Assembly (NCBI GenBank): GCA_028699085.1 | Contig: JAQVVF010000001.1 | Span: forward strand, 103,883 to 167,882 | Source of the DNA: Patescibacteria group bacterium | GTDB lineage: Bacteria > Patescibacteriota > JABMPQ01 > JAQVVF01 | Length of the DNA: 64,000 bases | Reading direction: 5' to 3' | Shown: in pieces, positions 1-64,000 of the stretch | Layout of the letters: every line of letters begins with the position of its first letter | Position numbering within the stretch: position 1 is the stretch's first letter | Translations under genes and position numbers: made by a program | Notes under the pieces: model-generated | Databases searched by the model: none | Seen by the model: only the letters and a program-made list of their open reading frames with translations | Told to the model about the DNA's origin: nothing

Positions 1-172
1 CATTTTTCACAAAAACAGGTTTACAACCCCATTTTGCAGGCATTGCTTTACCGATAAGGTTGTAAGCAACATTACCAAGGCGTTTCGTTTTCCATTCGAT
101 CCCTTGAAATTGATGTGGTTCAATGTTGGTAAAATAGAATTCGTCATCATGCTGTTCAGGATGTTTTCCCAT
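1..172 (-). CDS. hypothetical protein, 5' part only (runs off window start)
   Basis: Minus-strand ATG at 172-170 preceded by GAGGAGG RBS (rc of 173-185); open frame to position 1 (MGKHPEQHDDEFYFTNIEPHQFQGIEWKTKRLGNVAYNLIGKAMPAKWGCKPVFVKN...). Different frame from the 7..204 track ORF, which lacks an RBS. Confidence 0.35.
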   Translation of the reverse strand, partial: MGKHPEQHDDEFYFTNIEPHQFQGIEWKTKRLGNVAYNLIGKAMPAKWGCKPVFVKN

Positions 173-254
173 TCCGTTCCTCCTCTTTCGACCACAAAAG
201 ACATACAACACTATATAATATTAAAGATAAATTGTCAATAATTAATACATACTT

Positions 255-794
255 ATGAAAAAAGGATACGTTATAATTGCAGTCATTATCATCGCCATTA
301 TTTTATTTTTTATTTTAACAAAAATGAACAACAACACAACAATAAACGAAAATCAAAATCAGGAGAATACAAATCAAGAAGATGTTATCGAAAATACAAA
401 TAATAATGTTAATGAATCACAAAAAGTTAATGCAACAAATGAAGTTAGTAATTCAATAGATGGGGTAACTGGATTAAAAACTGAAATTTTGAAAGCAGGA
501 ACAGGAGATAAGCAAGTCAAAGATGGCGATTTAGTATCTGTTCATTACAAAGGTATTTTGGAAAATGGCAAAGAATTTGATTCTAGTTACAAACATAATC
601 AGCCTTTTGAATTTACAGTTGGTGCAGGAGAAGTTATCAAGGGCTGGGATTTAGGTTTGGTTGGAATGAAAGTAGGGGAAAAAAGAAAGCTTACAATTCC
701 TGGCAGCCTAGCATATGGCGAAAGAGGAGCAGGCAATGTTATTCCTCCAAATGCCACATTGATTTTTGAAATTGAATTGCTAGAAATAAAATAA
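255..794 (+). CDS. FKBP-type peptidyl-prolyl cis-trans isomerase with N-terminal membrane anchor and low-complexity N/Q-rich linker
   Basis: C-terminal FKBP domain motifs (GDLVSVHYKGILENGKEFDSSY ... KGWDLGLVGMKVGEKRKLTIP ... LIFEIELL); N-terminal hydrophobic helix. Confidence 0.85.
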   Translation: MKKGYVIIAVIIIAIILFFILTKMNNNTTINENQNQENTNQEDVIENTNNNVNESQKVNATNEVSNSIDGVTGLKTEILKAGTGDKQVKDGDLVSVHYKGILENGKEFDSSYKHNQPFEFTVGAGEVIKGWDLGLVGMKVGEKRKLTIPGSLAYGERGAGNVIPPNATLIFEIELLEIK

Positions 795-898
795 AGTTTG
801 ATTTGACACAAAGATAATTATCTAGTATACTAAATACATAAAATTCTGCTGGATTTTCAGTGGAATTTTTATTTCAACAAAAAATTAATTCAGTTAAA

Positions 899-952
899 TT
901 TGTGGTCCGGCCTTTAGGCCGGAAAGTTCAGGGCTAAAGCCCTGACCACAAA
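899..952 (+). repeat. GC-rich Y-shaped structured intergenic element, copy 1 (candidate small RNA or regulatory structure)
   Basis: Outer stem TTGTGGTC/GACCACAA enclosing two hairpins CGGCC-TTTA-GGCCG and AGGGC-TAAA-GCCCT; lies just upstream of the typA start; second copy at 18905. Confidence 0.55.
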
Positions 953-963
953 TATTTATCATT

Positions 964-2769
964 ATGATTAACATTCGAAATATCGCCATTATTGCTCACG
1001 TAGATCATGGCAAAACAACATTAGTTGATGCTCTTTTGCGTCAATCAAAAACACACTTAAATAAAGAAGTTTCCGAGAAAACATGTATCATGGATAGCAA
1101 TGAATTAGAAAGAGAAAGAGGTATCACGATTTTCTCAAAAAACGCTTCAGTTATTTATAAAGGTACAAAAATTAATATTATTGATACTCCTGGACACGCT
1201 GATTTCGGTGGTGAAGTAGAAAGAGTGTTAAAAATGGCTGATGGCTGTTTGCTTTTAGTTGATGCTAAAGAAGGTCCAATGCCTCAAACAAGATTTGTTT
1301 TGAAAAAGGCATTAGAGATGAAATTAAAAATTATTGTTGTTATTAATAAAATTGACAAGCCATTTGCCAGACCTCAATATGTTTTGGACAAGACTTTTGA
1401 ATTATTCCTAGAATTAGGCGCAGATGATGAATCAGCCGAATTTCCAGTTATCTATGCTTCAGCAAAGCAAGGCAAAGCTGGACTAACGGAAGATTTAGAA
1501 AAAATGACCGATATTTCTCCATTATTTAATGCTGTTTTAGAGCATATCAAAGCTCCAACAGGCAGTAATGAAGAATCATTACAGATGTTAGTTACATCAG
1601 TTAGTGAAGACAATTTCAAAGGCAGAATTGCAGTTGGCAGAATTTATAATGGCCAAATTAAAAATAAACAAGAAGTCATTCAAATCAATCGCGAGGGCAA
1701 ACATATCAAAGCTTGGCTAACAGCATTGATGACTTTTGATGGTCTTGAAAGATGCGAAGTTGATCAAGTAGGTTGTGGCGATATTGTTGCAATTTCAGGA
1801 ATTCCAGATGTCAAGATTGGAGAAACTATCGCTGACCCAGCAAATCCAAAAGCATTACCATTGTTAAGCATTGAAGAGCCAACAATCAAAATGACTTTCA
1901 GCATTAATGATTCTCCATTCGCAGGTAACGAAGGAAAATTTACAACTTCTCGTCAAATTGCCGAGCGCTTACATAAAGAATTAAAAACAGATATGGCTCT
2001 AAGAGTTTTAGATACAACTGAAGGCAATTGGATTGTTTCAGGTCGTGGCGAATTACATTTAGCAATTTTGATCGAAAGGATGAGACGCGAAGGATTTGAA
2101 TTCCAAGTTTCACGTCCTCAGGTAATTTACAAAGAAATTGATGGCCAGAGAATGGCTCCTTATGAAAGGATCTTTATCGAAGCACCAGAAAAATATCAAG
2201 GTACAATTATCCAAAAATTAGGCAGCCGTCATGCAGAATTAGTTGATATGAGAATTGATAATGGAATTGTATATTTAGAATTTACTATTCCGACAAAAGG
2301 CTTGTTTGGTTATCGCAGTCAATTTAAAACTGACACTCATGGTTTAGGTATTATGAACACTTGTTTCTATAAATATCAGCCCGATAATTTTGATTGGAAA
2401 GAGAGAGATCAAGGCTCATTAATTTCAAATGAAAAAGGCAAGACATGTCATTATGGTCTTACTAATGTTCAAGATCGAGGAGTCATGTTCTTAAATCCTG
2501 GTATTGATGTTTACGAAGGTCAAGTCGTTGGCCAGCATTCCAGATCAAATGACTTAGTTGTCAATGTATGTAAAGAAAAGAAATTATCAAATATGCGTTC
2601 AAAAGGCGAAGGTGTTGCTGTCCATTTTAATGCTCCAAAAATTATGGATTTAGAAGATGCATTAGAATATATTGCAGATGATGAATTAGTCGAAGTTACA
2701 CCTCTAAATATTAGAATTAGAAAAAAATATTTAACTGAAAATGATAGAAGAAGAAATGCGCGTAAATAA
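964..2769 (+). CDS. typA: translational GTPase TypA/BipA
   Basis: N-terminal [23 protein letters not shown]-domain, [13 protein letters not shown] motifs; length ~600 aa and C-terminal region typical of BipA. Confidence 0.9.
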
Positions 2770-2900
2770 TTTCTAATTTTAAATTTCTAATTATCATTAA
2801 ATTTTCAATAATTAATTTCTAAACAACTGCGGACGGAAAATAGTTTGAAAATTTAAGCATTAGATATTTAATAGAAATTAGTCATTAGAAATTAGAAATT
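2770..2900. repeat. long AT-rich imperfect palindrome (~130 nt) built of AATTTCTAA/TTAGAAATT units; probable bidirectional terminator or intergenic hairpin
   Basis: Left arm aatttctaattttaaatttctaat and right arm attagaaattagtcattagaaattagaaatt are mirror images around a central caactgcggacgg. Confidence 0.45.
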
Positions 2901-3017
2901 CAGAAAATCTATTTACTTTTTTTAATAATACTGTATACTATTTTTAAGCTTACAAGTCGTATAAAACGGCTTGAGGTCGAGTAGGCCGTTTATATCAAAT
3001 TTTAATTACAAAACACG

Positions 3018-3335
3018 ATGTTTAATAACGATAATGGTGCTCCAAGACAAATGGTACAAGGTAACTGGACATGTTCAGATTGCGGAAAAGAAATCACTGA
3101 ATTACCTTTTCAACCATCAGGAGACAGACCAGTACATTGCAAAGAATGTTGGGCAAAAAAGAGATCTGAAGGAAGATCAAACTTCCAAAACAGAGCTCCA
3201 AGACAAATGGTACAAGGAAATTGGGCTTGTTCAGAATGTGGAAAAGAAATCACAGAATTACCTTTTGAACCAAAAGGTGATCGCCCAGTATTATGCAAAG
3301 ATTGCTGGAGAGCAAAAAGACCAGCAAGATTCTAA
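3018..3335 (+). CDS. tandem-duplicated zinc-ribbon protein (two CxxC...CxxC modules)
   Basis: Internal duplication APRQMVQGNW(T/A)CS(D/E)CGKEITELPF(Q/E)P.GDRPV.CK(E/D)CW x2, giving 8 Cys in two ribbon units. The overlapping 2971..3345 frame has no Cys pattern and is judged spurious. Confidence 0.65.
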   Translation: MFNNDNGAPRQMVQGNWTCSDCGKEITELPFQPSGDRPVHCKECWAKKRSEGRSNFQNRAPRQMVQGNWACSECGKEITELPFEPKGDRPVLCKDCWRAKRPARF

Positions 3336-3361
3336 TCGATCTTAAAAAGTCTTTAATAGAT

Positions 3362-3392
3362 AAAGCCGCTGTAAAAGGCGGTTTTATTGTTT
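3362..3392 (+). terminator. rho-independent terminator after zinc-ribbon gene
   Basis: Hairpin aagccgc-tgtaaaag-gcggttt followed by a T run. Confidence 0.6.
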
Positions 3393-3532
3393 TTAAATTT
3401 CAAAAAATTTTATAGTTTAATAATAATTATTATCCACAAGTAAAAACTTCTTTACATCAAAATATCTGTTGCTATAATGCAATTGAACAAATTTCTTCAA
3501 ACAGTTTTGATTTTCGCAAAAATCCAAATCTC

Positions 3533-3561
3533 TTGACAGAAGACAAGGTATTTGCTATACT
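3533..3561 (+). promoter_or_regulatory. sigma70-like promoter (TTGACA-17-TATACT)
   Basis: TTGACA at 3533-3538 and TATACT at 3556-3561 with 17-nt spacer; about 135-nt leader before the ATP-grasp gene. Confidence 0.45.
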
Positions 3562-3695
3562 CATTTATTACTATTTTAATCAAGCAATACCGCTAAATCA
3601 AATGATGCAAAACGATGATGTCCCTCTTCCTGAGGAAAATTATCAAGTAAGCAGAATTTCAATAAATTTAATAGCTACTAACAGAAGTCACTAGT

Positions 3696-4754
3696 TTGAC
3701 TTTTTTATTTTGTAAAAATATGAAAAAGTGTATCGCGTTTTTATATAATGTCAGACATAAATATCCAGATCAAAAAGATTTAAGCACTCATACTGAAATT
3801 GATTTTGATGATCCAATTACAATCAAGACCATGATCAAGCATTTTAAAAATGCTGGTTTTAATGTCTTACCTATTGAGGCTGATGAAAAAGCATATCTCA
3901 AATTATTAAAGAATAAGGAAAAAATTGATTTAGTATTTAATTATTCAGAAGGAAAAAACGGCCAAGATCGCGAGACACATTTGCCTTCAATGTTAGAAAT
4001 GCTTGAAATTCCCTACACTGGTTCAACTCCTTTGACTCAAGCCTTAGCACTAAACAAAGCGAAAGCAAAAGAAATTTTAGTTGCTAATAATGTCCCAACT
4101 CCGATTCATCAATTATTCAAAACAGGTAACGAAAAATTAGATAAAAAATTAAAATTTCCAGTCATTGTAAAACCAATTGGCCAAGGCTCATCTGGTGGCA
4201 TTACTAACAAAAGTGTTGTCTTTAATCAATCTCAGCTAAAAAAACAGATTAATCAAGTTGTTAAAACATATCATCAAGAAGCAATCGTCGAGCCATTTTT
4301 AACTGGTCGCGAATTTTCAGTTGCATTATTAGGCAATCCTCCAAGAATATTGCCAATTATTGAAGCAGATCATAGTAAATTACCAAAAAATTATTTGCCA
4401 ATTGATTCGCTAGAAGTCAAATGGTTTTTTGAAGAACAAGAAGACAAATCCGGCGCTTCCGAACATTTGATCTGTCCAGCCAGAATTCCAAAATCATTAG
4501 AAAACAAAATCCAAGCATTATGTCTAAAGACATGGAATGCTTTAAATATTCGAGACTGGTGTCGTATTGATATTAGGTGCGACTCAAAAAATAATCCTTA
4601 TGTATTAGAAGTAAATTCACCAGCTGGAATGATTCCTCCGGAAATATCAACAACATCCTATTTTTCGCTAGCTGCGAGAGCTGCAGGAATCGATTATGAA
4701 AAATTATTAACACAAATTATTAATACATCCTTACAAAGATATGCAAAAAAGTAA
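3696..4754 (+). CDS. D-alanine--D-alanine ligase family ATP-grasp enzyme (start may be the ATG at 3720, MKKCIAF)
   Basis: Ddl-like motifs: LVFNYSEGKNGQDRETHLPSMLEMLEIPYTGS, FPVIVKPIGQGSSGGIT, EAIVEPFLTGREFSVALLGN, C-terminal EVNSPAGM. Confidence 0.75.
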   Translation: MTFLFCKNMKKCIAFLYNVRHKYPDQKDLSTHTEIDFDDPITIKTMIKHFKNAGFNVLPIEADEKAYLKLLKNKEKIDLVFNYSEGKNGQDRETHLPSMLEMLEIPYTGSTPLTQALALNKAKAKEILVANNVPTPIHQLFKTGNEKLDKKLKFPVIVKPIGQGSSGGITNKSVVFNQSQLKKQINQVVKTYHQEAIVEPFLTGREFSVALLGNPPRILPIIEADHSKLPKNYLPIDSLEVKWFFEEQEDKSGASEHLICPARIPKSLENKIQALCLKTWNALNIRDWCRIDIRCDSKNNPYVLEVNSPAGMIPPEISTTSYFSLAARAAGIDYEKLLTQIINTSLQRYAKK

Positions 4755-5859
4755 CGTAAAACAAAAAAGTAGAGAACAAAAAAATTTGTTCCATGCATCG
4801 CGTGGTCTTAAAGCCATGTTGCCTCATGGAGGTCTGCCTGAAATTATCTCTCCTTACATGGTTGATTTAATTTCCAAAAACGGCGGAGTTGATGGACCAT
4901 TAGGTAAGCAATTTGTTGCCCAGCCTGCAAAAGAAAAAAGATTAGCTAAAACAAACAACCTTGATCCATTATCCGAAGATGAGCATGAAGTTGCTCCTGG
5001 CTTAATTTACAAATATGAAGGTAAATTAAAAAAAGGTAAGGTCCAAACTTTTGGCCGTGTTTTGTGGACAGTCACTAGATTTTGTGCTACCTATTGTCGT
5101 TTTTGTACTCGTGGCCGAGAGATCGGTATACCTGCTGGATCTTGCGGTAAGACAAAAGGTACAATTGCCAATAATGCTTTTTTGACAGACCAACAAATTA
5201 ATGAAGTTTTTAAATTTATAAAAGAGCATAAAGAAATCAACGAAATTATATTATCAGGTGGCGATCCTTTAGTTGCTCCAAAAGATTATTTAATCAAAAT
5301 AATTACTGGCCTTTCCAAATTACAAGAACAAGGCTATCTCGATGTAGTGAGAATTGGATCTCGCTTGCCAATTGTTAATCCAAGTGCTATTCAAGAATGG
5401 CATTATGAATTGCTAGGCAAAATCAAAAATTTAAATTTAATGGTTCACATCAACCATCCTTCAGAACTTACACAACAATCTGTAGATGTTTTGTATAATT
5501 TCAGAAAAAAAAGTTTAGCAACAGTTTTCAGCCAGACAGTGTTGCTAAAAGGCGTTAATGATAATGTTGAAACCTTATATCAATTATTTATCAAAATAGT
5601 AAAAGAGGGAATTAGACCATACTATATGTATCAAAATGATCCAGTCTATTGGGCAAATCATTTCACAGTTCCATTCAAAAGAGCAGTTGCAATTTGGGAG
5701 AAATTAAGACCAAGATTATCCGGTATTGCTGCAACAGCTAGGTTCGTAATTGATACTCCTCATGGTTATGGCAAAATTCCAGTTCCAGAAGGATCTGCAT
5801 GGAAAGTAAACTACAACTCATTCATCGATTTTAAAAAGAAAAAACATATAATCAAATAA
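4741..5859 (+). CDS. KamA-family radical SAM aminomutase (lysine 2,3-aminomutase-like)
   Basis: CATYCRFCTRG radical-SAM Cys triad in KamA-type spacing, GGDPLV motif; 14-nt overlap with upstream ATP-grasp gene suggests translational coupling. Confidence 0.75.
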   Translation: MQKSNVKQKSREQKNLFHASRGLKAMLPHGGLPEIISPYMVDLISKNGGVDGPLGKQFVAQPAKEKRLAKTNNLDPLSEDEHEVAPGLIYKYEGKLKKGKVQTFGRVLWTVTRFCATYCRFCTRGREIGIPAGSCGKTKGTIANNAFLTDQQINEVFKFIKEHKEINEIILSGGDPLVAPKDYLIKIITGLSKLQEQGYLDVVRIGSRLPIVNPSAIQEWHYELLGKIKNLNLMVHINHPSELTQQSVDVLYNFRKKSLATVFSQTVLLKGVNDNVETLYQLFIKIVKEGIRPYYMYQNDPVYWANHFTVPFKRAVAIWEKLRPRLSGIAATARFVIDTPHGYGKIPVPEGSAWKVNYNSFIDFKKKKHIIK

Positions 5860-5865
5860 AATTAA

Positions 5866-5893
5866 AACCGCGCTTCAAACGCGGTTTTTTATT
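5866..5893 (+). terminator. rho-independent terminator
   Basis: aaaaccgcgc-ttcaaa-gcgcggtttttt hairpin plus T run. Confidence 0.7.
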
Positions 5894-5961
5894 TTCTCAA
5901 AAAATATCTTATGTTATAATAAAAATAATAAAAATATAATATAAAATAAAAAATAAAATTT

Positions 5962-6501
5962 ATGAAAACAGGTTCATTATCCCGCTATTCATGGGCGATG
6001 GTTATTAGAGGCGTCATTGCAATTCTTTTTGGCGTTTTGGCATTATTTTGGCCAGACATTACATTAGAATTACTAGTTTTCTTATTTGCATTTTATGCTT
6101 TGTTCGATGGCATTATCGCAATCATTGCTTCTATTAGTTCAATGAAACATCATAAACAATGGTGGGCGTTTTTGCTTGAAGGTCTATTAGGAATTGGCGC
6201 CGGTATTTTTGCTTTAATTCTTCCAGAAGTAACATTATTTGTATTGCTTTATGTTATTGCCGCTTGGGCAATTGTAACAGGATTAATGGAAATAATCGCT
6301 GTCTTTTCATCAGGCTGGGATGAGCCAACAAAATTATTAATTGGTTTAGCTGGGCTTGCCTCAATCATTTTGGGAGTTGTCATGTTCTTATATCCATCCG
6401 GAAGTTTATTAGTCTTATCATGGCTATTAGGAATTTATGCTTTGATATTCGGAATATTATTAATGATGTTCGGCGTACAGATCAAAAAAATAGGTTCATA
6501 A
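5962..6501 (+). CDS. HdeD-family (DUF308) membrane protein
   Basis: Six predicted TM helices; N-terminal SLSRYSWAMVIRGVIAILFGVLALFWP pattern typical of HdeD/DUF308. Confidence 0.6.
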   Translation: MKTGSLSRYSWAMVIRGVIAILFGVLALFWPDITLELLVFLFAFYALFDGIIAIIASISSMKHHKQWWAFLLEGLLGIGAGIFALILPEVTLFVLLYVIAAWAIVTGLMEIIAVFSSGWDEPTKLLIGLAGLASIILGVVMFLYPSGSLLVLSWLLGIYALIFGILLMMFGVQIKKIGS

Positions 6502-6505
6502 AAAT

Positions 6506-7189
6506 ATGCAGGAGAGAATTAAACCACACAAGCTAGTTGATATTTTGAAAGAAAGCGATCTATGGATAAAAAATCTAAAAAATACAGAACGTATTATGGA
6601 TTTTTGTAGCGCAATTTTTGCTTTTTCTGTAACTCTATTGATCATCCAAATTGATGTTCCGATAGAATGGACTGAAGAATCACTTCAAGATGAGTTTAGA
6701 ACAATATGGCCAGGAGTATTAGGCTATTTAATCTGTTTTTATGTTATTATAAAATTTTGGATGAGCCACTTGCACATGTTCAGTTATATAAAGATAATCA
6801 ATAGAAATTTTTTAATATTAATATGTATTTTTCTTTTAACAATTACATTTCTGCCATTTCCGTCAGATATTTTTAGCACTCATTTTAGCAAAATAACAAC
6901 AACTATTATTTTCGCCATTAGTATTGCGCTAGTATCTTTAATGTCATTTTTAGTTTGGATCTATTTGTATTTTCACAAAGAGATGTATTATGAAAATATC
7001 GATAAAAATGTGATTCTCTATAATTCTGTTTTAAATCTAAATATTGCGTTAGGTTTTGGATTATCTGCTATATTCTTATTTTTTTCAAATAATGTTAATC
7101 TTTTTTGGGTAGTTTGTATAGGTGCAATTATTCTACTTAATATTATTGTTAAGCAGATCGCAAAAACATCATGTAAAAATAAATTATAA
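6506..7189 (+). CDS. TMEM175/DUF1211-like membrane protein (putative K+ channel family)
   Basis: RIMDFCSAIFAFSVTLLIIQI resembles the R..FSDAVFAIAITLL signature; polytopic. Confidence 0.5.
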   Translation: MQERIKPHKLVDILKESDLWIKNLKNTERIMDFCSAIFAFSVTLLIIQIDVPIEWTEESLQDEFRTIWPGVLGYLICFYVIIKFWMSHLHMFSYIKIINRNFLILICIFLLTITFLPFPSDIFSTHFSKITTTIIFAISIALVSLMSFLVWIYLYFHKEMYYENIDKNVILYNSVLNLNIALGFGLSAIFLFFSNNVNLFWVVCIGAIILLNIIVKQIAKTSCKNKL

Positions 7190-7196
7190 ATAAATA

Positions 7197-8582
7197 ATGA
7201 AAAAAATTATCATTGGAGCTGTAACGCTCATTAGTTTGTGTATCTGTTCTAATCAAGTATTTGCTTATGATTCTTCTTCTCCGGAAGTAAAAATTTATAA
7301 TGTCAAAAATTTAAGACAGAACAAAGCCTTTTTTGCTTATGACAGGAATTTCAAAGGCGGTGCAAGCGTTGCTTTTGCCAAACTTGATGATAGTAAAAAT
7401 CATTTTTTAATTACTGGCGCAGGCTATGGTGGCGGTCCTCAAGTTAAAATCTTTGACAAATTCGGCAAAGAAAAGTATTCATTCAATGCATTTTCATCTA
7501 ATTTCAAAGGTGGAGTCAATGTTGCAGCTGGCGATTTAAACAAAGACGGCTATGATGAGATAATATGTTCTCAGGCAAGTTCTGGTCAAGCTTGGATAAA
7601 AGTTTATGACAAGACAGGCAAAAAAGTTCTATCAAATTTTTTAGGCTTTCCATCTGGATTTAAGGGAGGAGCAAATATTGCATCTGGTGATATTAATGGC
7701 GACAAAAAAGATGAAATAATAGTTGGCGCAGGATATGGTGGCGGTCCTCAAGTTCGTGTATTCACAAGAAAAGGCAAAGCTTTATTTTCTTCTTATCCTT
7801 TTGCGTATGATTTTCGAGGCGGAGTGAATGTTGCAACTGGTGATGTTGATAATGATTCCAAAGATGAGATAATTGCCAGCCAGGCATCAGAAGGTCAAGC
7901 TTGGGTAAAAGTTTTTAAAGCAAATAAAGATGTTACTGTTTTAGGAAATTTTTTAGCTTATAGCTCAAATTTTAAGGGCGGTGCAACTGTTTCCGGAATC
8001 GATGTCAATAATGACAAAAAAGCAGAAGTAATTACAGGCGCAGGCTTTGGCGGCGGTCCTCAAGTTAAAATTTTTACAGCAACAGGCCATTCATTAGGTA
8101 AAGATTTTTTCGCTTTTGATCAAAATTTTAAGGGTGGAGTCAATGTAGCCAGTGGAAAATTATCAATAACTGGGAATAACAAAATTTCAGTTTCAGTTGC
8201 CAGCTACAAAGGCGAGAGAGGCAATGATTACCAAAAGTATATCGAAGTAGATATTAGCGAACAGTGGTTGAAATATTTTGAAAATGGCAGGAGATTGGGC
8301 TATTCATTAGCCTCAACTGGCAATTATGGCACTGACACTCCGCTTGGAACTTATTTTATATTTTCGAAAAGACTTTCAGTTCGTATGACTGGTCCAGGCT
8401 ATGATCTTCCAGGCGTTCCATACGTGTTAGCATTTTTAGGTCCTTATACAATTCATGGTACATATTGGCATGACAATTTTGGCCATCGTATGAGTCATGG
8501 TTGCGTCAATTTGCCAACACCGTTTGCAGCAGAGGTTTACAATTGGGCAGATATCGGCACTCCAGTAGTAATCCACGAATAA
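7197..8582 (+). CDS. secreted FG-GAP/VCBS-like repeat protein fused to C-terminal L,D-transpeptidase (YkuD) domain
   Basis: Signal peptide; repeats of FKGGxxVAxGDxxxDxxDEIIxGAGxGGGPQVKIF; C-terminal HGTYWHDNFGHRMSHGCVNLP matches the L,D-transpeptidase catalytic His/Cys motif. Confidence 0.75.
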   Translation: MKKIIIGAVTLISLCICSNQVFAYDSSSPEVKIYNVKNLRQNKAFFAYDRNFKGGASVAFAKLDDSKNHFLITGAGYGGGPQVKIFDKFGKEKYSFNAFSSNFKGGVNVAAGDLNKDGYDEIICSQASSGQAWIKVYDKTGKKVLSNFLGFPSGFKGGANIASGDINGDKKDEIIVGAGYGGGPQVRVFTRKGKALFSSYPFAYDFRGGVNVATGDVDNDSKDEIIASQASEGQAWVKVFKANKDVTVLGNFLAYSSNFKGGATVSGIDVNNDKKAEVITGAGFGGGPQVKIFTATGHSLGKDFFAFDQNFKGGVNVASGKLSITGNNKISVSVASYKGERGNDYQKYIEVDISEQWLKYFENGRRLGYSLASTGNYGTDTPLGTYFIFSKRLSVRMTGPGYDLPGVPYVLAFLGPYTIHGTYWHDNFGHRMSHGCVNLPTPFAAEVYNWADIGTPVVIHE

Positions 8583-8583
8583 A

Positions 8584-8712
8584 TTCTAAACTTCAAATAC
8601 TAAATTCTAAATAAACTCAAAATTCAAATTTTCAAAAAACCTCCGAGTTTTGAAAATTAATTTTAAGTTTATTTAGAATTTAGAGTTTAGAATTTAGGAT
8701 TTTAGTTCTGTG
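8584..8712. repeat. long AT-rich imperfect palindrome (~125 nt, arms ~55 nt) after L,D-transpeptidase gene
   Basis: Left ctaaattctaaataaactcaaaattcaaattttcaaaa mirrors right ttttgaaaattaattttaagtttatttagaatttag around central aacctccgag. Confidence 0.5.
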
Positions 8713-8839
8713 TATAACTTAATTTACTTTTAACCCTATTTTTGCTAAGCTTTTATAAGAAAAGAGATTCGAGACAAGTTTATTAATAATTTAATTTTCC
8801 CATCAATTTAAATTAATGAATGGGAAACAGGAGAAAACA

Positions 8840-8983
8840 ATGGAAGCATATTGTGTAAAATGTAAAGCTAAACAAGAAATGGCAGACGCAAAAGAAATCA
8901 AAATGAAAAATGGCAGACCAGCAACAACTGGAAAATGCCCAAAATGTGGAACTAAAATGTTCAGAATCGGAAAAGCTAAATAA
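8840..8983 (+). CDS. small zinc-ribbon protein (47 aa), not in ORF track because <60 aa
   Basis: AGGAGAAAACA RBS then ATG at 8840; MEAYCVKCKAKQEMADAKEIKMKNGRPATTGKCPKCGTKMFRIGKAK with CxxC...CxxC; terminator hairpin agagcgcaaagctctttttt directly downstream. Confidence 0.6.
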   Translation: MEAYCVKCKAKQEMADAKEIKMKNGRPATTGKCPKCGTKMFRIGKAK

Positions 8984-9007
8984 TTTTTCGAAACTGTCGA
9001 TATCAAA

Positions 9008-9032
9008 AGAGAGCGCAAAGCTCTTTTTTGAT
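9008..9032 (+). terminator. rho-independent terminator after small zinc-ribbon gene
   Basis: agagcgc-aaa-gctctttttt. Confidence 0.6.
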
Positions 9033-9177
9033 TTGGCTAAAAAACACACGTAGGCGAGAAACCGATTTCTCGCCTACGTGCTTCTGCAATATTCTGTGTT
9101 CGCTTTTTCATTTTTTCGGGTACGTAAAATATTGTATTTAATAATTTGTGTTGCTATAATCAAATTAGCAAAACATT

Positions 9178-9933
9178 ATGATTAAGAAATTAGCTTTAAG
9201 CATTATATTTCTAGGGTTATTGGAATCAATTATTTATTTCCAAAAATCAAATATTGTTATTATCATTGCTGCTATTCTCTTATTTCTACTTTCACTTATT
9301 TCTTCAGTTCGGCTAAAAGTTTTACACAAAATTGGTTTTTGGGGACAAGTAAATATTTCTATTTTGCCTCTTTCGTATATTCTAAGTGCAACAGTTTTTT
9401 TATTGTTTGTTCCAGATCTATATTATTTACAGCAAATTTATCTAGGTCTAGCTACTATCATTTTTTACGGCGCTTTAAAGCTTGTCGAAAATGTTTGCAG
9501 AGATGTTAAAAGCAGAAATGCCTTCAAGACTTGTGATTTTTTAATCACAATCTCAGCTTTCTTATTTTATGCTAGTATCTTCGGATTGTATCTTTTCTTG
9601 CTATGGCCATCTTGGATCTTCCTGATTCTCTTAGCTTTTGTTACTTTCATCCTCACTTATGAATTCTTCTGGCATAATCTGCTCTTGCAAAAACACATTG
9701 TTTATTCATTGATTTTAACTTTAATAATCTCTGAAATCAGCTGGGCATTAACACTATGGCCAACAGGTTTTATGCCTAGAGCAATGGTCATTTTTACAGT
9801 CTTTTATGCCTTTACGACTCTATCTAAACATAATTTCAATAAGACCTTGAACAAAAAGGTTGTCAGAAATATTATTATAATTAGTATTTTAATCCTATTG
9901 CTGGCCTTGCTAACAACCCAGTGGACGTTTTAG
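9178..9933 (+). CDS. polytopic membrane protein, unknown function
   Basis: Long ORF, multiple hydrophobic helices, no recognisable motif. Confidence 0.5.
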   Translation: MIKKLALSIIFLGLLESIIYFQKSNIVIIIAAILLFLLSLISSVRLKVLHKIGFWGQVNISILPLSYILSATVFLLFVPDLYYLQQIYLGLATIIFYGALKLVENVCRDVKSRNAFKTCDFLITISAFLFYASIFGLYLFLLWPSWIFLILLAFVTFILTYEFFWHNLLLQKHIVYSLILTLIISEISWALTLWPTGFMPRAMVIFTVFYAFTTLSKHNFNKTLNKKVVRNIIIISILILLLALLTTQWTF

Positions 9934-9973
9934 CCTTAGAAAGCCATTAAAGTTAATATAAAACTAGATAATA

Positions 9974-10002
9974 TTGACAAATATTACAGGCTATGCTATA
10001 TT
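9974..10002 (+). promoter_or_regulatory. sigma70-like promoter (TTGACA-17-TATATT) for Wzz-like gene
   Basis: TTGACA 9974-9979, TATATT 9997-10002; this sits inside the 5' end of the track ORF 9974..10798, so the real start is moved to ATG 10010. Confidence 0.5.
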
Positions 10003-10009
10003 AAGCTGT

Positions 10010-10798
10010 ATGAAAAACTTACTTAATCTAAAAAAATATTGGCTGATTTTAATCTCATTCACTCTAATTTTTAGTGTGATTGGTTTTATTGCTTCAGTTG
10101 TTCAAACTCCAAAATATGAATCAACTGTTCAACTTTTGGTTATCCAAAAATATGGTGATCAATTTGATGCTTTTACAGCAAAAAGATCAGCTGAAACTGT
10201 AGCTGAAACATTATCCAGCGTTGTCTATACAAGCTCATTCATGAGACAAGTCATTGCTGCTCCTATTGGTATTAACGATAATTTTCCAAAAGAATTGAAA
10301 GAAAGAAAGCAAGCCTGGAAAAAAGAGATTAATGCAAGATTATTAGAAGGTGGAAATTTTCAAATTATTGTATCAGATAAAGATAGAGACCAAGCTGAAA
10401 AAATAGCTTATGGTATTGCTTATATCTTTGTTACAAATGGTAGCGAATATCATGGTGGCGGTCAGCAAGTTGAAATAAAGATGGTTGAAAAACCAATTAC
10501 TTCAACAAAGCCTGTTAGCCCAAATATCTACTTAAATACAATCCTTGGTTTCGTTGCTGGTCTATTTACTTCTATTGGAATTGTCTTCTTGCTTCCTGAA
10601 AAAACAGAGCAAAAAAAGATAAAATTTAAAGAAGATAAAACTAAGCATCAATATAAAAAAGTTACATCAACAGTTCCTAATAATCTACCAATTGCTAAAA
10701 AACAAGAAAAAGTTGATAACAAAAAAGGCTATACTGGCGAGGAATATTCAGAAAGCAAAGTTGATGAATGGGTAAAAACAGGACGTTTCAATAAATAA
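10010..10798 (+). CDS. Wzz/chain-length-determinant-like polysaccharide co-polymerase
   Basis: N-terminal TM then KYESTVQLLV motif typical of Wzz N-domain, second TM near C-terminus (ILGFVAGLFTSIGIVFLL), charged tail. Confidence 0.5.
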   Translation: MKNLLNLKKYWLILISFTLIFSVIGFIASVVQTPKYESTVQLLVIQKYGDQFDAFTAKRSAETVAETLSSVVYTSSFMRQVIAAPIGINDNFPKELKERKQAWKKEINARLLEGGNFQIIVSDKDRDQAEKIAYGIAYIFVTNGSEYHGGGQQVEIKMVEKPITSTKPVSPNIYLNTILGFVAGLFTSIGIVFLLPEKTEQKKIKFKEDKTKHQYKKVTSTVPNNLPIAKKQEKVDNKKGYTGEEYSESKVDEWVKTGRFNK

Positions 10799-10807
10799 AA
10801 CAATTAT

Positions 10808-10838
10808 AAAACGAGGCTCAAAGAGTCTCGTTTTTTTG
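10808..10838 (+). terminator. rho-independent terminator
   Basis: acgaggctc-aaa-gagtctcgttttttt. Confidence 0.65.
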
Positions 10839-10850
10839 TATCCAACACGA

Positions 10851-10919
10851 ACACTGAATATTAATAATTGAATATTAAAACGTTTACTAAGACAATATTC
10901 AATATTTAATATTCAGTTA
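10851..10919. repeat. AATATT-unit inverted repeat hairpin (23-bp arms) at 3' flank of GT4 gene; shares a 25-nt identical segment with the 12086-12156 element
   Basis: ctgaatattaataattgaatatt / aatattcaatatttaatattcag around loop aaaacgtttactaagaca; ATATTCAATATTTAATATTCAGT also at 12130-12154. Confidence 0.55.
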
Positions 10920-12077
10920 TCATTTAAGTATTGTCATTAATTTTTTTACAAGCTCATCCCAGCTAAATTCATTTTTAACTCGCTCAAATCCATAATTTCC
11001 CAAATCATTAGCTAATTCCTCATTCCTTAAAATCTTAATTAAGGCGTCAGTAATCTCTTTAATATTTTCAGGATTTACTAAAATACCAGTTTGACCATCT
11101 AAAACAGCTTCAGCAACGCCTCCGGTATTTCCTGCTATAACTGGCTTTTTACAAGCGTTTGCTTCAAGATAGACAAGTCCAAAGCCCTCAATATCTTTTT
11201 TATTTTCCATCTCTTTCGAAGGCATAATAAAAACATCAGATAAATTATAATAAAAATTTAAATCACGATCAGTAATTTTCGTATAAATTTTTACTTTGTC
11301 ATCTAAGCGTAAATTTCTAACTAATAATCTTAATTTTTCAAGAGTTGGGCCATTCCCAATAATATAATATTTTGCATTTGGCACGCGTTTCAAAACATTT
11401 GGCATTGCTTTCAATACCATCTCATGATTCTTGCGTGGCACTAATCTTCCACAAGTCAAAATAATTTTCTGATTTTCTAATCCAAACCTTTGCTTAATTT
11501 TTAATGAATCTAAGGGATGAAAAAGATCGCTATTCACGCCTGGTGGGATTTTAACAAATTTCTTTGCTAATTCATTTTCGTCTCTATCAAAGTCGAATTT
11601 TGCCACAATATAATCGCGCATAAAATCAGTTGTCACAACAATATTTTGCGCTTCATCCAAAACTCTTTTCATCATCTTTTTCGTAAAACCAGACTTGTTT
11701 TCTATCTCTTTAATTTCAGTACCATGGGTATAAACAATGTAGGGAATATGTAATATTTTCTTAGCTAAATAAGCAGTCATTCCCATTGGATGAATATGGC
11801 CACAATGAATAATATCTATTTTGTTTTGTTTAACTAATTTTCGGACTGTAAAAAAATATTCCAGACTGCTTAATCCAAACATTCGTAATGCGCTATTATA
11901 ACTTTTTCTGACAATTTTAAAGCCTTGCTTATTATCAAAATCAGAAGCATTAGAATTAATTGGTGCCCAAACTACCACTGATTCTTTAGGCAATCTTTTG
12001 CAAATATTATACAGATAATTTTGAATTCCACCTCGTTCTGGAGGAAAAAAGAAGGATAAAAATAATGATTTTTTCAT
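10920..12077 (-). CDS. GT4-family glycosyltransferase
   Basis: C-terminal E-x7-E GT4 signature region (FGLVYLEANACKKPVIAGNTGGVAEAVLDGQTGILV). Confidence 0.85.
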   Translation of the reverse strand: MKKSLFLSFFFPPERGGIQNYLYNICKRLPKESVVVWAPINSNASDFDNKQGFKIVRKSYNSALRMFGLSSLEYFFTVRKLVKQNKIDIIHCGHIHPMGMTAYLAKKILHIPYIVYTHGTEIKEIENKSGFTKKMMKRVLDEAQNIVVTTDFMRDYIVAKFDFDRDENELAKKFVKIPPGVNSDLFHPLDSLKIKQRFGLENQKIILTCGRLVPRKNHEMVLKAMPNVLKRVPNAKYYIIGNGPTLEKLRLLVRNLRLDDKVKIYTKITDRDLNFYYNLSDVFIMPSKEMENKKDIEGFGLVYLEANACKKPVIAGNTGGVAEAVLDGQTGILVNPENIKEITDALIKILRNEELANDLGNYGFERVKNEFSWDELVKKLMTILK

Positions 12078-12085
12078 GAAATTTA

Positions 12086-12156
12086 TGAATTGAATATTGA
12101 ATATTTAATATTGGCATCGAGAGTAGGATAATATTCAATATTTAATATTCAGTAAC
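12086..12156. repeat. AATATT-unit inverted repeat hairpin at 5' flank of GT4 gene (direct repeat of the 10851-10919 element)
   Basis: tgaatattgaatatttaatatt ... aatattcaatatttaatattcagt. Confidence 0.55.
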
Positions 12157-12343
12157 TTTAGTTTATCAAAAAAGCCAAAAAAGCACAAATAATCGTCAAA
12201 AAATGGCTTATTCAAGCCTAGTTGTATAAATAATGTTGACAAATATTTTATATTGTGCTAATCTTTCATGATACATTCCTCAGGTTCTGGAAGCGGGATC
12301 GGACCCTACAACTGGAGAGAAACAAGGTAAGGAGGGCAAGGAA

Positions 12344-13384
12344 ATGAAGCGCAAGATCAACTGGATGCTGATGGTGGTGGTTTTCTATTTCTTCAACATC
12401 TTCAACCCGATCTACATGTTCATGGACGATGACGAGGGCCAGATCGCCTACGCGCAGGATGGATCCGAGCAGAAGGTCTGGACGATGCTGGATGCGGATC
12501 TGCAGGGCACCGGCGTGAGCTGGAAGCCCGCGTGGACCGAACAGCTCCAGGCTGCCAAGGCGATGATGGAAGCGAACCAGTTCTCCTGTCTCGAAGTGAG
12601 TGGTGTCGAGGACATCACCGGGTTCAACGTCGGCAACACGGAACTCCGTGCGGCCGGTGGTGAAGACCCGCTTCGGGCAGTGAGGGCGAGGGCGCGTGCC
12701 AGCTTCGTCATGAACAAGCTGATGGAGGTGGGTGTGGCGGGAAGCAAGATCCGTGAAGGTACCATGACGACCCGGGCCAACGAAGGCCAGAGGGGCGCCG
12801 TGATCCGCCTGATCGAGGACTGCATCCCCAAGCCGCCGGTCCAGTGCTGGGACAGCAACGAGAACTACAAGTGTGATGGTGATGAGGACGTGAACAAGGA
12901 CTCGGAGTGCAACGTGAAGGACTGCCAGGGGAACGACGGGACGGCCAAGGTCGAGATCAAGTACGACCTCGTCGGCCAGTACGTCAAGTACCTCGGAAGC
13001 CCCGAACGTGATCCGTTCACCGGAATCCTGCTCCGTGCCAACTTCCCCATCAGCGACAAGCTGACGTTGGGGCTGGCTGCGGAGTACGGCAAGGCGAACG
13101 AGATCGGTGCTGCCGGGTTCGAGCTCGACGCTGAGTGGGATTGGTTCCGCTGGATCAAACCGCGGATCAGTCTCATCGGCCGGGCCTACAACCTGACGAC
13201 GCACCTGTACTTCAAGCGTGGAGAAGTTGGTGGCGGCGTGGGCTTCAGCGGAGAACTCGTGGAGAATGAAAGCTGGTCCATCATCTATCAGGTGGTGGGC
13301 GAGTGGAAGTACGACATCGAGTACACCCGCTGGGAGTGGGAGGCGGTCAAGTCCGCGACGGGCGCCATCGGCGTCCGGTTCTGA
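12344..13384 (+). CDS. secreted OmpA-like-domain protein with C-terminal beta-strand-rich, OMP-like tail (paralogue P1, high-GC copy)
   Basis: AAGGAGGG RBS; hydrophobic N-terminus; CLEVSGVEDITGFNVGNTELRAAGGEDPLRAVRARARASFVMNKLMEVGVAGSKIREG resembles an OmpA_C peptidoglycan-binding domain; C-terminus ...GAIGVRF. Clear paralogy with the 15083 and 16072 proteins supports this strand over the antisense 12266..13444 ORF. Confidence 0.7.
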   Translation: MKRKINWMLMVVVFYFFNIFNPIYMFMDDDEGQIAYAQDGSEQKVWTMLDADLQGTGVSWKPAWTEQLQAAKAMMEANQFSCLEVSGVEDITGFNVGNTELRAAGGEDPLRAVRARARASFVMNKLMEVGVAGSKIREGTMTTRANEGQRGAVIRLIEDCIPKPPVQCWDSNENYKCDGDEDVNKDSECNVKDCQGNDGTAKVEIKYDLVGQYVKYLGSPERDPFTGILLRANFPISDKLTLGLAAEYGKANEIGAAGFELDAEWDWFRWIKPRISLIGRAYNLTTHLYFKRGEVGGGVGFSGELVENESWSIIYQVVGEWKYDIEYTRWEWEAVKSATGAIGVRF

Positions 13385-13470
13385 CGGAGAGTCCCGGGCG
13401 TCCGGCTTCGCAAGGAGTCGGGCGCCCGGTTCCGGGTGAGTCAACGGCAGAAGAGTGAGGAGGTAGAGAG

Positions 13471-14199
13471 ATGCGGAACTTCAAGCTGTGCATCATGGTG
13501 GCGATCCTGGCGATGGTGGTCGGATGTGCACTCGAGCCCCAGCCCAGCAACGGCAACGGCGGCAACGAGGGCGAAGGAGAAGGCGAGGGCGTCGAGGGTG
13601 AAGGCGAGGGCGAGGGTGAGCACCCCTGCGTGGCCGGCGAGTGCGAGGACGGGTTCGTCTGCATGGACGGGACCTGCGTGCCGGATGGGCAGGAGGGCGA
13701 GGGCGAGACGGACGGCGGCGTGGACGGCGGTGAAGGGTGCGAGTGCGACGGCGGCTGCGAGGGCGAGGGCGGCAACGAGTGCACCGAAGGGCAGCGGCAG
13801 TGCATCGAAAACGCGTGGCAGATCTGCGAGAGCAACGGCTACTGGGGTGTCCTGAACGACTGCCTCGAGGGCCAGATCTGCAACAACGGCAGCTGCGTGC
13901 CCGAGCCCGTGACCAACCCCTACACCTGCGCGGTCTGGATCAACGAGCGGGGAGAGCTGTGCGGTGACATCAACGGCCTGTCGTCGTGGACCTTCGGGTG
14001 CATGTACGAAGGGGTCGAACCGGTCTGCGAGCTGAACACCTACAACGGTGCATGCGTGCAGATCCCGGACGATGTCGTCAACACGGCATGGCCTCGGACG
14101 GAAGATGGCGGATGGCTGACGGTCGCGGGCTGCGAAGCGCGCGATGGTCTGGTCATCACCATCGACCCGGCAGGTGGTCACTTCCTGACGCTCCCCTAG
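13471..14199 (+). CDS. cysteine-rich lipoprotein with (GE)n low-complexity linker and EGF-like Cys modules
   Basis: GAGGAGG RBS; signal peptide plus lipobox MVVGC; GNEGEGEGEGVEGEGEGEGE tract; multiple CxxGxC motifs. Confidence 0.6.
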   Translation: MRNFKLCIMVAILAMVVGCALEPQPSNGNGGNEGEGEGEGVEGEGEGEGEHPCVAGECEDGFVCMDGTCVPDGQEGEGETDGGVDGGEGCECDGGCEGEGGNECTEGQRQCIENAWQICESNGYWGVLNDCLEGQICNNGSCVPEPVTNPYTCAVWINERGELCGDINGLSSWTFGCMYEGVEPVCELNTYNGACVQIPDDVVNTAWPRTEDGGWLTVAGCEARDGLVITIDPAGGHFLTLP

Positions 14200-14484
14200 A
14201 AACTTCAGTTCCCACCCGACAAACGCAAGTGCGTCGGGTGCGGCATTCTCTCCAACAATTCCAGTTCTTTCAGCGTACGTTCCTTCAAGAGTTCACTATT
14301 CAGTGGGCTCTTTTTTTATCCAAAAAAATATTGCATTTGAAACTTGGTTTTTGCTAAACCTTAGTTTCAAAGAGTGAGTATCAAATAGCCCTAAAGACAG
14401 AACACAATTACCAAGGCTAAAATATTGACAAATTTAGGCATTATAGTATAATACAAAGTCAAAACAGCACCTTTTGTACCTTCA

Positions 14485-14568
14485 GCCCGGATGGCGAAAG
14501 GGCAGCCGCAGGGGACTTAAAATCCTCCGTCGCAAGACATGCGGGTTCGAATCCCGCTCCGGGCACCA
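14485..14568 (+). tRNA. tRNA-Leu (anticodon UAA), type II with long variable arm
   Basis: Acceptor GCCCGGA/TCCGGGC, 3-bp D-stem with GG in loop, anticodon stem GGGGA/TCCTC with loop CTTAAAA (U33, TAA, A37), 13-nt variable arm with GTC/GAC stem, T-arm GCGGG-TTCGAAT-CCCGC, encoded CCA. Confidence 0.85.
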
Positions 14569-14597
14569 AAACATATCTCACGATATGTTTTTTTATT
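14569..14597 (+). terminator. rho-independent terminator after tRNA-Leu
   Basis: aacatatc-tcac-gatatgtt plus T7. Confidence 0.65.
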
Positions 14598-14609
14598 GTC
14601 AGAATCTAC

Positions 14610-14677
14610 GGGTTCGCCCCGCCATGAAGGCGGGGCGCCCTGGCCTTGTGCCAGGGCGAATCCCGCTCCGGGCACCA
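14610..14677 (+). repeat. 68-nt GC-rich tRNA-3'-end-derived element, copy 1 (GGGTTCG, two GC hairpins, then CGAATCCCGCTCCGGGCACCA)
   Basis: Last 21 nt identical to the 3' end of tRNA-Leu at 14548-14568; internal hairpins CCCCGCC-ATGAA-GGCGGGG and CCCTGGC-CTTGT-GCCAGGG; followed by its own terminator hairpin aacagtata-tta-ctatactgtttttt. Confidence 0.7.
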
Positions 14678-14725
14678 CAAAACAGTATATTACTATACTG
14701 TTTTTTCTTTAGATAAAAATGCTAA

Positions 14726-14793
14726 GGGTTCGCCCCGCCATGAAGGCGGGGCGCCCTGGCCTTGTGCCAGGGCGAATCCCGCTCCGGGCACCA
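14726..14793 (+). repeat. 68-nt GC-rich tRNA-3'-end-derived element, copy 2 (identical to copy 1)
   Basis: Identical 68 nt; followed by terminator hairpin agcagtatct...agatactgcttttttt. Confidence 0.7.
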
Positions 14794-15082
14794 TTAGCAG
14801 TTATCTTCAAGATACTGCTTTTTTTATCGCAAAAATAAAAAATTGTTATTTCAAAAGCTAATTTTCGAATATATGAAAATCGCAAAAAGCTTAAGAACAA
14901 TTTATTTGTTCAAGATAATTTATAAATACAATTATTATTTTGACAAATAGAATAACATTTGTGCGATTTGTGGCCGAAGGCATTCGCAAGATTAGTATGA
15001 AACACATTGACAAAGCAAAAAATAATGTTAAACTATCAAGTACAGAAAATCGCGCACTTTCCATTTCCAAAACGGAGGCATC

Positions 15083-15892
15083 ATGAAGACGATAGCAAGA
15101 TTCGTTGCTTTCACGTTGTTCATTATTCCTTTACAAAGTCTTGGCAAAGAGTGGCATGTACTTGATGACCATCAGGGCAAACTTTTGAATTGGCATAAAG
15201 AAGATTATTACACTCTTGAGGATATTATGCTTACGATTGCATCTAGACAGAAATCTTGTCTTGAAATTAGTGGCGCTGAAGAAGTAATTTCACTTCCATT
15301 CAATTCTCGTGATCAGGCAATTGGAAAATCAAAGTCATTTCGGGTAGCTTTAGCTAAGGTACGATCTGAATTTGTAATGGAAAAACTTTATGAAATAGGA
15401 GTGCCAAAAGCTAGGATCAGAGAAGGCCCCATTCTTAATCAGTCTGGTTATGGTGCTTATATTAAATTGATTGAAGAATGTTATCAGGAAGAGAATAAAA
15501 CAAAGTTGCCTGGCAAAGAAAAGATAGAAGATAGTAATAATGACAGCTATGATTTTCTTGGTCAGGGATCTAGCGATCAATATTTTGGCATTCATTTACG
15601 GAAAAGAATGTTGCTAGATGATGGCTTTGTTTTGAGGATTGGCGTAGGCATTGGCAAGACTCAAGACTATATTCTGACTCTAGAAGCAAATCTTGAATAT
15701 TTAATTGATCCAAATTTTAGTCCCTTTATTGCTACCTTTGTCAGAGATTATAATTTGTTAGAAAATGAAAAGATTGGCCTTGGGATTGGATTTACAACCA
15801 TAATTAATCAAACTAAAAGCTCAAGTATTTTTCTCGAAGTTGAATTGCAAGATTCAGTTGATGTTGAGGCAAGTATCGGAATTCGTTTTTAG
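15083..15892 (+). CDS. secreted OmpA-like-domain protein with C-terminal beta-rich OMP-like tail (paralogue P2, low-GC copy)
   Basis: GGAGG RBS, signal peptide; CLEISGAEEVISLPFNSRDQAIGKSKSFRVALAKVRSEFVMEKLYEIGVPKARIREG; alternating hydrophobic strands; terminal ...ASIGIRF. Confidence 0.7.
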   Translation: MKTIARFVAFTLFIIPLQSLGKEWHVLDDHQGKLLNWHKEDYYTLEDIMLTIASRQKSCLEISGAEEVISLPFNSRDQAIGKSKSFRVALAKVRSEFVMEKLYEIGVPKARIREGPILNQSGYGAYIKLIEECYQEENKTKLPGKEKIEDSNNDSYDFLGQGSSDQYFGIHLRKRMLLDDGFVLRIGVGIGKTQDYILTLEANLEYLIDPNFSPFIATFVRDYNLLENEKIGLGIGFTTIINQTKSSSIFLEVELQDSVDVEASIGIRF

Positions 15893-16071
15893 AACGCACA
15901 TTAGAGTTGCATTTGCAGCTCTTTTTTATTGTTAGCTATTTGACAATAATTTAGAAAAATAGTATTATCAATGGACCAAGTTTTAGATTGTACTCAAAAA
16001 TTTATTGACCAAGGGGACGGGCGCAGGTGCATATTGACAGCAGAGGAAGGCCAACCAGCACAGGAGGCCAT

Positions 16072-17331
16072 ATGAAGCGCTGTAGAGGTATATTGACCGT
16101 TCTTACTCTATGCCTTTTTGCCAGAGCTTCACATGCAGAGCAAGTTCAATGTCCATTCTCCGAAGTACCCGTATTTACAGCAGGCAAGATGACATGTACG
16201 CTAGCCAGCAAGACTGGATTCGTTATTGTCTTTGCACCTGAAAATTATTTGATTTTCATCAATACTCATCAAGTCAAGGAAGTTCCATACGATCGGCAAA
16301 ATGAAAGCTACAAGATTAATCTTTTGCCTGGCAACTATCAGATCAATATCATGAATGGCAGTGATATCTTCAAAGAAGAATCTATAAAAATTGAAGTCGG
16401 AAAGGGTATTTCAATCATCTTTGCATCACCAAAACTATTGTTCAAGACACCTAACGTTACTTATGCCCAGATTCGGCCAGAGCAGGTGATACAGAAGTGG
16501 GAATTGCTCAATGCATCGCTGAAGGGTATCGATTGTGTTTGGAAAGACGAATGGAAGCCCATATTGGCAAAGGTAGCAGAGGCAGTAAAAAAGGCAGAAC
16601 CAACTTCTTGCCTTGATATTGCCGGAGTTGATGATATTCATGATTTTGTGGGCATTAGCTATCCTGAAATAAGAGCAGCTGGCAGTCAGGAAGCTTTCCA
16701 TGCAATTCGAGCGCAAGGTCGAGCCAGCTTGATTATGTATCGTCTGGAAATGGATTATAATGTTCCACCACAGAGATTACGTGAAGGCAAGATTGAGATC
16801 AAAGGCGAAAAGGGTGTTAGAGGTGTGCGGATCACTCTCGTAAAGGATTGCGCCCATTTGCAAACAAGCCCTAGAAGTCTACCAAGTCAGGCAAGTCGCG
16901 TTGCAGATTCTTCAAGGTTTTCGTCAACTAGTATCAAGAAAAAGCGTCGTTGGGAAGCAATGTATGATGCGAGCTTTATCTTTGGTGTCGGGTACCATAC
17001 ATATCTTGGTAGAAAAGTATTCCAAACTCATCAAGCAGAATTCAAGGCTGATTTTAATTCAGTCTTGGTATATGCTGGAATGAGACTTGGAACAGCAGAT
17101 TACCAAGATTTTATGCCAGGAGTGAAGCTATCTCTTGGTTACAATTTTCAATATCTTAAGCCTCGGATCGGCATTTTAATTACTGCTTATCCAGCTCAAA
17201 GTATAATTGAATATAGCTTGACAACAGGCATTAATCTTTTGTTGCCGATTGAAAATCTATTCATCGGACCTCATTACGAAGTTAGCACTTTAGGACAACA
17301 TGGTTATCTAGCACTTGGTTACGAACTTTAG
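16072..17331 (+). CDS. secreted OmpA-like-domain protein with C-terminal beta-rich tail (paralogue P3, intermediate GC); start moved to ATG 16072 with AGGAGG RBS
   Basis: Signal peptide MKRCRGILTVLTLCLFARASHA; CLDIAGVDDIHDFVGISYPEIRAAGSQEAFHAIRAQGRASLIMYRLEMDYNVPPQRLREG; C-terminal alternating beta-strand pattern. Confidence 0.65.
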   Translation: MKRCRGILTVLTLCLFARASHAEQVQCPFSEVPVFTAGKMTCTLASKTGFVIVFAPENYLIFINTHQVKEVPYDRQNESYKINLLPGNYQINIMNGSDIFKEESIKIEVGKGISIIFASPKLLFKTPNVTYAQIRPEQVIQKWELLNASLKGIDCVWKDEWKPILAKVAEAVKKAEPTSCLDIAGVDDIHDFVGISYPEIRAAGSQEAFHAIRAQGRASLIMYRLEMDYNVPPQRLREGKIEIKGEKGVRGVRITLVKDCAHLQTSPRSLPSQASRVADSSRFSSTSIKKKRRWEAMYDASFIFGVGYHTYLGRKVFQTHQAEFKADFNSVLVYAGMRLGTADYQDFMPGVKLSLGYNFQYLKPRIGILITAYPAQSIIEYSLTTGINLLLPIENLFIGPHYEVSTLGQHGYLALGYEL

Positions 17332-17390
17332 TTTGCTCACATAGTTGAGCTTTTTTTTATTCAAAAAATATGCTAAAGTTAAAATATTAG

Positions 17391-17450
17391 ATAATAGCTG
17401 ACAGCTAATAGTTTTTCTATTAGCAATTAGCTATTAGCTTATAGTATAAG
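17391..17450 (+). promoter_or_regulatory. conserved intergenic leader motif, copy 1 (AGATAATAG...ACAGCT.ATAGT.TTT.CTATTAGC.ATTAGCTATTAGCTT) abutting start codon
   Basis: About 80% identical to 26901-26950; both end 1-2 nt before an ATG. Confidence 0.5.
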
Positions 17451-17451
17451 C

Positions 17452-18897
17452 ATGATAAAAAACAAACTTCAAAATCTTTCTAAACCGCTAATTTATACCA
17501 CGTTATGTTTTTTTTACGTCAGCATATTTATTTTGCCTTCTTTTTTTATTCCATTTAATATTTATTTATATCTTTTTGGAATTGGATTTGCCTCATTATT
17601 TATTTTAAAAGTTCCAGAAGTTGGTTTGTACACAATTGTTCTTTGTACAATGATTTACGAAAGATTTTTCACCTTACAGCCAATTATCTTAGACGTTAAT
17701 ATTTACAAGATTTATCCAATTGATGTTTTATTAGCAGTTACTTTCATTAGTTTTTTGATTCATCATTTTGGCAATTTAGGAAGTAAAGAAATAAAATATA
17801 CTAGATTAGAAAAAGCAACCTTTATTTTTTTTCTAACATTAATAGTAGCTCTAGTTTATAGCATTATTAAAAATCCTGACAAAGAATTAGCTTTAGCAAC
17901 ATTCAAGAACTATAGCTATCTATTAATTTTGTTCTTAACAATATTTATCATCAGAACAAAAGTCCAGTTCAAAAGAATCATCAAAGTTTTTCTTGCAGGC
18001 GGGATTATTCTAATTGGTTTTATTATTTACGGCTTAGCAACGGGAAATGGTCTCTGGAGTGAATTTACTCCAGGAACACGATTCTTAGCTCAAACTCACA
18101 CCTATTATCTTTTATTGCCAGTATTCATTGCGATTGTTTTTTTAACATACGGTAAAGAAATTTACGGCCATATCAAGACTCAAGCAATTATTTTAGTTCA
18201 ATCAGTTGGCATTGTTGCAGGTATGCATCGTCACCTTTGGCTTGGCTTTCTATCTGGCTTGGCAACAATTTTTCTTTTATCAAACAAAGAAAAAAGAAAA
18301 GTCGCTTTGAAAAATATTTTAGGGATCCTGCTAGTTGTCTTAATTGTTTTTTCAATAGTTATCTGGATTACAGCCATGTTAAATACAGATATAAATATTA
18401 AGGCGTCTTCGTATACACAAAGATTTATCGAAAGAGTTCAATCTTTATTTACTTTAAAATCTAGCAACATTGAAGAAGCAGCAGGATGGCGTTTGAAAGC
18501 CTGGCAAGAAGGATTAGTACAATATTCAAAAAATCCAATACTGGGTATCGGTTTTGGCAAAATGCTTAATGTCGAATTCAAAGGCTTTGTGTCAACTGTA
18601 GAAATGCGTGCTTTGCATAATGAGCTATTGGGAGTCTTAATCCAAACTGGAATCATCGGCCTTATTCCATTTCTATTCATAAATTATTATCTAATAAAAT
18701 ATTTTATTAAGCTTTATAAAGCTAAAATTTCAGAACAACCTGAATTAATTGCCTTATTTGCGTTCTATGTTGCAACCTGCGTTGGTTTGCTTTTCTCCTT
18801 GTATTTAGTCACAAATATGCTTAATATATTCTATTGGATTGCAATGGGATTGATTGTTAGTTTATATAAAATGTATAAACTAGATCAAATTAAATAG
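17452..18897 (+). CDS. O-antigen ligase/Wzy-like polytopic membrane protein
   Basis: About 12 TM helices plus periplasmic-loop motif MRALHNELLGVLIQTGIIGL resembling the Wzy_C (O-antigen ligase) domain. Confidence 0.6.
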   Translation: MIKNKLQNLSKPLIYTTLCFFYVSIFILPSFFIPFNIYLYLFGIGFASLFILKVPEVGLYTIVLCTMIYERFFTLQPIILDVNIYKIYPIDVLLAVTFISFLIHHFGNLGSKEIKYTRLEKATFIFFLTLIVALVYSIIKNPDKELALATFKNYSYLLILFLTIFIIRTKVQFKRIIKVFLAGGIILIGFIIYGLATGNGLWSEFTPGTRFLAQTHTYYLLLPVFIAIVFLTYGKEIYGHIKTQAIILVQSVGIVAGMHRHLWLGFLSGLATIFLLSNKEKRKVALKNILGILLVVLIVFSIVIWITAMLNTDINIKASSYTQRFIERVQSLFTLKSSNIEEAAGWRLKAWQEGLVQYSKNPILGIGFGKMLNVEFKGFVSTVEMRALHNELLGVLIQTGIIGLIPFLFINYYLIKYFIKLYKAKISEQPELIALFAFYVATCVGLLFSLYLVTNMLNIFYWIAMGLIVSLYKMYKLDQIK

Positions 18898-18904
18898 TTT
18901 ATTA

Positions 18905-18954
18905 ATTGCGGCCTGGCCTTCAGGCCAGGACCCAGGCTAAAGCCTGGGCCACAA
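18905..18954 (+). repeat. GC-rich Y-shaped structured intergenic element, copy 2
   Basis: TTGCGGCC...GGCCACAA outer stem; hairpins TGGCC-TTCA-GGCCA and CAGGC-TAAA-GCCTG; compensatory changes relative to the 899-952 copy keep the pairing. Confidence 0.55.
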
Positions 18955-18965
18955 TACAAAAAAGT

Positions 18966-20180
18966 ATGAAGATAATCCAAGCAAACAAATTCTACTATTT
19001 GAAAGGCGGAGCAGAACGCTATTATTTTAATTTAATAAAATTGCTCGAATCAAAAGGACATGAAGTTATTCCTTTTGCAATGCATGATGAAAAAAATTAT
19101 TCAAGCAAATATTCAAAATATTTCGTTAGTAATGTAGATTTCGAAAAGTCGGGGCATAATTTAAAAAAGGCCTGGCGAGTCTTATATTCTTTTGAAGCTA
19201 AAAAAAAGTTTGAGCAATTAATCAAAGATACAAATCCAGACATTATTCATATTCATAATATTTATCATCAAATCTCGCCATCAATTTTGACTGTTGCCAA
19301 AAAACATAAGATCCCAGTTGTTGAGACTCTCCATGATTTTAAGCTAATATGTCCAAATTATACTCTATATTCAAAAAAAGAGCTTTGTGAGCAGTGCAAA
19401 AAATATCGTTATTACAAATGTACTTTTAGAAAATGCATTAAGAACAAATTTTGGCAAAGCGCTCTTGCATCAAAAGAAATGTATTTTCATAAATTAATTA
19501 GAATATATGAAAATAATGTTAATTTATTTTTAGCGCCAAGTAAATTTGTTTATAATAAAATTTTAGAATTTGGCATCATAACAGCAGAACAAATAACTAT
19601 TTTGCCCGAATTCGTTTATACAAAAAATAATAATCTTCAACAACAAAATCAGGAAAATTACGTTTTGTATTTTGGCAGATTAATAAAAGAAAAGGGAATC
19701 AAGACCTTGATTTCAGCAATGAAAAAAGTTAACAATCTAGAGTTGCATATTGCCGGATCAGGTCCAGATGAGCAAGAATTCAAAGACCTAGTTAAAAAAG
19801 AAAACTTAAATAATATCAAGTTTTTGGGCTTTTTAGATCAAGAAAAACTTAAACAAGAAATTAGAAATTCTTTATTTGTAATTCATCCATCAGAAGTCTA
19901 TGAGACTTTTGGTTTATCAATCCTAGAAAACTACGCTTTAGCAAAGACAGTTATAGCCTCAAATTTAGGAGCATTGCCAGAAATTGTTAAAGATAAGCAA
20001 ACTGGCTTATTATTCAAAGCAGGCGATAGTGATGATCTCACAGACAAAATTAATTATTTAGCGAATAACCAAAATTTAGTTATAAAAATGGGCGATAATG
20101 CAAAAAAAATAGTTGAACAAAAATACAGTTCAGAAGTGCATTATCAACAACTGATCAAAATTTACGAAGAATTAAAATAG
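18966..20180 (+). CDS. GT4-family glycosyltransferase
   Basis: MKIIQANKFYYLKGGAERYY start, C-terminal FGLSILENYALAKTVIASNLGALPEIVKDKQTGLLF GT4 motif; track ORF start 18906 overlaps the structured element and is unlikely. Confidence 0.8.
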   Translation: MKIIQANKFYYLKGGAERYYFNLIKLLESKGHEVIPFAMHDEKNYSSKYSKYFVSNVDFEKSGHNLKKAWRVLYSFEAKKKFEQLIKDTNPDIIHIHNIYHQISPSILTVAKKHKIPVVETLHDFKLICPNYTLYSKKELCEQCKKYRYYKCTFRKCIKNKFWQSALASKEMYFHKLIRIYENNVNLFLAPSKFVYNKILEFGIITAEQITILPEFVYTKNNNLQQQNQENYVLYFGRLIKEKGIKTLISAMKKVNNLELHIAGSGPDEQEFKDLVKKENLNNIKFLGFLDQEKLKQEIRNSLFVIHPSEVYETFGLSILENYALAKTVIASNLGALPEIVKDKQTGLLFKAGDSDDLTDKINYLANNQNLVIKMGDNAKKIVEQKYSSEVHYQQLIKIYEELK

Positions 20181-20235
20181 ATATTACGACATGGTTTTAT
20201 AGTATATTAGACCCCTACGAATTTATTTCAAGCAA

Positions 20236-20262
20236 AAAAATAATCAGCCAAAAGGCTGATTT
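20236..20262 (+). terminator. rho-independent terminator
   Basis: aatcagcc-aaaa-ggctgattttttgt. Confidence 0.65.
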
Positions 20263-20644
20263 TTTGTATTTAATTGAATTACAGACAGCTGAAACTCTAC
20301 TATAAAACCATTAGATTTTGTGAATGCATCATTAAAAGATTTTCAGCTACAGCACATTTCTGTATGCTGTTTTGCTTGAACAGATAAATGATCAAACTGT
20401 ACAATATTATAGTTCACTTATCCACATAGAAGCTTGACACTAGCACTACAATTTGCTAATATGTTCTGTCCAATTGAATTTGGCTAAAATAAGCCTAAAA
20501 AACAAAGATTTACGAAAAAGCCTTGACGAAAAAGACTAAAAGTGCTATATTTATAGGTCTTAATTAGACTTCTAAAATAACCCTAAAATTAAATATACGC
20601 ATAAAGAGGTTAGTTTTTAATCTCAATTGCGCATATCTATATAT

Positions 20645-21796
20645 ATGAAAATTGCGTTTATAGGACAAAAAGGAATACCAGCCAAATCTGGCGGTGTTGA
20701 AAGACACGTCGAGGATTTAGCAACTAGATTGGCTAAACAAGGCCATGAAGTTTTTGTTTATACTAGGCCAAATTATACTGATCCAAATATTAAGTTTTAC
20801 AAAAACGTTAAATTAATTTCATTGCCTTCGATCAACTCAAAAAACTTTGATGCGATTTCGCATACCTTTATTTCTACAATTCACGCTATATTTCAAAAAT
20901 ACGATATTATTCATTATCAAGGTGTTGGTCCATCAACCCTAGCTTTCATTGCTAGATTACTCACAAAATCAAAAATTATTTCGACATTTCACTGCCAAGA
21001 TCAATATCATCAAAAATGGGGATTTATAGCTCGCAAGTACTTAAAATTTGGTGAATGGGCAGCTTGTAAGTTTCCTCACCAAACTATTGTTGTATCAAAA
21101 ATATTAAGACAAATTGCAAAAGAAAGATTTAATACCGAAGCTATTTACATTCCAAATGGTATCAACTTTTTAGATCTTAAAAATCAAAAGAGTGATATTT
21201 TGGATAAATTTAATTTAGAGCAAAATAAATACATTCTAACTGTTAACCGTTTAGTCAAACACAAAGGCATTCATTATTTAATTGATGCTTTTAATAAAGT
21301 TAAAACTGGTAAAAAACTAGTGATTGTTGGTGATTCAGCTTGTTCAGATGAATACGCAAACTTTATAAAAGAAAAAGCAAAAAGCAATCCAAATATTATT
21401 TTGACAGGTGCTGTTTTTGGCAAAGATTTACATACATTATATAAAAACGCTTATCTTTATGTTCAGCCATCAGAAGCTGAAGGTTTGCCAACAACTGTAT
21501 TAGAAGCAATGAGTCATGGAAGATGTGTTCTAGTTTCTAATATTCCAGAAAATATTGAAGCATTCGCAGGATTTGGTTACTTATTTATGAACAAGAGTGT
21601 TTCTGACCTTGCTTCAAAATTAGAAATCTTAAATCAAAGAACAGATTTGATAATAGAAAAAGGTGAAAAAGCTAAAGCATATGCTTTAGAAAATTATAAT
21701 TGGGACATCTTAAGTCTACAAACAGAAATTATGTATGAAAAAACTCTTCAAAATAGAGAAGAGTTATCTTTTAATTTACGTAAAATTGAAATCTAG
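20645..21796 (+). CDS. GT4-family glycosyltransferase
   Basis: MKIAFIGQKGIPAKSGGVERHVEDLA N-terminus, C-terminal EGLPTTVLEAMSHGRCVLVSNIPEN motif. Confidence 0.8.
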   Translation: MKIAFIGQKGIPAKSGGVERHVEDLATRLAKQGHEVFVYTRPNYTDPNIKFYKNVKLISLPSINSKNFDAISHTFISTIHAIFQKYDIIHYQGVGPSTLAFIARLLTKSKIISTFHCQDQYHQKWGFIARKYLKFGEWAACKFPHQTIVVSKILRQIAKERFNTEAIYIPNGINFLDLKNQKSDILDKFNLEQNKYILTVNRLVKHKGIHYLIDAFNKVKTGKKLVIVGDSACSDEYANFIKEKAKSNPNIILTGAVFGKDLHTLYKNAYLYVQPSEAEGLPTTVLEAMSHGRCVLVSNIPENIEAFAGFGYLFMNKSVSDLASKLEILNQRTDLIIEKGEKAKAYALENYNWDILSLQTEIMYEKTLQNREELSFNLRKIEI

Positions 21797-22110
21797 ATTA
21801 TTTCCTAAAATATAATTTTAAGCTGATTTTAAGCTTGATATATTAAAGTTATATTTCAGGAGATAAACTCCAAAATCGAGTATATCTCCTTAAAGCAGGT
21901 GTGGCGCTTCTATGTCACCCTGCTTTTATATTACACTAAATTTTCAAAATAAAAATATTGAAAAATAATCTAGCCCTGTTGATAAATATGTTTTATACTT
22001 TAAACAAGCTAAAACATGACTGAATAAGTTATAAGAAAATAAAATTTGGTTAATAGTAACATTAGCGGTTTATTCAACTGTTAACTGTCAACTGTTAACT
22101 GTCAACTGTT

Positions 22111-22590
22111 ATGATAAACGGAGTGAGAATCAAACAAATAAAAATCTGGAAAGACCAACCAGACCTAGACCAGAAAAAAGTAAAGCCAGGACATTTAATG
22201 GAAATTTTGAGAGCTGATGAAAAATTGCTAACCAAGTTTGGACAAACAACTTTTACAGTTGCTCATCCAGGCACAATCAAAGCTTTTCATTGGCACAAAA
22301 AACAGGACGACCTTTGGTTTTTTGCGCAAGGCAAAGCAACGATTGTTTTGCATGATCTACGCAAAAAATCTAAAACTTTTGGCGAGACTCAAATAATTGA
22401 ATGCAATGCCGAAAAAGATCCAAAGCTAGTTTTGATTCCAATCGGCGTTGCTCATGGCTATAAAGCCCAAGGCAAAAAACCAGTTTTACTTTTTTACCAT
22501 ACAACAAGACCATACAATCCTAAAAAACCAGACGAACAAAGAATTCCACATAACGATCCAAAAATTGGGTTCAATTGGAAAAAATTATGA
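22111..22590 (+). CDS. cupin-fold sugar-nucleotide epimerase/ketoisomerase (RmlC/FdtA-WxcM-like)
   Basis: KAFHWHKKQDDLWFFAQGKATIVLHDLRKKSKTFGE resembles the RGxHAHK...G cupin motif of dTDP-sugar isomerases/epimerases. Confidence 0.5.
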   Translation: MINGVRIKQIKIWKDQPDLDQKKVKPGHLMEILRADEKLLTKFGQTTFTVAHPGTIKAFHWHKKQDDLWFFAQGKATIVLHDLRKKSKTFGETQIIECNAEKDPKLVLIPIGVAHGYKAQGKKPVLLFYHTTRPYNPKKPDEQRIPHNDPKIGFNWKKL

Positions 22591-23051
22591 TTAGCATAAA
22601 TCAAGAATTAATTTTGCAAACTTTAGAGCAGGCAAAAGCTAATCCTCGGCATCGACAAATTTTTCGCTTTCACAAATTAAAAGAGCCAGTCCAACGAATG
22701 CTGAATGCAATTTTACCGGATAGCTATGCCAGACCACATTTTCATAAAGATAAACCAGAAGTATTTATAGTTTTAAATGGAAAAATTGCTGCAATTAATT
22801 TTGATAAAAAAGGTAAAATAATTAAACAAGAAATAATAAAAAGCTCAGGACCAAACTTTGGTGTTGAATTCAAGCCTAAGGAATGGCACAGTATTGTTGC
22901 TTTATCTGAATCAGTTGTTTACGAAATCAAAAAAGGACCCTATAATAAAAAAACTGATAAAATATTTGCAAAATGGGCTCCAGAAGAAAATACTAAAGAA
23001 GGTCAACAATATTTGAAGCAACTTAAAAAAATAATAGCTGATAACAATTAA
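22575..23051 (+). CDS. WbuC-family cupin protein
   Basis: NPRHRQIFRFHKLKEPVQRMLNAILPDSYARPHFHKDKPEVFIVLNGKIAAINFD matches the WbuC capsular-cupin family pattern; overlaps upstream gene by 16 nt. Confidence 0.5.
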   Translation: MEKIMISINQELILQTLEQAKANPRHRQIFRFHKLKEPVQRMLNAILPDSYARPHFHKDKPEVFIVLNGKIAAINFDKKGKIIKQEIIKSSGPNFGVEFKPKEWHSIVALSESVVYEIKKGPYNKKTDKIFAKWAPEENTKEGQQYLKQLKKIIADNN

Positions 23052-23065
23052 TTATTAACAAAGCT

Positions 23066-23476
23066 ATGAAAGACTGTATTTTTTGTAAAATTGCTAAAAA
23101 AGAAATTCCATCAGACATTGTTTTTGAAAATAAAAATTTGATGGCAATTTTAGATATCATGCCAGTTAATCCTGGACATACTTTGGTAATTACGAAAAAG
23201 CATTATAAGACAATGATTGATGTTCCTGATAAATTATTATCGGAAATGATTTTAGTTTCAAAAAAAGTAGGCAAAGCTGTTATGAAAGGTTTAAAAGTCA
23301 AAGGTTTTAATTTAGGCGTTAATAATGGTACAGTTGCTGGTCAGAAAATTGATCATGTCCATTTTCATATTATTACGAGATTAGCAAAAGATGGTTTAAA
23401 ACTATGGCCACAAAGACAAGGCTATCGGGCAACTGAAGCAGAAAAAATTATTAAAAAAATTAAAAAAGTGCTTTAA
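23066..23476 (+). CDS. HIT-family (histidine triad) nucleotide hydrolase/transferase
   Basis: DCIFCKI...NPGHTLVITKKH...HVHFHII histidine triad. Confidence 0.8.
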   Translation: MKDCIFCKIAKKEIPSDIVFENKNLMAILDIMPVNPGHTLVITKKHYKTMIDVPDKLLSEMILVSKKVGKAVMKGLKVKGFNLGVNNGTVAGQKIDHVHFHIITRLAKDGLKLWPQRQGYRATEAEKIIKKIKKVL

Positions 23477-23524
23477 ATACTGCAGGAAAGATTTCGAAAT
23501 CTCTCCTGCGAATAAAATAAATTT

Positions 23525-24541
23525 ATGAAAATTTTAGTTACCGGAGGACTAGGTTTTATCGGCAGTAACTTTATCCGCTACATGCTAGCAAAATATTCTG
23601 CCTATCAAATTGTCAATCTAGACAAAGTTACTTATGCTGGTAATTTTGAAAATTTAGCTGGCATTGATAAAGATCCACGCTATCAATTTTTTAAAGGAGA
23701 CATTGCAGATAGCAAATTAGTTAATAGTTTAATTTCAGTACAAAAACCTGATGCAATCATTAATTTTGCAGCTGAAACTCATGTCGATCGCTCGATCATG
23801 AATCCAGGGGATTTTATTAATACTGATGTTTTTGGCACTCACATTTTACTTAATGCAGTTAAAGATCATAATGTAAAACGTTATATTCAAATTTCAACTG
23901 ATGAAGTTTACGGCGATTTTGATAATGGCGGATTTGCCAAAGAAACATCACCTTTGCGACCGTCATCTCCTTATGCTGCCTCAAAAGCTGGTGGCGATTT
24001 ACAAGTTCTTGCTTTCAGAAGAACATACAATTTACCAGTTTTGATTACGCGTTGCACCAATAATTATGGACCTTATCAATATCCAGAAAAAATTATTCCA
24101 TTATTTATCACTAATTTATTAGAAAGTAAAACAATTCCAGTCTATGGTGATGGTCAACAAATTCGCGACTGGTTGCACGTTGATGATCATTGTTCTGCAA
24201 TAGATTTAGTTTTGCACAAAGGAGTTGACGGCGAGATTTATAATATTGGTGCGAATCAAAATCCAGAAATCACTAATTTAGAATTAACAAAACGAATTAT
24301 TACAGCTTGTGGTAAAGATGAAAGATCAATTGAATACGTCAAGGATCGAGCTGGGCATGACCGCCGATATGCTGTTGATGTTGCTAAAATTAAGACTGAA
24401 TTAGGTTGGGAACCAAAATATAATTTTGATTCTGGAATTGCTCAAACGATTTCATGGTACAAAAACAATTTAGAATGGTGGAAAAAAATCAAGACAGGCG
24501 AATATTTGAATTACTATAAACAGCAATATGTCCAAAGATAG
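23525..24541 (+). CDS. rfbB: dTDP-glucose 4,6-dehydratase
   Basis: MKILVTGGLGFIGSNFIRYML Rossmann, ISTDEVYGD, YAASKAGGDLQV (YxxxK), ~338 aa. Confidence 0.88.
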   Translation: MKILVTGGLGFIGSNFIRYMLAKYSAYQIVNLDKVTYAGNFENLAGIDKDPRYQFFKGDIADSKLVNSLISVQKPDAIINFAAETHVDRSIMNPGDFINTDVFGTHILLNAVKDHNVKRYIQISTDEVYGDFDNGGFAKETSPLRPSSPYAASKAGGDLQVLAFRRTYNLPVLITRCTNNYGPYQYPEKIIPLFITNLLESKTIPVYGDGQQIRDWLHVDDHCSAIDLVLHKGVDGEIYNIGANQNPEITNLELTKRIITACGKDERSIEYVKDRAGHDRRYAVDVAKIKTELGWEPKYNFDSGIAQTISWYKNNLEWWKKIKTGEYLNYYKQQYVQR

Positions 24542-25064
24542 GATAATCAGAAAAGTATCATCTAAAGAAATATTTTCTTGCAAATGGTATAAGCTCAAAC
24601 ATGATAAAATTGTTTTGCCAAATGGGAAAAAAGGTGACTACTTTTTTGTTGACAAAGTTGGATCAGTTATGATTATTGCAATTGAGGATAATAAGATAAT
24701 TTTAACAAAACAATATCGTTATATTTCTAAGAAAAATAGTTTAGAATTACCTGCTGGAGGTTTTGACAATGGCAATCCAAAAAAGCATGCCCAAAGAGAA
24801 TTTGAAGAAGAAACAGGCTATAAAGCAAAAAACTGGAAAAAGATAGGAGCATTTTTTCCGTATAATGGTATTTCATCAGAAGTGAGTCATGTTTTTTTAG
24901 CTAAAAATCTTATTAAGACAAAAGCTTGTCCGGACGAAACAGAATTTATCGATATAATAAAAAAGCCAATTAAAGAAGTCTACAAAATGGCAGAGCAAAA
25001 TAAAATTACCGATGGCATGACACTTGTAGCATTACTATTAGCAAAAAAATATTTAAAAATATAA
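24528..25064 (+). CDS. NUDIX hydrolase
   Basis: Nudix box GGFDNGNPKKHAQREFEEETGY. Confidence 0.75.
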   Translation: MSKDRIIRKVSSKEIFSCKWYKLKHDKIVLPNGKKGDYFFVDKVGSVMIIAIEDNKIILTKQYRYISKKNSLELPAGGFDNGNPKKHAQREFEEETGYKAKNWKKIGAFFPYNGISSEVSHVFLAKNLIKTKACPDETEFIDIIKKPIKEVYKMAEQNKITDGMTLVALLLAKKYLKI

Positions 25065-25065
25065 T

Positions 25066-25896
25066 ATGAAAATCCTAATCACTGGAGCAAGAGGGATGCT
25101 TGGCCAAGATCTTTGTTCTTTATTAGAAAAAGAACATGAATTAATTAAGTATGACCGTGAAGAACTAGATATTACAAATGGAAAGATGGTTAACAAAATT
25201 GTTGCCAAATTAAATCCAGATGCAATTATCAATTGTGCTGCATTTACTGATGTCGATGGTTGTGAAGAAAAAAATAAAAAAGCTCTAGCTCGCAAAGTCA
25301 ATGGAACTGGTCCAGGTAATTTAGCCAAAATAAGTCAAAAATTAAAAATTCCATTTTTTCATTATAGCACTGACTATATTTTTAACGGTCTAAAAAAAGA
25401 TGGTTATCGTGAAAGTTATAGCAAGATTGATCCAATTAATGCTTACGGTCAAACAAAAGCTCTGGGAGAAAAATTAATCAAGAAAAACTGCAAGAAATAT
25501 TATATTCTAAGAACTGCTTGGCTCTATGGTAAAAGAGGCAAAAATTTTGTTGATACTATGTTGCAATTAGCCAAAGAACATGATACTTTAAAGGTAGTAA
25601 ACGATCAGCATGGTAAACCGACATATACTCTTGATTTAGCTAAAAGAACAAAAGAAATTCTCGACAAAAAACTTCCTTTTGGTATCTATCATGTTACAAA
25701 TGAAGGTCAGGCTACTTGGTATGATTTCGCTAAAGAAGCTTTTAAAATCAAAGGTATTAAAGTAAAAGTTTTGCCATGTACAACTGCTGAATTTCCACGG
25801 CCTGCAAAAAGACCAGAATATTCTGCATTGATTAATACTAAAATGAAAGCAATGAGAAGCTGGAAAAAAGCTTTAGCCGAATATCTAGCAAGCTAA
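25066..25896 (+). CDS. rfbD: dTDP-4-dehydrorhamnose reductase
   Basis: MKILITGARGMLGQDL, STDYIFNG, YGQTKALGE (YxxxK); RmlD-length 276 aa. Confidence 0.8.
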   Translation: MKILITGARGMLGQDLCSLLEKEHELIKYDREELDITNGKMVNKIVAKLNPDAIINCAAFTDVDGCEEKNKKALARKVNGTGPGNLAKISQKLKIPFFHYSTDYIFNGLKKDGYRESYSKIDPINAYGQTKALGEKLIKKNCKKYYILRTAWLYGKRGKNFVDTMLQLAKEHDTLKVVNDQHGKPTYTLDLAKRTKEILDKKLPFGIYHVTNEGQATWYDFAKEAFKIKGIKVKVLPCTTAEFPRPAKRPEYSALINTKMKAMRSWKKALAEYLAS

Positions 25897-26010
25897 TTTT
25901 CAATTATCAATAATCAATTTACAACAAATTTTCAATTCACAATTTTCAATGGGCATTAGTCTATTGGAAATTGATTGAAAATTGGAAATTGTAAATTGAA
26001 AATTAAAATC

Positions 26011-26889
26011 ATGAAAGGCATTATTTTAGCAGGAGGATCAGGAACAAGATTATATCCGCTTACACAGAGCATCTCAAAGCAGATCATGCCGATTTACGAC
26101 AAGCCAATGATTTATTACCCTTTGTCAATTTTAATGTTGTCTGGAATTCGCGAAATTTTAATTATCTCAACTCCAAGAGATATTAGTACTTACAAAGATC
26201 TATTAGGCAATGGAAAAAAGTTTGGCTTAAAAATTTCATATGCAGTTCAGGCCAAACCTGATGGATTAGCCCAAGCATTTATAATTGGTGAAAAATTTAT
26301 TGGTAAAGATAGCGTTTGTTTAATTTTAGGCGATAATGTTTTTTACGGTCATGGTTTCAAGACAATGCTGAAAAAAGCAGCTAGAATTAAAAAAGGTGCA
26401 GTTATCTTTGGATATTATGTTAATGATCCAGAAAGATATGGCATTGCTGAATTTGATAAAAAAGGCAGAGTTTCCAGTATCGAAGAGAAGCCAGAACATC
26501 CAAAATCGAATTATGCAATTACGGGGTTATATTTTTATGATAATAGCGTAGTCAAAAAAGCCAAAGCATTAAAACCATCACCAAGAGGCGAATTAGAAAT
26601 TACCGATTTGAATAGGCTATATCTTAATGAAAAAAAATTAAGACTAGAAATGTTAGGTCGTGGATTTGCATGGCTGGATACAGGCACTCACGAAAGTCTT
26701 TTAGACGCTTCAAACTTTATTCAAACAATTGAAAAGAGGCAAGGATTAAAAGTTTCCTGTCTTGAAGAAATCGCCTTTAAAAATGGCTACATTAATAAAA
26801 AACAATTACTAAAATTAGCCGAGCCTCTTAGCAAGAATCAGTACGGACAGTATTTGATAAAAATTGCCAACGAAAAAAATTTATTTTAA
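26011..26889 (+). CDS. rfbA: glucose-1-phosphate thymidylyltransferase
   Basis: [18 protein letters not shown] nucleotidyltransferase motif; start moved from 25975 to ATG 26011. Confidence 0.88.
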
Positions 26890-26900
26890 AATAAGCTAGC

Positions 26901-26950
26901 AGATAATAGTTAACAGCTGATAGTATTTTACTATTAGCTATTAGCTTTAA
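26901..26950 (+). promoter_or_regulatory. conserved intergenic leader motif, copy 2
   Basis: agataatagttaacagctgatagtattttactattagctattagctttaatt immediately before ATG 26953; cf. 17391-17450. Confidence 0.5.
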
Positions 26951-26952
26951 TT

Positions 26953-28320
26953 ATGTTTAAAACCAAAACCAAAATTATCATAGTATTAGCATTATTTTTC
27001 ATGCCGGTTATTTCTATCAAAGCGGCTTATTTTAATCCTGATAATATTATAACAGATGAGGAATACACAAATTCTAAATCTCTTACCACAACAGGAATAC
27101 AAAAGTTTTTAATTAAAAAGGGAAGTGAATTGGCTGTTTTAAAATACAATGGCAAAAGTATTGCCAAAATTATTTATGAAGCTGCTCAAAAATATGATAT
27201 TAATCCAAAATTGATAATTGCTACAGCTCAAAAAGAACAAAGTGTGATTACTGATTCTAGTCTATCCGATTATCAAAAAAAATATTTGATGGGTTATGCT
27301 GTTTTTGATCGATTTAATCCTATTCAATACAAGTATCAAGGAATTTATAAACAAATTGATAGTGCAACCTGGCAATTCAGACAGTATATTGATAATCCAG
27401 ATTATTATGGATATCAAAAAGGCAAAACAAAAATAACCTCAGATGGATACGTTGTTACTCCAAAAAATGATGCCACAGCTGGTTTGTACAACTATACTCC
27501 GCATGCTGGAGCAGGCAAGGGAGCAACCGTCGATGATTCAGGTAATGGTAATTTTCTATTTTGGCAAATTTGGAACAATTGGTTTGCAAATTATTACCCG
27601 AATGGTACTTTGTTAAAAGTAGAAGGTGATAATACACTATATATTTTGCAAAATGAAAAGAAGAAACCATTTCTGTCTGATAGAATTATTTTCACATCAA
27701 AATATAAAGAAACTCAAGCAATTACAATCACAAGTGGGCAAGACAAATATATAACTGGCAAGCCAACAATATTTCCTGACGGTACTTTGCTATATGATCA
27801 GAACAATAATTTCTTTATAATTACACATCAAAAAATAAGGCGTTTTCAATCACTAGCAATTTTTAAAAAACTTGGATATCATAAAAAAAATGCACAGTTT
27901 ATTGATAATAATGGTAAGAAGTTTTATAAAAAAGATTCACGTATTACAAAAAAAACAATTTTTCCAATCGACGGAACTATAATTTATGAAAAAAAATCTA
28001 AAACGAAGTATTTGCTTGATAATAGTCAAAAAAGGCCAATTATCAGTAACAAAATATATAACAACCAATTTGATTCTAGAAATTTAGTTGCAGTTTCTAA
28101 AGAAACATTGAAAAGATTAAGAACTGGAAGTCCGGTGCTATTTAGAGATGGTACATTAATAAAAGATGGTGCTGACAATCTATACGTCATTGAATATGGA
28201 AAAAAACGTCCAATTTCGAAAAATATGTTTGAAAAAATGGGATATAGTTATGAAAATATAATTAATACTTCTTATAAAATCAGAAAACTTCATGAAAGGG
28301 GAAAAAAGGTCAAAATATAA
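26953..28320 (+). CDS. secreted protein with four ~60-aa internal repeats (DGTLL...Y.I...KRP), unknown function
   Basis: Signal peptide; repeated FPDGTLLYDQNNNFFII / FPIDGTIIYEKKSKTKYLL / FRDGTLIKDGADNLYVI / YPNGTLLKVEGDNTLYIL modules. Confidence 0.5.
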   Translation: MFKTKTKIIIVLALFFMPVISIKAAYFNPDNIITDEEYTNSKSLTTTGIQKFLIKKGSELAVLKYNGKSIAKIIYEAAQKYDINPKLIIATAQKEQSVITDSSLSDYQKKYLMGYAVFDRFNPIQYKYQGIYKQIDSATWQFRQYIDNPDYYGYQKGKTKITSDGYVVTPKNDATAGLYNYTPHAGAGKGATVDDSGNGNFLFWQIWNNWFANYYPNGTLLKVEGDNTLYILQNEKKKPFLSDRIIFTSKYKETQAITITSGQDKYITGKPTIFPDGTLLYDQNNNFFIITHQKIRRFQSLAIFKKLGYHKKNAQFIDNNGKKFYKKDSRITKKTIFPIDGTIIYEKKSKTKYLLDNSQKRPIISNKIYNNQFDSRNLVAVSKETLKRLRTGSPVLFRDGTLIKDGADNLYVIEYGKKRPISKNMFEKMGYSYENIINTSYKIRKLHERGKKVKI

Positions 28321-28789
28321 TAAGGTTGAGTGCAAGTCTTTATTTGGCAAAAAGTGTTTTATAGCTAAAAATAAAATAAGAAATAGGGTCTCTGTTTATG
28401 CTGTCATAATTGATAAGAATAAAATTTTACTGACCAATTCAAAAAATACCAAGAAGTTATTTTTACCAGGCGGCGAGATTGAAAGTCATGAAACAATTGA
28501 GCAAGCATTGAAGAGAGAAGTTAAAGAAGAGACCGGAACGAAAATAAAAATAAAAGCTTTTTTAAATTTTAAAGAAGTATTTTTTTATTATGATCCACGC
28601 AATGAAGCTTATCATAATTTTTCTTTTTTCTATCTTTGTGAGCCCTTAACAAAAAAGCTAACAGAAAAACATCAAGTTGAATTCGATGAATCTGAAAAAC
28701 CAGAATGGAAAAATTTATCAGAATTAAAGAAGAAAGATTTACAGCCTCCAACTTATGAAGTTATTAAAAAGTACTTAGGCACAGAATAA
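28292..28789 (+). CDS. NUDIX hydrolase
   Basis: Nudix box GGEIESHETIEQALKREVKEETG. Confidence 0.7.
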   Translation: MKGEKRSKYNKVECKSLFGKKCFIAKNKIRNRVSVYAVIIDKNKILLTNSKNTKKLFLPGGEIESHETIEQALKREVKEETGTKIKIKAFLNFKEVFFYYDPRNEAYHNFSFFYLCEPLTKKLTEKHQVEFDESEKPEWKNLSELKKKDLQPPTYEVIKKYLGTE

Positions 28790-28792
28790 TTT

Positions 28793-29368
28793 ATGATCAA
28801 AAAAAACTTTAATAGTACGATGAATCAAATTTGGATTCTAGCAAAACCTTATTTAGAGAAAGCAACCAAAAAAGATATGGTCGTCCACACGAAAGGAGTT
28901 CTTCTAGCAATGACAATGTTACTAAAAAAAGAAAATGGTGATAAAGTAATATTAATACCTTCAGCCATTCTGCATGATGTTGGTTTTTCTAAAGTTCCAA
29001 AGAAATTGCAGACAAGTATAGATGAGGAAGATCGTAAGAAGTCATTAAAACTCCATTTAGAATACGCACCTAAAATTATTGAAGAGATTATGACAAAAGT
29101 TGGTTATAGCAAAGATGACATAAATAAAATTATTGAAATTGTTATAGCTCATAAATTTCAAGATCCACAAGAATTAGATAAGCAATTATTGATTGACGCT
29201 GATACCTTAGCTGACTTGTTTAAAGAACAATTTTACGTTAATGCAAAAGACTATAATAAGATACCGCAAGAATTTTATAACATTAGAAAAGATAACAAAT
29301 TTTATACAAAAACAGCAAAAATAATTTTTAATACAGAATTGAAAAATAGAGCTAAAGAAATATTTTAA
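28793..29368 (+). CDS. HD-domain phosphohydrolase
   Basis: AILHDVG ... D pattern of the HD superfamily. Confidence 0.55.
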   Translation: MIKKNFNSTMNQIWILAKPYLEKATKKDMVVHTKGVLLAMTMLLKKENGDKVILIPSAILHDVGFSKVPKKLQTSIDEEDRKKSLKLHLEYAPKIIEEIMTKVGYSKDDINKIIEIVIAHKFQDPQELDKQLLIDADTLADLFKEQFYVNAKDYNKIPQEFYNIRKDNKFYTKTAKIIFNTELKNRAKEIF

Positions 29369-29389
29369 TTTAAACTTTAATCTAAAACT

Positions 29390-30313
29390 ATGAAAATATT
29401 AGTCACAGGCGGTGCAGGCTTTATTGGCTCGCACATCGTAGATAAATTAATTGAAGATACAAATGAGGTAATCATTATTGATAATTTATCAACTGGTAAA
29501 AAAGAAAACCTAAACAGCAAAGCAAAATTTTATCAGGCTGATATTAAGAATTATGAAGAAATTGAGAAAGTATTTGAACAAGAAAAGCCAGAATATATTT
29601 GCCATCAAGCTGCCCATGCTTCAGTTCCAGAATCAGTCAAAGATCCAATTAGTGATGCTGAAAATAATATTTTAGGATCAATCAATATCTTTAAATTAGC
29701 ATCGAAATATAATGTAAAAAAAATAGTTTTTGCTTCAACAGGTGGCGCATTATATGGCGATGCTGATGTTTTGCCAACGCCAGAAACTTATGAGGCAAAG
29801 CCTGTTTCTCCTTATGGAGTTTCAAAATTAGCTGCAGAAGAATATTTATATTGCTTCAATTTTCTAAATAAGCTAAACTATACTATTCTACGTTATGCCA
29901 ATGTTTATGGTCCAAAGCAAGATCCTTTTGGTGAAGCCGGAGTAGTCGCAATTTTTTGCCAGAAAATAGCTAATAATGATCAACCAATAATCAATGGTGA
30001 TGGCAAATGTACAAGAGATTATGTTTATGTCAAGGACATTGCAAATGCAAATTTATCAGCTTTGAAAAGCGAAAAATCGCAGAACATTTATAACGTAGGT
30101 ACAGGAATTCAAACTGACGTTAACACAATTTTTCAAAATTTAATTAAAATATCAGGACGGAATATTCCAGAAAAACATGGTCCTGCAAGAATCGGTGATC
30201 AAAGAACTAGTGCTATAGACAGCTCAAAAATTAAACAAGAATTAAATTGGGAGCCAAAAGTTAAACTGGAGGATGGATTAAAAGAAACATATGAATGGTT
30301 TAAAAATAAATAA
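29390..30313 (+). CDS. NAD-dependent sugar epimerase (UDP-glucose 4-epimerase family)
   Basis: MKILVTGGAGFIGSHIVDKL, STGGALYG, YGVSKLAAE (YxxxK). Confidence 0.8.
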   Translation: MKILVTGGAGFIGSHIVDKLIEDTNEVIIIDNLSTGKKENLNSKAKFYQADIKNYEEIEKVFEQEKPEYICHQAAHASVPESVKDPISDAENNILGSINIFKLASKYNVKKIVFASTGGALYGDADVLPTPETYEAKPVSPYGVSKLAAEEYLYCFNFLNKLNYTILRYANVYGPKQDPFGEAGVVAIFCQKIANNDQPIINGDGKCTRDYVYVKDIANANLSALKSEKSQNIYNVGTGIQTDVNTIFQNLIKISGRNIPEKHGPARIGDQRTSAIDSSKIKQELNWEPKVKLEDGLKETYEWFKNK

Positions 30314-30334
30314 ATTTAAATTAATTTTAAAATA

Positions 30335-31495
30335 ATGAATAAGTACATCTTTACATCGGAGTCAGTAACGGAGGGTCATCCTGATAAAGTCGCAGATCAA
30401 ATCTCGGATTCAATTTTAGATGAATTATTAAAACAAGATCCAGATTCTAGAGTTGGTTGCGAAACATTAGTTACGACTGGATTGGTTGTCGTTGCCGGCG
30501 AAATCACAACAAAAGCTTATGCTGATATTGCAAAAATTGCTAGAAAAACAATCAAAGAAATAGGCTATACAGAACATGATTATGGTTTTCATCATGAAGA
30601 TTGCGGAGTTATCGTAAGTTTAGACGAACAAAGTCCAGATATTGCAGTTGGCGTAAATAAAACTAAAAAGAAAAAACAAGGCGCAGGCGATCAAGGTCTG
30701 ATGTTCGGTTATGCAACAAATGAAACACCAGAATTGATGCCTTTGCCAATTATTTTAGCTCACAAGCTTTGTCAAAAATTATCTGAAGTAAGAAAAAATA
30801 AAACTCTTGATTATTTAAGACCAGATGGTAAATCAGAAGTTGCAGTTGAATATGAAGATGGCAAGCCAAAAAGAATAAATACAATCGTAATTGCAGCTCA
30901 GCATAATCCTGATATCAAATTATCTCAACTAAAAAAAGATATTATTGAAAAAGTCATTAAACCAGTTTGCGAAAATTGGTTAACAAGAAAAACTAAATTC
31001 TTTATTAATGCAACTGGAAAATTTGTAAAAGGCGGCCCTCCAGCAGATTGTGGCTTGACTGGTCGCAAAATTATTGTTGATACTTATGGCGGTCATGGCA
31101 GTCATGGTGGAGGATGTTTTTCAGGAAAAGACCCATCAAAAGTTGATCGTTCAGGCTCTTATATGGCTAGATATATTGCCAAGAATATTGTCGCATCAAA
31201 AATAGCAGATCGCTGTGAAATTCAGATCGCTTATGTCATTGGCGTTGCTGAACCAATTAGCATTTTAGTTAATACACACAATACTTCTAAAGTTAGCAAT
31301 GAACAGATTGAAAAAATAATTAGACAAGTTTTTGATTTAACTCCAGAAGGCATCATCGAAAAGCTAGATCTAAAACGTCCAATTTACAAAAAAACTGCAG
31401 CTTATGGGCATTTCGGTCGCAATGATAAAGATTTTACCTGGGAAAAGACAGATAAGGTTAAGGAGATTAAAAAGCTTGGAAGTATCTTAAAATAA
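30335..31495 (+). CDS. metK: S-adenosylmethionine synthetase
   Basis: [53 protein letters not shown] motifs. Confidence 0.92.
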
Positions 31496-31570
31496 ATTGT
31501 GAAGAAAAAAATAGTATTTATAATCGGCTTAACCAGCTTAATATTATTAGGTTTAGTTATTTATATTTAT

Positions 31571-31621
<51 letters not shown>

Positions 31622-31782
31622 CGCGTATGAAGATGATTTAATTTTCCGACCCATTTGGCAAAAAATTTTATATCCTTATCCTCGACAATGTCAATTTTAG
31701 ATATTAGAATAATAGGAGGTTAGCACAGTTAAACTAAAATTCAAATAATGCTAATTAGTGCTAGTTAGCTTAAATAAAAAAT

Positions 31783-33072
31783 ATGAAAATCGCAGTTGTC
31801 GGCACAGGATATGTAGGACTTGTCACTGGCGCTTGTCTAGCAAAAGTCGGTCACACAGTCTCTTGTGTAGATATTGATCAAGAAAAAATTAAGAAGTTAA
31901 AAAAAGGAATTATCCCAATTTACGAGCCTGGCTTAGACAAAGTTGTCAAAGAGGTTGCAAAAAAAGGCAAACTCGTTTTTGATATATCCCTAAAAAAAGT
32001 CTTGCCTGATGTTGAAGCAATATTTATTGCCGTAGGCACGCCAGCAAAAAAAGATGGTAAAGCAGATTTGCAATATGTTCATGCAGTTGCAAAAGAGATC
32101 GGCGAAAACATTAAAGACTTTAAAGTCATTATTAATAAAAGCACTGTTCCAGTTGGCACAGCAAAAGAAGTTAAGAATATTATATTAAAAACATATAAAG
32201 GAAAATTTGCTGTTGTGTCCAATCCAGAATTCCTGAAAGAAGGTTATGCAGTTACAGATTTTATGAAGCCAGACCGTATTGTTATTGGTTGTGATGATAA
32301 ACAAGCAAAAAAAATAATGCAAGAAATTTACAAGCCAGTTAAGGGTAAAAAAGTTTTTACGACAGTCCAGAGCGCAGAGATGATTAAATACGCATCTAAT
32401 GCTTTTTTGGCAACAAAAATATCTTTTATTAATGAGATTGCAAATCTTTGTGAAAAGGTTAATGCCGATGTCAAAGAAGTTTCACATGGAATGGGGCTTG
32501 ATCAAAGAATAGGCAAGAGTTTTTTAAGCGCAGGAATTGGTTATGGCGGATCATGTTTTCCAAAAGACACATCAGCATTGAATCAGATCGCAGGAACAAA
32601 AGGCTATGATTTTAGATTACTAAAAGCGGTTATTGAAGTAAATGCAAAGCAAAGACAATCAGTCATTGATAAACTTGAACAAATTTTTGGCAATTTAAAG
32701 AATAAAAGAATTGCTGTTTTGGGCCTTGCTTTCAAAAATAATACTGATGATGTTAGAGAATCAGCTGCCATTGATATCATCAGGATGTTGACTGGTGTTG
32801 GTGCAAGAGTCAAAGCTTATGATCCAAAAGCAAATGATAATGCAAAAGAGATATTGAATTCTGGTGTTAAAATTACAAATGATCCATATGAGGCAATAAA
32901 AAATGCCGATGCATTAGTCATTGCAACAGAATGGCCAGAATTCGCAAATTTAGATTTTCACAAAATTAAGAATTTATTAAAACAGCCAATCATTATTGAC
33001 GGTCGCAATTTATTAAATTCTATAATAATTAAAAAACTCGGCTTTCAGTATTATGGAATTGGCCGAGCTTAA
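31783..33072 (+). CDS. ugd: UDP-glucose 6-dehydrogenase
   Basis: MKIAVVGTGYVGLVTGACLA, GGSCFPKD catalytic Cys motif, ~430 aa. Confidence 0.9.
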   Translation: MKIAVVGTGYVGLVTGACLAKVGHTVSCVDIDQEKIKKLKKGIIPIYEPGLDKVVKEVAKKGKLVFDISLKKVLPDVEAIFIAVGTPAKKDGKADLQYVHAVAKEIGENIKDFKVIINKSTVPVGTAKEVKNIILKTYKGKFAVVSNPEFLKEGYAVTDFMKPDRIVIGCDDKQAKKIMQEIYKPVKGKKVFTTVQSAEMIKYASNAFLATKISFINEIANLCEKVNADVKEVSHGMGLDQRIGKSFLSAGIGYGGSCFPKDTSALNQIAGTKGYDFRLLKAVIEVNAKQRQSVIDKLEQIFGNLKNKRIAVLGLAFKNNTDDVRESAAIDIIRMLTGVGARVKAYDPKANDNAKEILNSGVKITNDPYEAIKNADALVIATEWPEFANLDFHKIKNLLKQPIIIDGRNLLNSIIIKKLGFQYYGIGRA

Positions 33073-33097
33073 TAATAATAATAAATTTTAAAACGAG

Positions 33098-33523
33098 CTA
33101 TTCTAGCTCGTTTTTTGATTCATCAAAATCTAAAAGCAAAAAAGAAAGTAAGGCAATCAAAACACCAGAAATCAATGAAATAAATAGACTCAATAATATT
33201 CCGAGATCAAAAATTTTTATAAAAATAATTATTGCTGCAACTAATCCAAGAAAAAAAGAAACAATTGAATATTTCCAAGAATAATTTTTGCTTTCTTTGT
33301 CTGAAATATTTTCATCATTATTTTTACCTTGGAATAAAATAAGTAAAATTCCAGAAATAATTACAACAACTAAAATATAATTTAAATTAATAAAATTGCT
33401 GACAAAATTATCAAATATTTGATCTAGCAAAAAGAAAAATAAATAGCCAATCAAAAATATGCCAAATATTTGTTGGCAAACACTGTAGAGCAAATTATTT
33501 TCTTTCAAACTCTGTCTTTCCAT
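33098..33523 (-). CDS. small membrane protein, unknown
   Basis: Four hydrophobic segments; no motif. Confidence 0.4.
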   Translation of the reverse strand: MERQSLKENNLLYSVCQQIFGIFLIGYLFFFLLDQIFDNFVSNFINLNYILVVVIISGILLILFQGKNNDENISDKESKNYSWKYSIVSFFLGLVAAIIIFIKIFDLGILLSLFISLISGVLIALLSFLLLDFDESKNELE

Positions 33524-33527
33524 ATAT

Positions 33528-35159
33528 TTATCGGCTATATTTTAAATCAATTCTATTTATTTTAATATCGCCAGCATCATTACGATTATATTGGGGGAAT
33601 TGAAGTAATAAGTTAAAATTGTTGTTTTCATCAAGAAATAAATCATTAACACTAAAATCAGCAGACGCAGTTATTATGCCATTTTTTTCATCTGGGTTTT
33701 CAAAATAATCGGAAATAATATAATTACAGCTTTCTTTATTAAATTTTACAAAATCAGAAAAATTAATTAAATTATTCGTGCTTAATGCTTGCAAGGATTC
33801 GATATTCGTAGCTATTAAATTATTAAATTCGATATTCAATGAAGCCACGGGTAAATTTATTTTTGAATAAATATTTCTATTAAATAAATATGGTTTATCA
33901 ATTTTTGTAATATCTAATTCTTTTCTCTGAAATTCTGGACCAGATTCAGTAACCATGCCTTTTTCCTTTGTTATCGTAATAGTTTGCAAAGAAGAATCGC
34001 GGAGAGCAGTGAATGTCATATTTCCACTATTAGAATATAAATCTATGTTTTTTTCAGGATCAAAAAGTTTTATTCCATCAGCGAATGCCCAGTATTTTTG
34101 TTTTGACACTAAAGAATCAAACACCATATCATCGCTTGCATCTAGAAAGATGTCATAGAGACCTTCTTCTAAATTAGGAATTTTAATACTTAAATTTTTA
34201 ATTACTGAAGCAACTTCATCGCCATTTTCATTTCCATCATCAGATATATTTTTCTCTAATATCTTTTTTTCTCCTTTATAAATAAAGATATTAAAATCGC
34301 TTTTTTCTTGCAAATTATTCAAATCTTGATAATCAAAAGCAAAATCTAAATCTTCATTTGCTATGTATGTTTTAATTTTTGTAAAACCATTAAAGGCAAA
34401 ATTGAAAGTATTTGTTTCTGAAGCAGAAGAATAATCTTTGACTTTAACAAAATCATAAAGCCCATCTATATTAAAAAAACATATTTTTTCTTCCTGCATA
34501 ATATCAGGAATGTCACTCATAAAGCTGTTGATGTCTTCATAATCATAATTCACCCAATTCTTTTTAGGATTTTTTTCCTTCAAATATTCGCTGTCTTTAT
34601 CATACATCAATGCGCAATTTTCATATTCAGCTATTGGATCAATATTGCTTTCCGATTGTAACTCCTTAACTTTTTTCTCACAGATATCATCTCCTTTCTG
34701 AAATAAAATTTTACCAGTATTTTTATCAGAAATTTTATACCAATCCAAATTATCAAAAAGTTTATTTTCTAAAACTTTTGTTATTTTTTTATAAGCAGTC
34801 TTGTATTTAAACGGACTTTTTAAGGCTATTGACGCTAAAACAAAATTCGTATTTTGATTCTCGTATTTAATTTTTGCATTTAAATTCGTAAATGTTTTAA
34901 AAACTTTAATTTTCAGTTGGGCTAAAAATCCAGTTACTCGACGGTAATTTTGACCAGTTTTTAAGTTCTTTTCTGGATTTTCAAAGCCAATAATTTCAGT
35001 TACATAAGCGGGAAGCCTATTTTTATTAAAAACTATAGACAGTTTTGTCGAGCCAAATGGACCAAAGTAGGAAAAAACAGCATAAAACAAAATTATTATA
35101 ATAATGCTAACAGAAACAATCTGCGCGATTTTTGCGTAAGAATTTAGATTTATTTTCAT
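33528..35159 (-). CDS. N-terminally membrane-anchored large extracytoplasmic protein, unknown
   Basis: Single N-terminal TM then ~500 aa Asn/Asp/Lys-rich domain. Confidence 0.5.
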   Translation of the reverse strand: MKINLNSYAKIAQIVSVSIIIIILFYAVFSYFGPFGSTKLSIVFNKNRLPAYVTEIIGFENPEKNLKTGQNYRRVTGFLAQLKIKVFKTFTNLNAKIKYENQNTNFVLASIALKSPFKYKTAYKKITKVLENKLFDNLDWYKISDKNTGKILFQKGDDICEKKVKELQSESNIDPIAEYENCALMYDKDSEYLKEKNPKKNWVNYDYEDINSFMSDIPDIMQEEKICFFNIDGLYDFVKVKDYSSASETNTFNFAFNGFTKIKTYIANEDLDFAFDYQDLNNLQEKSDFNIFIYKGEKKILEKNISDDGNENGDEVASVIKNLSIKIPNLEEGLYDIFLDASDDMVFDSLVSKQKYWAFADGIKLFDPEKNIDLYSNSGNMTFTALRDSSLQTITITKEKGMVTESGPEFQRKELDITKIDKPYLFNRNIYSKINLPVASLNIEFNNLIATNIESLQALSTNNLINFSDFVKFNKESCNYIISDYFENPDEKNGIITASADFSVNDLFLDENNNFNLLLQFPQYNRNDAGDIKINRIDLKYSR

Positions 35160-35282
35160 ATAATTTAATACATTATATATTCTACAACAAGAAAATAAAA
35201 ATGTAAAAACTTGACAAGTGGATAATCTTTTGTTACAGTATTATGAAGCTAAAATGCTTCAATAACAGAAGGAGGGAGAGAA

Positions 35283-36377
35283 ATGAGATCGCACATTACA
35301 AAATTATTTTTGTTGTCTTCAGTTTTTATTGCAAGCTCTGTGTATGCTGAAGAGCCTGAAAAGGTTCCGTCTCATCCTGATTTTTCGATCGTTTTGCTTG
35401 CTGGCAATGGTCAGAAGGCTGATTTGCCAGATGCTGCAATTGAAATTTTGATTGCCAAGTTTGCAGGAAGCAGCTTGAATCTGAGTCTGGCTGGAAAGGA
35501 AATCTTCGGTGTAATGTCTGATGAAGAAATTAGAACTTGTTTTGCAACTGATGGTTGCGTTCGCAATGTCTGCATTACCAAGCAGATGGGTAGGATGCTT
35601 TATGGGACAATCATTCAGGAAAAAGGCAAAGCAGTCAAGTCTAAGCAGGAAGGCAAGAAGCCAAAAAAGAAGGTCAAAAGTGCTAAGCCTGCCAAGAAAT
35701 CAACTACTTTGCTTTCCATTGAGTTGACATTGTTTGACGCAATCAATAACAAGATTGATACGAGTTGGACATGCAAAAAATGTCCACAAGAAGAGCTTTA
35801 TGAAAAGACAATTCCTGAAATTGCCGATACTGCAATCAGCATTATGGCCAAAAACCCGCAGATTTGGTCCGAAAGGAAACCAAGCTTGCGTGCTGATGAA
35901 GCAGCCCTCGGCCTTCAGCCACAGGAAATTGAAGTTCTGCCTCCACCTCCAGTCGCATCTGCAGAAGAGGCAAAACAACCGGAAGTTGAAGTAAGGAAAG
36001 AACCTGTTGTCAAGGTCGAGAAAAAGATCGAAGTCAAGAAGCCTGGGCTTGACTGGCATTCTTGGACTGGAATTGCCTTGATGAGCATTGGCGCTGGTAT
36101 GGTTGGAACAGGTGCATATTTCGGCGTAGATGCCAACAATGCCCGTTCCAATTATGAAGCAACAAATGTCCAGCGACAAGCAATGGAATATATGGACCAG
36201 TCAGAATCTTCTGCTGGTAAAGCAAATATCATGTACAGTGCTGGTGGTGCTATCTTGCTAACTGGAGCAACAATTTTCTTGCTGGATTATTTTGAAATCA
36301 TTCACAAGAGCACAACTGCTCCGCAAGCATTGATCATTTCGCAACCGAGCGGACTCGTCTTGAACCTTTCTTTCTAA
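35283..36377 (+). CDS. secreted protein with Lys-rich linker and C-terminal TM anchor, unknown; elevated GC
   Basis: GGAGGGAGAG RBS; signal peptide; KKPKKKVKSAKPAKK tract; C-terminal hydrophobic segments. Confidence 0.5.
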   Translation: MRSHITKLFLLSSVFIASSVYAEEPEKVPSHPDFSIVLLAGNGQKADLPDAAIEILIAKFAGSSLNLSLAGKEIFGVMSDEEIRTCFATDGCVRNVCITKQMGRMLYGTIIQEKGKAVKSKQEGKKPKKKVKSAKPAKKSTTLLSIELTLFDAINNKIDTSWTCKKCPQEELYEKTIPEIADTAISIMAKNPQIWSERKPSLRADEAALGLQPQEIEVLPPPPVASAEEAKQPEVEVRKEPVVKVEKKIEVKKPGLDWHSWTGIALMSIGAGMVGTGAYFGVDANNARSNYEATNVQRQAMEYMDQSESSAGKANIMYSAGGAILLTGATIFLLDYFEIIHKSTTAPQALIISQPSGLVLNLSF

Positions 36378-36395
36378 ACGCTAATTAATGGCGTT
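36367..36395 (+). terminator. rho-independent terminator
   Basis: aacgctaattaatggcgttttttt. Confidence 0.6.
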
Positions 36396-36656
36396 TTTTT
36401 ATTTACATTGTTATTCAATATATTTATGCATAAATTTGATATTAACCATTTTTTTATTAAAAAACAAACTTTTTTGATAAGTAGGTCCATAAAGCTTGTT
36501 TTTTTATGCTCAAAATTGACAAAAACAACATAAATAGCTACAATAAGCCATTTTTATCTTGCCAAATTATTATTAATATGCTATATTAATTTGAACAGAA
36601 AACCCAAGGTTTCGGCTGTACTGACCGAACCTTTCATAGCAAAGAGGAGGAGAGAG

Positions 36657-39521
36657 ATGAAGCCAAGAAACATGGTTGTCTTTTTGTTTTGTTGTGTGAT
36701 TTTGAGTGGCTGTCTCAAGCCGAACGAAGATTTTTCGAAGAATCTGTGCGATGAAGATGTGCGTTGTTCTGATGGATTTACCTGTATCTGCAACATGGAA
36801 AATCATACCAAGATTTGCGTCAGTGAGTCTGATCTTCCTGAGAACGCTGTTTATGCCAGCAAGGAGACGATCTGCATGATCGAATCCGATGCCGGAGTTG
36901 ATGTCGGAACTGATGTTGAAGCTGATGGCAATGTGCCTGATGCTGAAACTGATGTCCAGACTGATGCTTCGTCTGATGCAGAACAAGATGGAGGCTCGGA
37001 TCTTTCGCCTGACAATGGAACCGATTTGGCTCCTGACTCTGGTGAAGATATCCCTTGTATTCCGTCTACTGAAATCTGCGACCTCAAGGACAACGACTGC
37101 GACGGCGACACTGATGAAGATTTCAACAATCTGAATCAGGCCTGCTCGTCTGGCTTGGGTGAGTGTGAAGCTTCTGGCGTCTACGTTTGTAGCGTCGATG
37201 GCAAGAACACTACTTGCAACGCAGTCGCAGGAATTGCTGTTGCTGAAGAATGTGATGAACTGGACAATGATTGTGACGGCGTTACTGACGAAGAGTTGGT
37301 TGGCTGTTGCGATGAAGACGATGTCCAGGAGTGTGGATCTGATGTTGGTGAATGCCAGAAGGGTCAAATGACTTGTCAGGAAGACGGCAGTTGGGGACAG
37401 TGCGAAAACGCTGTTGCTCCGATTGTTGATCTTTGCGATGACAAGGACAATGATTGCGATGGCAACACCGACGAGGATTTCATTAATCTGAATTCTGCTT
37501 GTCAGATTGGTCAGGGCGCTTGTCTTTCGCATGGCGTTTTTGCTTGTAGCGAAGACAGCCTCACGACCGAATGCAACGCTGAAATCATCCAGCCTTCCGA
37601 AGAGGTATGCGATCAGCAGGATAACAACTGCGATGGCAATACTGATGAAGATTTGGCTGGCTGTTGCATTCCCGATGATCAGGTTGTTTGTGGCTCCAAT
37701 GTTGGCGAATGCCGGCAGGGCCTCAAGACTTGTTCAGCGGAAGGCGTCTGGAGCGAATGTGTCGGCGAAGTCAAGGTTGCAGAAGAGCTTTGTGATAGCA
37801 AGGACAACAACTGCGACGGCTTCATCGATGAAAAGTTCGTTAATCTTCATGCACAGTGCCAGATCGGAATTGGCGAATGCGTATCGACAGGCACAATGAT
37901 TTGCGCAATTGATCAGCAATCGCTGTCTTGCAACGCAGAAGTCAAAGTCGGAAGCGACGAGACCTGTGACAACAAGGACAATGACTGTGATGGTAATACC
38001 GATGAAGAGCTGACGCGTGAATGCGGCTCTGATGTCGGCGAATGCCAGAAGGGCGTGCAGTCTTGTTCCGCTGGTGGCTGGCTTGTCTGCGAAGGCGAGA
38101 TTCAGTCGAGCGACGAGATCTGTGACGGCCAAGATAACAACTGCGACAACAATACTGACGAAGGTTTCAACATTGGCGATCAGTGCTTCAACGGACTTGG
38201 CGAATGCCGGACCGAAGGCGTGATTGCTTGTGTTGATGAAAATCAGAGTGCTTGCAATGCAGTTGCCGGCTCAGCAAGCGAAGAGCTTTGCGATGGCCTG
38301 GATAACGATTGCGACGATTTGATCGATGAAGAGCTGGAAGACTGTTGTGAGCCTGGCACAATTTCTGAGTGCGGTATTGATACTGGGGAATGTGTGAAGG
38401 GAACTTCCACGTGCCTGGCAGACCGCTCTTGGGACTGGTGTTTTGGAGCAACTGGACCTTCCATGGAAGAATGCGATGGCAAGGATAATGACTGCGATGG
38501 CGAAAACGACAATGATCTGATTGGCTGTTGCTCTCCGGGTGTTTCTCGCAATTGCGGTATCGATGAAGGCGAATGCCGAATCGGAACGCAGACTTGCTGG
38601 GAAAATCGGGAATGGGGCGCATGCCAGAATCAGATCTCGCCGACTGATGAGATCTGTGATGGTTTGGACAACAACTGCGATGGTTTCACTGATGAGGACT
38701 TTGACCTCACCTTTGATACCAACAACTGCGGTAGTTGTAACCACATTTGCGGAAATCAGGGGACAGCGAGTTCAATCTGCGAAGCTGGTGAATGCATTCT
38801 GCAATGCAGTCGCTTCCGCTTCGATGTGAATGCTGATCCTGCTGATGGATGTGAATGTGAAGTCACCAACTGCGGAGTGGAAATCTGCGATCAGGTTGAC
38901 AATGACTGCGATGGCGCTGTCGACGAAGACTGCCAGTCGCTGGTCATGTACCTGTCATTTGACAACCATTTCAATGATGGTTCAACGAATGCTAACAATG
39001 CTGTCAACCACGGCGCCACTTTCACTGCGGATGCAGTTTGTGGCCAGGCAGCATCGTTCGACGGAGTCGACGATTATGCTGAAGTGGATAGCGTGAGTAT
39101 GAATAGTATTGGTAATGAGTTTACGTTCTTCGCAACAGTCAAGGTGCGAAGTTTCGAGCTCAATGACAGAATTTTCAATAAATATCTAAACAAGCCAAGT
39201 ATTGGAATTGATTTTTCCGATAATGTTGGAAACTGCTGGAATTTTATGTTGTCTTCAAACAACATTGGTTGTAACAAGGCAGTAGCTGTCCAGACATGGA
39301 TTACCATTGCCGGAAAATATAGTAATGGTAGATTCATTTCTTATGTAAATGGTGAAAAAGATGTAGACGTAAATACTGCCAACATGCTAGGTACAAAAAT
39401 GTACATCGGTGCATCTAGCAATTCTGGAACAAAGAGTGATATGATTATTGATCAACTTGTTTTTTACAACAAGGCATTTTCGGAAGAAGAAATCGTACAT
39501 TATTTTAAAATCCTAAAGTAG
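36657..39521 (+). CDS. 955-aa cysteine-rich repeat lipoprotein: 11 x CD.xDN[DN]CDGxTDE (MopE/putative-metal-binding-like) repeats plus C-terminal LamG (Laminin_G_3/concanavalin-like) domain
   Basis: AAGAGGAGG RBS then ATG 36657; lipobox ILSGC; alternating repeat modules; C-terminal ...AASFDGVDDYAEVDSV...LVFYNKAFSEEEIVHYF typical of LamG_3. Moderately GC-rich (~50%). Confidence 0.75.
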   Translation: MKPRNMVVFLFCCVILSGCLKPNEDFSKNLCDEDVRCSDGFTCICNMENHTKICVSESDLPENAVYASKETICMIESDAGVDVGTDVEADGNVPDAETDVQTDASSDAEQDGGSDLSPDNGTDLAPDSGEDIPCIPSTEICDLKDNDCDGDTDEDFNNLNQACSSGLGECEASGVYVCSVDGKNTTCNAVAGIAVAEECDELDNDCDGVTDEELVGCCDEDDVQECGSDVGECQKGQMTCQEDGSWGQCENAVAPIVDLCDDKDNDCDGNTDEDFINLNSACQIGQGACLSHGVFACSEDSLTTECNAEIIQPSEEVCDQQDNNCDGNTDEDLAGCCIPDDQVVCGSNVGECRQGLKTCSAEGVWSECVGEVKVAEELCDSKDNNCDGFIDEKFVNLHAQCQIGIGECVSTGTMICAIDQQSLSCNAEVKVGSDETCDNKDNDCDGNTDEELTRECGSDVGECQKGVQSCSAGGWLVCEGEIQSSDEICDGQDNNCDNNTDEGFNIGDQCFNGLGECRTEGVIACVDENQSACNAVAGSASEELCDGLDNDCDDLIDEELEDCCEPGTISECGIDTGECVKGTSTCLADRSWDWCFGATGPSMEECDGKDNDCDGENDNDLIGCCSPGVSRNCGIDEGECRIGTQTCWENREWGACQNQISPTDEICDGLDNNCDGFTDEDFDLTFDTNNCGSCNHICGNQGTASSICEAGECILQCSRFRFDVNADPADGCECEVTNCGVEICDQVDNDCDGAVDEDCQSLVMYLSFDNHFNDGSTNANNAVNHGATFTADAVCGQAASFDGVDDYAEVDSVSMNSIGNEFTFFATVKVRSFELNDRIFNKYLNKPSIGIDFSDNVGNCWNFMLSSNNIGCNKAVAVQTWITIAGKYSNGRFISYVNGEKDVDVNTANMLGTKMYIGASSNSGTKSDMIIDQLVFYNKAFSEEEIVHYFKILK

Positions 39522-39530
39522 CACATATAT

Positions 39531-39592
39531 AGACCTTCTAAAAGGTCTTTTTTTTATAACAAAAAACCCTTCAGTATTAGGAAGGGTTTTAA
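39531..39592. terminator. pair of terminator hairpins between convergent genes (second is bidirectional)
   Basis: agaccttctaaaaggtcttttttttt and aaaaacccttc-agtatta-ggaagggtttta. Confidence 0.65.
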
Positions 39593-39608
39593 ATGGACTA
39601 GTTATAAA

Positions 39609-40337
39609 CTAAAAAACGCTTACATAAAATCCAGTTATATTTACACCTACACCAGTTCTATCATAAAAATGCAACTCTACAGAATTCCCTGTTGGCAACG
39701 TTTGTACTTCGGCAAAAGCTGTAGCATCGGCTTTAATTGGCAATGCTTGAAAATACCTATTTGCAACTGAAGAACCAAAATCTACAATGTATACGCCTGT
39801 TGAATCGCCATATGTAACGGTAATAGTAGAATTTGAAAGATAGTTAAAGGAATTTGTAAGAGTTGGGGTTGTAGGGGAAGAAGTATTTACATTAGCAGCT
39901 GCCTTTATAATTCCATTTATCGACATATCAATCTTGTCAGAAGTTACAGCATCATCAGCAATCTTATCAGAAGTTACAGCGCCAGCTCCCAATTTATCAG
40001 CAGTAACAGAACCAGTTCCTAATTTTGAATCAGTCACAACTCCAGTTCCAAGATTATCAGCAGAAACAATATTAGTTCCTTGTAAAATTCCACCTACTAA
40101 AACATTGCCTTGAACTTTCAAATGATCTTTTACATAAACTTTTTTTCCTTTGACAGGATTTCTGATAAAACCTTTTACTAGCAATTGTCCTTTATTGCTA
40201 TTTGTTCCAACTGTTGATGTCTTCTTTACTAATATGGAATCAGTTGTCCATACTGATGCTGCGCTTGCGAAAGCAGTTGTTACTAAAAACGCGCCTCCTA
40301 AAACAAGTGACAACACCAAAAATCTTTTTTGCTTCAT
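39609..40337 (-). CDS. secreted protein with five tandem decapeptide repeats (.VT.DKLG.G), tail-fibre/adhesin-like
   Basis: Signal peptide; IVSADNLGTGV-VTDSKLGTGS-VTADKLGAGA-VTSDKIADDA-VTSDKIDMS. Confidence 0.6.
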   Translation of the reverse strand: MKQKRFLVLSLVLGGAFLVTTAFASAASVWTTDSILVKKTSTVGTNSNKGQLLVKGFIRNPVKGKKVYVKDHLKVQGNVLVGGILQGTNIVSADNLGTGVVTDSKLGTGSVTADKLGAGAVTSDKIADDAVTSDKIDMSINGIIKAAANVNTSSPTTPTLTNSFNYLSNSTITVTYGDSTGVYIVDFGSSVANRYFQALPIKADATAFAEVQTLPTGNSVELHFYDRTGVGVNITGFYVSVF

Positions 40338-40408
40338 TTTGTTTTTCCTTGTCCTCCAAAACTATTTTTCGTAAAAAATAGCTAAGAAGAAAATTAATTA
40401 TTTATAAA

Positions 40409-41059
40409 TTAAGATTTAAGCTTAATAGTTGAAAAAGCTTTTATTTTGCAAAGCTTTTCATATTCCATATCATTAAGTATTCGATGACCTTTTAGAAAAT
40501 CAACTAAAACAATAATTTTCTCATCCAGTTTCCTAATAATTAAAATTAAATCTCCTTTTGTAGAATCAATCTTATTTATTAAAGATTCTTCAAAATTTGC
40601 AATTTTAAGATTTAAATCATTCTTAACAATTTCAAGATCTTTCTTAGAAGCTGTCTCTGAAAAACCTTTTGCAACCATTAATGCAAGTTCAGAAATTTTT
40701 TTGTCTAATTTTTGATCAAAACTTTTTTCTTGATTCTTAAAACCAGCATTTATCTTTTCATCCTGCATTTTAAAACCAGCGTTTATCTTTTCATCCTGCA
40801 TTTTAAAACCAGCGTTTATCTTTTCATCCTGCATTTTAAAACCAGCGTTTATCTTTTCATCCTGCATTTTAAAACCAGTATTCATCTTCTCATCCTGTTC
40901 TTTAAAACCAGCAATCATCTTTTTTTCTAAACTAAAAAAGCGCATGTCATTTTTCTTGAAACCATCATCCATTTTCACAGATAACCTTTCAACTTTTGTG
41001 CCAAGTTTTTCAATCAATTTGACTAAGTCTTTAATCGTAATTTCTTTTTTTGTTTTCAT
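40409..41059 (-). CDS. repeat protein containing perfect 11-aa (33-nt) tandem repeats FKMQDEKINAG, coiled-coil-like
   Basis: Five near-identical 33-nt units in 40735-40930 maintained in-frame. Confidence 0.6.
   Translation of the reverse strand: MKTKKEITIKDLVKLIEKLGTKVERLSVKMDDGFKKNDMRFFSLEKKMIAGFKEQDEKMNTGFKMQDEKINAGFKMQDEKINAGFKMQDEKINAGFKMQDEKINAGFKNQEKSFDQKLDKKISELALMVAKGFSETASKKDLEIVKNDLNLKIANFEESLINKIDSTKGDLILIIRKLDEKIIVLVDFLKGHRILNDMEYEKLCKIKAFSTIKLKS
40735..40930. repeat. 33-nt tandem repeat array (about 5.5 units) inside CDS 40409..41059
   Basis: ttttaaaaccagcgtttatcttttcatcctgca repeated head-to-tail, central copies identical. Confidence 0.85.
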
Positions 41060-41215
41060 TACTAAAAATCAAATTTAACAATAAAATTATAACACATTAT
41101 TTATTTGTCAACAAATTTGTTGTTAATAAATCAAACAACACTTGACAAATATCAATAATTAAAGTACTCTAATTTAAAGCACCTTGCACATAAAAGGAAA
41201 ACAAGGAGGCAAGAA

Positions 41216-42193
41216 ATGAGAAAACAAGCAATCTTGATCATTGCGATTTCATTTTTTCTAGCATCATGTGGAAGAATGTTGATTTATTCTCCTGAAAGAA
41301 TAAAAGCTTATACTTCTGGAAATCCTGGAAAGCCGTATAAAACTTTGGGAAAAGTTGAAGCAACCTATATTCCTTCTGGATTTTCAAAGAAGGTAGCTCC
41401 TGGATTAAAAAGCTATGAAAGAAATCCAGAAAAATACGGCAATGCAGGTACGCACGTCAGATCATATTCTTTAGAAGCGCCACCAGATTTGAAGCCAGAC
41501 TATCAACAAGCAACAAGACTGATGCTCGACCGAGCTTATGATCAGTATGGTGACATTTTGGGAGCAGTCATCAATGTCCGCTATTCAACATCTGTTAAAT
41601 ATTATGCTCAAGGCGGAACTGTTGATACTAATTTGCAAAGAATGCATACAAAAGCAAGAGGTACAGCAATCTGTTTTGTCAATCGTCAGAATCAATGCAT
41701 TATTTATGATGACTCTGAATCAAATACAAAAAAAACTGCCCAAAAAGCTGCTTCATCTGATAATGATTCTTTTATCCAAGTAATAGACGATGAAGATGAA
41801 AGAAAGCCAGCAGTTAGAATCGCTAAACCAGAGAAAGCACTTGTGCCTAACAGCTTGCTTGGTTATCCTTTAAAAGAAGCAAGAACAGATAGCCATTATC
41901 CCAACATTAAAGAATTCAAGAAAGCATACGAATATAACTACGGTAAATTTTTTATCAGAATCATTGAATTCAAAACTGTAATTGGAGCAACGAATTATTT
42001 ATCATTTTTGAGCCAGCAGCCAAAAGCAAAGAAGATCAATACTGGCTTTTTTTGGACAACAGTTCAAGAAGGTTGCAATAAATGCGCAAACTTATCTTTT
42101 CTATTTGATCAAACAAAAGTTATCGCTATTTTTCCTGAAGATCAAACACTTAGTACTGCAGTAAAAGTTTCTCATGCTTTAGAAAAAAAATAA
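41216..42193 (+). CDS. lipoprotein, unknown
   Basis: AAGGAGG RBS; lipobox FFLASC. Confidence 0.55.
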   Translation: MRKQAILIIAISFFLASCGRMLIYSPERIKAYTSGNPGKPYKTLGKVEATYIPSGFSKKVAPGLKSYERNPEKYGNAGTHVRSYSLEAPPDLKPDYQQATRLMLDRAYDQYGDILGAVINVRYSTSVKYYAQGGTVDTNLQRMHTKARGTAICFVNRQNQCIIYDDSESNTKKTAQKAASSDNDSFIQVIDDEDERKPAVRIAKPEKALVPNSLLGYPLKEARTDSHYPNIKEFKKAYEYNYGKFFIRIIEFKTVIGATNYLSFLSQQPKAKKINTGFFWTTVQEGCNKCANLSFLFDQTKVIAIFPEDQTLSTAVKVSHALEKK

Positions 42194-42258
42194 TGTCCTT
42201 TTTTTGAGAAAACAAAAACCGAAAGAAATCTTTCGGCTTTTTTATTTTTGACAAATTT

Positions 42259-42924
42259 TTAAAGAGTTTCAAATAATACTTCTTCAGATAATGCGCCTTT
42301 ATCAGATTTTTTCTTTGTGTTTTGAGCCTGTACTTTAACTTTGTAAACAGTATTAGAATCTAATCCTGATAATGTTAAAGTTTTGCCAGTAACATAATTT
42401 GTTGATATCATCTGGTTATTTCCATCAGTTAATTTTACGATATATTTAAGATTTGATCCTCGGCAAGCATTCCAAGATACAACAGCAGAATTTTCTGTAA
42501 TATCAGTAACTAAAACATTTTTTACTTTTGATGGTTTTGTGCGAAATGTTACATATGAGCTCCATTCACTTGCCAAACTTCCTTTTATGGTTCTAACTGA
42601 TGCATGATAAGTTTTATTAGATAATAACCATTTGCTAGCAACTGTTTTATAATTCATGCTTGATCTAAGATAGCCAATTGTTTTATCATCTTTATCAGCT
42701 AATTTCATTTCGTATTTTGTTGCGTCAGTTATCTCGTCCCAGATAATGTGAGCAGTTGTTGATCTGCGATCTAACACAGACAAATTTGTTGGTACTTCAA
42801 TTGATGTATCAACAGTTACATTCAACGGCTTGTTCTTTTTAACAGTTTTTGCTGATGCATTTAATGCAAATGACAATGAAACAAGAAAACACATTGCCAT
42901 TACAGCGCATAAAATTTTCTTCAT
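42259..42924 (-). CDS. secreted protein with two fibronectin type III-like domains
   Basis: Signal peptide; PTNLSVLDRRSTTAHIIWDEITDATKYEMKL and VKNVLVTDITENSAVVSWNA...YIVKL FN3 patterns. Confidence 0.6.
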   Translation of the reverse strand: MKKILCAVMAMCFLVSLSFALNASAKTVKKNKPLNVTVDTSIEVPTNLSVLDRRSTTAHIIWDEITDATKYEMKLADKDDKTIGYLRSSMNYKTVASKWLLSNKTYHASVRTIKGSLASEWSSYVTFRTKPSKVKNVLVTDITENSAVVSWNACRGSNLKYIVKLTDGNNQMISTNYVTGKTLTLSGLDSNTVYKVKVQAQNTKKKSDKGALSEEVLFETL

Positions 42925-43008
42925 GCTTTTTAAAAATTACTTGTTAGTAATTATATATTAACATATTTTTAAAAATAAAAAAACCGAAAGATTACTTTCG
43001 GTATATTT

Positions 43009-44106
43009 TTACTCCTTTTCAAGCTCCTGATTAATATATCCAGCACCATCACCGCCTGTGAAAACACGAGGCACATTGTCCCAATCCCAATCATAATAAA
43101 AACTTTTGTAACCAGATTTTCGAATTTCTAATCGGAACTGTCGATCAGGTAAATTATTTAAAGTTAATTCGCCAGGATCTCCAGATTTTTCAGATTTCAA
43201 CTCGCCAAGTTTGTTATTATTGACAAATACTTCCGAGCCTTCTTGACCGACAAAAAAAATTTTCCTAACTTTCTCAACAGTTCTCTTTCTAGCCACATAC
43301 TTTTTTAATGTAGGGTTGTAGATATGAAGAACCATAATTAATGAACCGGCAGACGAACTATCAGTAGTCAACAAAGCAGGAAAGCTGCCATCAGTATTTG
43401 CAGGAACATCTTTGATTGTATCTGGATTATCAAAAATTATCGTCGGAGTATTATCAACAATTGACCAAAGATTTGCATTACAGATTGGTCCATTTCCTTG
43501 GCAAGTATCAGTTACTAATAATTCATTGATTCCATCGCCATTCAAATCTTTTTCTTCGCGAACACCGCACTCATCCATAATTGCTTGTTCAGCACAATTC
43601 ATGTGCTTGCATGTGCAAGCCGCTAAAGCAGTTTCTTTCAGCAATCTTTCTAAACTGGTCTTCTGGCTAGTCTTAAAATCCTCCGATTCCGGACAATCAT
43701 CGTCGATCTTTGTTTCGCGCAGTTTGAATCCCTCATCAAAAATTTCATAAGACAAGGACAAACATTCCTGGTAAATACGAACTCCAGGTTTGCGGCCCGC
43801 ATTAGAGTCTCTGTAATTGCCGTCAAGTGCAGAAGCAAAATCTTTGTATGCTTTTTTAGTGCAACTATTCTGAACTGAAACTCTTACTTTGATTTCTACT
43901 TTTTCATTTTTGCTAAGCATATTCAATCGGCTGCTATCAGAAACTACAAAAGTGCAATTCAGATTTCCGGATGAGAATTCTTTAGATGCAGCTTCATAAA
44001 AAAGTTTGATATCTCGCTGAATCTGTTCATCCTTGATTTCTTTTGTGCATCCATAAAAGAAATGTAAACATACAAATGCAAAGACAAACATTGTTCTGCG
44101 TTTCAT
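43009..44106 (-). CDS. lipoprotein with Cys-rich extracytoplasmic domain, unknown
   Basis: GGAGG RBS; lipobox FFYGC. Confidence 0.5.
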   Translation of the reverse strand: MKRRTMFVFAFVCLHFFYGCTKEIKDEQIQRDIKLFYEAASKEFSSGNLNCTFVVSDSSRLNMLSKNEKVEIKVRVSVQNSCTKKAYKDFASALDGNYRDSNAGRKPGVRIYQECLSLSYEIFDEGFKLRETKIDDDCPESEDFKTSQKTSLERLLKETALAACTCKHMNCAEQAIMDECGVREEKDLNGDGINELLVTDTCQGNGPICNANLWSIVDNTPTIIFDNPDTIKDVPANTDGSFPALLTTDSSSAGSLIMVLHIYNPTLKKYVARKRTVEKVRKIFFVGQEGSEVFVNNNKLGELKSEKSGDPGELTLNNLPDRQFRLEIRKSGYKSFYYDWDWDNVPRVFTGGDGAGYINQELEKE

Positions 44107-44236
44107 GGCGTCCTCCTGGTCTCGCGTCCCTTCCCAAAAGGAAGTAAAAATGTAAAAAGAACAACAATATAATTTACTTTAAATCATAATTATTGTCAAA
44201 TAAAAAAACCGAAATAAATTCGGCTTAGAACAAAAA

Positions 44237-45847
44237 TTATAAACAAATTCTTAACGGTACCCTTCCAAAAGATTGATCAAAGCTTTTGCATGTTGTTCCA
44301 ACAGGACATTCGGAAAATAAATTGCAATTATCACATGACACTCCCAAATCTTGATCTCGATCTTTTTCTTCAAAACAAGTTTCAGTGCAAATTCCAGAGA
44401 TGCAAAACAAATCAAAATCACAATCAGAACTGACAACGCAATTTTTTCCAATTCCATGATTTGGCAAATACATTTCATGAGTCGCTTTTTTCACAGCTTC
44501 CAAAACATTAATTCTTCTCCAATTATGAGAAACACCATCAGGATAAGTAACAAGAATTTCGGTTGCTGATTCATAGATAATCTTTCTAATTTCATCAGGA
44601 TTTAATTCCGGCCTGATTTGTTTTAGCAAGCCAGCCAGTCCGGAAACTAAAGGCGCTGCAAAAGAAGTACCTTCACCAATTGCAAATGAATTATCAATTC
44701 CTAATAATCTTAAATCCTTACCAGGTGCAGCCAAAGTCAAGATATCAGGATCATCATTTTGAGAAAAACCAGACCAATTAGTTCGATTCTCAAGTCCATA
44801 TTCATCGTAACCAGTTGCGCCAACAGAAATTACATTAGAAAAAGCAGAAGGAAAATGATTTGTAGCATCAATACCAGTATTGCCAGAAGATGCAACCATA
44901 ACAACATTATGCGCATAGGCATAATTTACTGCAATTTCAAGAAAACCTATGTCAGAAGGATTGACAAAAACCTGAAAACTCATATTTATTACTGAAGCAT
45001 CCTTTTTCACAGCATAAATTATTCCGGCAACTACATTTCTTAAAAAAGTTTTATTGTCAAATTTATTCGAATCAGGAAATAGTTTGAGTGCAATCAGATT
45101 TGCATTAAAAGCAATTCCACTCAATCCGAAGCCATTATTTTGAGCAACTATTACTCCAGCAGTAGCAGTTCCATGTCCTTTATCATCACTATCAAGATTT
45201 TCAACAGAAACATCATTATCAATATCGCCAAAATCAAAAGATTCATAATCTAATCCAGAAAACTCTTGATGATCTAAATCAAAACCATTATCTAGAACAG
45301 CAATTTTTACTTGATGAAGAGTAATGCTATTTTGTTCAATAAAATGGTAAGCTTCGGCGAGCTTGATTATCTCAAATCCCCATAAACCATTTTCATTGCT
45401 ACTTTCAATGTCCAAACTTTCAAGCTTAGCAACATAATTCTTTTCCGCCAATTCAACAATTCCACTAGCAAGCAAGGTGCTGATACTTTCTTCAATTTCT
45501 TCAGCAGAATTAAATTCGAACTTTAATTCAAAAATATTCACATCTGGAATAAAAGCTGAAATTTTTGCGCCGATCTCATCCAAAGTTATTTGAATATTAG
45601 ACAAACTAACATTATCCTTAAATTTAACGAGTGCAGTATTTCCAGAAATAATATTGCCCTCAATATCTAATGAGACATTTTCAATATCAATGGGCGACAA
45701 TAAAAAATCATTTTCAAATTCGGAAATTTCAGTTACGCAATATCTTTGTCTGCATAATTCTTTTGCTTTTTCAAAATATGAAGAGTTTTCATTGTTAGAG
45801 CAGCCAAAAAGTAGAATACAGAATAAAGCAATTCTTTTTACATACAT
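44237..45847 (-). CDS. subtilisin-like serine protease (S8) lipoprotein with C-terminal Cys-rich domain
   Basis: Start set at MYVKRIALFCILLFGC (AAGGAGG RBS at 45850-45856, rc); catalytic triad contexts VLDNGFDLDH, HGTATAGVI, GTSFAAPLVSG. Confidence 0.8.
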   Translation of the reverse strand: MYVKRIALFCILLFGCSNNENSSYFEKAKELCRQRYCVTEISEFENDFLLSPIDIENVSLDIEGNIISGNTALVKFKDNVSLSNIQITLDEIGAKISAFIPDVNIFELKFEFNSAEEIEESISTLLASGIVELAEKNYVAKLESLDIESSNENGLWGFEIIKLAEAYHFIEQNSITLHQVKIAVLDNGFDLDHQEFSGLDYESFDFGDIDNDVSVENLDSDDKGHGTATAGVIVAQNNGFGLSGIAFNANLIALKLFPDSNKFDNKTFLRNVVAGIIYAVKKDASVINMSFQVFVNPSDIGFLEIAVNYAYAHNVVMVASSGNTGIDATNHFPSAFSNVISVGATGYDEYGLENRTNWSGFSQNDDPDILTLAAPGKDLRLLGIDNSFAIGEGTSFAAPLVSGLAGLLKQIRPELNPDEIRKIIYESATEILVTYPDGVSHNWRRINVLEAVKKATHEMYLPNHGIGKNCVVSSDCDFDLFCISGICTETCFEEKDRDQDLGVSCDNCNLFSECPVGTTCKSFDQSFGRVPLRICL

Positions 45848-45950
45848 TCTGCCTCCTTGTTTTTTGTAATTTTTAAAGAACATGTCAAATTGACAACTCT
45901 ATTTTATAATAATAAAATAACTATGTAAAAAGCCTTCTTTTGGCTTAATT

Positions 45951-46916
45951 TTGAATATTATGAAGATTCTTGTTACTGGAGGAGCTGGCTTTATCGGATC
46001 TCACACAATCAGAAAGTTATTAGATAAAAAATACAATATAATCTGCGTTGATAATTTAAATAATTTTTATAATCCAAAAATAAAAATTAATAATTTAAAG
46101 CCCTTTTTAGATAATAAAAAGTTTAAATTTTATAAAGTTAATATTTGTAATAATAAAAAGTTAGCAAATGTTTTTGCAAATGAAAAAATAGACAAAATAA
46201 TACATCTGGCAGCTAGAGCCGGAGTTCGTCCGAGTTTAGAAAAACCAGAAATTTACGCTAAAACTAATATATTAGGCACACTGAATTTATTAGAGTTAAG
46301 TGTAAAACATAAAATAAAAAATTTTGTCTTTGCATCTAGCTCAAGTATTTATGGCAATAATAATAAAGTTCCATTTTCTGAAAATGATATTGTTGACGAT
46401 CAACTGTCTCCTTATGCTGCCACAAAAAAAGCTTCTGAATTGCTAGCAAAGACTTATCACAATCTTTACGGGCTAAAATGCACAGGCTTAAGATTTTTCA
46501 CAGTTTACGGACCTTCCAGCCGTCCAGACATGGCTCCATATCTTTTCGTTGATTCTATCTATCATGGCAGAGAAATAAAAAAATTTGGTGATGGTACGTC
46601 AAAAAGAGATTACACTTTTATTGATGATATTACAGATGGAATCATTTCAGCTTTAGATAAAAATTTAGATTTTGAAATAATCAATTTAGGCAATAACAAA
46701 CCAATCAAATTAAATTATTTTATTTCTGTAATTGAAAAACTATTAGACAAAAAAGCTAATATCAAAAAATTTCCGTCCCAAATGGGAGACATGAAGATAA
46801 CTTATGCTGATATTAGCAAGGCAAAAAAAATATTAAATTTTCAACCAAAAGTTTCGATAGAACAAGGAATGCAGAAAATGGTGGAATGGTATTTAGAAAA
46901 TAGAATAACAGCATGA
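45951..46916 (+). CDS. NAD-dependent epimerase/dehydratase (UDP-sugar epimerase family)
   Basis: KILVTGGAGFIGSH, SSSSIYG, YAATKKASE (YxxxK). Confidence 0.8.
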   Translation: MNIMKILVTGGAGFIGSHTIRKLLDKKYNIICVDNLNNFYNPKIKINNLKPFLDNKKFKFYKVNICNNKKLANVFANEKIDKIIHLAARAGVRPSLEKPEIYAKTNILGTLNLLELSVKHKIKNFVFASSSSIYGNNNKVPFSENDIVDDQLSPYAATKKASELLAKTYHNLYGLKCTGLRFFTVYGPSSRPDMAPYLFVDSIYHGREIKKFGDGTSKRDYTFIDDITDGIISALDKNLDFEIINLGNNKPIKLNYFISVIEKLLDKKANIKKFPSQMGDMKITYADISKAKKILNFQPKVSIEQGMQKMVEWYLENRITA

Positions 46917-48034
46917 AAATATTAATGATTGCGCCAACTCCTTTTTTTTCAGATAGAGGCTGTCACATTAGAATATATGAAGAAATAAGAACGTTGCAGG
47001 AATTAGGTCATAATATTACGCTTTGCACTTATCATTTAGGAAATAATATTGCAGGTATTAACATTAAAAGAATTATTAATATTCCTTGGTACAATAAAAT
47101 TGATGCTGGACCATCTTGGCACAAAATTTATTTAGATTTATTGCTTTTTCTCAAGGCGTTTAAGGTAAGTTATCAAGATAATTTTGATATCATACATGCA
47201 CATTTACACGAAGGCGTATTTATCGGTAAGGCAATTAAAATACTGCATTTTAACAAGATTCCATTAATTTTTGATAGCCAGGGGGGGTTGCTTTCTGAAT
47301 TAAAATCACACAATTTTGTTAAAGAAAAAGGAATAATAAAAAAGATGATATGCTTTTTAGAAAAAAAGTCCTACAAAATTGCTGATAAAGTAATTGCAAG
47401 CTCGAATTATTTAAAGAATGACAAGGTCCAGGTAATTACTGATAGTACGAATCAAGAATTCAAAGTAACAAGAAATGAATTAGAAAATCTTAAGCAAAGC
47501 CTAGGCTTGAGTAATAAAAAAATAGTTGTTTATTCTGGTGGTATCAAGAAATGTAAGGGAATAGATTCAATTTTCGAAGCAGCAATAAAAGTCATCCCAA
47601 AAATTGCTAATATTGTTTTTTTGATAATTGGCTATGGCGATTTAAAAAAGTACAAAGAATTAGCAAACAATTTAAAGATTAGCAGCCATTTCTTATTTAC
47701 TGACAGAATTAATTATTTCGATCTTCCTAAATATTTAAAAATTGCTGATCTTGCTATAGATCCAAAGCATGACAGTACTGAGGCTAGTGGAAAAATAATC
47801 AATTACATGAGAGCTGGACTGCCAATCATTGCTTATGATAATAATTTTAATAAAAAAGTTTTAGGGAAAAAGGGAATATATATCAATAATTCCAGTGAGT
47901 TGTCATCAAGAATACTTGATTTTTTTTCAGACAATAGCCCGAATCAGATTCATACGTCAACAAAAAATTCTTATACAGAGATCAGCAGTATTTATTACAA
48001 TATCAAAAATGATAAAAATCACTCAAAATCATAA
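46913..48034 (+). CDS. GT4-family glycosyltransferase
   Basis: N-terminal GT4 fold; C-terminal ASGKIINYMRAGLPIIAYD motif. Confidence 0.7.
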   Translation: MKILMIAPTPFFSDRGCHIRIYEEIRTLQELGHNITLCTYHLGNNIAGINIKRIINIPWYNKIDAGPSWHKIYLDLLLFLKAFKVSYQDNFDIIHAHLHEGVFIGKAIKILHFNKIPLIFDSQGGLLSELKSHNFVKEKGIIKKMICFLEKKSYKIADKVIASSNYLKNDKVQVITDSTNQEFKVTRNELENLKQSLGLSNKKIVVYSGGIKKCKGIDSIFEAAIKVIPKIANIVFLIIGYGDLKKYKELANNLKISSHFLFTDRINYFDLPKYLKIADLAIDPKHDSTEASGKIINYMRAGLPIIAYDNNFNKKVLGKKGIYINNSSELSSRILDFFSDNSPNQIHTSTKNSYTEISSIYYNIKNDKNHSKS

Positions 48035-48776
48035 AGACCTACTTTTGGAGTTAATAAAAACAGACTTCAAACTCCGTTATAGCGGATCAGTCTTAGGTTT
48101 TGTATGGGTTTTATTAAAACCATTTTTTTTATTTTTAATATTTTATATCGTTTTTTCATATATTTTTGCTCAAGGCGAATCTCATTATTCTTTACAACTA
48201 ATATTGGGCTTGATCTTATTTTCTTATTTTTCTGAAGGCACGACTCATGGTCTAACTTCACTTTTAAGCAAGGCTAACATTATTTTGAAAGTAAATTTTC
48301 CTCGCCAGATAGTCGTAGTAGCCTCAATCATAAACTCTTTTATCACATTAGTCGTGAGTTTTATAATTTTTTTCGTTTTCTGGATTTTTAATCCAACTCC
48401 GATAACCTGGCTTTGGTTATTATTTCCAATTTATTTGGTTATCTTGACGTTATTAATAGTAGGCTTTTCATTCTTTACAAGCATTTTGTTCGTCAGATTG
48501 CGAGATTTACAAAGTATTTGGGAGTTATCATTACAAGTTATTCTTTATGCAAGTGCAATATTCTATCCCATTTCTATTTTACCACCACAATTAAGAAACA
48601 TTTTTTTTCTGAATCCGATAGCAGTTATAATCCAGCAAAGCCGTCAAATTTTAATATATAATCAGATTCCTGATCTTAAAATACTATTAGTCATATTTTT
48701 TGCAAGTGTAATCATATTTATTTTTGGATATTTATTTTTTAAGAAGAATATTAAAAGATTAGCTGAGTATTTTTAA
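48009..48776 (+). CDS. ABC-2 type polysaccharide/O-antigen export permease (Wzm-like)
   Basis: MIKITQNHKDLLLELIKTDFKLRYSGSVLGFVWVLLKP start typical of Wzm/TagG; 6 TM. The track ORF 47895 start is an in-frame upstream extension. Confidence 0.7.
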   Translation: MIKITQNHKDLLLELIKTDFKLRYSGSVLGFVWVLLKPFFLFLIFYIVFSYIFAQGESHYSLQLILGLILFSYFSEGTTHGLTSLLSKANIILKVNFPRQIVVVASIINSFITLVVSFIIFFVFWIFNPTPITWLWLLFPIYLVILTLLIVGFSFFTSILFVRLRDLQSIWELSLQVILYASAIFYPISILPPQLRNIFFLNPIAVIIQQSRQILIYNQIPDLKILLVIFFASVIIFIFGYLFFKKNIKRLAEYF

Positions 48777-48785
48777 TATAATTAC

Positions 48786-49514
48786 ATGCCAAACATTGCG
48801 ATAAAAATAGAAAATATATCAAAAAGCTTTAGAATCCCACAAGAAAATAGGAATACATTGCGAGAACATTTTTGGAATTTATTTCATCCAACAAAGTATA
48901 AAAAATTTGAAGTTCTTAAATCCATATCTTTTAGAATAGAAAAAGGTCAATGGCTGGGAATCATAGGCAACAATGGTTCTGGAAAATCAACACTACTTAA
49001 AATAATTGCTGGAATTTACGAACCTGACGAAGGAAAAATCAAAATAAATGGACGACTTGTGCCTTTTTTGGAATTAGGAGTTGGATTTAATCCAGAACTT
49101 TCAGCAAGAGAAAATATATTCTTAAATGGAACAATATTAGGAGTTACAAGAAAAGAATTAGAAAAAAAATTTGATCAAATAGTAGACTTTGCTGAAATAA
49201 GACAATTTTTAGATCTACCCTTGAAAAATTTTTCATCAGGAATGCAGGTTCGTCTAGCATTTGCTATAGCCATACAAGCCGAGGCTGATATTTATTTATT
49301 AGACGAAGTTTTGGCAGTTGGAGACATGATCTTTCAAAAAAAATGTAAAAAAGTTTTTTATGAATTAAAACATCAGAAAAAAACAGTTATTTTCGTTAGT
49401 CACAACATTAATGAAATTAAGAATTTTTGCGACAAAATAGCATGGCTTGAAAGAGGAAAAATAAAAGAGTATGGTAGTGTTTTAGATATAGCTGCTAAAT
49501 ATTTAAATAAATAA
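48786..49514 (+). CDS. ABC transporter ATP-binding protein (Wzt/TagH-like)
   Basis: Walker A GIIGNNGSGKSTLLK, signature SSGMQVRLAFA, Walker B IYLLDE. Confidence 0.85.
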   Translation: MPNIAIKIENISKSFRIPQENRNTLREHFWNLFHPTKYKKFEVLKSISFRIEKGQWLGIIGNNGSGKSTLLKIIAGIYEPDEGKIKINGRLVPFLELGVGFNPELSARENIFLNGTILGVTRKELEKKFDQIVDFAEIRQFLDLPLKNFSSGMQVRLAFAIAIQAEADIYLLDEVLAVGDMIFQKKCKKVFYELKHQKKTVIFVSHNINEIKNFCDKIAWLERGKIKEYGSVLDIAAKYLNK

Positions 49515-49528
49515 TAAGTATAATTATT

Positions 49529-50371
49529 ATGTTTAGTTGGAAATATTATGATCCATCATTTGAATACGAAAAAAAATTTCAAGATGTTTTTTGGCCATGG
49601 GCTGGACATAAGCGTTTTGCTTATGATCTAATTCGTAATTCTAAGCCTCAAAAAATTGTTGAATTAGGAACGCATAAAGGAACGTCATTTTTTTCTTTTT
49701 GCCAAGCGATAAAAGATTTAGGAACAAATACAGAGTTAAATGCCGTAGATACATGGACAGGTGATCAGCACTCTGGATTTTATGATGACTCAGTATATTA
49801 TGCTGTTAAAGATATTCAAAAATCATATTTTTCAAAAATAAATATTAAGTTGCATCGAAAAAAATTCGATGACACATTAACGAGTTTTAAGGATGATTCG
49901 ATTGATTTATTGCACATCGATGGGTTGCATACATATAGTGCCGTAAAACACGATTTTGATTCCTGGTACAAAAAAGTTAACAAGAAAGGTATTATTCTCT
50001 TTCATGATACTAATGTCAAAACTGGCGACTTTGGTGTATATAGATTATGGCAGGAATTAAAAGATAACGTAAAAATAGAATTTTATCATTCTAACGGCCT
50101 AGGTATACTATTTAAAGACCAAGAACAAGCTGAGAATATGAGGAGTTTTCAAAAACACTGGCAGCAATATTATGCATCGCTCTACGAAAATAATATATTA
50201 AAGAATAGACTAATAGAAAAAAATAAAGAAAACAATAAAATCAGTTTTCAATTGAATCAAAAAAATAAGGAATTAGAACGCATCCATAACTCGCTATTAT
50301 GGAAAATAATTTGGGCAACAAAAAACCCCAAAAGATTAATTCAAAAAAAAATATTTTCTTCAAGGAATTAA
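49529..50371 (+). CDS. class I SAM-dependent methyltransferase (Methyltransf_24/sugar O-methyltransferase-like)
   Basis: IVELGTHKGTSFFSF ... LLHIDGLHTYSAVKHDF. Confidence 0.55.
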   Translation: MFSWKYYDPSFEYEKKFQDVFWPWAGHKRFAYDLIRNSKPQKIVELGTHKGTSFFSFCQAIKDLGTNTELNAVDTWTGDQHSGFYDDSVYYAVKDIQKSYFSKINIKLHRKKFDDTLTSFKDDSIDLLHIDGLHTYSAVKHDFDSWYKKVNKKGIILFHDTNVKTGDFGVYRLWQELKDNVKIEFYHSNGLGILFKDQEQAENMRSFQKHWQQYYASLYENNILKNRLIEKNKENNKISFQLNQKNKELERIHNSLLWKIIWATKNPKRLIQKKIFSSRN

Positions 50372-50397
50372 AAAAAAGTATTTAGATGTGATATTTT

Positions 50398-51693
50398 ATG
50401 AGGATAACAAACTTTACAAAAAAGACATTAGCCAGCTTAATACCAAAGAAGTATAAGCCTTTGGCAATGAAATATAAATATGAAATTGATTTTTGGCTTT
50501 CAAAAGACAAGAATAAAAATAAGGCATCTGTTAAATATCTACTGAATAAAAGGTTTTTTTGCTTACAATCACTAAATGCTATCAAAATAAGTAATAATAA
50601 TTTTCGACTGAATATAGTGACAGATAGCATAAAGAAAAGAAGTCTATTCGGAGGAGTGGCAACAGCATTAATTCTTGCAACATTATTTTCAAATAAATAT
50701 AAAATCCCGCTAAGAATTATCACAAGGACAACAGAAAATAATCCAAGAGACTACAAAAATTTACTTAATTTTTTTAAAATTGAACAACCACAAAAAACTG
50801 AGTTTTTTTCAGATTACGATCGCAATTTATGCGATAATAATTATAGGATTGAAATATCAGAAAAAGATATCTTTTTAGCAACATCATGGTGGACTGCTGA
50901 AGTTATCAGAAAAGTTAATTTAAGAAAAAATTTTTTCTACATACTTCAAGAAGTTGAAGGCTATTTTTATCCAAATGGTGATGAACAATATATGTGTAAT
51001 AGCGTTTTGAATAAACAGAACATTAACTACATAATTAATTCTAAAATTCTATCAGATTATTATTCGAAAAATGGATACGAAAATGTCTCATCTAAAAGTA
51101 TTAATTTTGAACCAGCATTTCCAAAGCACGTTTATTCTCCTGGACAAGATTCATTTACGAAAAAAACAAAATATAAGTTGTTCTTTTACTCGAGGCCAGC
51201 AAATCCAAGGAATCTTTTTTGGACTGGTTTAAAAATATTAGACGAAGCTATATTATCGGGAACTATAGATACTAAAGAATGGGATATCTATTTTGTTGGA
51301 TCAAAAGTTCCGCCTGTAATATTTTCAAACGGAGTTATTCCTAAAAGATTAGGGCAATTAAATTGGAACGAATATTCAAAATTCCTGAAAACAGTTGATC
51401 TCGGTTTCTGTCTGATGCAAACACCGCATCCAAGCTATCCGCCGTTAGATATTGTTTCATCTGGTGGCGTTGTTTTAACAAATAAATACCTAAATAAGCA
51501 GTCATTAAATTATTCAGATAACATAATATGTGAGAATCTAGATGAAAAATCGATGCTTGAAGGCTTTAAGCAAGCAATAAAATTAGCCAAGGACTCAAAG
51601 AAAAGGCAACAAAATTATTTAAATAGTAGCTTAGAAACAAGCTGGGAAATAAGTTTTGAGAAAGTTCTAGAATTTATGTATGAAAGAAAATAA
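50398..51693 (+). CDS. hypothetical protein, putative polysaccharide glycosyltransferase
   Basis: Polysaccharide-locus context only. Confidence 0.35.
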   Translation: MRITNFTKKTLASLIPKKYKPLAMKYKYEIDFWLSKDKNKNKASVKYLLNKRFFCLQSLNAIKISNNNFRLNIVTDSIKKRSLFGGVATALILATLFSNKYKIPLRIITRTTENNPRDYKNLLNFFKIEQPQKTEFFSDYDRNLCDNNYRIEISEKDIFLATSWWTAEVIRKVNLRKNFFYILQEVEGYFYPNGDEQYMCNSVLNKQNINYIINSKILSDYYSKNGYENVSSKSINFEPAFPKHVYSPGQDSFTKKTKYKLFFYSRPANPRNLFWTGLKILDEAILSGTIDTKEWDIYFVGSKVPPVIFSNGVIPKRLGQLNWNEYSKFLKTVDLGFCLMQTPHPSYPPLDIVSSGGVVLTNKYLNKQSLNYSDNIICENLDEKSMLEGFKQAIKLAKDSKKRQQNYLNSSLETSWEISFEKVLEFMYERK

Positions 51694-51701
51694 TTCTTAA
51701 T

Positions 51702-52886
51702 ATGCTTTTTATAAATAAAAAAAAGAAGATCGAACAGAATAATAACATTGAGCCTTGGAATATAGATTTTTTGACACGGCTAAGAATTATTACGACTAAA
51801 TCTTCTCGAAAAAAAGTTATTTATATTTTTGAAGCAGCAAATACCAGCACATTCAGGTATAGGATCTACAATATGTGGCAAGCTTTAAATTACAGCAAAT
51901 CCTGGATTGGATCATTTTTTTTTGAAAATGAGCTCTCAACTGTAAGTAATTTTATAGATCAATCCTGCGTAATAATATTCGGACGTACAAGATGGTCATT
52001 AATAATGGCTAATTTTTTAAAAAAGGCAAAAGCTAAGAAAATTTATACAGTTTTTGATTCAGATGATTTAGTTTTTAATATTGATATGATTCCTCAGTTG
52101 ATGAACACTCTCAACGTTAGTTTTGAAAACTATGATAATTACGATTATTGGTTTGCCTATATATCAAGACTCTGGCAATTCGGAAAAATGTGTGATGCAA
52201 CAATCGGTACAAATGAATTTTTGTGCAACAAGTTAAGGGAAACATTTGATAAACCAAGCTTTGTTATTAATAATTTTTTAAATAATGAACAAATTGAAGT
52301 TTCCAACAAGCTATATAATGACAAAAAAACAAAATGTAGCAATGAAGAAATAAAACTTGGATATTTCAGCGGAACGCCATCTCATACTAACGATTTCAGA
52401 AAAATTGAAGTTGAAATAATCGATTTACTACGTAATTATCCTAGAATAACTCTAGAGATAGTTGGCTTTATGGAATTTTCAAATCTGTCATTGGATTTGA
52501 TAAAGAAAAAAAGAATATTCTATACACAACTTGTTGATTTTCTGGCGCTTCAAAAAAAGATGGCCGAAGTAGATATTAATATTGTTCCATTAATTGAAAA
52601 TGATTTTACAAATTGCAAATCAGAATTAAAATTTTTTGAAGCCAGTATTGTTGGAACGATTACATGCGCTACACCGATATATTCCTATAGAAATAGCATT
52701 CAGAATAATAAAACTGGTTTTTTGTGTAAAGAAGGCGAATGGTATTCAACTATTGAGCAAATATACAAAAAAAGAATAGACAATAAAATAATATCACGCG
52801 CCAGATCATATTGCCTAAACAGATATTCACCAAAGAATCAAGTTTATAATATTGAAAGGGTACTTGATGCTATAGCTTCGGAATAA
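51702..52886 (+). CDS. hypothetical protein, putative glycosyltransferase (paralogue of 52905..54128)
   Basis: Shares GYFSGTPSHTNDF / CKSELKFFEA motifs with the downstream gene. Confidence 0.35.
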   Translation: MLFINKKKKIEQNNNIEPWNIDFLTRLRIITTKSSRKKVIYIFEAANTSTFRYRIYNMWQALNYSKSWIGSFFFENELSTVSNFIDQSCVIIFGRTRWSLIMANFLKKAKAKKIYTVFDSDDLVFNIDMIPQLMNTLNVSFENYDNYDYWFAYISRLWQFGKMCDATIGTNEFLCNKLRETFDKPSFVINNFLNNEQIEVSNKLYNDKKTKCSNEEIKLGYFSGTPSHTNDFRKIEVEIIDLLRNYPRITLEIVGFMEFSNLSLDLIKKKRIFYTQLVDFLALQKKMAEVDINIVPLIENDFTNCKSELKFFEASIVGTITCATPIYSYRNSIQNNKTGFLCKEGEWYSTIEQIYKKRIDNKIISRARSYCLNRYSPKNQVYNIERVLDAIASE

Positions 52887-52904
52887 TATATATAATCTAT
52901 CAAA

Positions 52905-54128
52905 GTGTTAATTAGTAATATAAAAGTATTAACTAGAAGTTTTAGACAAATGACTTTGTCTAGCTTCGCAGACAAAATTAAAAGCTATTCTAAACAGCAA
53001 ATTTTTGGTTATTTAGAAAATATTAAATATTACTATTATTATTTTAATAAAATAAAAAATATTGAGAAAAATAAGAAGTTAAATCAAGAAAAAAAAGTAC
53101 TTATGCTGACCGGCACATTTTATTCAACGCAAATATATCGTTGTTTGCATCAGCGAGAACAACTAGAAATTAAGAACATCGTTTGTGACTATAAATATAT
53201 TTCTTTGATTACATTAAAAGATATACTAAGTTACGATGTTTTTATTTTTCACAGAGTTAGATGTAATAAATTTGTAAATTTTATGATCGACCGAATTCAC
53301 AGTTGCAATAAGAAAATAATTTTTGATATTGATGATTTAATTTTTGATCCAAGCTCTATATCGAATATACCAACAGTAATTACCAAAAAAGATAAATTAA
53401 AAAGATCACAGCAATATTTAGATACACTAAAAAAAAGTGATTTCGCATTAACAACTACGAACTATTTAGCAGACATTCTCAGAAAGTATAAGCCAAGCTT
53501 TATAAATAGGAATGCTCTAAGTAATCAGCAGATAAGCAGCATAATAAGCAAAAAAGTCCTCAAAAATAGCGCAAAGATAAATATTGGCTATATAAGTGGC
53601 AGTAATTCTCATGATCAAGATTTTAAAATTATTGAAAAGCCTTTAATATCAATGCTAAAAAAGTATCCTAACGTAAATCTATATATTTTCGGTTTTTTAC
53701 GCCTAGGCAAAGCCTTCGATATCTTTAAATCTCAAATTATTAGAATCCCTTTTGTTCCTTGGGAAAAAATGCTTGATGAAGTTGCAAAGTTTGATATTAA
53801 TGTTGCACCTCTTCGAGTTTCTGATTGCTTCTGTGAATCAAAAAGTGAAATCAAATTTATAGAGGCTGGCTTGCTGAGCATTCCAACTATTGCATCGCCA
53901 ACTGAAGCATTCAAATATGCAATATTAAACAATGTGAACGGATATTTAGCAGAAGATGAAAAACAATGGACGGATTGTATGGAAATGTTAATAACGGATA
54001 GAGTACTTAGAAAAAAAATTGGCAAAAATGCCAATAAAGCCGTTATGAAAAATTATTGTCCGCAATATAGATCTGAAAATCTATTTAATATCATCAATGA
54101 AGTTTTGGAAAAAAATCAGAAGGCATAA
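52905..54128 (+). CDS. hypothetical protein, putative glycosyltransferase (paralogue of 51702..52886)
   Basis: GYISGSNSHDQDF / CESKSEIKFIEA. Confidence 0.35.
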   Translation: MLISNIKVLTRSFRQMTLSSFADKIKSYSKQQIFGYLENIKYYYYYFNKIKNIEKNKKLNQEKKVLMLTGTFYSTQIYRCLHQREQLEIKNIVCDYKYISLITLKDILSYDVFIFHRVRCNKFVNFMIDRIHSCNKKIIFDIDDLIFDPSSISNIPTVITKKDKLKRSQQYLDTLKKSDFALTTTNYLADILRKYKPSFINRNALSNQQISSIISKKVLKNSAKINIGYISGSNSHDQDFKIIEKPLISMLKKYPNVNLYIFGFLRLGKAFDIFKSQIIRIPFVPWEKMLDEVAKFDINVAPLRVSDCFCESKSEIKFIEAGLLSIPTIASPTEAFKYAILNNVNGYLAEDEKQWTDCMEMLITDRVLRKKIGKNANKAVMKNYCPQYRSENLFNIINEVLEKNQKA

Positions 54129-55861
54129 GATGCAATGACAAATGACGCTAGAAAAAAAAGATTTATAAACAAACCGCAATACAAAAATAATTGCAATTTC
54201 TTTATTCCCATAATTTTAAATATTGAATAAGAACCGAGAAAAAGAATAGGGATAAAAACAGGAAATATGTGTCTAGGCCAAGAAATAACTTTTCCGAAGA
54301 AAAGCATAAAGATTATAGAGGAAGAGCAGATTAAAAAAATAAAAAAGGTTTTGTCCCAAAACAAATTTTTTATTCCAAGAAAGGTAAATATAACAAAAAT
54401 ATTGCAAATCATTAAAATATTAATTAGCGTATTCGTGTAGGAAAAGCCAGCTAAGAAATCAGGGGTATGACCAAAGGCAATAGCGAGCGAATATGTATTA
54501 AAGGTACCAAGAAAAAAATTTATTAATAAAAATAATAGCAATTCAATCAAAAATATTATAAAAAATTGAATCGCTTTTTTATTTAAAAATTGATCTCTAA
54601 GTTTGCCTTTTAATAAACAAAAAACCGAAATAATTATAGGTAAAAAAAGCAAGGGACATAAAGCTAGTCTACTGAAAAAACCAAAAATGCTTCCGAGAAT
54701 CAAAACTAAAATATTAATAAGAGAACTCTTTGAATTAAATACTTTGAGAGTAAAATAAAGAATAAAAACAACAAAAAATATTCCTGCGCCATCAGTTATT
54801 GGCCTTAAAAAAGTTCTTGCGAAGGGAAGACTAAATATTATTGTCAATAAATATAGCAATAATATTTTTTTATTATTCGTGATATAATTCCTAAACAATA
54901 AGTAGGATATATAAATTGCGCCTAAGGAAAATAACAAACTAGTAAGCCAATAAGAATGTACTAATGATATTTTGAAAAGGTAACAAAACAATGCAATAGA
55001 TAATGGAACAAACCAAGCATGGCCATTTCTAAAATTTTGCATGAATTCAATTAGCGCGCTTGTGTTACTGCTATGATTTTCAAAAAAAGAGAGAAAATAA
55101 TAAGCAAAATTTACATATTGATCGGGCCAATATTCTAACCAAAAATTTGCAACATCTTTTACCCAAAAAGCATGCGAAAGACAACAGGAAAAAAGGATAC
55201 TTGGGATTAATATTACCCACAGATAATATTTATTAATAAAACAACTGAAAAATACAATAGAAATTATTGAAAATATAAAAATATATAGATAAATATTATC
55301 AGAATCAAAAACAACGACTCTGATCAAGCCAAAACTTTTTTCTCCAATAGAATCTGTTGCGTGTTTATTTGTGAGATTATTTTTTAAGGATAAAAAACGT
55401 ATTCCGCTTTTCGTTAAAGTATCGGGCATGGAAAATTGCAAAGTGTATGTTTCTTTGGCATTAATATAAATATTGTTAAAATCAATTTCTAAAACATTTG
55501 AAGAAAATTTTAATTCAGATATTTTTTTACTTTCAGTAAAAATTGAATTATTATTTTTATCTTTAACATCAATTTTTACAGATTGATTATTGTCTATGCT
55601 GTTAAGATCTGAAGTCAAAACAGACATGCTACTAAGTTTTTTATTATAATTAGATTCAACAGTTTGTGAAATTATTTTTTTTCCACCTAACGGAAAAGTG
55701 TAATCTGCAATTCCAATATCATTAACGAATACATTGCTTGAATTAAGAAAGAAATATATCACAAAACAAAAAAAAGCTATCAAATTTATGAGAACAACGT
55801 AAACAAAAGAATAAATGCCGGATTGCTTGTTATCTTGCATTAATAATATAATTCTTACCAA
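54116..55861 (-). CDS. large polytopic membrane protein with extracytoplasmic domain (putative glycan polymerase/GT-C-like)
   Basis: More than 10 TM helices; polysaccharide-locus context. Confidence 0.4.
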   Translation of the reverse strand: MVRIILLMQDNKQSGIYSFVYVVLINLIAFFCFVIYFFLNSSNVFVNDIGIADYTFPLGGKKIISQTVESNYNKKLSSMSVLTSDLNSIDNNQSVKIDVKDKNNNSIFTESKKISELKFSSNVLEIDFNNIYINAKETYTLQFSMPDTLTKSGIRFLSLKNNLTNKHATDSIGEKSFGLIRVVVFDSDNIYLYIFIFSIISIVFFSCFINKYYLWVILIPSILFSCCLSHAFWVKDVANFWLEYWPDQYVNFAYYFLSFFENHSSNTSALIEFMQNFRNGHAWFVPLSIALFCYLFKISLVHSYWLTSLLFSLGAIYISYLLFRNYITNNKKILLLYLLTIIFSLPFARTFLRPITDGAGIFFVVFILYFTLKVFNSKSSLINILVLILGSIFGFFSRLALCPLLFLPIIISVFCLLKGKLRDQFLNKKAIQFFIIFLIELLLFLLINFFLGTFNTYSLAIAFGHTPDFLAGFSYTNTLINILMICNIFVIFTFLGIKNLFWDKTFFIFLICSSSIIFMLFFGKVISWPRHIFPVFIPILFLGSYSIFKIMGIKKLQLFLYCGLFINLFFLASFVIASYAF

Positions 55862-55913
55862 GATATGAAATAATCAGAAAAGCTATATCATAAAGGTAAT
55901 GACTATTTTAATC

Positions 55914-57296
55914 CTATAAACAAAAAAGATAAAATGAAAAAATAAACAGTATGAACAAAGATAAGATGTAATAAAAAATATTAATAAATCTTTTTAAGAC
56001 AAATGAATTAAAAACAAATCCAAACATAATAATAAAAGCTAGAATACTAGGGGATAGATATCTGCCACCAAGAACTGGCCAATCTTCGATTAGAACAATG
56101 CTATATAGTTGAATAATATTTAAAAAAATTACTAAAATCGCCAAGCACCAAACCTGCAGAAAAGAACTTTTTTTAAATTCACGATAAGATAATATCAAAT
56201 AAAAAATAGAAAAAAGGATAATCAGGGGAGTGATAAAACCCAAGAAAGTAATGATCTGACTATAATAAACAAACTTAACCACATTTTGGGGCACATCATC
56301 GGGTGACCAAAAAGTATCAAAAAGAATAAAGGTTTTACTTGCCAAATAACTCATACCATAATTTTCATGACCTGGATTAACAATATAGGCCTGTATTTCC
56401 TTAGCATTCTTATTGGAAGTTAAACTGCCATAATTTTTATAGTTAAAGGCAAACCAAGGCAACAATAATATCGTAGTTAGCAAACCTACTACTAATAAGT
56501 TTTTAAAGATTCTCTTACGTTTATAAATTAAATATGCAATAACGATTAGAATAAGAAAAAAAGATGAAAAACGGGTTAGTAGCAATAGTCCCAAGAGCGT
56601 TCCTAGAATAATTAAATGTTTATTCTTTAGATCGACATATAAAAAACGTATTAAAAAAAATATAAGCAAAGTAGAAAACAAAAGTTCTAATACAGCATTA
56701 GAAACACAAACCATTCTGACCGCTAATCCTGGAATTAATGCAAAAATAAACGAAAGAAAAGGCAGTATGGTATCTTTATTTGCAAAAATATTTTTCTCAA
56801 TATAAAACAATGCCTTATACCAAATAAAAATCGTAATAGAAAAAATAATCGTATTTAATAATCTCAACGCATAAACACTTAATTCAGCATTGTTATTTGT
56901 CAAACTATAAACTATAGATCCAGCTAGATAATATAATGGAGGTTGAAAAGATTCATAAATTTGGCCACCGAAACCAATTTTCGAAGCCTCTAGAGACGAT
57001 GGATTAGGATATGTATGTTCTAGCAATGCTAGATTGTTTTTCGAAACGTAATCACTTAATAGCGGCAAAGTCTTTTCTACTGCTAAGTGCTCAACATATG
57101 CGAAATGACCACCTTCATCAATCGGCGAAAAATAAGGAAGTAAAAGAGCAAAAAAAATAGTATTAATTATTACTAAAGGAAATAATATGTATATGCAATA
57201 TTTTTTAAAAAAAATCCTAAACCTAAATAGCAAAGAAAGAGTCAGAATGATAAATAACAATAAGGTAGGCAATAGAAAAAAAATTTTTATTAGCAT
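55914..57296 (-). CDS. large polytopic membrane protein (putative GT-C-like glycosyltransferase)
   Basis: More than 10 TM helices. Confidence 0.4.
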   Translation of the reverse strand: MLIKIFFLLPTLLLFIILTLSLLFRFRIFFKKYCIYILFPLVIINTIFFALLLPYFSPIDEGGHFAYVEHLAVEKTLPLLSDYVSKNNLALLEHTYPNPSSLEASKIGFGGQIYESFQPPLYYLAGSIVYSLTNNNAELSVYALRLLNTIIFSITIFIWYKALFYIEKNIFANKDTILPFLSFIFALIPGLAVRMVCVSNAVLELLFSTLLIFFLIRFLYVDLKNKHLIILGTLLGLLLLTRFSSFFLILIVIAYLIYKRKRIFKNLLVVGLLTTILLLPWFAFNYKNYGSLTSNKNAKEIQAYIVNPGHENYGMSYLASKTFILFDTFWSPDDVPQNVVKFVYYSQIITFLGFITPLIILFSIFYLILSYREFKKSSFLQVWCLAILVIFLNIIQLYSIVLIEDWPVLGGRYLSPSILAFIIMFGFVFNSFVLKRFINIFYYILSLFILFIFSFYLFCL

Positions 57297-57357
57297 ATTT
57301 ATTAAAAAAATATTGAACTATTATTGTCAAGGTCATCAGAGCGTATTTTTTTTGTTA

Positions 57358-58782
57358 TTAATAGCTTATATATTTTGAGACATAGCCGAACATTGTACTC
57401 CTTTTGCCATCAATTAACTTCCTTGCCAGCTCAAATCCTACCTCGATAGAATTATCAGCGTTATTATAATTAAAAATTCCTGTCCTACCTAAACAATAAG
57501 TACTACCTGTTTTTTCAAAAAAATTAACGACATTTAATAATTTTTCTTTGTATCCTAAATCATAAAAAGGATAAGCGTTTTTTAGCCGTATAACTTTACT
57601 ATCAAAAACATCACTCTTAGAAATTAATCTAACTTTTATAGCATCATTTATTGATCTTTCTGCTATGTCTTCATCCTTCATCTTCCAGACACCGTCACCT
57701 TCATAGCAAGTAATATCAAGACATATTGCTGTTTTATCATCTCTTACCATTTTTTTGGACCAATTCCTGAATTCTACAGAGCGGTTAAAAATTATATCTT
57801 TATCCGAAAAGTAAAGCCAGTGATCATTACTGATATTTTTTTTATTTAAAAATAAATAAACAAAAACAATGTCCATATATTTTAATTCATTCAGACATTT
57901 TTCAATATCTTTATTTTTTCTTGTACATAAATTATAAAAAGTATGCAACGGAATAGTATTTATTAAAGCTTTATTCGCTTTTGCAAAATTTACGGAACCA
58001 TTTTCTTTATAGCAGACTTCCTTGTTCTGATCATTAATTTTATTCAAAACAATGTTAGTTTTAATCTCCGAATTGCTTGTCAAAATTAATTTCGCTAAAG
58101 AATCAGGCAATTCCTGAATACCAGTTTCAGGATAATAAAATTTTCCACCATCCGGAGCCAATTCCTCATCCTCAAGTGAATAGGAAGAAAAATCAAGTTT
58201 TGATATCTTTCTCATAATCTTCTTCATCAATTCTTTAATTTTAACTCCTTGGAATCTTTGACCAGCCCAATCTGCAGACAGCAAAGAAGGATCAATTTTC
58301 CATATCTTGCTAGTATATGGAAGACACATAATAGTATAAAGTTTATGTCCAAAATAAAATTCAAACCAATCCTTATAGCTTACAATTCTCTTCTTTATTA
58401 GCTGCTTTTTTAGCAAATTATAACCAAATGATAATCCAGAAACAAAAGACTCAGTTATTGGCATAGCTCGTAATAAATTCTGCAATTCAAATGGGTATTT
58501 AAGATATTTATCAAACATAAAAATTCTACTTTTTTGAGAATACTCATTCCATTTTATTCCAGGTAATCGCAATACTTCGTCGAGCAGATCTTTATTTGAA
58601 GAATGAAATCTATGAGCGCATAAATCAAATTTAAAACCATCATGCTCAAAAGTTCTTGATAATCCTCCCACAGTATCTTCCTTTTCCAATAATAAAACAC
58701 TGTATCCAGCTTTGGACATCTTATATCCAAAAGACAAGCCAGCTAAACCAGCACCTAAAACGATAAAATCATAATTTTTCAT
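57358..58782 (-). CDS. FAD-dependent oxidoreductase (amine-oxidase/UDP-galactopyranose-mutase-like fold)
   Basis: MKNYDFIVLGAGLAGLSFGYKMSKAGYSVLLLEKEDTVGGLSRT dinucleotide-binding motif. Confidence 0.6.
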   Translation of the reverse strand: MKNYDFIVLGAGLAGLSFGYKMSKAGYSVLLLEKEDTVGGLSRTFEHDGFKFDLCAHRFHSSNKDLLDEVLRLPGIKWNEYSQKSRIFMFDKYLKYPFELQNLLRAMPITESFVSGLSFGYNLLKKQLIKKRIVSYKDWFEFYFGHKLYTIMCLPYTSKIWKIDPSLLSADWAGQRFQGVKIKELMKKIMRKISKLDFSSYSLEDEELAPDGGKFYYPETGIQELPDSLAKLILTSNSEIKTNIVLNKINDQNKEVCYKENGSVNFAKANKALINTIPLHTFYNLCTRKNKDIEKCLNELKYMDIVFVYLFLNKKNISNDHWLYFSDKDIIFNRSVEFRNWSKKMVRDDKTAICLDITCYEGDGVWKMKDEDIAERSINDAIKVRLISKSDVFDSKVIRLKNAYPFYDLGYKEKLLNVVNFFEKTGSTYCLGRTGIFNYNNADNSIEVGFELARKLIDGKRSTMFGYVSKYISY

Positions 58783-59662
58783 GCCAATCTTTATTAATAT
58801 ATTCTTTTAAACAAGCCTTCCAACCTCGCATTTTATTTAATTTTCTCAATCTCAATTTTAAATTAACTAATCTTTCGGAATCTGGTCTTGGAGCAAAATA
58901 ATCTTTGCTAAAAAAATCCGATTTTACTGGAGTTAATTTTATTTTTTTAGATAAATTCAAATTTTTTAAAATTTCTTTAGCCACATCATATCGGCTTGCA
59001 TTTCCTCCGCAAACCATGTTGTAAACACCATAGTAATTTGTTTTTATAAGATGATCAACATTTTTAGCAAAATCGTTTGTATAAGTCGGAGTTCCATATA
59101 AATCCGTAACAGCGTAGATCTCTTTTTTACCTTTTTGCAACTGCTTAATGATTTTAGACACAAATTTTTTATCTTTTTTTCCACCTCCCATCATCCATCC
59201 AGCTCTAAAAACAAAATATTTAGTTAAATGTCTCCTAATATAGATTTCGCCCATATATTTTGACCTACCATAATGGCTAATAGGATTTGGAACATCATAA
59301 TCATCATAAAGATCTTTTTTTCCATCATATATTCCGGCAGTTGATATATATACCAATGGTATATTAAATTCTTTAGCTATCATGGCAGCATTCTCTGTCC
59401 CAACAGTGTTCGTTCTATATGCTTCTTCTATATTATTCTCACAAAATTCCAAATCTGTTAAAGCAGCTAAATGAAAAACAAAATCAGGAACAAAATCCAT
59501 TACTTTCTTTCTTATCTCTTTGTAATCTCTAACGTCCAAATACTTTAGCCATTTTTCATTTAAATCGATATCAGTAGCTTCTACAATATATTTTTTTGAA
59601 AAATGCTCGTAAAAAGCTTTTCCTAACATCCCTCCACATCCCAAAATTAAAATCTTCTTCAT
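58769..59662 (-). CDS. RmlD-like NAD(P)-dependent sugar reductase/epimerase
   Basis: MKKILILGCGGMLGKAF, STAGIYDG, YGRSKYMGE. Confidence 0.6.
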   Translation of the reverse strand: MKKILILGCGGMLGKAFYEHFSKKYIVEATDIDLNEKWLKYLDVRDYKEIRKKVMDFVPDFVFHLAALTDLEFCENNIEEAYRTNTVGTENAAMIAKEFNIPLVYISTAGIYDGKKDLYDDYDVPNPISHYGRSKYMGEIYIRRHLTKYFVFRAGWMMGGGKKDKKFVSKIIKQLQKGKKEIYAVTDLYGTPTYTNDFAKNVDHLIKTNYYGVYNMVCGGNASRYDVAKEILKNLNLSKKIKLTPVKSDFFSKDYFAPRPDSERLVNLKLRLRKLNKMRGWKACLKEYINKDWHEKL

Positions 59663-59852
59663 TAATAATGAAAATTAATTATTATTAAATTATTATATAA
59701 CATTTTTTCTAAAAAACATATTGATGAAAAACAAATATGAAATTAAGCAATTGTTAGCCGTTAATTTAGAAATCTCAAATTTGGCCTTGCGGAAAAAATG
59801 AGCTTCATAAAAATCATACTAAGTTAGCATAATTTATTATTAAATCTATATG

Positions 59853-61730
59853 CTATTTGCAATCAAGAAATTCCTTTTTTATATTTGAGAGAAGACCACG
59901 ATCCTTATATATAATTTTAAAATCTTCAGATGATTTTGACTTATTTTTAGTCTTTAGATATTGATAAAAATCTGATAAATCACGCAAAAATGGTTTTACA
60001 ATAATTCCTTTTTCTAATTGAGAATAATAAGTCCTATTTACTAAATGACTATTCGTATTTTTGTCAATCGACTCAATGTAAATTTCGCTTCCCTTGTAGA
60101 AAAAAGTTCTAATGTTATCAAGAAAAGATCTATCAAACTTATATCTAACCAAATTGTATTGTGAGCTATTACTTATGTTACAGCTTATATCATGCCATTT
60201 TTTGTACTTTGGTTTTAGTAAAAGATAGCCATCATCAAATTTATCAATCTCAAAGTTTTTTATAATTGATTCAGCAAACATAGGTGTTTCAGAAAAAAAC
60301 AATCTATAATCGATTACTTCATCATGTAGAAGTATTCTTACATGTGGATATTTCTCTTTCAGAACATCTCTGTTCAACATATCTGAATCAGCAAGGTAGC
60401 TTGAATAAAGCTGTAGATTAATTAGATGGATTTGACATGTATTTAAAGCTACTGGAATAATTGATTTGTTTGGAAGAACCATTAAACATTTTTTATTTTT
60501 TTTTATAATTTTTCTAATTGAGCGAGGAATCTGTTCCGATTGGCTTTGTAAATTTTTCTGAGTGTTTTCAAGACCACTTTGTATTTTCCAAAAAGGAAGG
60601 CTAAAGAAATTTAGATTAAGGTCAGGACGAAACAAGTTAATCGAAAAAAATAATAAACGCATTTGTAAAACAATTATAAGTCCCAAAGCTAATATTAAAC
60701 AAACATTTATTTTAATAGTTCGATTTTTTATTATAAACAATTTACTTTTTTCTAAATTTGTATATATAAAGTAACAAATAATTAACAAAATTAAGATCAA
60801 AGTAGGCAAAATATGTTGATCGTTTCTGATCCACCCATATAAAAATGCAAAGTAGCATAATAACAAATAGGGTGCATAATTTATTTTTCTTAAAAAAATG
60901 AATCCAAACAAAAATCCCAAAACAAGAATAAAATTTAATACATATTCAAACAATGTTTGATCATTTAAAGACATATACTCTTTATAAAGACTAGAAACAG
61001 AAAAAGATTTAAAAATAAAATTTAAAATATCAAAAGAGCCTGTTGTTAGATAAAAAAAACCTAAAAGAAAAATACAAAAAGAAAAAAGATATTCCAAAAA
61101 CAATAATAATAATTTCTTTTTAGATTCCAATAAGTTTAAAAAAATTAAAAGAGAACCTAAGGTAAAAAAAGCTATCCCCAGATTAAACTTAAATAGAAGC
61201 AAAATAGCAGAAAATAAAGAATAAAAAAAGACACTTATATAATTAATTTCAACATTTTTTTTATCAATTGCAACAATTAACAAAAATAAAATTAAATATA
61301 CGAGTGTATCAATAACAAAAAAATTGAAATCACTTTTAGATAAAAAAACAACAAATGGAAGTAGTAAAATTATCGATCTAAAACAAAATTTAGTAATTTT
61401 GTATAACAGAAAAAAAACAAACGCAAACAGAAGAGAAACAAATATCTCAGGAAGGATGCTAAGGAAAAAAGATGTGGTAACTATAGGACCAGGATACAGA
61501 TAGGTGGCTAAGGGTCCGTATGTAAAAAAAACATCTACTCCTAACTTCTGATCCTGAAATAGAAAATATTTCAAAGAATATTGCCAGTTTCCATCAACAC
61601 CAACAAAAAGATTCTGATTATTCAAATCAAGATTTAAAATCAAAACAATTAGAAAAAATAAAAACATCATAATCCTTCCAATCTGATCTAGAGATGCAAA
61701 TTTGTATTTTGAAAAAATATTTGAAAACAT
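59853..61730 (-). CDS. large polytopic membrane protein (about 14 TM) with C-terminal soluble domain
   Basis: Hydrophobic repeats; locus context. Confidence 0.4.
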   Translation of the reverse strand: MFSNIFSKYKFASLDQIGRIMMFLFFLIVLILNLDLNNQNLFVGVDGNWQYSLKYFLFQDQKLGVDVFFTYGPLATYLYPGPIVTTSFFLSILPEIFVSLLFAFVFFLLYKITKFCFRSIILLLPFVVFLSKSDFNFFVIDTLVYLILFLLIVAIDKKNVEINYISVFFYSLFSAILLLFKFNLGIAFFTLGSLLIFLNLLESKKKLLLLFLEYLFSFCIFLLGFFYLTTGSFDILNFIFKSFSVSSLYKEYMSLNDQTLFEYVLNFILVLGFLFGFIFLRKINYAPYLLLCYFAFLYGWIRNDQHILPTLILILLIICYFIYTNLEKSKLFIIKNRTIKINVCLILALGLIIVLQMRLLFFSINLFRPDLNLNFFSLPFWKIQSGLENTQKNLQSQSEQIPRSIRKIIKKNKKCLMVLPNKSIIPVALNTCQIHLINLQLYSSYLADSDMLNRDVLKEKYPHVRILLHDEVIDYRLFFSETPMFAESIIKNFEIDKFDDGYLLLKPKYKKWHDISCNISNSSQYNLVRYKFDRSFLDNIRTFFYKGSEIYIESIDKNTNSHLVNRTYYSQLEKGIIVKPFLRDLSDFYQYLKTKNKSKSSEDFKIIYKDRGLLSNIKKEFLDCK

Positions 61731-61735
61731 AAAAA

Positions 61736-63139
61736 TTATTTTTTTGCAATCACAAAACTCTGCTTTCCAAAAATAAATTGCAAAAAATCAAACATTAAAT
61801 ATGTTTTTATTAAAAAACTAGTTTGTGGAAATATTGATTTTGTAGAATATGGCAGGAACTTTTTTTTCAAAAATTCTATTCTAAATCCACTAATTTTCAA
61901 AGCTTCCAACAGGCTTTCATGAGTTATCGGCGTTTTATGATCAATAAAAAACCAATATTTCTCCTTAAGATAGAATATATTTGGTTGCAAAATCAAAATT
62001 TTACCGTCACTCTTCAAGATTCTGAAGCATTCATACAATACTTCGATTACTTCGCTAGTATTATTAAGATGTTCCAGAAAATTACTAATAAAAATCTTAT
62101 CAACTGAAGAATCTTGCAGGCATGCAATTTTCTTACAATCAGAAATAATAACTTCAATATCCTTATTTACAAATTGCTTTATAGATGGGTTTAAATCAAC
62201 AGCAATCTTCTTTTTTGCTTTTATATTATTCAAAAATTCTCCATAGCCAGCTGCGATATCAACAACAATATCATTCTTATCTATGAATTTTTGAAAATAA
62301 TTTTCGCACAAAATTTGCCACGTTCTTTGTTTCTTTTCTAATTCTCCAGTAAATCTAATTTCATAAATTTTTTTAAGATCATTTTTCATTTTTTTTGCTA
62401 GCTTCTTTTTATAATCGCCCATAGATAATGATTTCTCCAAAAAGCAATATAATATGATAAAAAAATATCTACTTCCCATTTCCTTAATTTTTAATTTTGA
62501 AACACCACTTTTACGATTTGTCCAATAATTTGGAACAACAGCATAAGAATAACCTCGAACAATTGATTTCAACGGTAATTCAACAGTCAAATTATAATGA
62601 TTGCTTAAAAATGGTTTTAAGCCATTAATTGTTTCCTTGCTGTAAATTTTAAATGCATTAGTGGTATCATTGTACCGCATGCCAAACAAAAATCTTATAA
62701 CATTATTAGTTATTCTATTCAAGAATTTTTTGAATCCTGGATAATCAATTGTTTTTCCACCTTCTATAAAACGAGAACCAAAAACACAATCGTAGCCTTC
62801 AGATATTTTATTATAATATCTAACTAAATCTACTGGCCTGTCTGATAAATCAGCCATGACAATAGCAACGTAATCACCTCTAAAATGATCTAGGCCTTTT
62901 CTAACAGCAAAACCAAAACCATTTGGTGGGATATTATTGATATAATGGACTTCGGCAATGTCTTTTGACATTGTTTTTAATATTTCTTCAGTTTTATCAT
63001 TGCTATTGTCATTGATTATCAAAATTTCGTGTGGTATTTTTTCGTATTTTAATTTTTTATTAAAAGCCAAAACAGTTTTTTCGATACAGCCTTCTTCATT
63101 GTGAGCAGGAATAACAATTGATAATAATTTTTTCTTCAT
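61736..63139 (-). CDS. bifunctional GT2 glycosyltransferase (N-terminal, DPM1-like) / class I SAM methyltransferase (C-terminal) fusion
   Basis: LSIVIPAHNEEGCIEKTV ... DD..S.D GT2 motifs; C-terminal VVDIAAGYGEF ... ISNFLEHL methyltransferase motifs. Confidence 0.65.
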   Translation of the reverse strand: MKKKLLSIVIPAHNEEGCIEKTVLAFNKKLKYEKIPHEILIINDNSNDKTEEILKTMSKDIAEVHYINNIPPNGFGFAVRKGLDHFRGDYVAIVMADLSDRPVDLVRYYNKISEGYDCVFGSRFIEGGKTIDYPGFKKFLNRITNNVIRFLFGMRYNDTTNAFKIYSKETINGLKPFLSNHYNLTVELPLKSIVRGYSYAVVPNYWTNRKSGVSKLKIKEMGSRYFFIILYCFLEKSLSMGDYKKKLAKKMKNDLKKIYEIRFTGELEKKQRTWQILCENYFQKFIDKNDIVVDIAAGYGEFLNNIKAKKKIAVDLNPSIKQFVNKDIEVIISDCKKIACLQDSSVDKIFISNFLEHLNNTSEVIEVLYECFRILKSDGKILILQPNIFYLKEKYWFFIDHKTPITHESLLEALKISGFRIEFLKKKFLPYSTKSIFPQTSFLIKTYLMFDFLQFIFGKQSFVIAKK

Positions 63140-64000
63140 GATAATATTGCTTTTAGCTGATTTTTATTTTCGTTAATCCATTTTACAATATCTGTCATTG
63201 TTTCTTTAATATCTTTCTTTGGTTTCCAATCTGCTAGTTTCATTATTTTTCTACTGTCAGTAATAAATAATTTCAAATCAGTCGGCCTAGTTTCTTTTGT
63301 TGAATCAATTTTAATTTTATTACCAGTAATCTTCTGGCATATTGTAGTCAATTCTTTAAGAGAAACGCTATTTTTTGCGCCGCCTCCAATATTATAAACT
63401 TCACCGTTAAACTTATCTATACTATTTAACTGAATATCAATAATATCAAACAAATCATTAATATGAATAAAATCTCGGACTTGCTTTCCCTGACCTCCAT
63501 AGCCGATGTAAGACAATTTACCACCAAAAATATGCCGAGCAGCCCAAAGTACAAAAACACCTTGGTCAACTTTTCCCATTTGCCATGGTCCAGTTATTAC
63601 TCCACAACGATTTATAATGCCTTTTATTCCATAATTAGCAACATATTCCTGCAATAAAATTTCCGAACATAATTTAGTCGCGCCATAAAGAGAGCGACTG
63701 CCATTTATTGGAAAATTTTCAGCAATGCCAAATTTTGAAGCTCCTTTTATTTTTTGTTTGTTACTTAAATCAAAACGATCTTTACTCTCAATATAATTCA
63801 ATTTATTTATTGTCTCAATTGGATAAACTCTGCTCGTTGATAAAAAAAGAAAATTTGCATCATTTTTTCTTGCAAATTCCAAACAATTTATCGTTCCTAA
63901 AAGATTTGTATTAATCAAATAATCAGGCGAGGAATTTATTCCAGCTAAGACAGAAGGCTCAGCAGAACATTCCAAAATTAAATCAATTCTAGGAATTTCG
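63136..64000 (-). CDS. NAD-dependent epimerase/dehydratase, C-terminal part (gene continues beyond window end)
   Basis: LFLSTSRVY, YGATKLCSE (YxxxK); upstream Rossmann region lies outside the window. Confidence 0.65.
   Translation of the reverse strand, partial: EIPRIDLILECSAEPSVLAGINSSPDYLINTNLLGTINCLEFARKNDANFLFLSTSRVYPIETINKLNYIESKDRFDLSNKQKIKGASKFGIAENFPINGSRSLYGATKLCSEILLQEYVANYGIKGIINRCGVITGPWQMGKVDQGVFVLWAARHIFGGKLSYIGYGGQGKQVRDFIHINDLFDIIDIQLNSIDKFNGEVYNIGGGAKNSVSLKELTTICQKITGNKIKIDSTKETRPTDLKLFITDSRKIMKLADWKPKKDIKETMTDIVKWINENKNQLKAILS

Follow-up and report, generated by a model that had tools for sequence, protein, structure and literature searches.

Two intergenic sites of a Patescibacteria group bacterium, referred to here as s1 (17385-17451) and s2 (26897-26952), have about 50 nt in common, and it is considered probable that they are paralogous copies of a lineage-specific, AT-rich palindromic leader repeat built of heptamers (CTATTAG / CTAATAG), and not an envelope operator or a substitute for the Shine-Dalgarno sequence. 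Both copies lie on the forward strand of the window (the whole 64-kb stretch of DNA that was analysed), and the repeat appears to take a fixed orientation in the slot between a promoter-like -10 element and a start codon. The CTATTAG family belongs to a broader class of elements, either hairpins or direct arrays with heptamer periodicity, that occupy many spacers and are frequent in this Patescibacteria lineage. In the original prediction a common segment before two surface-related genes was described and was suggested to be the binding site of a dedicated regulator of envelope genes, or for a shared 5' UTR structure standing in for a Shine-Dalgarno sequence. That observation was confirmed in part, as the common segment stood while the distance of its units from the ATG and a third, weaker copy before ugd did not, and the interpretation was partly supported.

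The common segment is not a product of chance composition. The 24-nt left arm reads AGATAATAG(Y)T(R)ACAGCT(R)ATAGT in both copies (17389-17412 in s1 and 26901-26924 in s2), and with up to three mismatches allowed this pattern has 2 matches in the window versus 0 in 100 shuffles. Both copies also contain CTATTAGC followed by ATTAGCT units; this 8-mer occurs 7 times in the window, where 1.98 occurrences are expected, and five of the seven fall in s1 and s2. Single-sequence nhmmer searches recovered each copy from the other with E-values around 1e-3 (s1 to s2, E=1.2e-3; s2 to s1, E=5.7e-4), and the alignment scored higher in the same orientation than in the reverse one. Idiosyncrasies which do not belong to the repeat (AGATAATAG, ACAGCT) indicate that s1 and s2 share descent. 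Within the 64-kb window the family has only these two copies, and an nhmmer profile of s1 and s2 found no further copies of this type in approximately 100 kb of syntenic Patescibacteria relatives. A public set of genome contigs, from which the genome of the window itself is absent, was scanned with the pattern ACAGCTRATAGTN{3,7}CTATTAGC and yielded 14 single matches in unrelated phyla, all ordinary terminator-like hairpins or cyanobacterial heptamer arrays and no further family members. The left arm in the form GATAATAGNNNACAGCTNATAG had 13 matches in public metagenome contigs, none of them with the right arm, which is chance level. The ATTAGCT units, formerly placed 1-2 nt from the ATG, in fact end 12 nt (s1) and 6 nt (s2) before it. 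The supposed weaker relative before ugd (31749-31770, forward strand) is a short 8-bp hairpin whose membership in the family is unsupported: its fold (dG -7.1, z -0.29) is equalled by 73 of 200 shuffles and it has no nhmmer match.

The main feature of both sites, absent from the original prediction, is a long imperfect inverted repeat composed of 7-nt units (CTATTAG). The arms of s1 (17379-17411 and 17417-17449) are 33 nt long and 79% complementary, those of s2 (26903-26925 and 26929-26951) are 23 nt long and 78% complementary, and TRF reported CTATTAG arrays of 3.3 units at 17417-17439 in s1 and 2.3 units at 26931-26946 in s2. RNA folding gave -25.6 kcal/mol (z -4.09) for s1 and -19.5 kcal/mol (z -3.37) for s2. 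In the predicted structure of s1 the stem 17392-17401/17427-17436 continues as 17404-17411/17417-17424 and closes with the loop TTTTT, and the main hairpin is followed by a small one (17437-17451) ending at the ATG of the Wzy-like gene. In s2 the stem 26908-26913/26941-26946 continues as 26915-26925/26929-26939 with the loop TTT, after which come TTAATT and the ATG. In the sense RNA the three differences between the two left arms all still pair, via G.U, and s1 and s2 fold more stably on this strand than on the antisense one. The elements have 25-31% GC, a length of 45-65 nt and no GTAG head; GC-rich REP-like hairpins with a GTAG start coexist in these genomes as a separate group. Rfam 15 at the gathering threshold detected only tRNA-Leu and nothing at s1 or s2, and its E-value scans gave nothing beyond generic hairpins (miRNA precursors) scoring 13-20 bits, versus cut-offs of 35-300 bits.

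The surroundings of the two copies point to a position inside the leader. Upstream of s1 there is a terminator-like hairpin with a T-run which belongs to the preceding gene (17335-17358, forward strand; given by the terminator scan as stem 17335-17350 plus T8), and after it, within 17335-17379, the conserved block TTATTCAAAAAATATGCTAAAGT with an extended -10 element (TG at 17371-2, TAAAGT at 17374-9). This Wzy promoter block (T-run, TTATTCAAAAAATATGnTAnnnT) lies just upstream of the s1 hairpin and is kept in five genomes (the window, L032, L036, L037 and L040); transcription would start at about 17385-17387, at the foot of s1. Before s2, which begins 8-19 nt past the rmlA stop codon, a promoter-like TTGCCA-17-TAAAAT is found inside the 3' end of rmlA (26864-26892, forward strand), a consensus match only, at 10 of 12 positions, whose -35 and spacing are also present in L029. 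A start from it would fall near 26899, at the 5' edge of s2. A shared 5' UTR structure, as proposed originally, thus holds up in its leader position and predicted fold, given the promoter-like matches upstream and the pairing kept by G.U. The elements were also considered as promoters of leaderless mRNAs, with -10-like TATAGT/TATTAT a few nt before the ATG, and this was rejected on account of poor spacing.

The gene downstream of s1 (17452-18897, forward strand) encodes a membrane protein of 481 aa of the O-antigen ligase/Wzy_C family (Pfam PF04932, E 6.5e-16). The gene downstream of s2 (26953-28320, forward strand) encodes P455, a secreted Patescibacteria protein of 455 aa which carries a signal peptide and matches no Pfam family; its start codon is backed by orthologues at 100% query coverage, and other CPR proteins have the homologous region joined to D-Ala-D-Ala carboxypeptidase or FG-GAP domains. 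Since nearly all genes between 15 and 33 kb of the window are envelope- or sugar-related, any pair of spacers in this region would look surface-related.

Comparison of the orthologous intergenic regions, which had been proposed as a check of the original prediction, gave no sign of conservation. In L029, L032, L034, L036, L037, L038, L039 and L040, relatives whose proteins are 75-93% identical, the corresponding spacers are either without the motif or contain unrelated hairpins in its stead. The rmlA-P455 spacer, which in the window holds the CTATTAG hairpin, measures 15 nt with no hairpin in L029-31, carries an ACGAAT-unit hairpin in L032/33 and a remnant of one in L038, has a GAAACAG-unit hairpin in L039 and contains an extra ORF in L034/35. 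The Wzy leader downstream of the conserved TTATTCAAAAAATATGnTAnnnT block has 66, 13, 18, 33 or 46 nt, depending on the genome. The identity of s1 in L029, L030 and L001 was rejected as a sign of constraint, because around s1 the backbone of these contigs matches that of the window at 100% identity. Slippage is active in the lineage, as an (AT)n tract counts about 23 copies in the window but about 5 in L029, whose backbone is identical otherwise. The element-free spacers in L029 and L032 differ over their whole length, and no target-site duplication is discernible in the AT-rich flanks.

Heptamers are by no means restricted to s1 and s2. Intergenic periodicity at lag 7 and lag 14 reaches z of 5.7 and 5.0 in the window, 5.0 and 3.6 in L032, and 4.4 and 4.5 in L034; there are 11 period-7 arrays of at least three copies in 5.9 kb of spacers versus 4 in 58 kb of coding sequence, and 16 of the 23 longest hairpins in the window are intergenic. 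At least six different heptamer units occur in the spacers of the window, with further units in relatives. A TTTTCAA/TTGAAAA hairpin of about 114 nt (25897-26010, forward strand) fills the rmlD-rmlA spacer, ends 5 nt before the rmlA ATG (26011) and is conserved in L034 with 94% identity versus about 81% for the flanking genes. One hairpin of AATATTC units (12089-12153) stands 11 nt from the start codon of a minus-strand glycosyltransferase gene and has identical arms in L036; a second one (10853-10917) is located directly 3' of the same gene, and the right arms of both are identical over 24 nt. The direct array of five (T/C)AACTGT units (22074-22111, forward strand) runs into the rmlC ATG, and its copy in L032 has equal length and unit number, with point substitutions. 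A long hairpin of TTCTAAA/TTTAGAA units (8583-8705, forward strand; -37.3 kcal/mol, 51 pairs) follows directly past the stop of a YkuD/FG-GAP gene. The ACGAAT sister family has a clear consensus, always points the same way and, in four independent gene contexts, stops 2-10 nt short of the ATG; with a strong promoter about 130 nt further upstream, its element is situated inside the leader.

Taken as a class, these elements appear to abut stop and start codons, to recur as families in each genome, and to be gained, lost or replaced between close relatives. Some members have 94-98% identity versus about 80% in flanking genes, and owing to this strong conservation the class is not merely junk and could have members with a specific function. 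Of 21 members, 12 fold more stably as sense than as antisense RNA, which is no bias, and G.U exceeds A.C mismatches only weakly in the class hairpins (28 versus 18); consequently a role at the DNA level, as a cruciform or a protein site, may still be considered for the class.

The regulatory reading of the original prediction, in which a dimeric or oligomeric regulator would bind TAGCTAT-type half-sites where the palindrome overlaps promoter and leader and co-regulate the Wzy and secreted-protein genes as an envelope regulon, is regarded as very unlikely. Palindromes with repeated half-sites adjoin promoter-like -10 elements, two genes of one polysaccharide locus carry the element in the same orientation, and the lack of a class-wide preference for sense RNA fits a DNA-level site. 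However, a regulon of two sites in 64 kb leaves out the other approximately 15 sugar and envelope genes of the locus, the 100 kb of relatives add none, and the orthologous spacers are devoid of the element or contain unrelated hairpins. Furthermore, a palindrome of about 45-65 bp with a 7-bp period is unlike the usual operators of 14-20 bp, and analogous elements with other units stand at unrelated genes (HIT, BipA 3'). The proposal that the segments replace a Shine-Dalgarno sequence fares little better. The sequence is indeed missing at both genes, but this is not specific to them, because in this tiny-genome Patescibacteria (CPR) bacterium only 9 of the 55 genes of the window have a Shine-Dalgarno-like sequence and 46 do without it, most of them without any repeat as well. 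A translation-initiation module in which ribosomal protein S1, a Csp-like protein or some other RNA-binding protein would attach to the heptamers and bring in ribosomes is therefore judged unlikely, even if the heptamers stop 6-12 nt short of the AUG, the genome is largely devoid of Shine-Dalgarno sequences, orientation is fixed in the CTATTAG and ACGAAT families, and heptamer repeats directly upstream of start codons have a published precedent, the TAACTGA repeats of Beggiatoaceae, for which a ribosome-recruiting role has been put forward (PMC4679880). Orthologues of both genes that are free of the element cope with plain, AT-rich leaders of 13-18 nt, also without Shine-Dalgarno; no single binder fits units that vary by spacer (CTATTAG, AACTGTT, ATTGAAA, AATATTC, ACGAAT), and a stable predicted stem sequestering the repeats would hinder ribosome loading instead of helping it.

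Spread by a transposase as a MITE-like or REP-like mobile element, with the start-codon position being a tolerated insertion of no host function, is doubtful, if conceivable. It would account for presence and absence between close relatives, for sister families with multiple near-identical copies per genome and for the palindrome, which would equal terminal inverted repeats, and REP-like hairpins of the GTAG type do occur in these genomes. It is opposed by the fact that no clean ends or target-site duplications were discernible in the AT-rich flanks, by empty sites that differ over the entire spacer, and by the fact that no transposase was identified; the internal heptamer period and the difference in unit number (3.3 versus 2.3) point to slippage, while strict orientation, a fixed distance from the ATG and the conservation of some members above that of flanking genes argue for selection. 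An intrinsic terminator or attenuator of the upstream gene is scarcely credible. The closeness of s2 to the rmlA stop codon, its entry in a consensus terminator scan (26915-26939, 11 pairs) and cyanobacterial look-alike hairpins at gene 3' ends speak in its favour; nevertheless, s1 follows a separate canonical terminator and a conserved promoter block and has no U-tract behind it, the stems are AT-rich, the counted one having only three G-C pairs, the entry of s2 in the scan is marginal, with the tail ATTAGCTTTA, and ordinary terminators with a GC stem and T-run exist elsewhere in the genome. TIGR arrays, which occur in CPR bacteria, were rejected as well: TIGR-Tas systems have units of about 36 nt, alternating edge and loop repeats of 8-12 nt, 9-nt spacers, 5-15 units and a Nop-domain Tas gene alongside (PMC12045711), whereas s1 and s2 are each a single hairpin with a 7-nt period, no unit array and neighbours such as Wzy and rmlA. 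Integron attC sites and phase-variable tracts were considered and set aside, as the genes form a syntenic core, the rmlC array has the same unit number in L032, s1 is unchanged in L029, L030 and L001 (albeit on the backbone common to them and the window) and no integrase context was seen.

The nearest described counterpart of the leader repeat is the TAACTGA heptamer, which in marine Beggiatoaceae, some Cyanobacteria and Bacteroidetes is repeated directly just before start codons (MacGregor 2015, PMC4679880). The likeness consists in 7-nt units in 2-6 copies, located between genes at the position of a ribosome-binding site a few nt from the start codon, in a host genome poor in Shine-Dalgarno sequences and before genes that follow no functional pattern; the tandem units of s1 and s2, in the same orientation in both and ending 12 and 6 nt before the ATG, correspond to this arrangement, and the rmlC leader array resembles it too. 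In contrast, a single, direct unit dominates genome-wide in the TAACTGA system, where related heptamers are seldom repeated, whereas the window has many units and s1 and s2 are inverted arrays giving a long hairpin; the host here is a Patescibacteria bacterium, and function is putative in both cases. Heptanucleotide long simple sequence repeats (Mrazek et al. 2007, as summarised in PMC4679880) and cyanobacterial STRR-type repeats similarly have period-7 tandem units enriched in non-coding DNA and presumed to originate by slippage, although the units of s1 and s2 are few, 2-3 in each arm. Intergenic hairpins of AGCTAAT/ATTAGCT heptamers in Chlorogloeopsis (L013) and Pseudanabaena (L011) are closely like s1 and s2; homology cannot be claimed, since those loci were picked by the pattern itself. 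REP/BIME elements of Proteobacteria are likewise short imperfect palindromes of spacers that form families in each genome, differ from strain to strain and are believed to influence mRNA stability or termination, but they are about 35 nt long with a GC-rich stem of about 20-40 nt, headed by GTAG, high in copy number and linked to RAYT transposases, in contrast to the AT-rich, heptamer-periodic s1 and s2 without this head.

For the function of the leader repeat, stem-loops at the 5' end of mRNA offer a helpful comparison. Such structures stabilise transcripts in the ermC and aprE leaders of Bacillus and in ompA of E. coli, and s1 and s2 share with them a stable predicted stem-loop a few nt from the putative mRNA 5' end; the hairpin here is much longer and is not conserved in orthologous leaders. 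The repeat may have arisen when a heptamer expanded by slippage and the product was then duplicated, or passed on by gene conversion, from one spacer to another, and according to the consensus promoter matches its transcription would give a stem-loop at the mRNA 5' end or close to it. The effect on the leader is then probably exerted at the RNA level, where most plausibly mRNA stability or processing would be modulated, the stem-loop either guarding against RNases that depend on the 5' end or serving as an RNase III-type substrate, and translation initiation would be dampened. More tentatively, the Patescibacteria of this clade might carry undescribed, oriented, heptamer-built palindromic "leader cassettes", which would repeatedly colonise the slot from a promoter or upstream stop to the start codon, form genome-specific families and in part experience strong purifying selection. 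Such cassettes could then serve as a general control of mRNA processing or of translation initiation in bacteria without Shine-Dalgarno sequences, and s1 and s2 would be two members of one family.

The signals of gene expression in Patescibacteria are almost unknown, as there are few cultures and no genetics. The annotation of an "envelope regulon motif" or of a "Shine-Dalgarno substitute" at this locus was tempting, is unsupported and has been removed. What takes its place is a picture in which, both in the window and in its relatives, most genes have no Shine-Dalgarno sequence and spacers are repeatedly filled by heptamer hairpins of fixed orientation beside start codons; these turn over fast between relatives, yet some of them are far better conserved than neighbouring genes. 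This combination is a concrete lead on leaders, mRNA processing and translation initiation in Patescibacteria, and it provides a link to the unexplained heptamer repeats of Beggiatoaceae and Cyanobacteria.

A block of about 50 nt is common to the spacers before a Wzy_C-family gene (ATG 17452) and the gene of P455, a 455-aa secreted protein (ATG 26953), and its occurrence at two start-codon-proximal sites is, as the original prediction held, real and non-random. The 24-nt left part, AGATAATAG(C/T)T(G/A)ACAGCT(A/G)ATAGT, has exactly two matches in the window at up to 3 mismatches and none in 100 shuffles. The 8-mer CTATTAGC is found 7 times in the window against 1.98 expected, with 5 of the 7 inside the two copies (s1, 17385-17451; s2, 26897-26952). 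The window searched with one copy returned the other (E = 1.2e-3 and 5.7e-4), and their same-orientation alignment scores about twice as high as the reverse one. The main feature of both copies, absent from the first description, is that they are long imperfect inverted repeats: the s1 arms (17379-17411 and 17417-17449) are 33 nt long and 79% complementary around a 5-nt loop, and those of s2 (26903-26925 and 26929-26951) are 23 nt long and 78% complementary. The arms are composed of 7-nt CTATTAG units, 3.3 in s1 and 2.3 in s2 (TRF). As RNA, s1 folds at -25.6 kcal/mol (z -4.09, 0/200 shuffles as good) and s2 at -19.5 kcal/mol (z -3.37, 1/200). ATTAGCT units had been placed within 1-2 nt of the ATG; the last one in fact stops 12 nt short of it in s1 and 6 nt short in s2. 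A third site claimed before ugd (31749-31770) is not significant, having a fold z of -0.29, 73 of 200 shuffles that fold as well and no profile match. The ugd leader carries a weak TGCTAATTAG x2 in the window and an ACGAAT hairpin in the related locus L034; four direct ATCAGCG(T/A) repeats are kept in this leader between two more distant relatives, L032 (13503-13590) and L038 (6524-6596), whose P455 proteins are 84% and 58% identical to that of the window.

Syntenic loci of relatives were obtained via homologues of Wzy and P455, which are annotated 'Patescibacteria group bacterium' for both proteins. Amino-acid identity to the window is 88% (L029-31), 84% (L032/33), 82% (L034/35), 75% (L039) and 58% (L038) for P455, and 85% (L040), 84% (L036, on the same contig as L034) and 65% (L037) for Wzy. 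The rmlA-P455 spacer exists in five states: the CTATTAG hairpin in the window, a hairpin-free 15 nt in L029-31, a 115-nt hairpin of ACGAAT/ATTCGT units in L032/33 (of which L038 keeps a short remnant), in L039 a hairpin of GAAACAG/CTGTTTC units that runs right up to the ATG, and in L034/35 an additional 78-aa ORF with 33 nt behind it. A profile search of the fetched loci found no CTATTAG-type copies in those of relatives; s1 is identical in L029, L030 and L001, which is uninformative because the backbone there is 100% identical to the window over 16.8-17.5 kb and these contigs depart from the window only in recombined blocks (17.5-20.2 and 24.2-30.3 kb). The polysaccharide locus is a mosaic relative to L029, in which 100%-identity blocks alternate with blocks of 79-90% (17500-20200, Wzy and a GT4 gene; 24200-30300, rmlD to the HD/epimerase genes), as is typical where strains exchange surface-glycan genes by recombination.

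Two signals lie upstream of s1: a terminator-like hairpin (17335-17358, with a T8 run) and, after it, the block TTATTCAAAAAATATG-n-TAnnnT, an extended -10 (TGn-TAnnnT; TG 17371-2, TAAAGT 17374-9). The Wzy orthologues of L032, L036, L037 and L040 are preceded by this block as in the window, and what follows it is different in every genome compared: 66 nt with the s1 hairpin in the window (and L029), 13 nt in L032, 18 nt in L040, 33 nt with AATATTC units in L037 and 46 nt with direct AATTTCT heptamers in L036. Since the block is constant and the downstream sequence is not, s1 is seen as an insertion in a variable 5' leader. Transcription would start at about 17385-17387, at the foot of the s1 hairpin. 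Upstream of s2, a TTGCCA-17-TAAAAT match lies within the end of rmlA (26864-26892), and by consensus a start from it would fall at about 26899. The two copies are related, oriented, heptamer-built palindromes in leader positions that are not conserved at orthologous sites; missing or replaced in the orthologous spacers, the element is young and dispensable and is no conserved regulatory site of these genes.

The functional reading in the original prediction is largely not supported. A regulator site for envelope and polysaccharide genes is unlikely, as there are only two sites, both without orthologous conservation, and nearly every gene of the locus is envelope-related anyway. As to a shared 5' UTR structure replacing the Shine-Dalgarno sequence, the predicted hairpin fold stands and the replacement role is not supported. 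Both genes do lack such a sequence, but this is not peculiar to the motif: only 9 of the 55 genes in the window (GC ~30%) have one, so its absence at Wzy and P455 is the rule here and needs no motif to explain it. Moreover, such sequences are absent genome-wide, the orthologues manage with no such element and the heptamers are locked up in the stem, which makes a substitute unlikely. The 9 genes are GC-richer (mean 0.43 vs 0.31). The GC-richer minority (12290-14200, 15083-17331, 35283-39521, 39609-40337, 41216-42193, 43009-44106), peaking at 60-67% at 12344-14199 in a 30% GC genome, has strong GGAGG Shine-Dalgarno sequences and encodes mostly secreted Cys/Gly-rich or MopE/Laminin_G proteins; with the AT-rich majority without Shine-Dalgarno it makes two gene classes. 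GC-rich genes are present in relatives as well (L036 5699-7499) and are therefore not contamination. A terminator role for s1 is also unlikely, because its own terminator and promoter block already precede it; ordinary sigma-70-like promoters and GC-stem + T-run terminators are found elsewhere in this genome.

Among known systems, the closest published parallel is the TAACTGA direct heptamer repeats, whose function is given as unknown (PMC4679880). In Beggiatoaceae, some Cyanobacteria and Bacteroidetes, whose genomes hold few Shine-Dalgarno sequences, these repeats lie a few nucleotides from the start codon. The window differs from them in its many unit types, the inverted, hairpin-forming arrangement and the Patescibacteria host. 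A strikingly similar build is seen in intergenic hairpins from Chlorogloeopsis fritschii PCC 6912 and a Pseudanabaena MAG, whose heptamers are AGCTAAT/ATTAGCT; as these hairpins came from a scan that selected for the pattern, this is resemblance and not homology. REP/BIME and MITEs have the intergenic palindrome character in common with s1 and s2; the two copies lack the GTAG head and the GC-rich stem, and no clean ends of an insertion were seen in the spacer comparison. TIGR arrays were rejected for their different anatomy, no Rfam match was obtained at either copy, and no account of heptamer-periodic hairpins in Patescibacteria came up in a full-text literature search. GTAG-starting GC-rich perfect hairpins (cGTAGGCGAGA...TCTCGCCTACg; GTAGCGACAGGGC...GCCCTGTCGCTAC) do recur in several spacers (window 9047-9080; L029 2030-2060 and 11915-11945; L034 2265, 4690-4718 and 12440-12468) and are candidate REP-like elements.

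The left arms of s1 and s2 differ by three substitutions, each of them in a stem pair, with pairing kept only via G.U on the sense strand (17398-17430 C-G vs U.G; 17400-17428 G.U vs A-U; 17407-17421 A-U vs G.U), and sense RNA folds better than antisense (-24.3 vs -22.6 and -17.5 vs -13.8 kcal/mol). Such retention over three events, with a chance probability of roughly a few per cent, is only suggestive. Taken over 21 class members, sense folding shows no consistent advantage (12/21), and mismatches on the sense strand show a small excess of G.U over A.C (28 vs 18). With three events and no class-wide bias, computation does not separate an RNA hairpin from a DNA palindrome.

Several other features of the locus deserve mention. 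3' of tRNA-Leu(taa), two direct copies of a unit 116 nt apart (14485-14836) repeat the tRNA T-arm and acceptor 3' end (GGGTTCG...GAATCCCGCTCCGGGCACCA) with two GC-rich hairpins in place of the T-loop and a terminator-like hairpin per unit. L036 has such a site at 8075-8180, and L032 (400-548) has one unit, whose second hairpin shows a compensatory change (CCCTGGC..GCCAGGG vs CCCTGCC..GGCAGGG); as Wzy comes directly after it there, the window genes at 15083-17331 look like an insertion at this site next to the tRNA. The GT4-rmlC spacer (21797-22075; L032 5521-5799, L034 4443-4700) is ~93% or more identical, vs ~83-86% in flanking genes. It contains a 24-bp hairpin (21798-21866), a GGAGATAAACTCC motif and a terminator-like hairpin (~21892-21926), gave no Rfam match and may be a 3'UTR element or small RNA. 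Small CxxC...CxxC zinc-ribbon ORFs, easily lost to ORF-length cut-offs, occupy long 'intergenic' regions (3018-3335 and 8841-8981), one being an internally duplicated 105-aa protein and the other matching DUF5679 in the L036 annotation. P455 (26953-28320) matches no Pfam domain. Many CPR proteins carry its homologous region joined to D-Ala-D-Ala carboxypeptidase/beta-lactamase (PF00768, PF13354) or FG-GAP, which suggests a cell-wall-associated module. In the public gene call P0001 the start is placed at an internal Met (439 aa), which would remove the signal peptide.

The two copies belong to a lineage-wide class of heptamer-built elements and are best filed under heptamer simple-sequence or palindromic intergenic repeats. 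Period-7 arrays of at least 3 copies number 11 in 5.9 kb of intergenic vs 4 in 58 kb of coding DNA (TRF, window), the bases of spacers autocorrelate most strongly at lags 7 and 14 (z 5.7/5.0 in the window, 5.0/3.6 in L032, 4.4/4.5 in L034), and 16 of the 23 longest hairpins of the window are intergenic. Members include a TTTTCAA-unit hairpin filling the rmlD-rmlA spacer (25897-26010), AATATTC-unit hairpins with an identical 24-nt arm on both sides of one glycosyltransferase gene (12089-12153 and 10853-10917), TTCTAAA-type elements (8583-8705 and 2767-2906) and a direct (T/C)AACTGT x5 array running into the rmlC ATG. The clearest picture of one such family is given by ACGAAT in the relatives, with the consensus TATGCTAATCTACGAAAATACGAAT - loop - ATTCGCATATTCGTAGATTAGCATAAATTCGTA(t)ATTCGTAT(y)A(y)A(y), which always has the same orientation and stops 2-10 nt short of the ATG; its four independent contexts are a GT4 gene, HIT, ugd and P455. 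Some members of the class have diverged far less than the sequence around them, so that the class is not neutral throughout: the rmlD-rmlA hairpin shares 94% identity with that of L034, a 9-nt loop indel counted (adjacent genes ~81%), and 12062-12160 matches L036 at 98%, the two changes both lying in the loop, with the remainder of the spacer diverged.

For the origin of the arrays, slippage-type expansion by 7-nt units is a reasonable assumption. It agrees with the heptanucleotide-repeat excess seen in bacteria generally, ascribed to polymerase slippage (Mrazek et al. 2007, as summarised in PMC4679880), and with an unstable (AT)n tract, of ~23-25 copies in the window (31558-31618) vs ~5 in L029 (~14300) on an otherwise nearly identical backbone, which indicates active slippage in this population. 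The non-repeat features AGATAATAG and ACAGCT, shared by s1 and s2, argue for descent of one from the other, probably by duplication or gene conversion between spacers. Once transcribed, a stem-loop at or near the 5' end might conceivably alter mRNA stability or processing, or lower initiation at the adjacent AUG. The main interest lies less in the two copies themselves than in the class they reveal: oriented hairpins abutting start codons, with fast turnover and sometimes strong conservation, in a group of hosts whose expression signals are essentially uncharted.

Follow-up and report, generated by a model that had tools for sequence, protein, structure and literature searches.

The window, a 64,000-nucleotide stretch of a Patescibacteria contig, carries on its plus strand the gene of a MopE-related/LamG putative lipoprotein of 954 aa (CDS 36657..39521, stop codon counted), delimited by open reading frame, Pfam matches and ortholog N-termini. 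The open reading frame extends over 36591..39521(+). We place the start at the ATG at 36657, because an AGGAGG Shine-Dalgarno sequence 6 nt upstream (36645..36650, +), a promoter-like site and the N-termini of the orthologs all support it. The promoter-like site is of the Sigma-70 type, TTGACA-17-TACAAT (36516..36544, +), matches at 11 of 12 positions and would rank as a strong promoter. It lies downstream of the terminator-like hairpin of the preceding gene (36376-36396), and the lipoprotein gene therefore appears to be its own transcription unit, with a terminator-like hairpin and T-run past the stop codon (39531..39548, +). The upstream neighbour, a conserved adjoining gene in the syntenic genomes, encodes a 364-aa secreted or membrane protein (35283..36377, +); in the loci designated L001 and L011, a Lectin_C paralog sits between this gene and the lipoprotein gene. 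On the other side, a convergent gene on the minus strand (39609..40337), identified as an open reading frame and by PHROG and tblastn comparisons, encodes a 242-aa secreted protein with a signal peptide and has a terminator-like hairpin of its own (39563..39590, minus strand). The neighbourhood further encodes signal-peptide or lipoprotein-like proteins, fn3 and subtilase proteins, and envelope-polysaccharide genes.

The N-terminus of the 954-aa protein, MKPRNMVVFLFCCVILSGC, contains the lipobox L-S-G-C. The predicted signal peptide (aa 1-19 with Cys19, 36657..36713, +), MKPRNMVVFLFCCVILSG followed by C, combines a positive n-region, a hydrophobic h-region and a lipobox of the form [LVI][ASTVI][GAS]C, as is usual for bacterial lipoprotein signals. 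Orthologs retain a Cys-terminated box (ISGC, LNGC, LAGC or FVGC), in keeping with the lipoprotein call of the original prediction. The scanned ORFs of the window include neither Lgt nor LspA, the lipoprotein-processing enzymes. If Cys19 is lipidated, the protein would be held on the outer face of the cytoplasmic membrane. Beyond the lipid anchor would come a small module with six cysteines (aa 20-73, 36714..36875, +, defined by Cys positions) and then a 60-residue acidic low-complexity spacer (aa 74-133, 36876..37055, +; 14 Asp and 5 Glu per 60 residues). Both the homolog P0009 and the L001 paralog with Lectin_C have a related N-terminal segment, likewise rich in Cys, after the lipobox. The acidic spacer differs in sequence and length among orthologs, being 43% identical to that of P0003 and longer in L004.

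The larger part of the protein is a disulfide-rich stalk (aa 134-759, 37056..38933, +), delimited by Pfam, regular expression, module alignment and autocorrelation. The expression C-x(2,3)-D-[ND]-[DN]-C-[DN] finds exactly 11 motifs, at aa 141, 199, 260, 318, 379, 437, 489, 545, 606, 667 and 744, with the consensus CDxxDNDCDGxTDE; the motif is absent from every other frame or gene of the window. Pfam family PF11617 (Cu-binding_MopE, or putative metal-binding motif) matches in seven stretches with 115.5 bits against a cut-off of 27 (E=1.2e-33), so that the MopE-type assignment made earlier holds, above the gathering threshold and in repeated copies. Autocorrelation of Cys and of Asp is maximal at a lag of 119 aa (0.34 and 0.35, respectively), with further peaks for Asp at 58 and 61, and the periodicity proposed in the original prediction thus survives formal analysis. 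In sequence, the modules read A B A B A b A B B X Y: four A-B super-repeats of 110-119 aa, then one additional B, a module of the CGxC type and a final motif that is fused to the LamG domain. The alternation of 11 motifs in A and B modules is therefore as predicted, while the five super-repeats of about 100 aa become four with a period of 119 aa.

All stalk modules lie on the plus strand, in the order A1 (37077-37250), B1 (37251-37433), A2 (37434-37607), B2 (37608-37790), A3 (37791-37964), b (37965-38120), A4 (38121-38288), B3 (38289-38471), B4 (38472-38654), X (38655-38885) and Y (38886-38933). Modules of the same type are 43-55% identical and those of different types 33-48%. The repeats are old, as their copies share only 52-67% identity at the DNA level and Tandem Repeats Finder reports no array of them, its one hit being a 12-bp repeat of 3.3 copies in the linker-coding region. 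In an AF2 model (pLDDT 85), aa 255-389 adopt short beta hairpins and coil. Cysteine accounts for 89 residues of the whole protein (9.3%) and aspartate for 12.6%. The roughly 630 residues of aa 134-759 would form a stalk, probably rod-shaped, of 11 disulfide-bonded modules, each opening with a Cys-clamped acidic loop. At 954 aa, the protein was overstated as a 'giant' adhesin.

Which metal, if any, would occupy these loops? The motif Dx[DN]xDG, which binds Ca2+ in many folds (PMC3123361), occurs nine times in the protein; 2000 shuffled sequences average 0.26 copies and never exceed 3. Nine of the 11 motif copies are exact matches, two have N or D where G is expected, and all 11 carry D at position +9, as a downstream acidic ligand. 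The core of the teneurin-4 C-rich domain, C-x-D-x-x-D-N-D-G-D-G-x-x-D, has been aligned with the PF11617 consensus (PMC3278476), and that domain binds three Ca2+ ions via these acidic residues, in a manner resembling TSP3 and LDLR-A modules, and is stabilised by calcium (PMC9058538). The Dx[DN]xDG-type loops of the stalk therefore most likely bind Ca2+ as well, judging from their residues. Calcium would stiffen the stalk as it does thrombospondin type-3, LDLR-A and teneurin C-rich modules, whose disulfide-clamped acidic Ca2+ loops are its likely working principle. The Cys spacing differs, and in the stalk each loop leads into a beta-hairpin module that has another four or six cysteines. The fold comparison gave no significant match, teneurin-2 being reached only at a Foldseek E of 3.3. 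We note this likeness at the level of the motif and claim no membership.

The name Cu-binding_MopE of the matched family suggests a copper-scavenging protein like MopE/CorA of methanotrophs instead, and copper binding had indeed been proposed by analogy. We consider this highly improbable. The Cu(I) site of MopE is made up of His132, His203 and kynurenine-130 (PMC3423442), and nothing like it is found in or beside the motif: none of the 11 copies contains His or Trp, no W-x-H string occurs in the protein, and the seven histidines of the whole sequence are at positions 50, 292, 398, 696, 771, 785 and 948. By this residue inventory, rather than by an alignment to MopE, the two-His plus oxidised-Trp site of a MopE/CorA copper protein proper is lacking, and the conserved ligand-type residues of the motif (Asp, Asn and Glu) favour Ca2+. 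What is shared with MopE/CorA (PDB 2VOV) is just the short acidic, Cys-flanked motif that defines PF11617, which spans only a small part of MopE (PMC6189053). The copper site lies outside the region conserved here, and overall fold and architecture look unrelated. A profile of the super-repeat has no match among PDB sequences, MopE included, at E<=10. Calcium is also what stabilised MopE* during purification (PMC3423442).

As a type, the protein is already catalogued and does not represent a new kind of system: NCBI names a 68%-identical ortholog 'MopE-related protein [Patescibacteria group bacterium]'. An HMM built from the four super-repeats of the window protein detects 235 near-full copies in that protein and 120 homologs. 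Anchor, stalk and LamG_3 domain recur in the same architecture in P0009, P0078, P0099, P0102 and P0106. In L001 and L011, the paralog combines an anchor and spacer of the same type and two A-B super-repeats with the head of a C-type lectin. Other partners joined to these modules in the set of 120 homologs include FGE-sulfatase/CLec, fibrinogen-C, VWA, PKD and SRCR domains. By its predicted domains, the stalk-plus-head design is modular. 'MopE-related' or 'putative metal-binding motif' proteins with PF11617 from Myxococcota, Planctomycetota, Patescibacteria and others share both the CDxxDNDCDGxTDE motif and the A-B super-repeat; unlike the present protein, most are longer (1200-1650 aa) and have other heads or a MYXO-CTERM anchor. 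Our literature search returned no experimentally characterised family member, and the name 'MopE-related' carries no known function. The A-B module is widespread, has no detectable relative among solved structures and bears a misleading copper-binding name; structure and metal analysis of it would annotate thousands of proteins.

The stalk ends in a LamG domain. PF13385 (Laminin_G_3) matches with 47.7 bits against a cut-off of 27.6 (E=2e-12), residues 802-946 covering positions 1-150 of the 151 in the profile. The AF2 model of the domain (pLDDT 80-93) is all-beta with two short helices and yields 439 Foldseek matches in the PDB at E<=0.001, the best 50 of which are ConA-like lectin or carbohydrate-binding domains. 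The arabinan-binding domain 4 of AbnA ranks first (5hon_A, E=1.2e-11, TMt 0.75), and a trans-sialidase lectin domain and a botulinum toxin HCN domain are also at the top. The head thus models as a ConA-like jelly roll, and HMM and fold agree with the Laminin_G_3 C-terminus originally predicted. With these solved domains it shares the whole-profile HMM match and the modelled fold, at a sequence identity of 12-18%. LamG and ConA-like domains commonly bind carbohydrates or receptors, and a beta-sandwich at the distal end of the stalk is likely to be a ligand-binding head, probably a glycan-binding one. Unlike the solved examples, this head has a hypervariable distal part. Its N-terminal third (aa 760-822, 38934..39122, +) is 89-97% identical among five orthologs; the distal two-thirds (aa 823-954, 39123..39518, +) are 32% identical to those of P0001, yet the preceding 822 aa are 97-99% identical. 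Among 1.84 billion representative proteins, the best identity to the LamG tip is 37%.

This hypervariability is not confined to the lipoprotein gene. BLASTN breaks and identity bins define a replaceable cassette at 39126..39958, where two convergent genes meet at their 3' ends. It comprises the LamG tip (~130 aa), the C-terminal domain of the 242-aa protein and, between them, 87 bp of spacer in which both terminators lie. In three of three genome comparisons, BLASTN similarity ends at 39125-39150 and restarts at 39862-39964; in 100-nt bins, identity falls from 100% to 40-60% across the cassette and is back at 100% at 40000. Strains whose flanks are 96-100% identical have tips with 27-51% identity, and stalks 96-99% identical are paired with tips 32-37% identical, while P0001 and P0002 have stalks 79% and tips 84% identical. 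There are at least six LamG tip types, dS is saturated within the tip, and the two convergent C-termini change together. It is this cassette that is new and of interest, the protein kind itself being known. Homologous recombination in the conserved flanks would swap the ~830-bp cassette between strains, and near-clonal strains would thereby present different, anciently diverged recognition surfaces.

In the convergent 242-aa protein, the N-terminal ~125 aa are conserved and include tail-fibre-like VTxDKLGxGA repeats. The C-terminal ~115 aa, encoded by 39609-39958, are hypervariable, and their changes go along with those of the LamG tip. The protein has no Pfam match. PHROG tail-fibre families match with E=6e-7 and 8e-7, over the repeat segment of aa 72-182 alone, and tblastn finds phage tail fibre and host specificity protein J sequences (E=1e-5 to 7e-4, 26-31% query coverage). 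Phage tail fibres and cassette-variable surface antigens likewise have a conserved proximal part, an exchangeable distal domain and sharp recombination boundaries. In contrast to phage tail fibres, the present locus is chromosomal in a cellular organism, no phage genes are found among the scanned ORFs of its neighbourhood, and the cassette covers the 3' ends of two convergent genes.

Could the tip instead be diversified by a diversity-generating retroelement (DGR), as are many CPR surface proteins? DGR targets abound in CPR, where lectin-type folds at the C-terminus are their usual site (PMC8144416, PMC11661182), and several MopE-related homologs carry the FGE-sulfatase/CLec domain PF03781. 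The observed variation is of a different nature: indels separate the alleles, about 65% of positions differ throughout the beta-sandwich rather than at adenine-templated codons, and the replaced block extends over the spacer and the 3' end of the neighbouring gene. Furthermore, the window contains no second copy (template repeat) of 38901-40400, and no reverse transcriptase is present among the called genes at the loci of syntenic relatives. A DGR origin is scarcely credible on these grounds. A polymorphic toxin or CDI-type C-terminus was likewise considered and rejected: the LamG core residues persist in every tip allele, the conserved C-terminal motif EEI.HYF among them, and the adjoining gene encodes a convergent secreted protein with a signal peptide, as opposed to the cognate immunity gene that such a system requires.

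What, then, is the function of this protein? We think it probable that it is a surface lipoprotein composed of anchor, spacer, calcium-stiffened stalk and lectin-like head, which would serve an episymbiotic Patescibacteria cell in adhesion or partner recognition, its swappable tip setting the specificity. The hypervariable tip cassette lends indirect support to the adhesin or host-recognition role proposed in the original prediction. Tip variability fits host switching, but fits equally phage evasion or the matching of the cell's own variable glycans.

The last of these would make the protein an envelope organiser, its LamG head binding the cell's own cell-wall or capsular polysaccharide or S-layer and its tip alleles tracking a strain-specific self glycan. 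The gene does lie within a large envelope-polysaccharide locus (GT4/GT1 transferases, epimerases, a Wzy-like ligase, an ABC-2 exporter), DNA similarity between the near-identical strains of the window and of L002 is lost in a glycosyltransferase block as well (about 46927-48053), and a PDB sequence search with the LamG part gives as its best match, albeit a weak one (E=0.065), an S-layer domain protein. Against this, the protein has an N-terminal lipid anchor with the head at the far end of the stalk, a geometry suited to outward reach and not to self-attachment, and its co-varying neighbour resembles phage tail-fibre segments. We regard self-attachment as rather unlikely. We also judge it unlikely, and slightly more so, that the variation primarily reflects escape from enemies, with exposed head and neighbour acting as receptors of phages or antagonists and ancient alleles kept by negative frequency-dependent selection; tip variation would then say little about the protein's own ligand. 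Discrete, deeply diverged alleles with saturated tip dS are indeed shuffled among near-clonal backgrounds, a pattern seen at many bacterial surface-antigen loci, and assemblies fragment at the cassette locus into contigs of 1-3 kb. No phage sequence matches the LamG head, however, and escape accounts for the variation and not for the conserved anchor-stalk-lectin design; it can coexist with a role in adhesion.

According to one source, type IV pili are the main characterised factor in host recognition by Patescibacteria/CPR (PMC11623550). The present locus offers a concrete candidate for episymbiont host recognition: a surface lectin on a probable calcium-stiffened stalk, whose binding surface exists in at least six deeply diverged alleles in an otherwise near-clonal background and is paired with a co-varying tail-fibre-like protein. 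Should allele types prove to be correlated with host taxa, they could serve to mark host range in metagenomic data.

Does the unusual base composition of the gene indicate that it was acquired from elsewhere? The gene as a whole has a GC content of 0.475, the repeats reaching 0.51 and the final 131 codons 0.34. The GC excess pointed out earlier is real, with a GC3 of 0.475 versus 0.18-0.30 in low-GC genes of the window (background about 0.22), and codon use is shifted accordingly: TTA encodes none of 41 Leu (background 44%), ATA none of 49 Ile (25%), and AAG accounts for 79% of Lys (20%). MopE-related proteins are abundant in Myxococcota, and a second GC-rich patch lies in the window at 12.3-14.2 kb, both of which would fit recent acquisition from a GC-rich donor such as Myxococcota. 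This explanation is nevertheless very unlikely, and the suggestion of foreign origin is, as a recent event, largely refuted. The same gene occurs in the same synteny in L001, L002, L004, L007 and L011 (at least five Patescibacteria genomes), down to 47% identity, and all syntenic orthologs have a GC3 of about 0.42-0.49, despite a dS of about 1.2 between window and L001. Polarised synonymous changes comprise 30 GC>AT and 30 AT>GC on the window branch, and 41 and 30, respectively, on the L007 branch; relaxation to background predicts ~78% GC>AT (binomial p=1.8e-6 for the window and 1e-4 for L007). As high GC3 is common to orthologs at this distance and synonymous changes are balanced, the codon bias of the stalk gene is maintained, not decaying. 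The gene may have entered by an ancient transfer at the base of the clade, but such an event would leave its present composition unaccounted for.

More tentatively, and with less confidence than we place in the adhesin function as such, a further reading may be offered of cassette and composition. Here, 39126-39958 would be a two-gene host-recognition cassette swapped by homologous recombination, with distal LamG head and C-terminal domain of the tail-fibre-like protein, encoded tail-to-tail, acting together in an ultra-small episymbiont. If this is correct, host range would be reassorted much as phages swap tail-fibre tips. Independently of this, an active process would keep GC3 at ~0.5 in the stalk gene; biased gene conversion at this hot spot of recombination and selection on expression are two examples. 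GC3 is also raised (0.40) in the gene of the 364-aa upstream protein.

The gene occupies an open reading frame at 36591..39521(+) and is read from an ATG at 36657 within that frame, yielding a LamG lipoprotein of 954 aa. We chose this start because an AGGAGG lies 6 nt before it, a near-consensus promoter (TTGACA-17-TACAAT, 36516-36544) lies 5' of the gene, and the initiating Met is identical in the aligned orthologs. The promoter-like site comes after a terminator-like hairpin (36376-36396) that ends the upstream gene. The N-terminus, MKPRNMVVFLFCCVILSG followed by Cys, is a signal peptide with the lipobox L-S-G-C, in agreement with the lipoprotein of the original prediction, and the mature protein would be lipidated. 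The ortholog P0004, 790 aa long in the public gene call, is not a shortened form: its locus, L004, holds an intact ORF of 985 aa (9416-12373), so the short version is a gene-calling artefact. This ortholog has its own lipobox, FVGC, and an acidic spacer with DAEADAEVGT repeats that is longer than that of the window protein.

The motif C-x(2,3)-D-[ND]-[DN]-C-[DN] occurs eleven times in the protein, as predicted, starting at aa 141, 199, 260, 318, 379, 437, 489, 545, 606, 667 and 744, and is absent from all other frames and genes of the 64-kb window. Pfam places the repeats in PF11617 (E=1.2e-33, 115.5 bits, cut-off 27); an NCBIfam scan of the protein gave no family match. Over residues 134-670 the autocorrelation of both Cys (0.34) and Asp (0.35) peaks at a lag of 119 aa, with secondary Asp peaks at lags 58 and 61, which confirms the periodicity formally. 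In the order A B A B A b A B B X Y, four A-B super-repeats of 110-119 aa each are followed by an extra B, a CGxC-type module and a last motif fused to LamG. The alternation of two module types therefore stands, with four super-repeats in place of the five of ~100 aa first proposed. Modules of the same type share 43-55% of their amino acids, those of different type 33-48%. Identity between modules is only 52-67% at the DNA level and Tandem Repeats Finder detects no array of the protein repeat, which argues that the repeats are ancient and not recent duplications. Every repeat position has its own ortholog in the aligned related genomes. Adjacent Cys-Cys pairs mark the B modules (aa 217-218, 336-337, 563-564 and 624-625); the b module (aa 437-488, 6 Cys), otherwise alignable to B, lacks both residues of the pair, and in many homologs C-x-C replaces it, a pattern hinting that the two cysteines may bond to each other.

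Which metal would such a stalk bind? The original prediction named calcium or copper, by analogy with the MopE-type repeat. The copper site of MopE consists of His132, His203 and kynurenine-130 (PMC3423442); of that protein, the PF11617 profile spans just a small portion that is not specific to it (PMC6189053). In contrast, none of the stalk motif copies contains His or Trp, the whole LamG lipoprotein has 7 His, and no W-x-H string occurs in its 954 aa; copper binding, as suggested by the family name, is thus poorly supported. The calcium half of the claim fares better. D-N-D-C-D-G-x-T-D-E is a Dx[DN]xDG loop, present in nine exact copies against 0.26 expected, and this loop binds Ca2+ in many unrelated folds (PMC3123361). 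In teneurins, the C-rich core has been aligned to the PF11617 consensus (PMC3278476). Crystallography shows that the C-rich domain of teneurin-4 holds three Ca2+ ions on these acidic residues, in a thrombospondin type-3-like and LDLR-A-like arrangement, and calcium stabilises the domain (PMC9058538). By this parallel, and given the loop copies, we infer that calcium binding stiffens an extended stalk.

A model of one A-B super-repeat (aa 255-389, 40-sequence alignment, pLDDT 85) consists of short beta-hairpins and coil. No solved structure related to the super-repeat was detected: a profile of 40 units gave 0 matches to PDB sequences at E<=10, and Foldseek with the model gave a best E of ~1. 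Searched with an HMM built from the four super-repeats, the window protein and 120 homologs together yielded 235 near-full copies, which identifies the A-B unit as the building block of the family. Heads fused to these units in homologs include LamG, C-type lectin, FGE-sulfatase/CLec, fibrinogen-C, VWA, PKD and SRCR domains, a diversity that fits a generic stalk presenting a binding domain. In the window protein the head is LamG, as anticipated: PF13385 (Laminin_G_3) matches residues 802-946 over its whole profile (E=2.4e-12, 47.7 bits, cut-off 27.6). A model of residues 664-954, built from 10 homologous sequences, reaches pLDDT 78 as a whole and 80-93 within the LamG domain. The predicted jelly roll is borne out, since this model best matches PDB jelly rolls of the ConA-like lectin or carbohydrate-binding type, among them AbnA domain 4 (5hon_A, E=1.2e-11, TMt 0.75), the trypanosome trans-sialidase lectin domain and the clostridial neurotoxin HCN domain; phmmer against PDB sequences gave just a weak LamG match (4qvs, E=0.065).

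At ~30% GC, the window consists largely of genes for envelope polysaccharides, which encode GT4/GT1 transferases, epimerases, a Wzy-like ligase and an ABC-2 exporter. More than 3,800 relatives of the lipoprotein are found in databases. The five closest, P0001 (89% identity, JGI metagenomes), P0002 (74%, Logan assemblies), P0004 (68%, a 645-kb contig; NCBI 'MopE-related protein [Patescibacteria group bacterium]'), P0003 (65%, a 654-kb contig titled 'uncultured Candidatus Saccharibacteria bacterium') and P0009 (47%, ENA assembly), lie in the gene order seen here: metK, UDP-glucose dehydrogenase, ~140 aa(-), 543 aa(-), ~365 aa(+), LamG lipoprotein(+), ~240 aa(-). In closer genomes synteny also takes in an fn3 protein and a subtilase. 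The immediate neighbours have signal-peptide-like or lipoprotein-like N-termini, so the locus looks like a surface-protein cluster. Directly 5' of the LamG gene, two relatives (L001 8541-9824, L011 6729-7844) carry a paralog with a lipobox, an N-terminal Cys-rich segment, an acidic spacer, two A-B super-repeats and a C-type lectin head (PF00059); the window contains neither this gene nor a remnant of it. The window 216-aa protein at 40409-41059(-) carries tandem 11-aa NAGFKMQDEKI repeats and has no family match; ortholog lengths of 163, 194, 205 and 206 aa suggest that its repeat number varies.

How do closely related strains differ at this locus? The DNA of the window and of the syntenic locus L002 is 96% identical over 30299-39125 and 39959-46926, with many 100-nt bins at 100%, and no similarity was detected between them in 39126-39958. 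The same break recurs against L001 and L004. This cassette encodes the final ~130 residues of the LamG head and the C-terminal ~115 residues of the secreted 242-aa neighbour, whose gene is convergent; it also includes the 87-bp spacer and two terminator-like hairpins. Window and P0001 are 99% identical over aa 1-133, 97% over both aa 134-759 and aa 760-822, and 32% over the tip, aa 823-954; for P0001 versus P0002 the corresponding values are 85%, 79%, 92% and 84%, so that the tip tree contradicts the stalk tree. With two extra alleles taken from short contigs, at least six tip types exist; the window protein, P0001 and the L014 allele have stalks 96-99% identical and tips only 32-37% identical. 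In five strains the N-terminal 115 aa of the convergent neighbour are 97-100% identical, the C-terminal domains only 27-51%. Both variable parts change together among strains, and some neighbour types are nearest those of more distant lineages (P0260 is nearest P0262, at 60%). In its repeat segment the neighbour resembles tail-fibre families (PHROG, E=6e-7), and there is similarity to a phage tail fibre and to host specificity protein J (E=1e-5 to 7e-4).

Every tip allele retains the core residues of LamG together with a conserved C-terminal EEI.HYF motif, on which ground a polymorphic toxin was rejected. A diversity-generating retroelement (DGR) was likewise rejected as the source, since the 64-kb window contains no template-repeat copy. 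The hypervariable gene of Gracilibacteria (10.1101/595074), with its PTD nucleotide repeat, is a different phenomenon. With dS saturated in the tip, the sequences point to old alleles reshuffled by recombination in conserved flanks and not to local hypermutation. No donor was found: a tip-only word-based search of 5.8 billion proteins returned nothing at E<=0.001, exhaustive HMMER against 1.84 billion representative proteins found no relative of the window tip above 37% identity, and locus scans with the neighbour protein gave one locus each among genome and metagenome contigs, both already-known alleles. Two stalk patches (37400-37600 and 37800-37900) have 83-89% DNA identity to L002 amid long stretches of 100%, a mosaic indicating that recombination is frequent inside the gene as well as at the tip.

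The reading with the best support is that an episymbiont uses this protein for adhesion or recognition. The lipid anchor would hold the stalk, calcium would probably stiffen it, the stalk would present the lectin-like head, and the part of the head that presumably determines its specificity is exchangeable between strains. A rival is that tip variability reflects escape from phages, not ligand switching. Alternatively, the head might bind the cell's own variable polysaccharide, a proposal favoured by a glycosyltransferase block at ~46.9-48.1 kb that also differs between near-identical strains. This second block without DNA similarity to the ~96% identical strain (window ~46927-48053, L002 20203-22315) covers a GT4/GT1 glycosyltransferase; L002 has GT4 and GT2 genes where the window goes directly to the ABC-2 exporter, suggesting strain-specific surface glycans.

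Could the GC content of the LamG gene, said to exceed the background, indicate foreign origin? The excess is real: amino-acid composition and window background codon usage predict GC 0.386 and GC3 0.235, whereas both are observed at 0.475, so about half of the GC excess is synonymous. TTA (Leu, 0/41) and ATA (Ile, 0/49) are never used, against 44% and 25% in the background, and AAG (Lys) and CAG (Gln) reach 79% and 83%, against 20% and 21%. The possible foreign origin, taken as recent transfer, is nevertheless poorly supported: synteny is conserved down to 47% identity, and GC3 is 0.42-0.49 in every syntenic ortholog versus 0.17-0.30 in the flanks. Synonymous changes are balanced as well. With third-position changes polarised against L001, for which parsimony is imperfect at such divergence (dS to the window ~1.2 across the locus), the window branch shows 30 GC>AT and 30 AT>GC changes and the L007 branch 41 and 30, where relaxation to background would give ~78% GC>AT (binomial p=1.8e-6 and 1e-4). 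The trend is nonetheless unambiguous: the gene keeps its base composition, which is no fading foreign signature. Candidate causes are selection tied to high expression, which the strong promoter and Shine-Dalgarno sequence accompany, and biased gene conversion, the locus being prone to recombination; among the window ORFs scanned, no genes for ribosomal proteins or other suitable references for translational selection were identified. GC3 is much nearer background in the Lectin_C paralog (0.27-0.33), not raised in the downstream gene (0.19), and raised in the upstream 364-aa gene (0.40; 0.43 in L001). The latter adjoins the LamG gene in syntenic genomes, with the paralog between them in L001 and L011, and from this adjacency and the common raised GC3 its product may be a functional partner. 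The protein (35283-36377(+)) has a signal peptide, a K/E/P-rich middle, a hydrophobic C-terminal region and no significant family match.

The LamG lipoprotein is a further member of a catalogued, uncharacterised family named 'MopE-related protein', and its anchor-stalk-LamG architecture occurs in other Patescibacteria proteins; we found no paper on this family in Patescibacteria. Our searches turned up no earlier description of the tail-to-tail hypervariable cassette or of the maintained GC3, and these two features make the locus worth further study.

Two adjacent genes at 12344-14199 have GC 0.60-0.67 and GC3 0.84-0.86 in this 30% GC genome and adjoin tRNA-Leu(TAA) at 14485-14568. One encodes a 346-aa protein whose central region resembles, by eye, the low-GC genes 15083-15892 and 16027-17331, the other a lipoprotein of 242 aa that combines a (GE)n spacer with a Cys-rich domain; Pfam gives no match for either protein. 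The low-GC/high-GC junction beside them recurs in a separate Logan contig of the same sample (L018).
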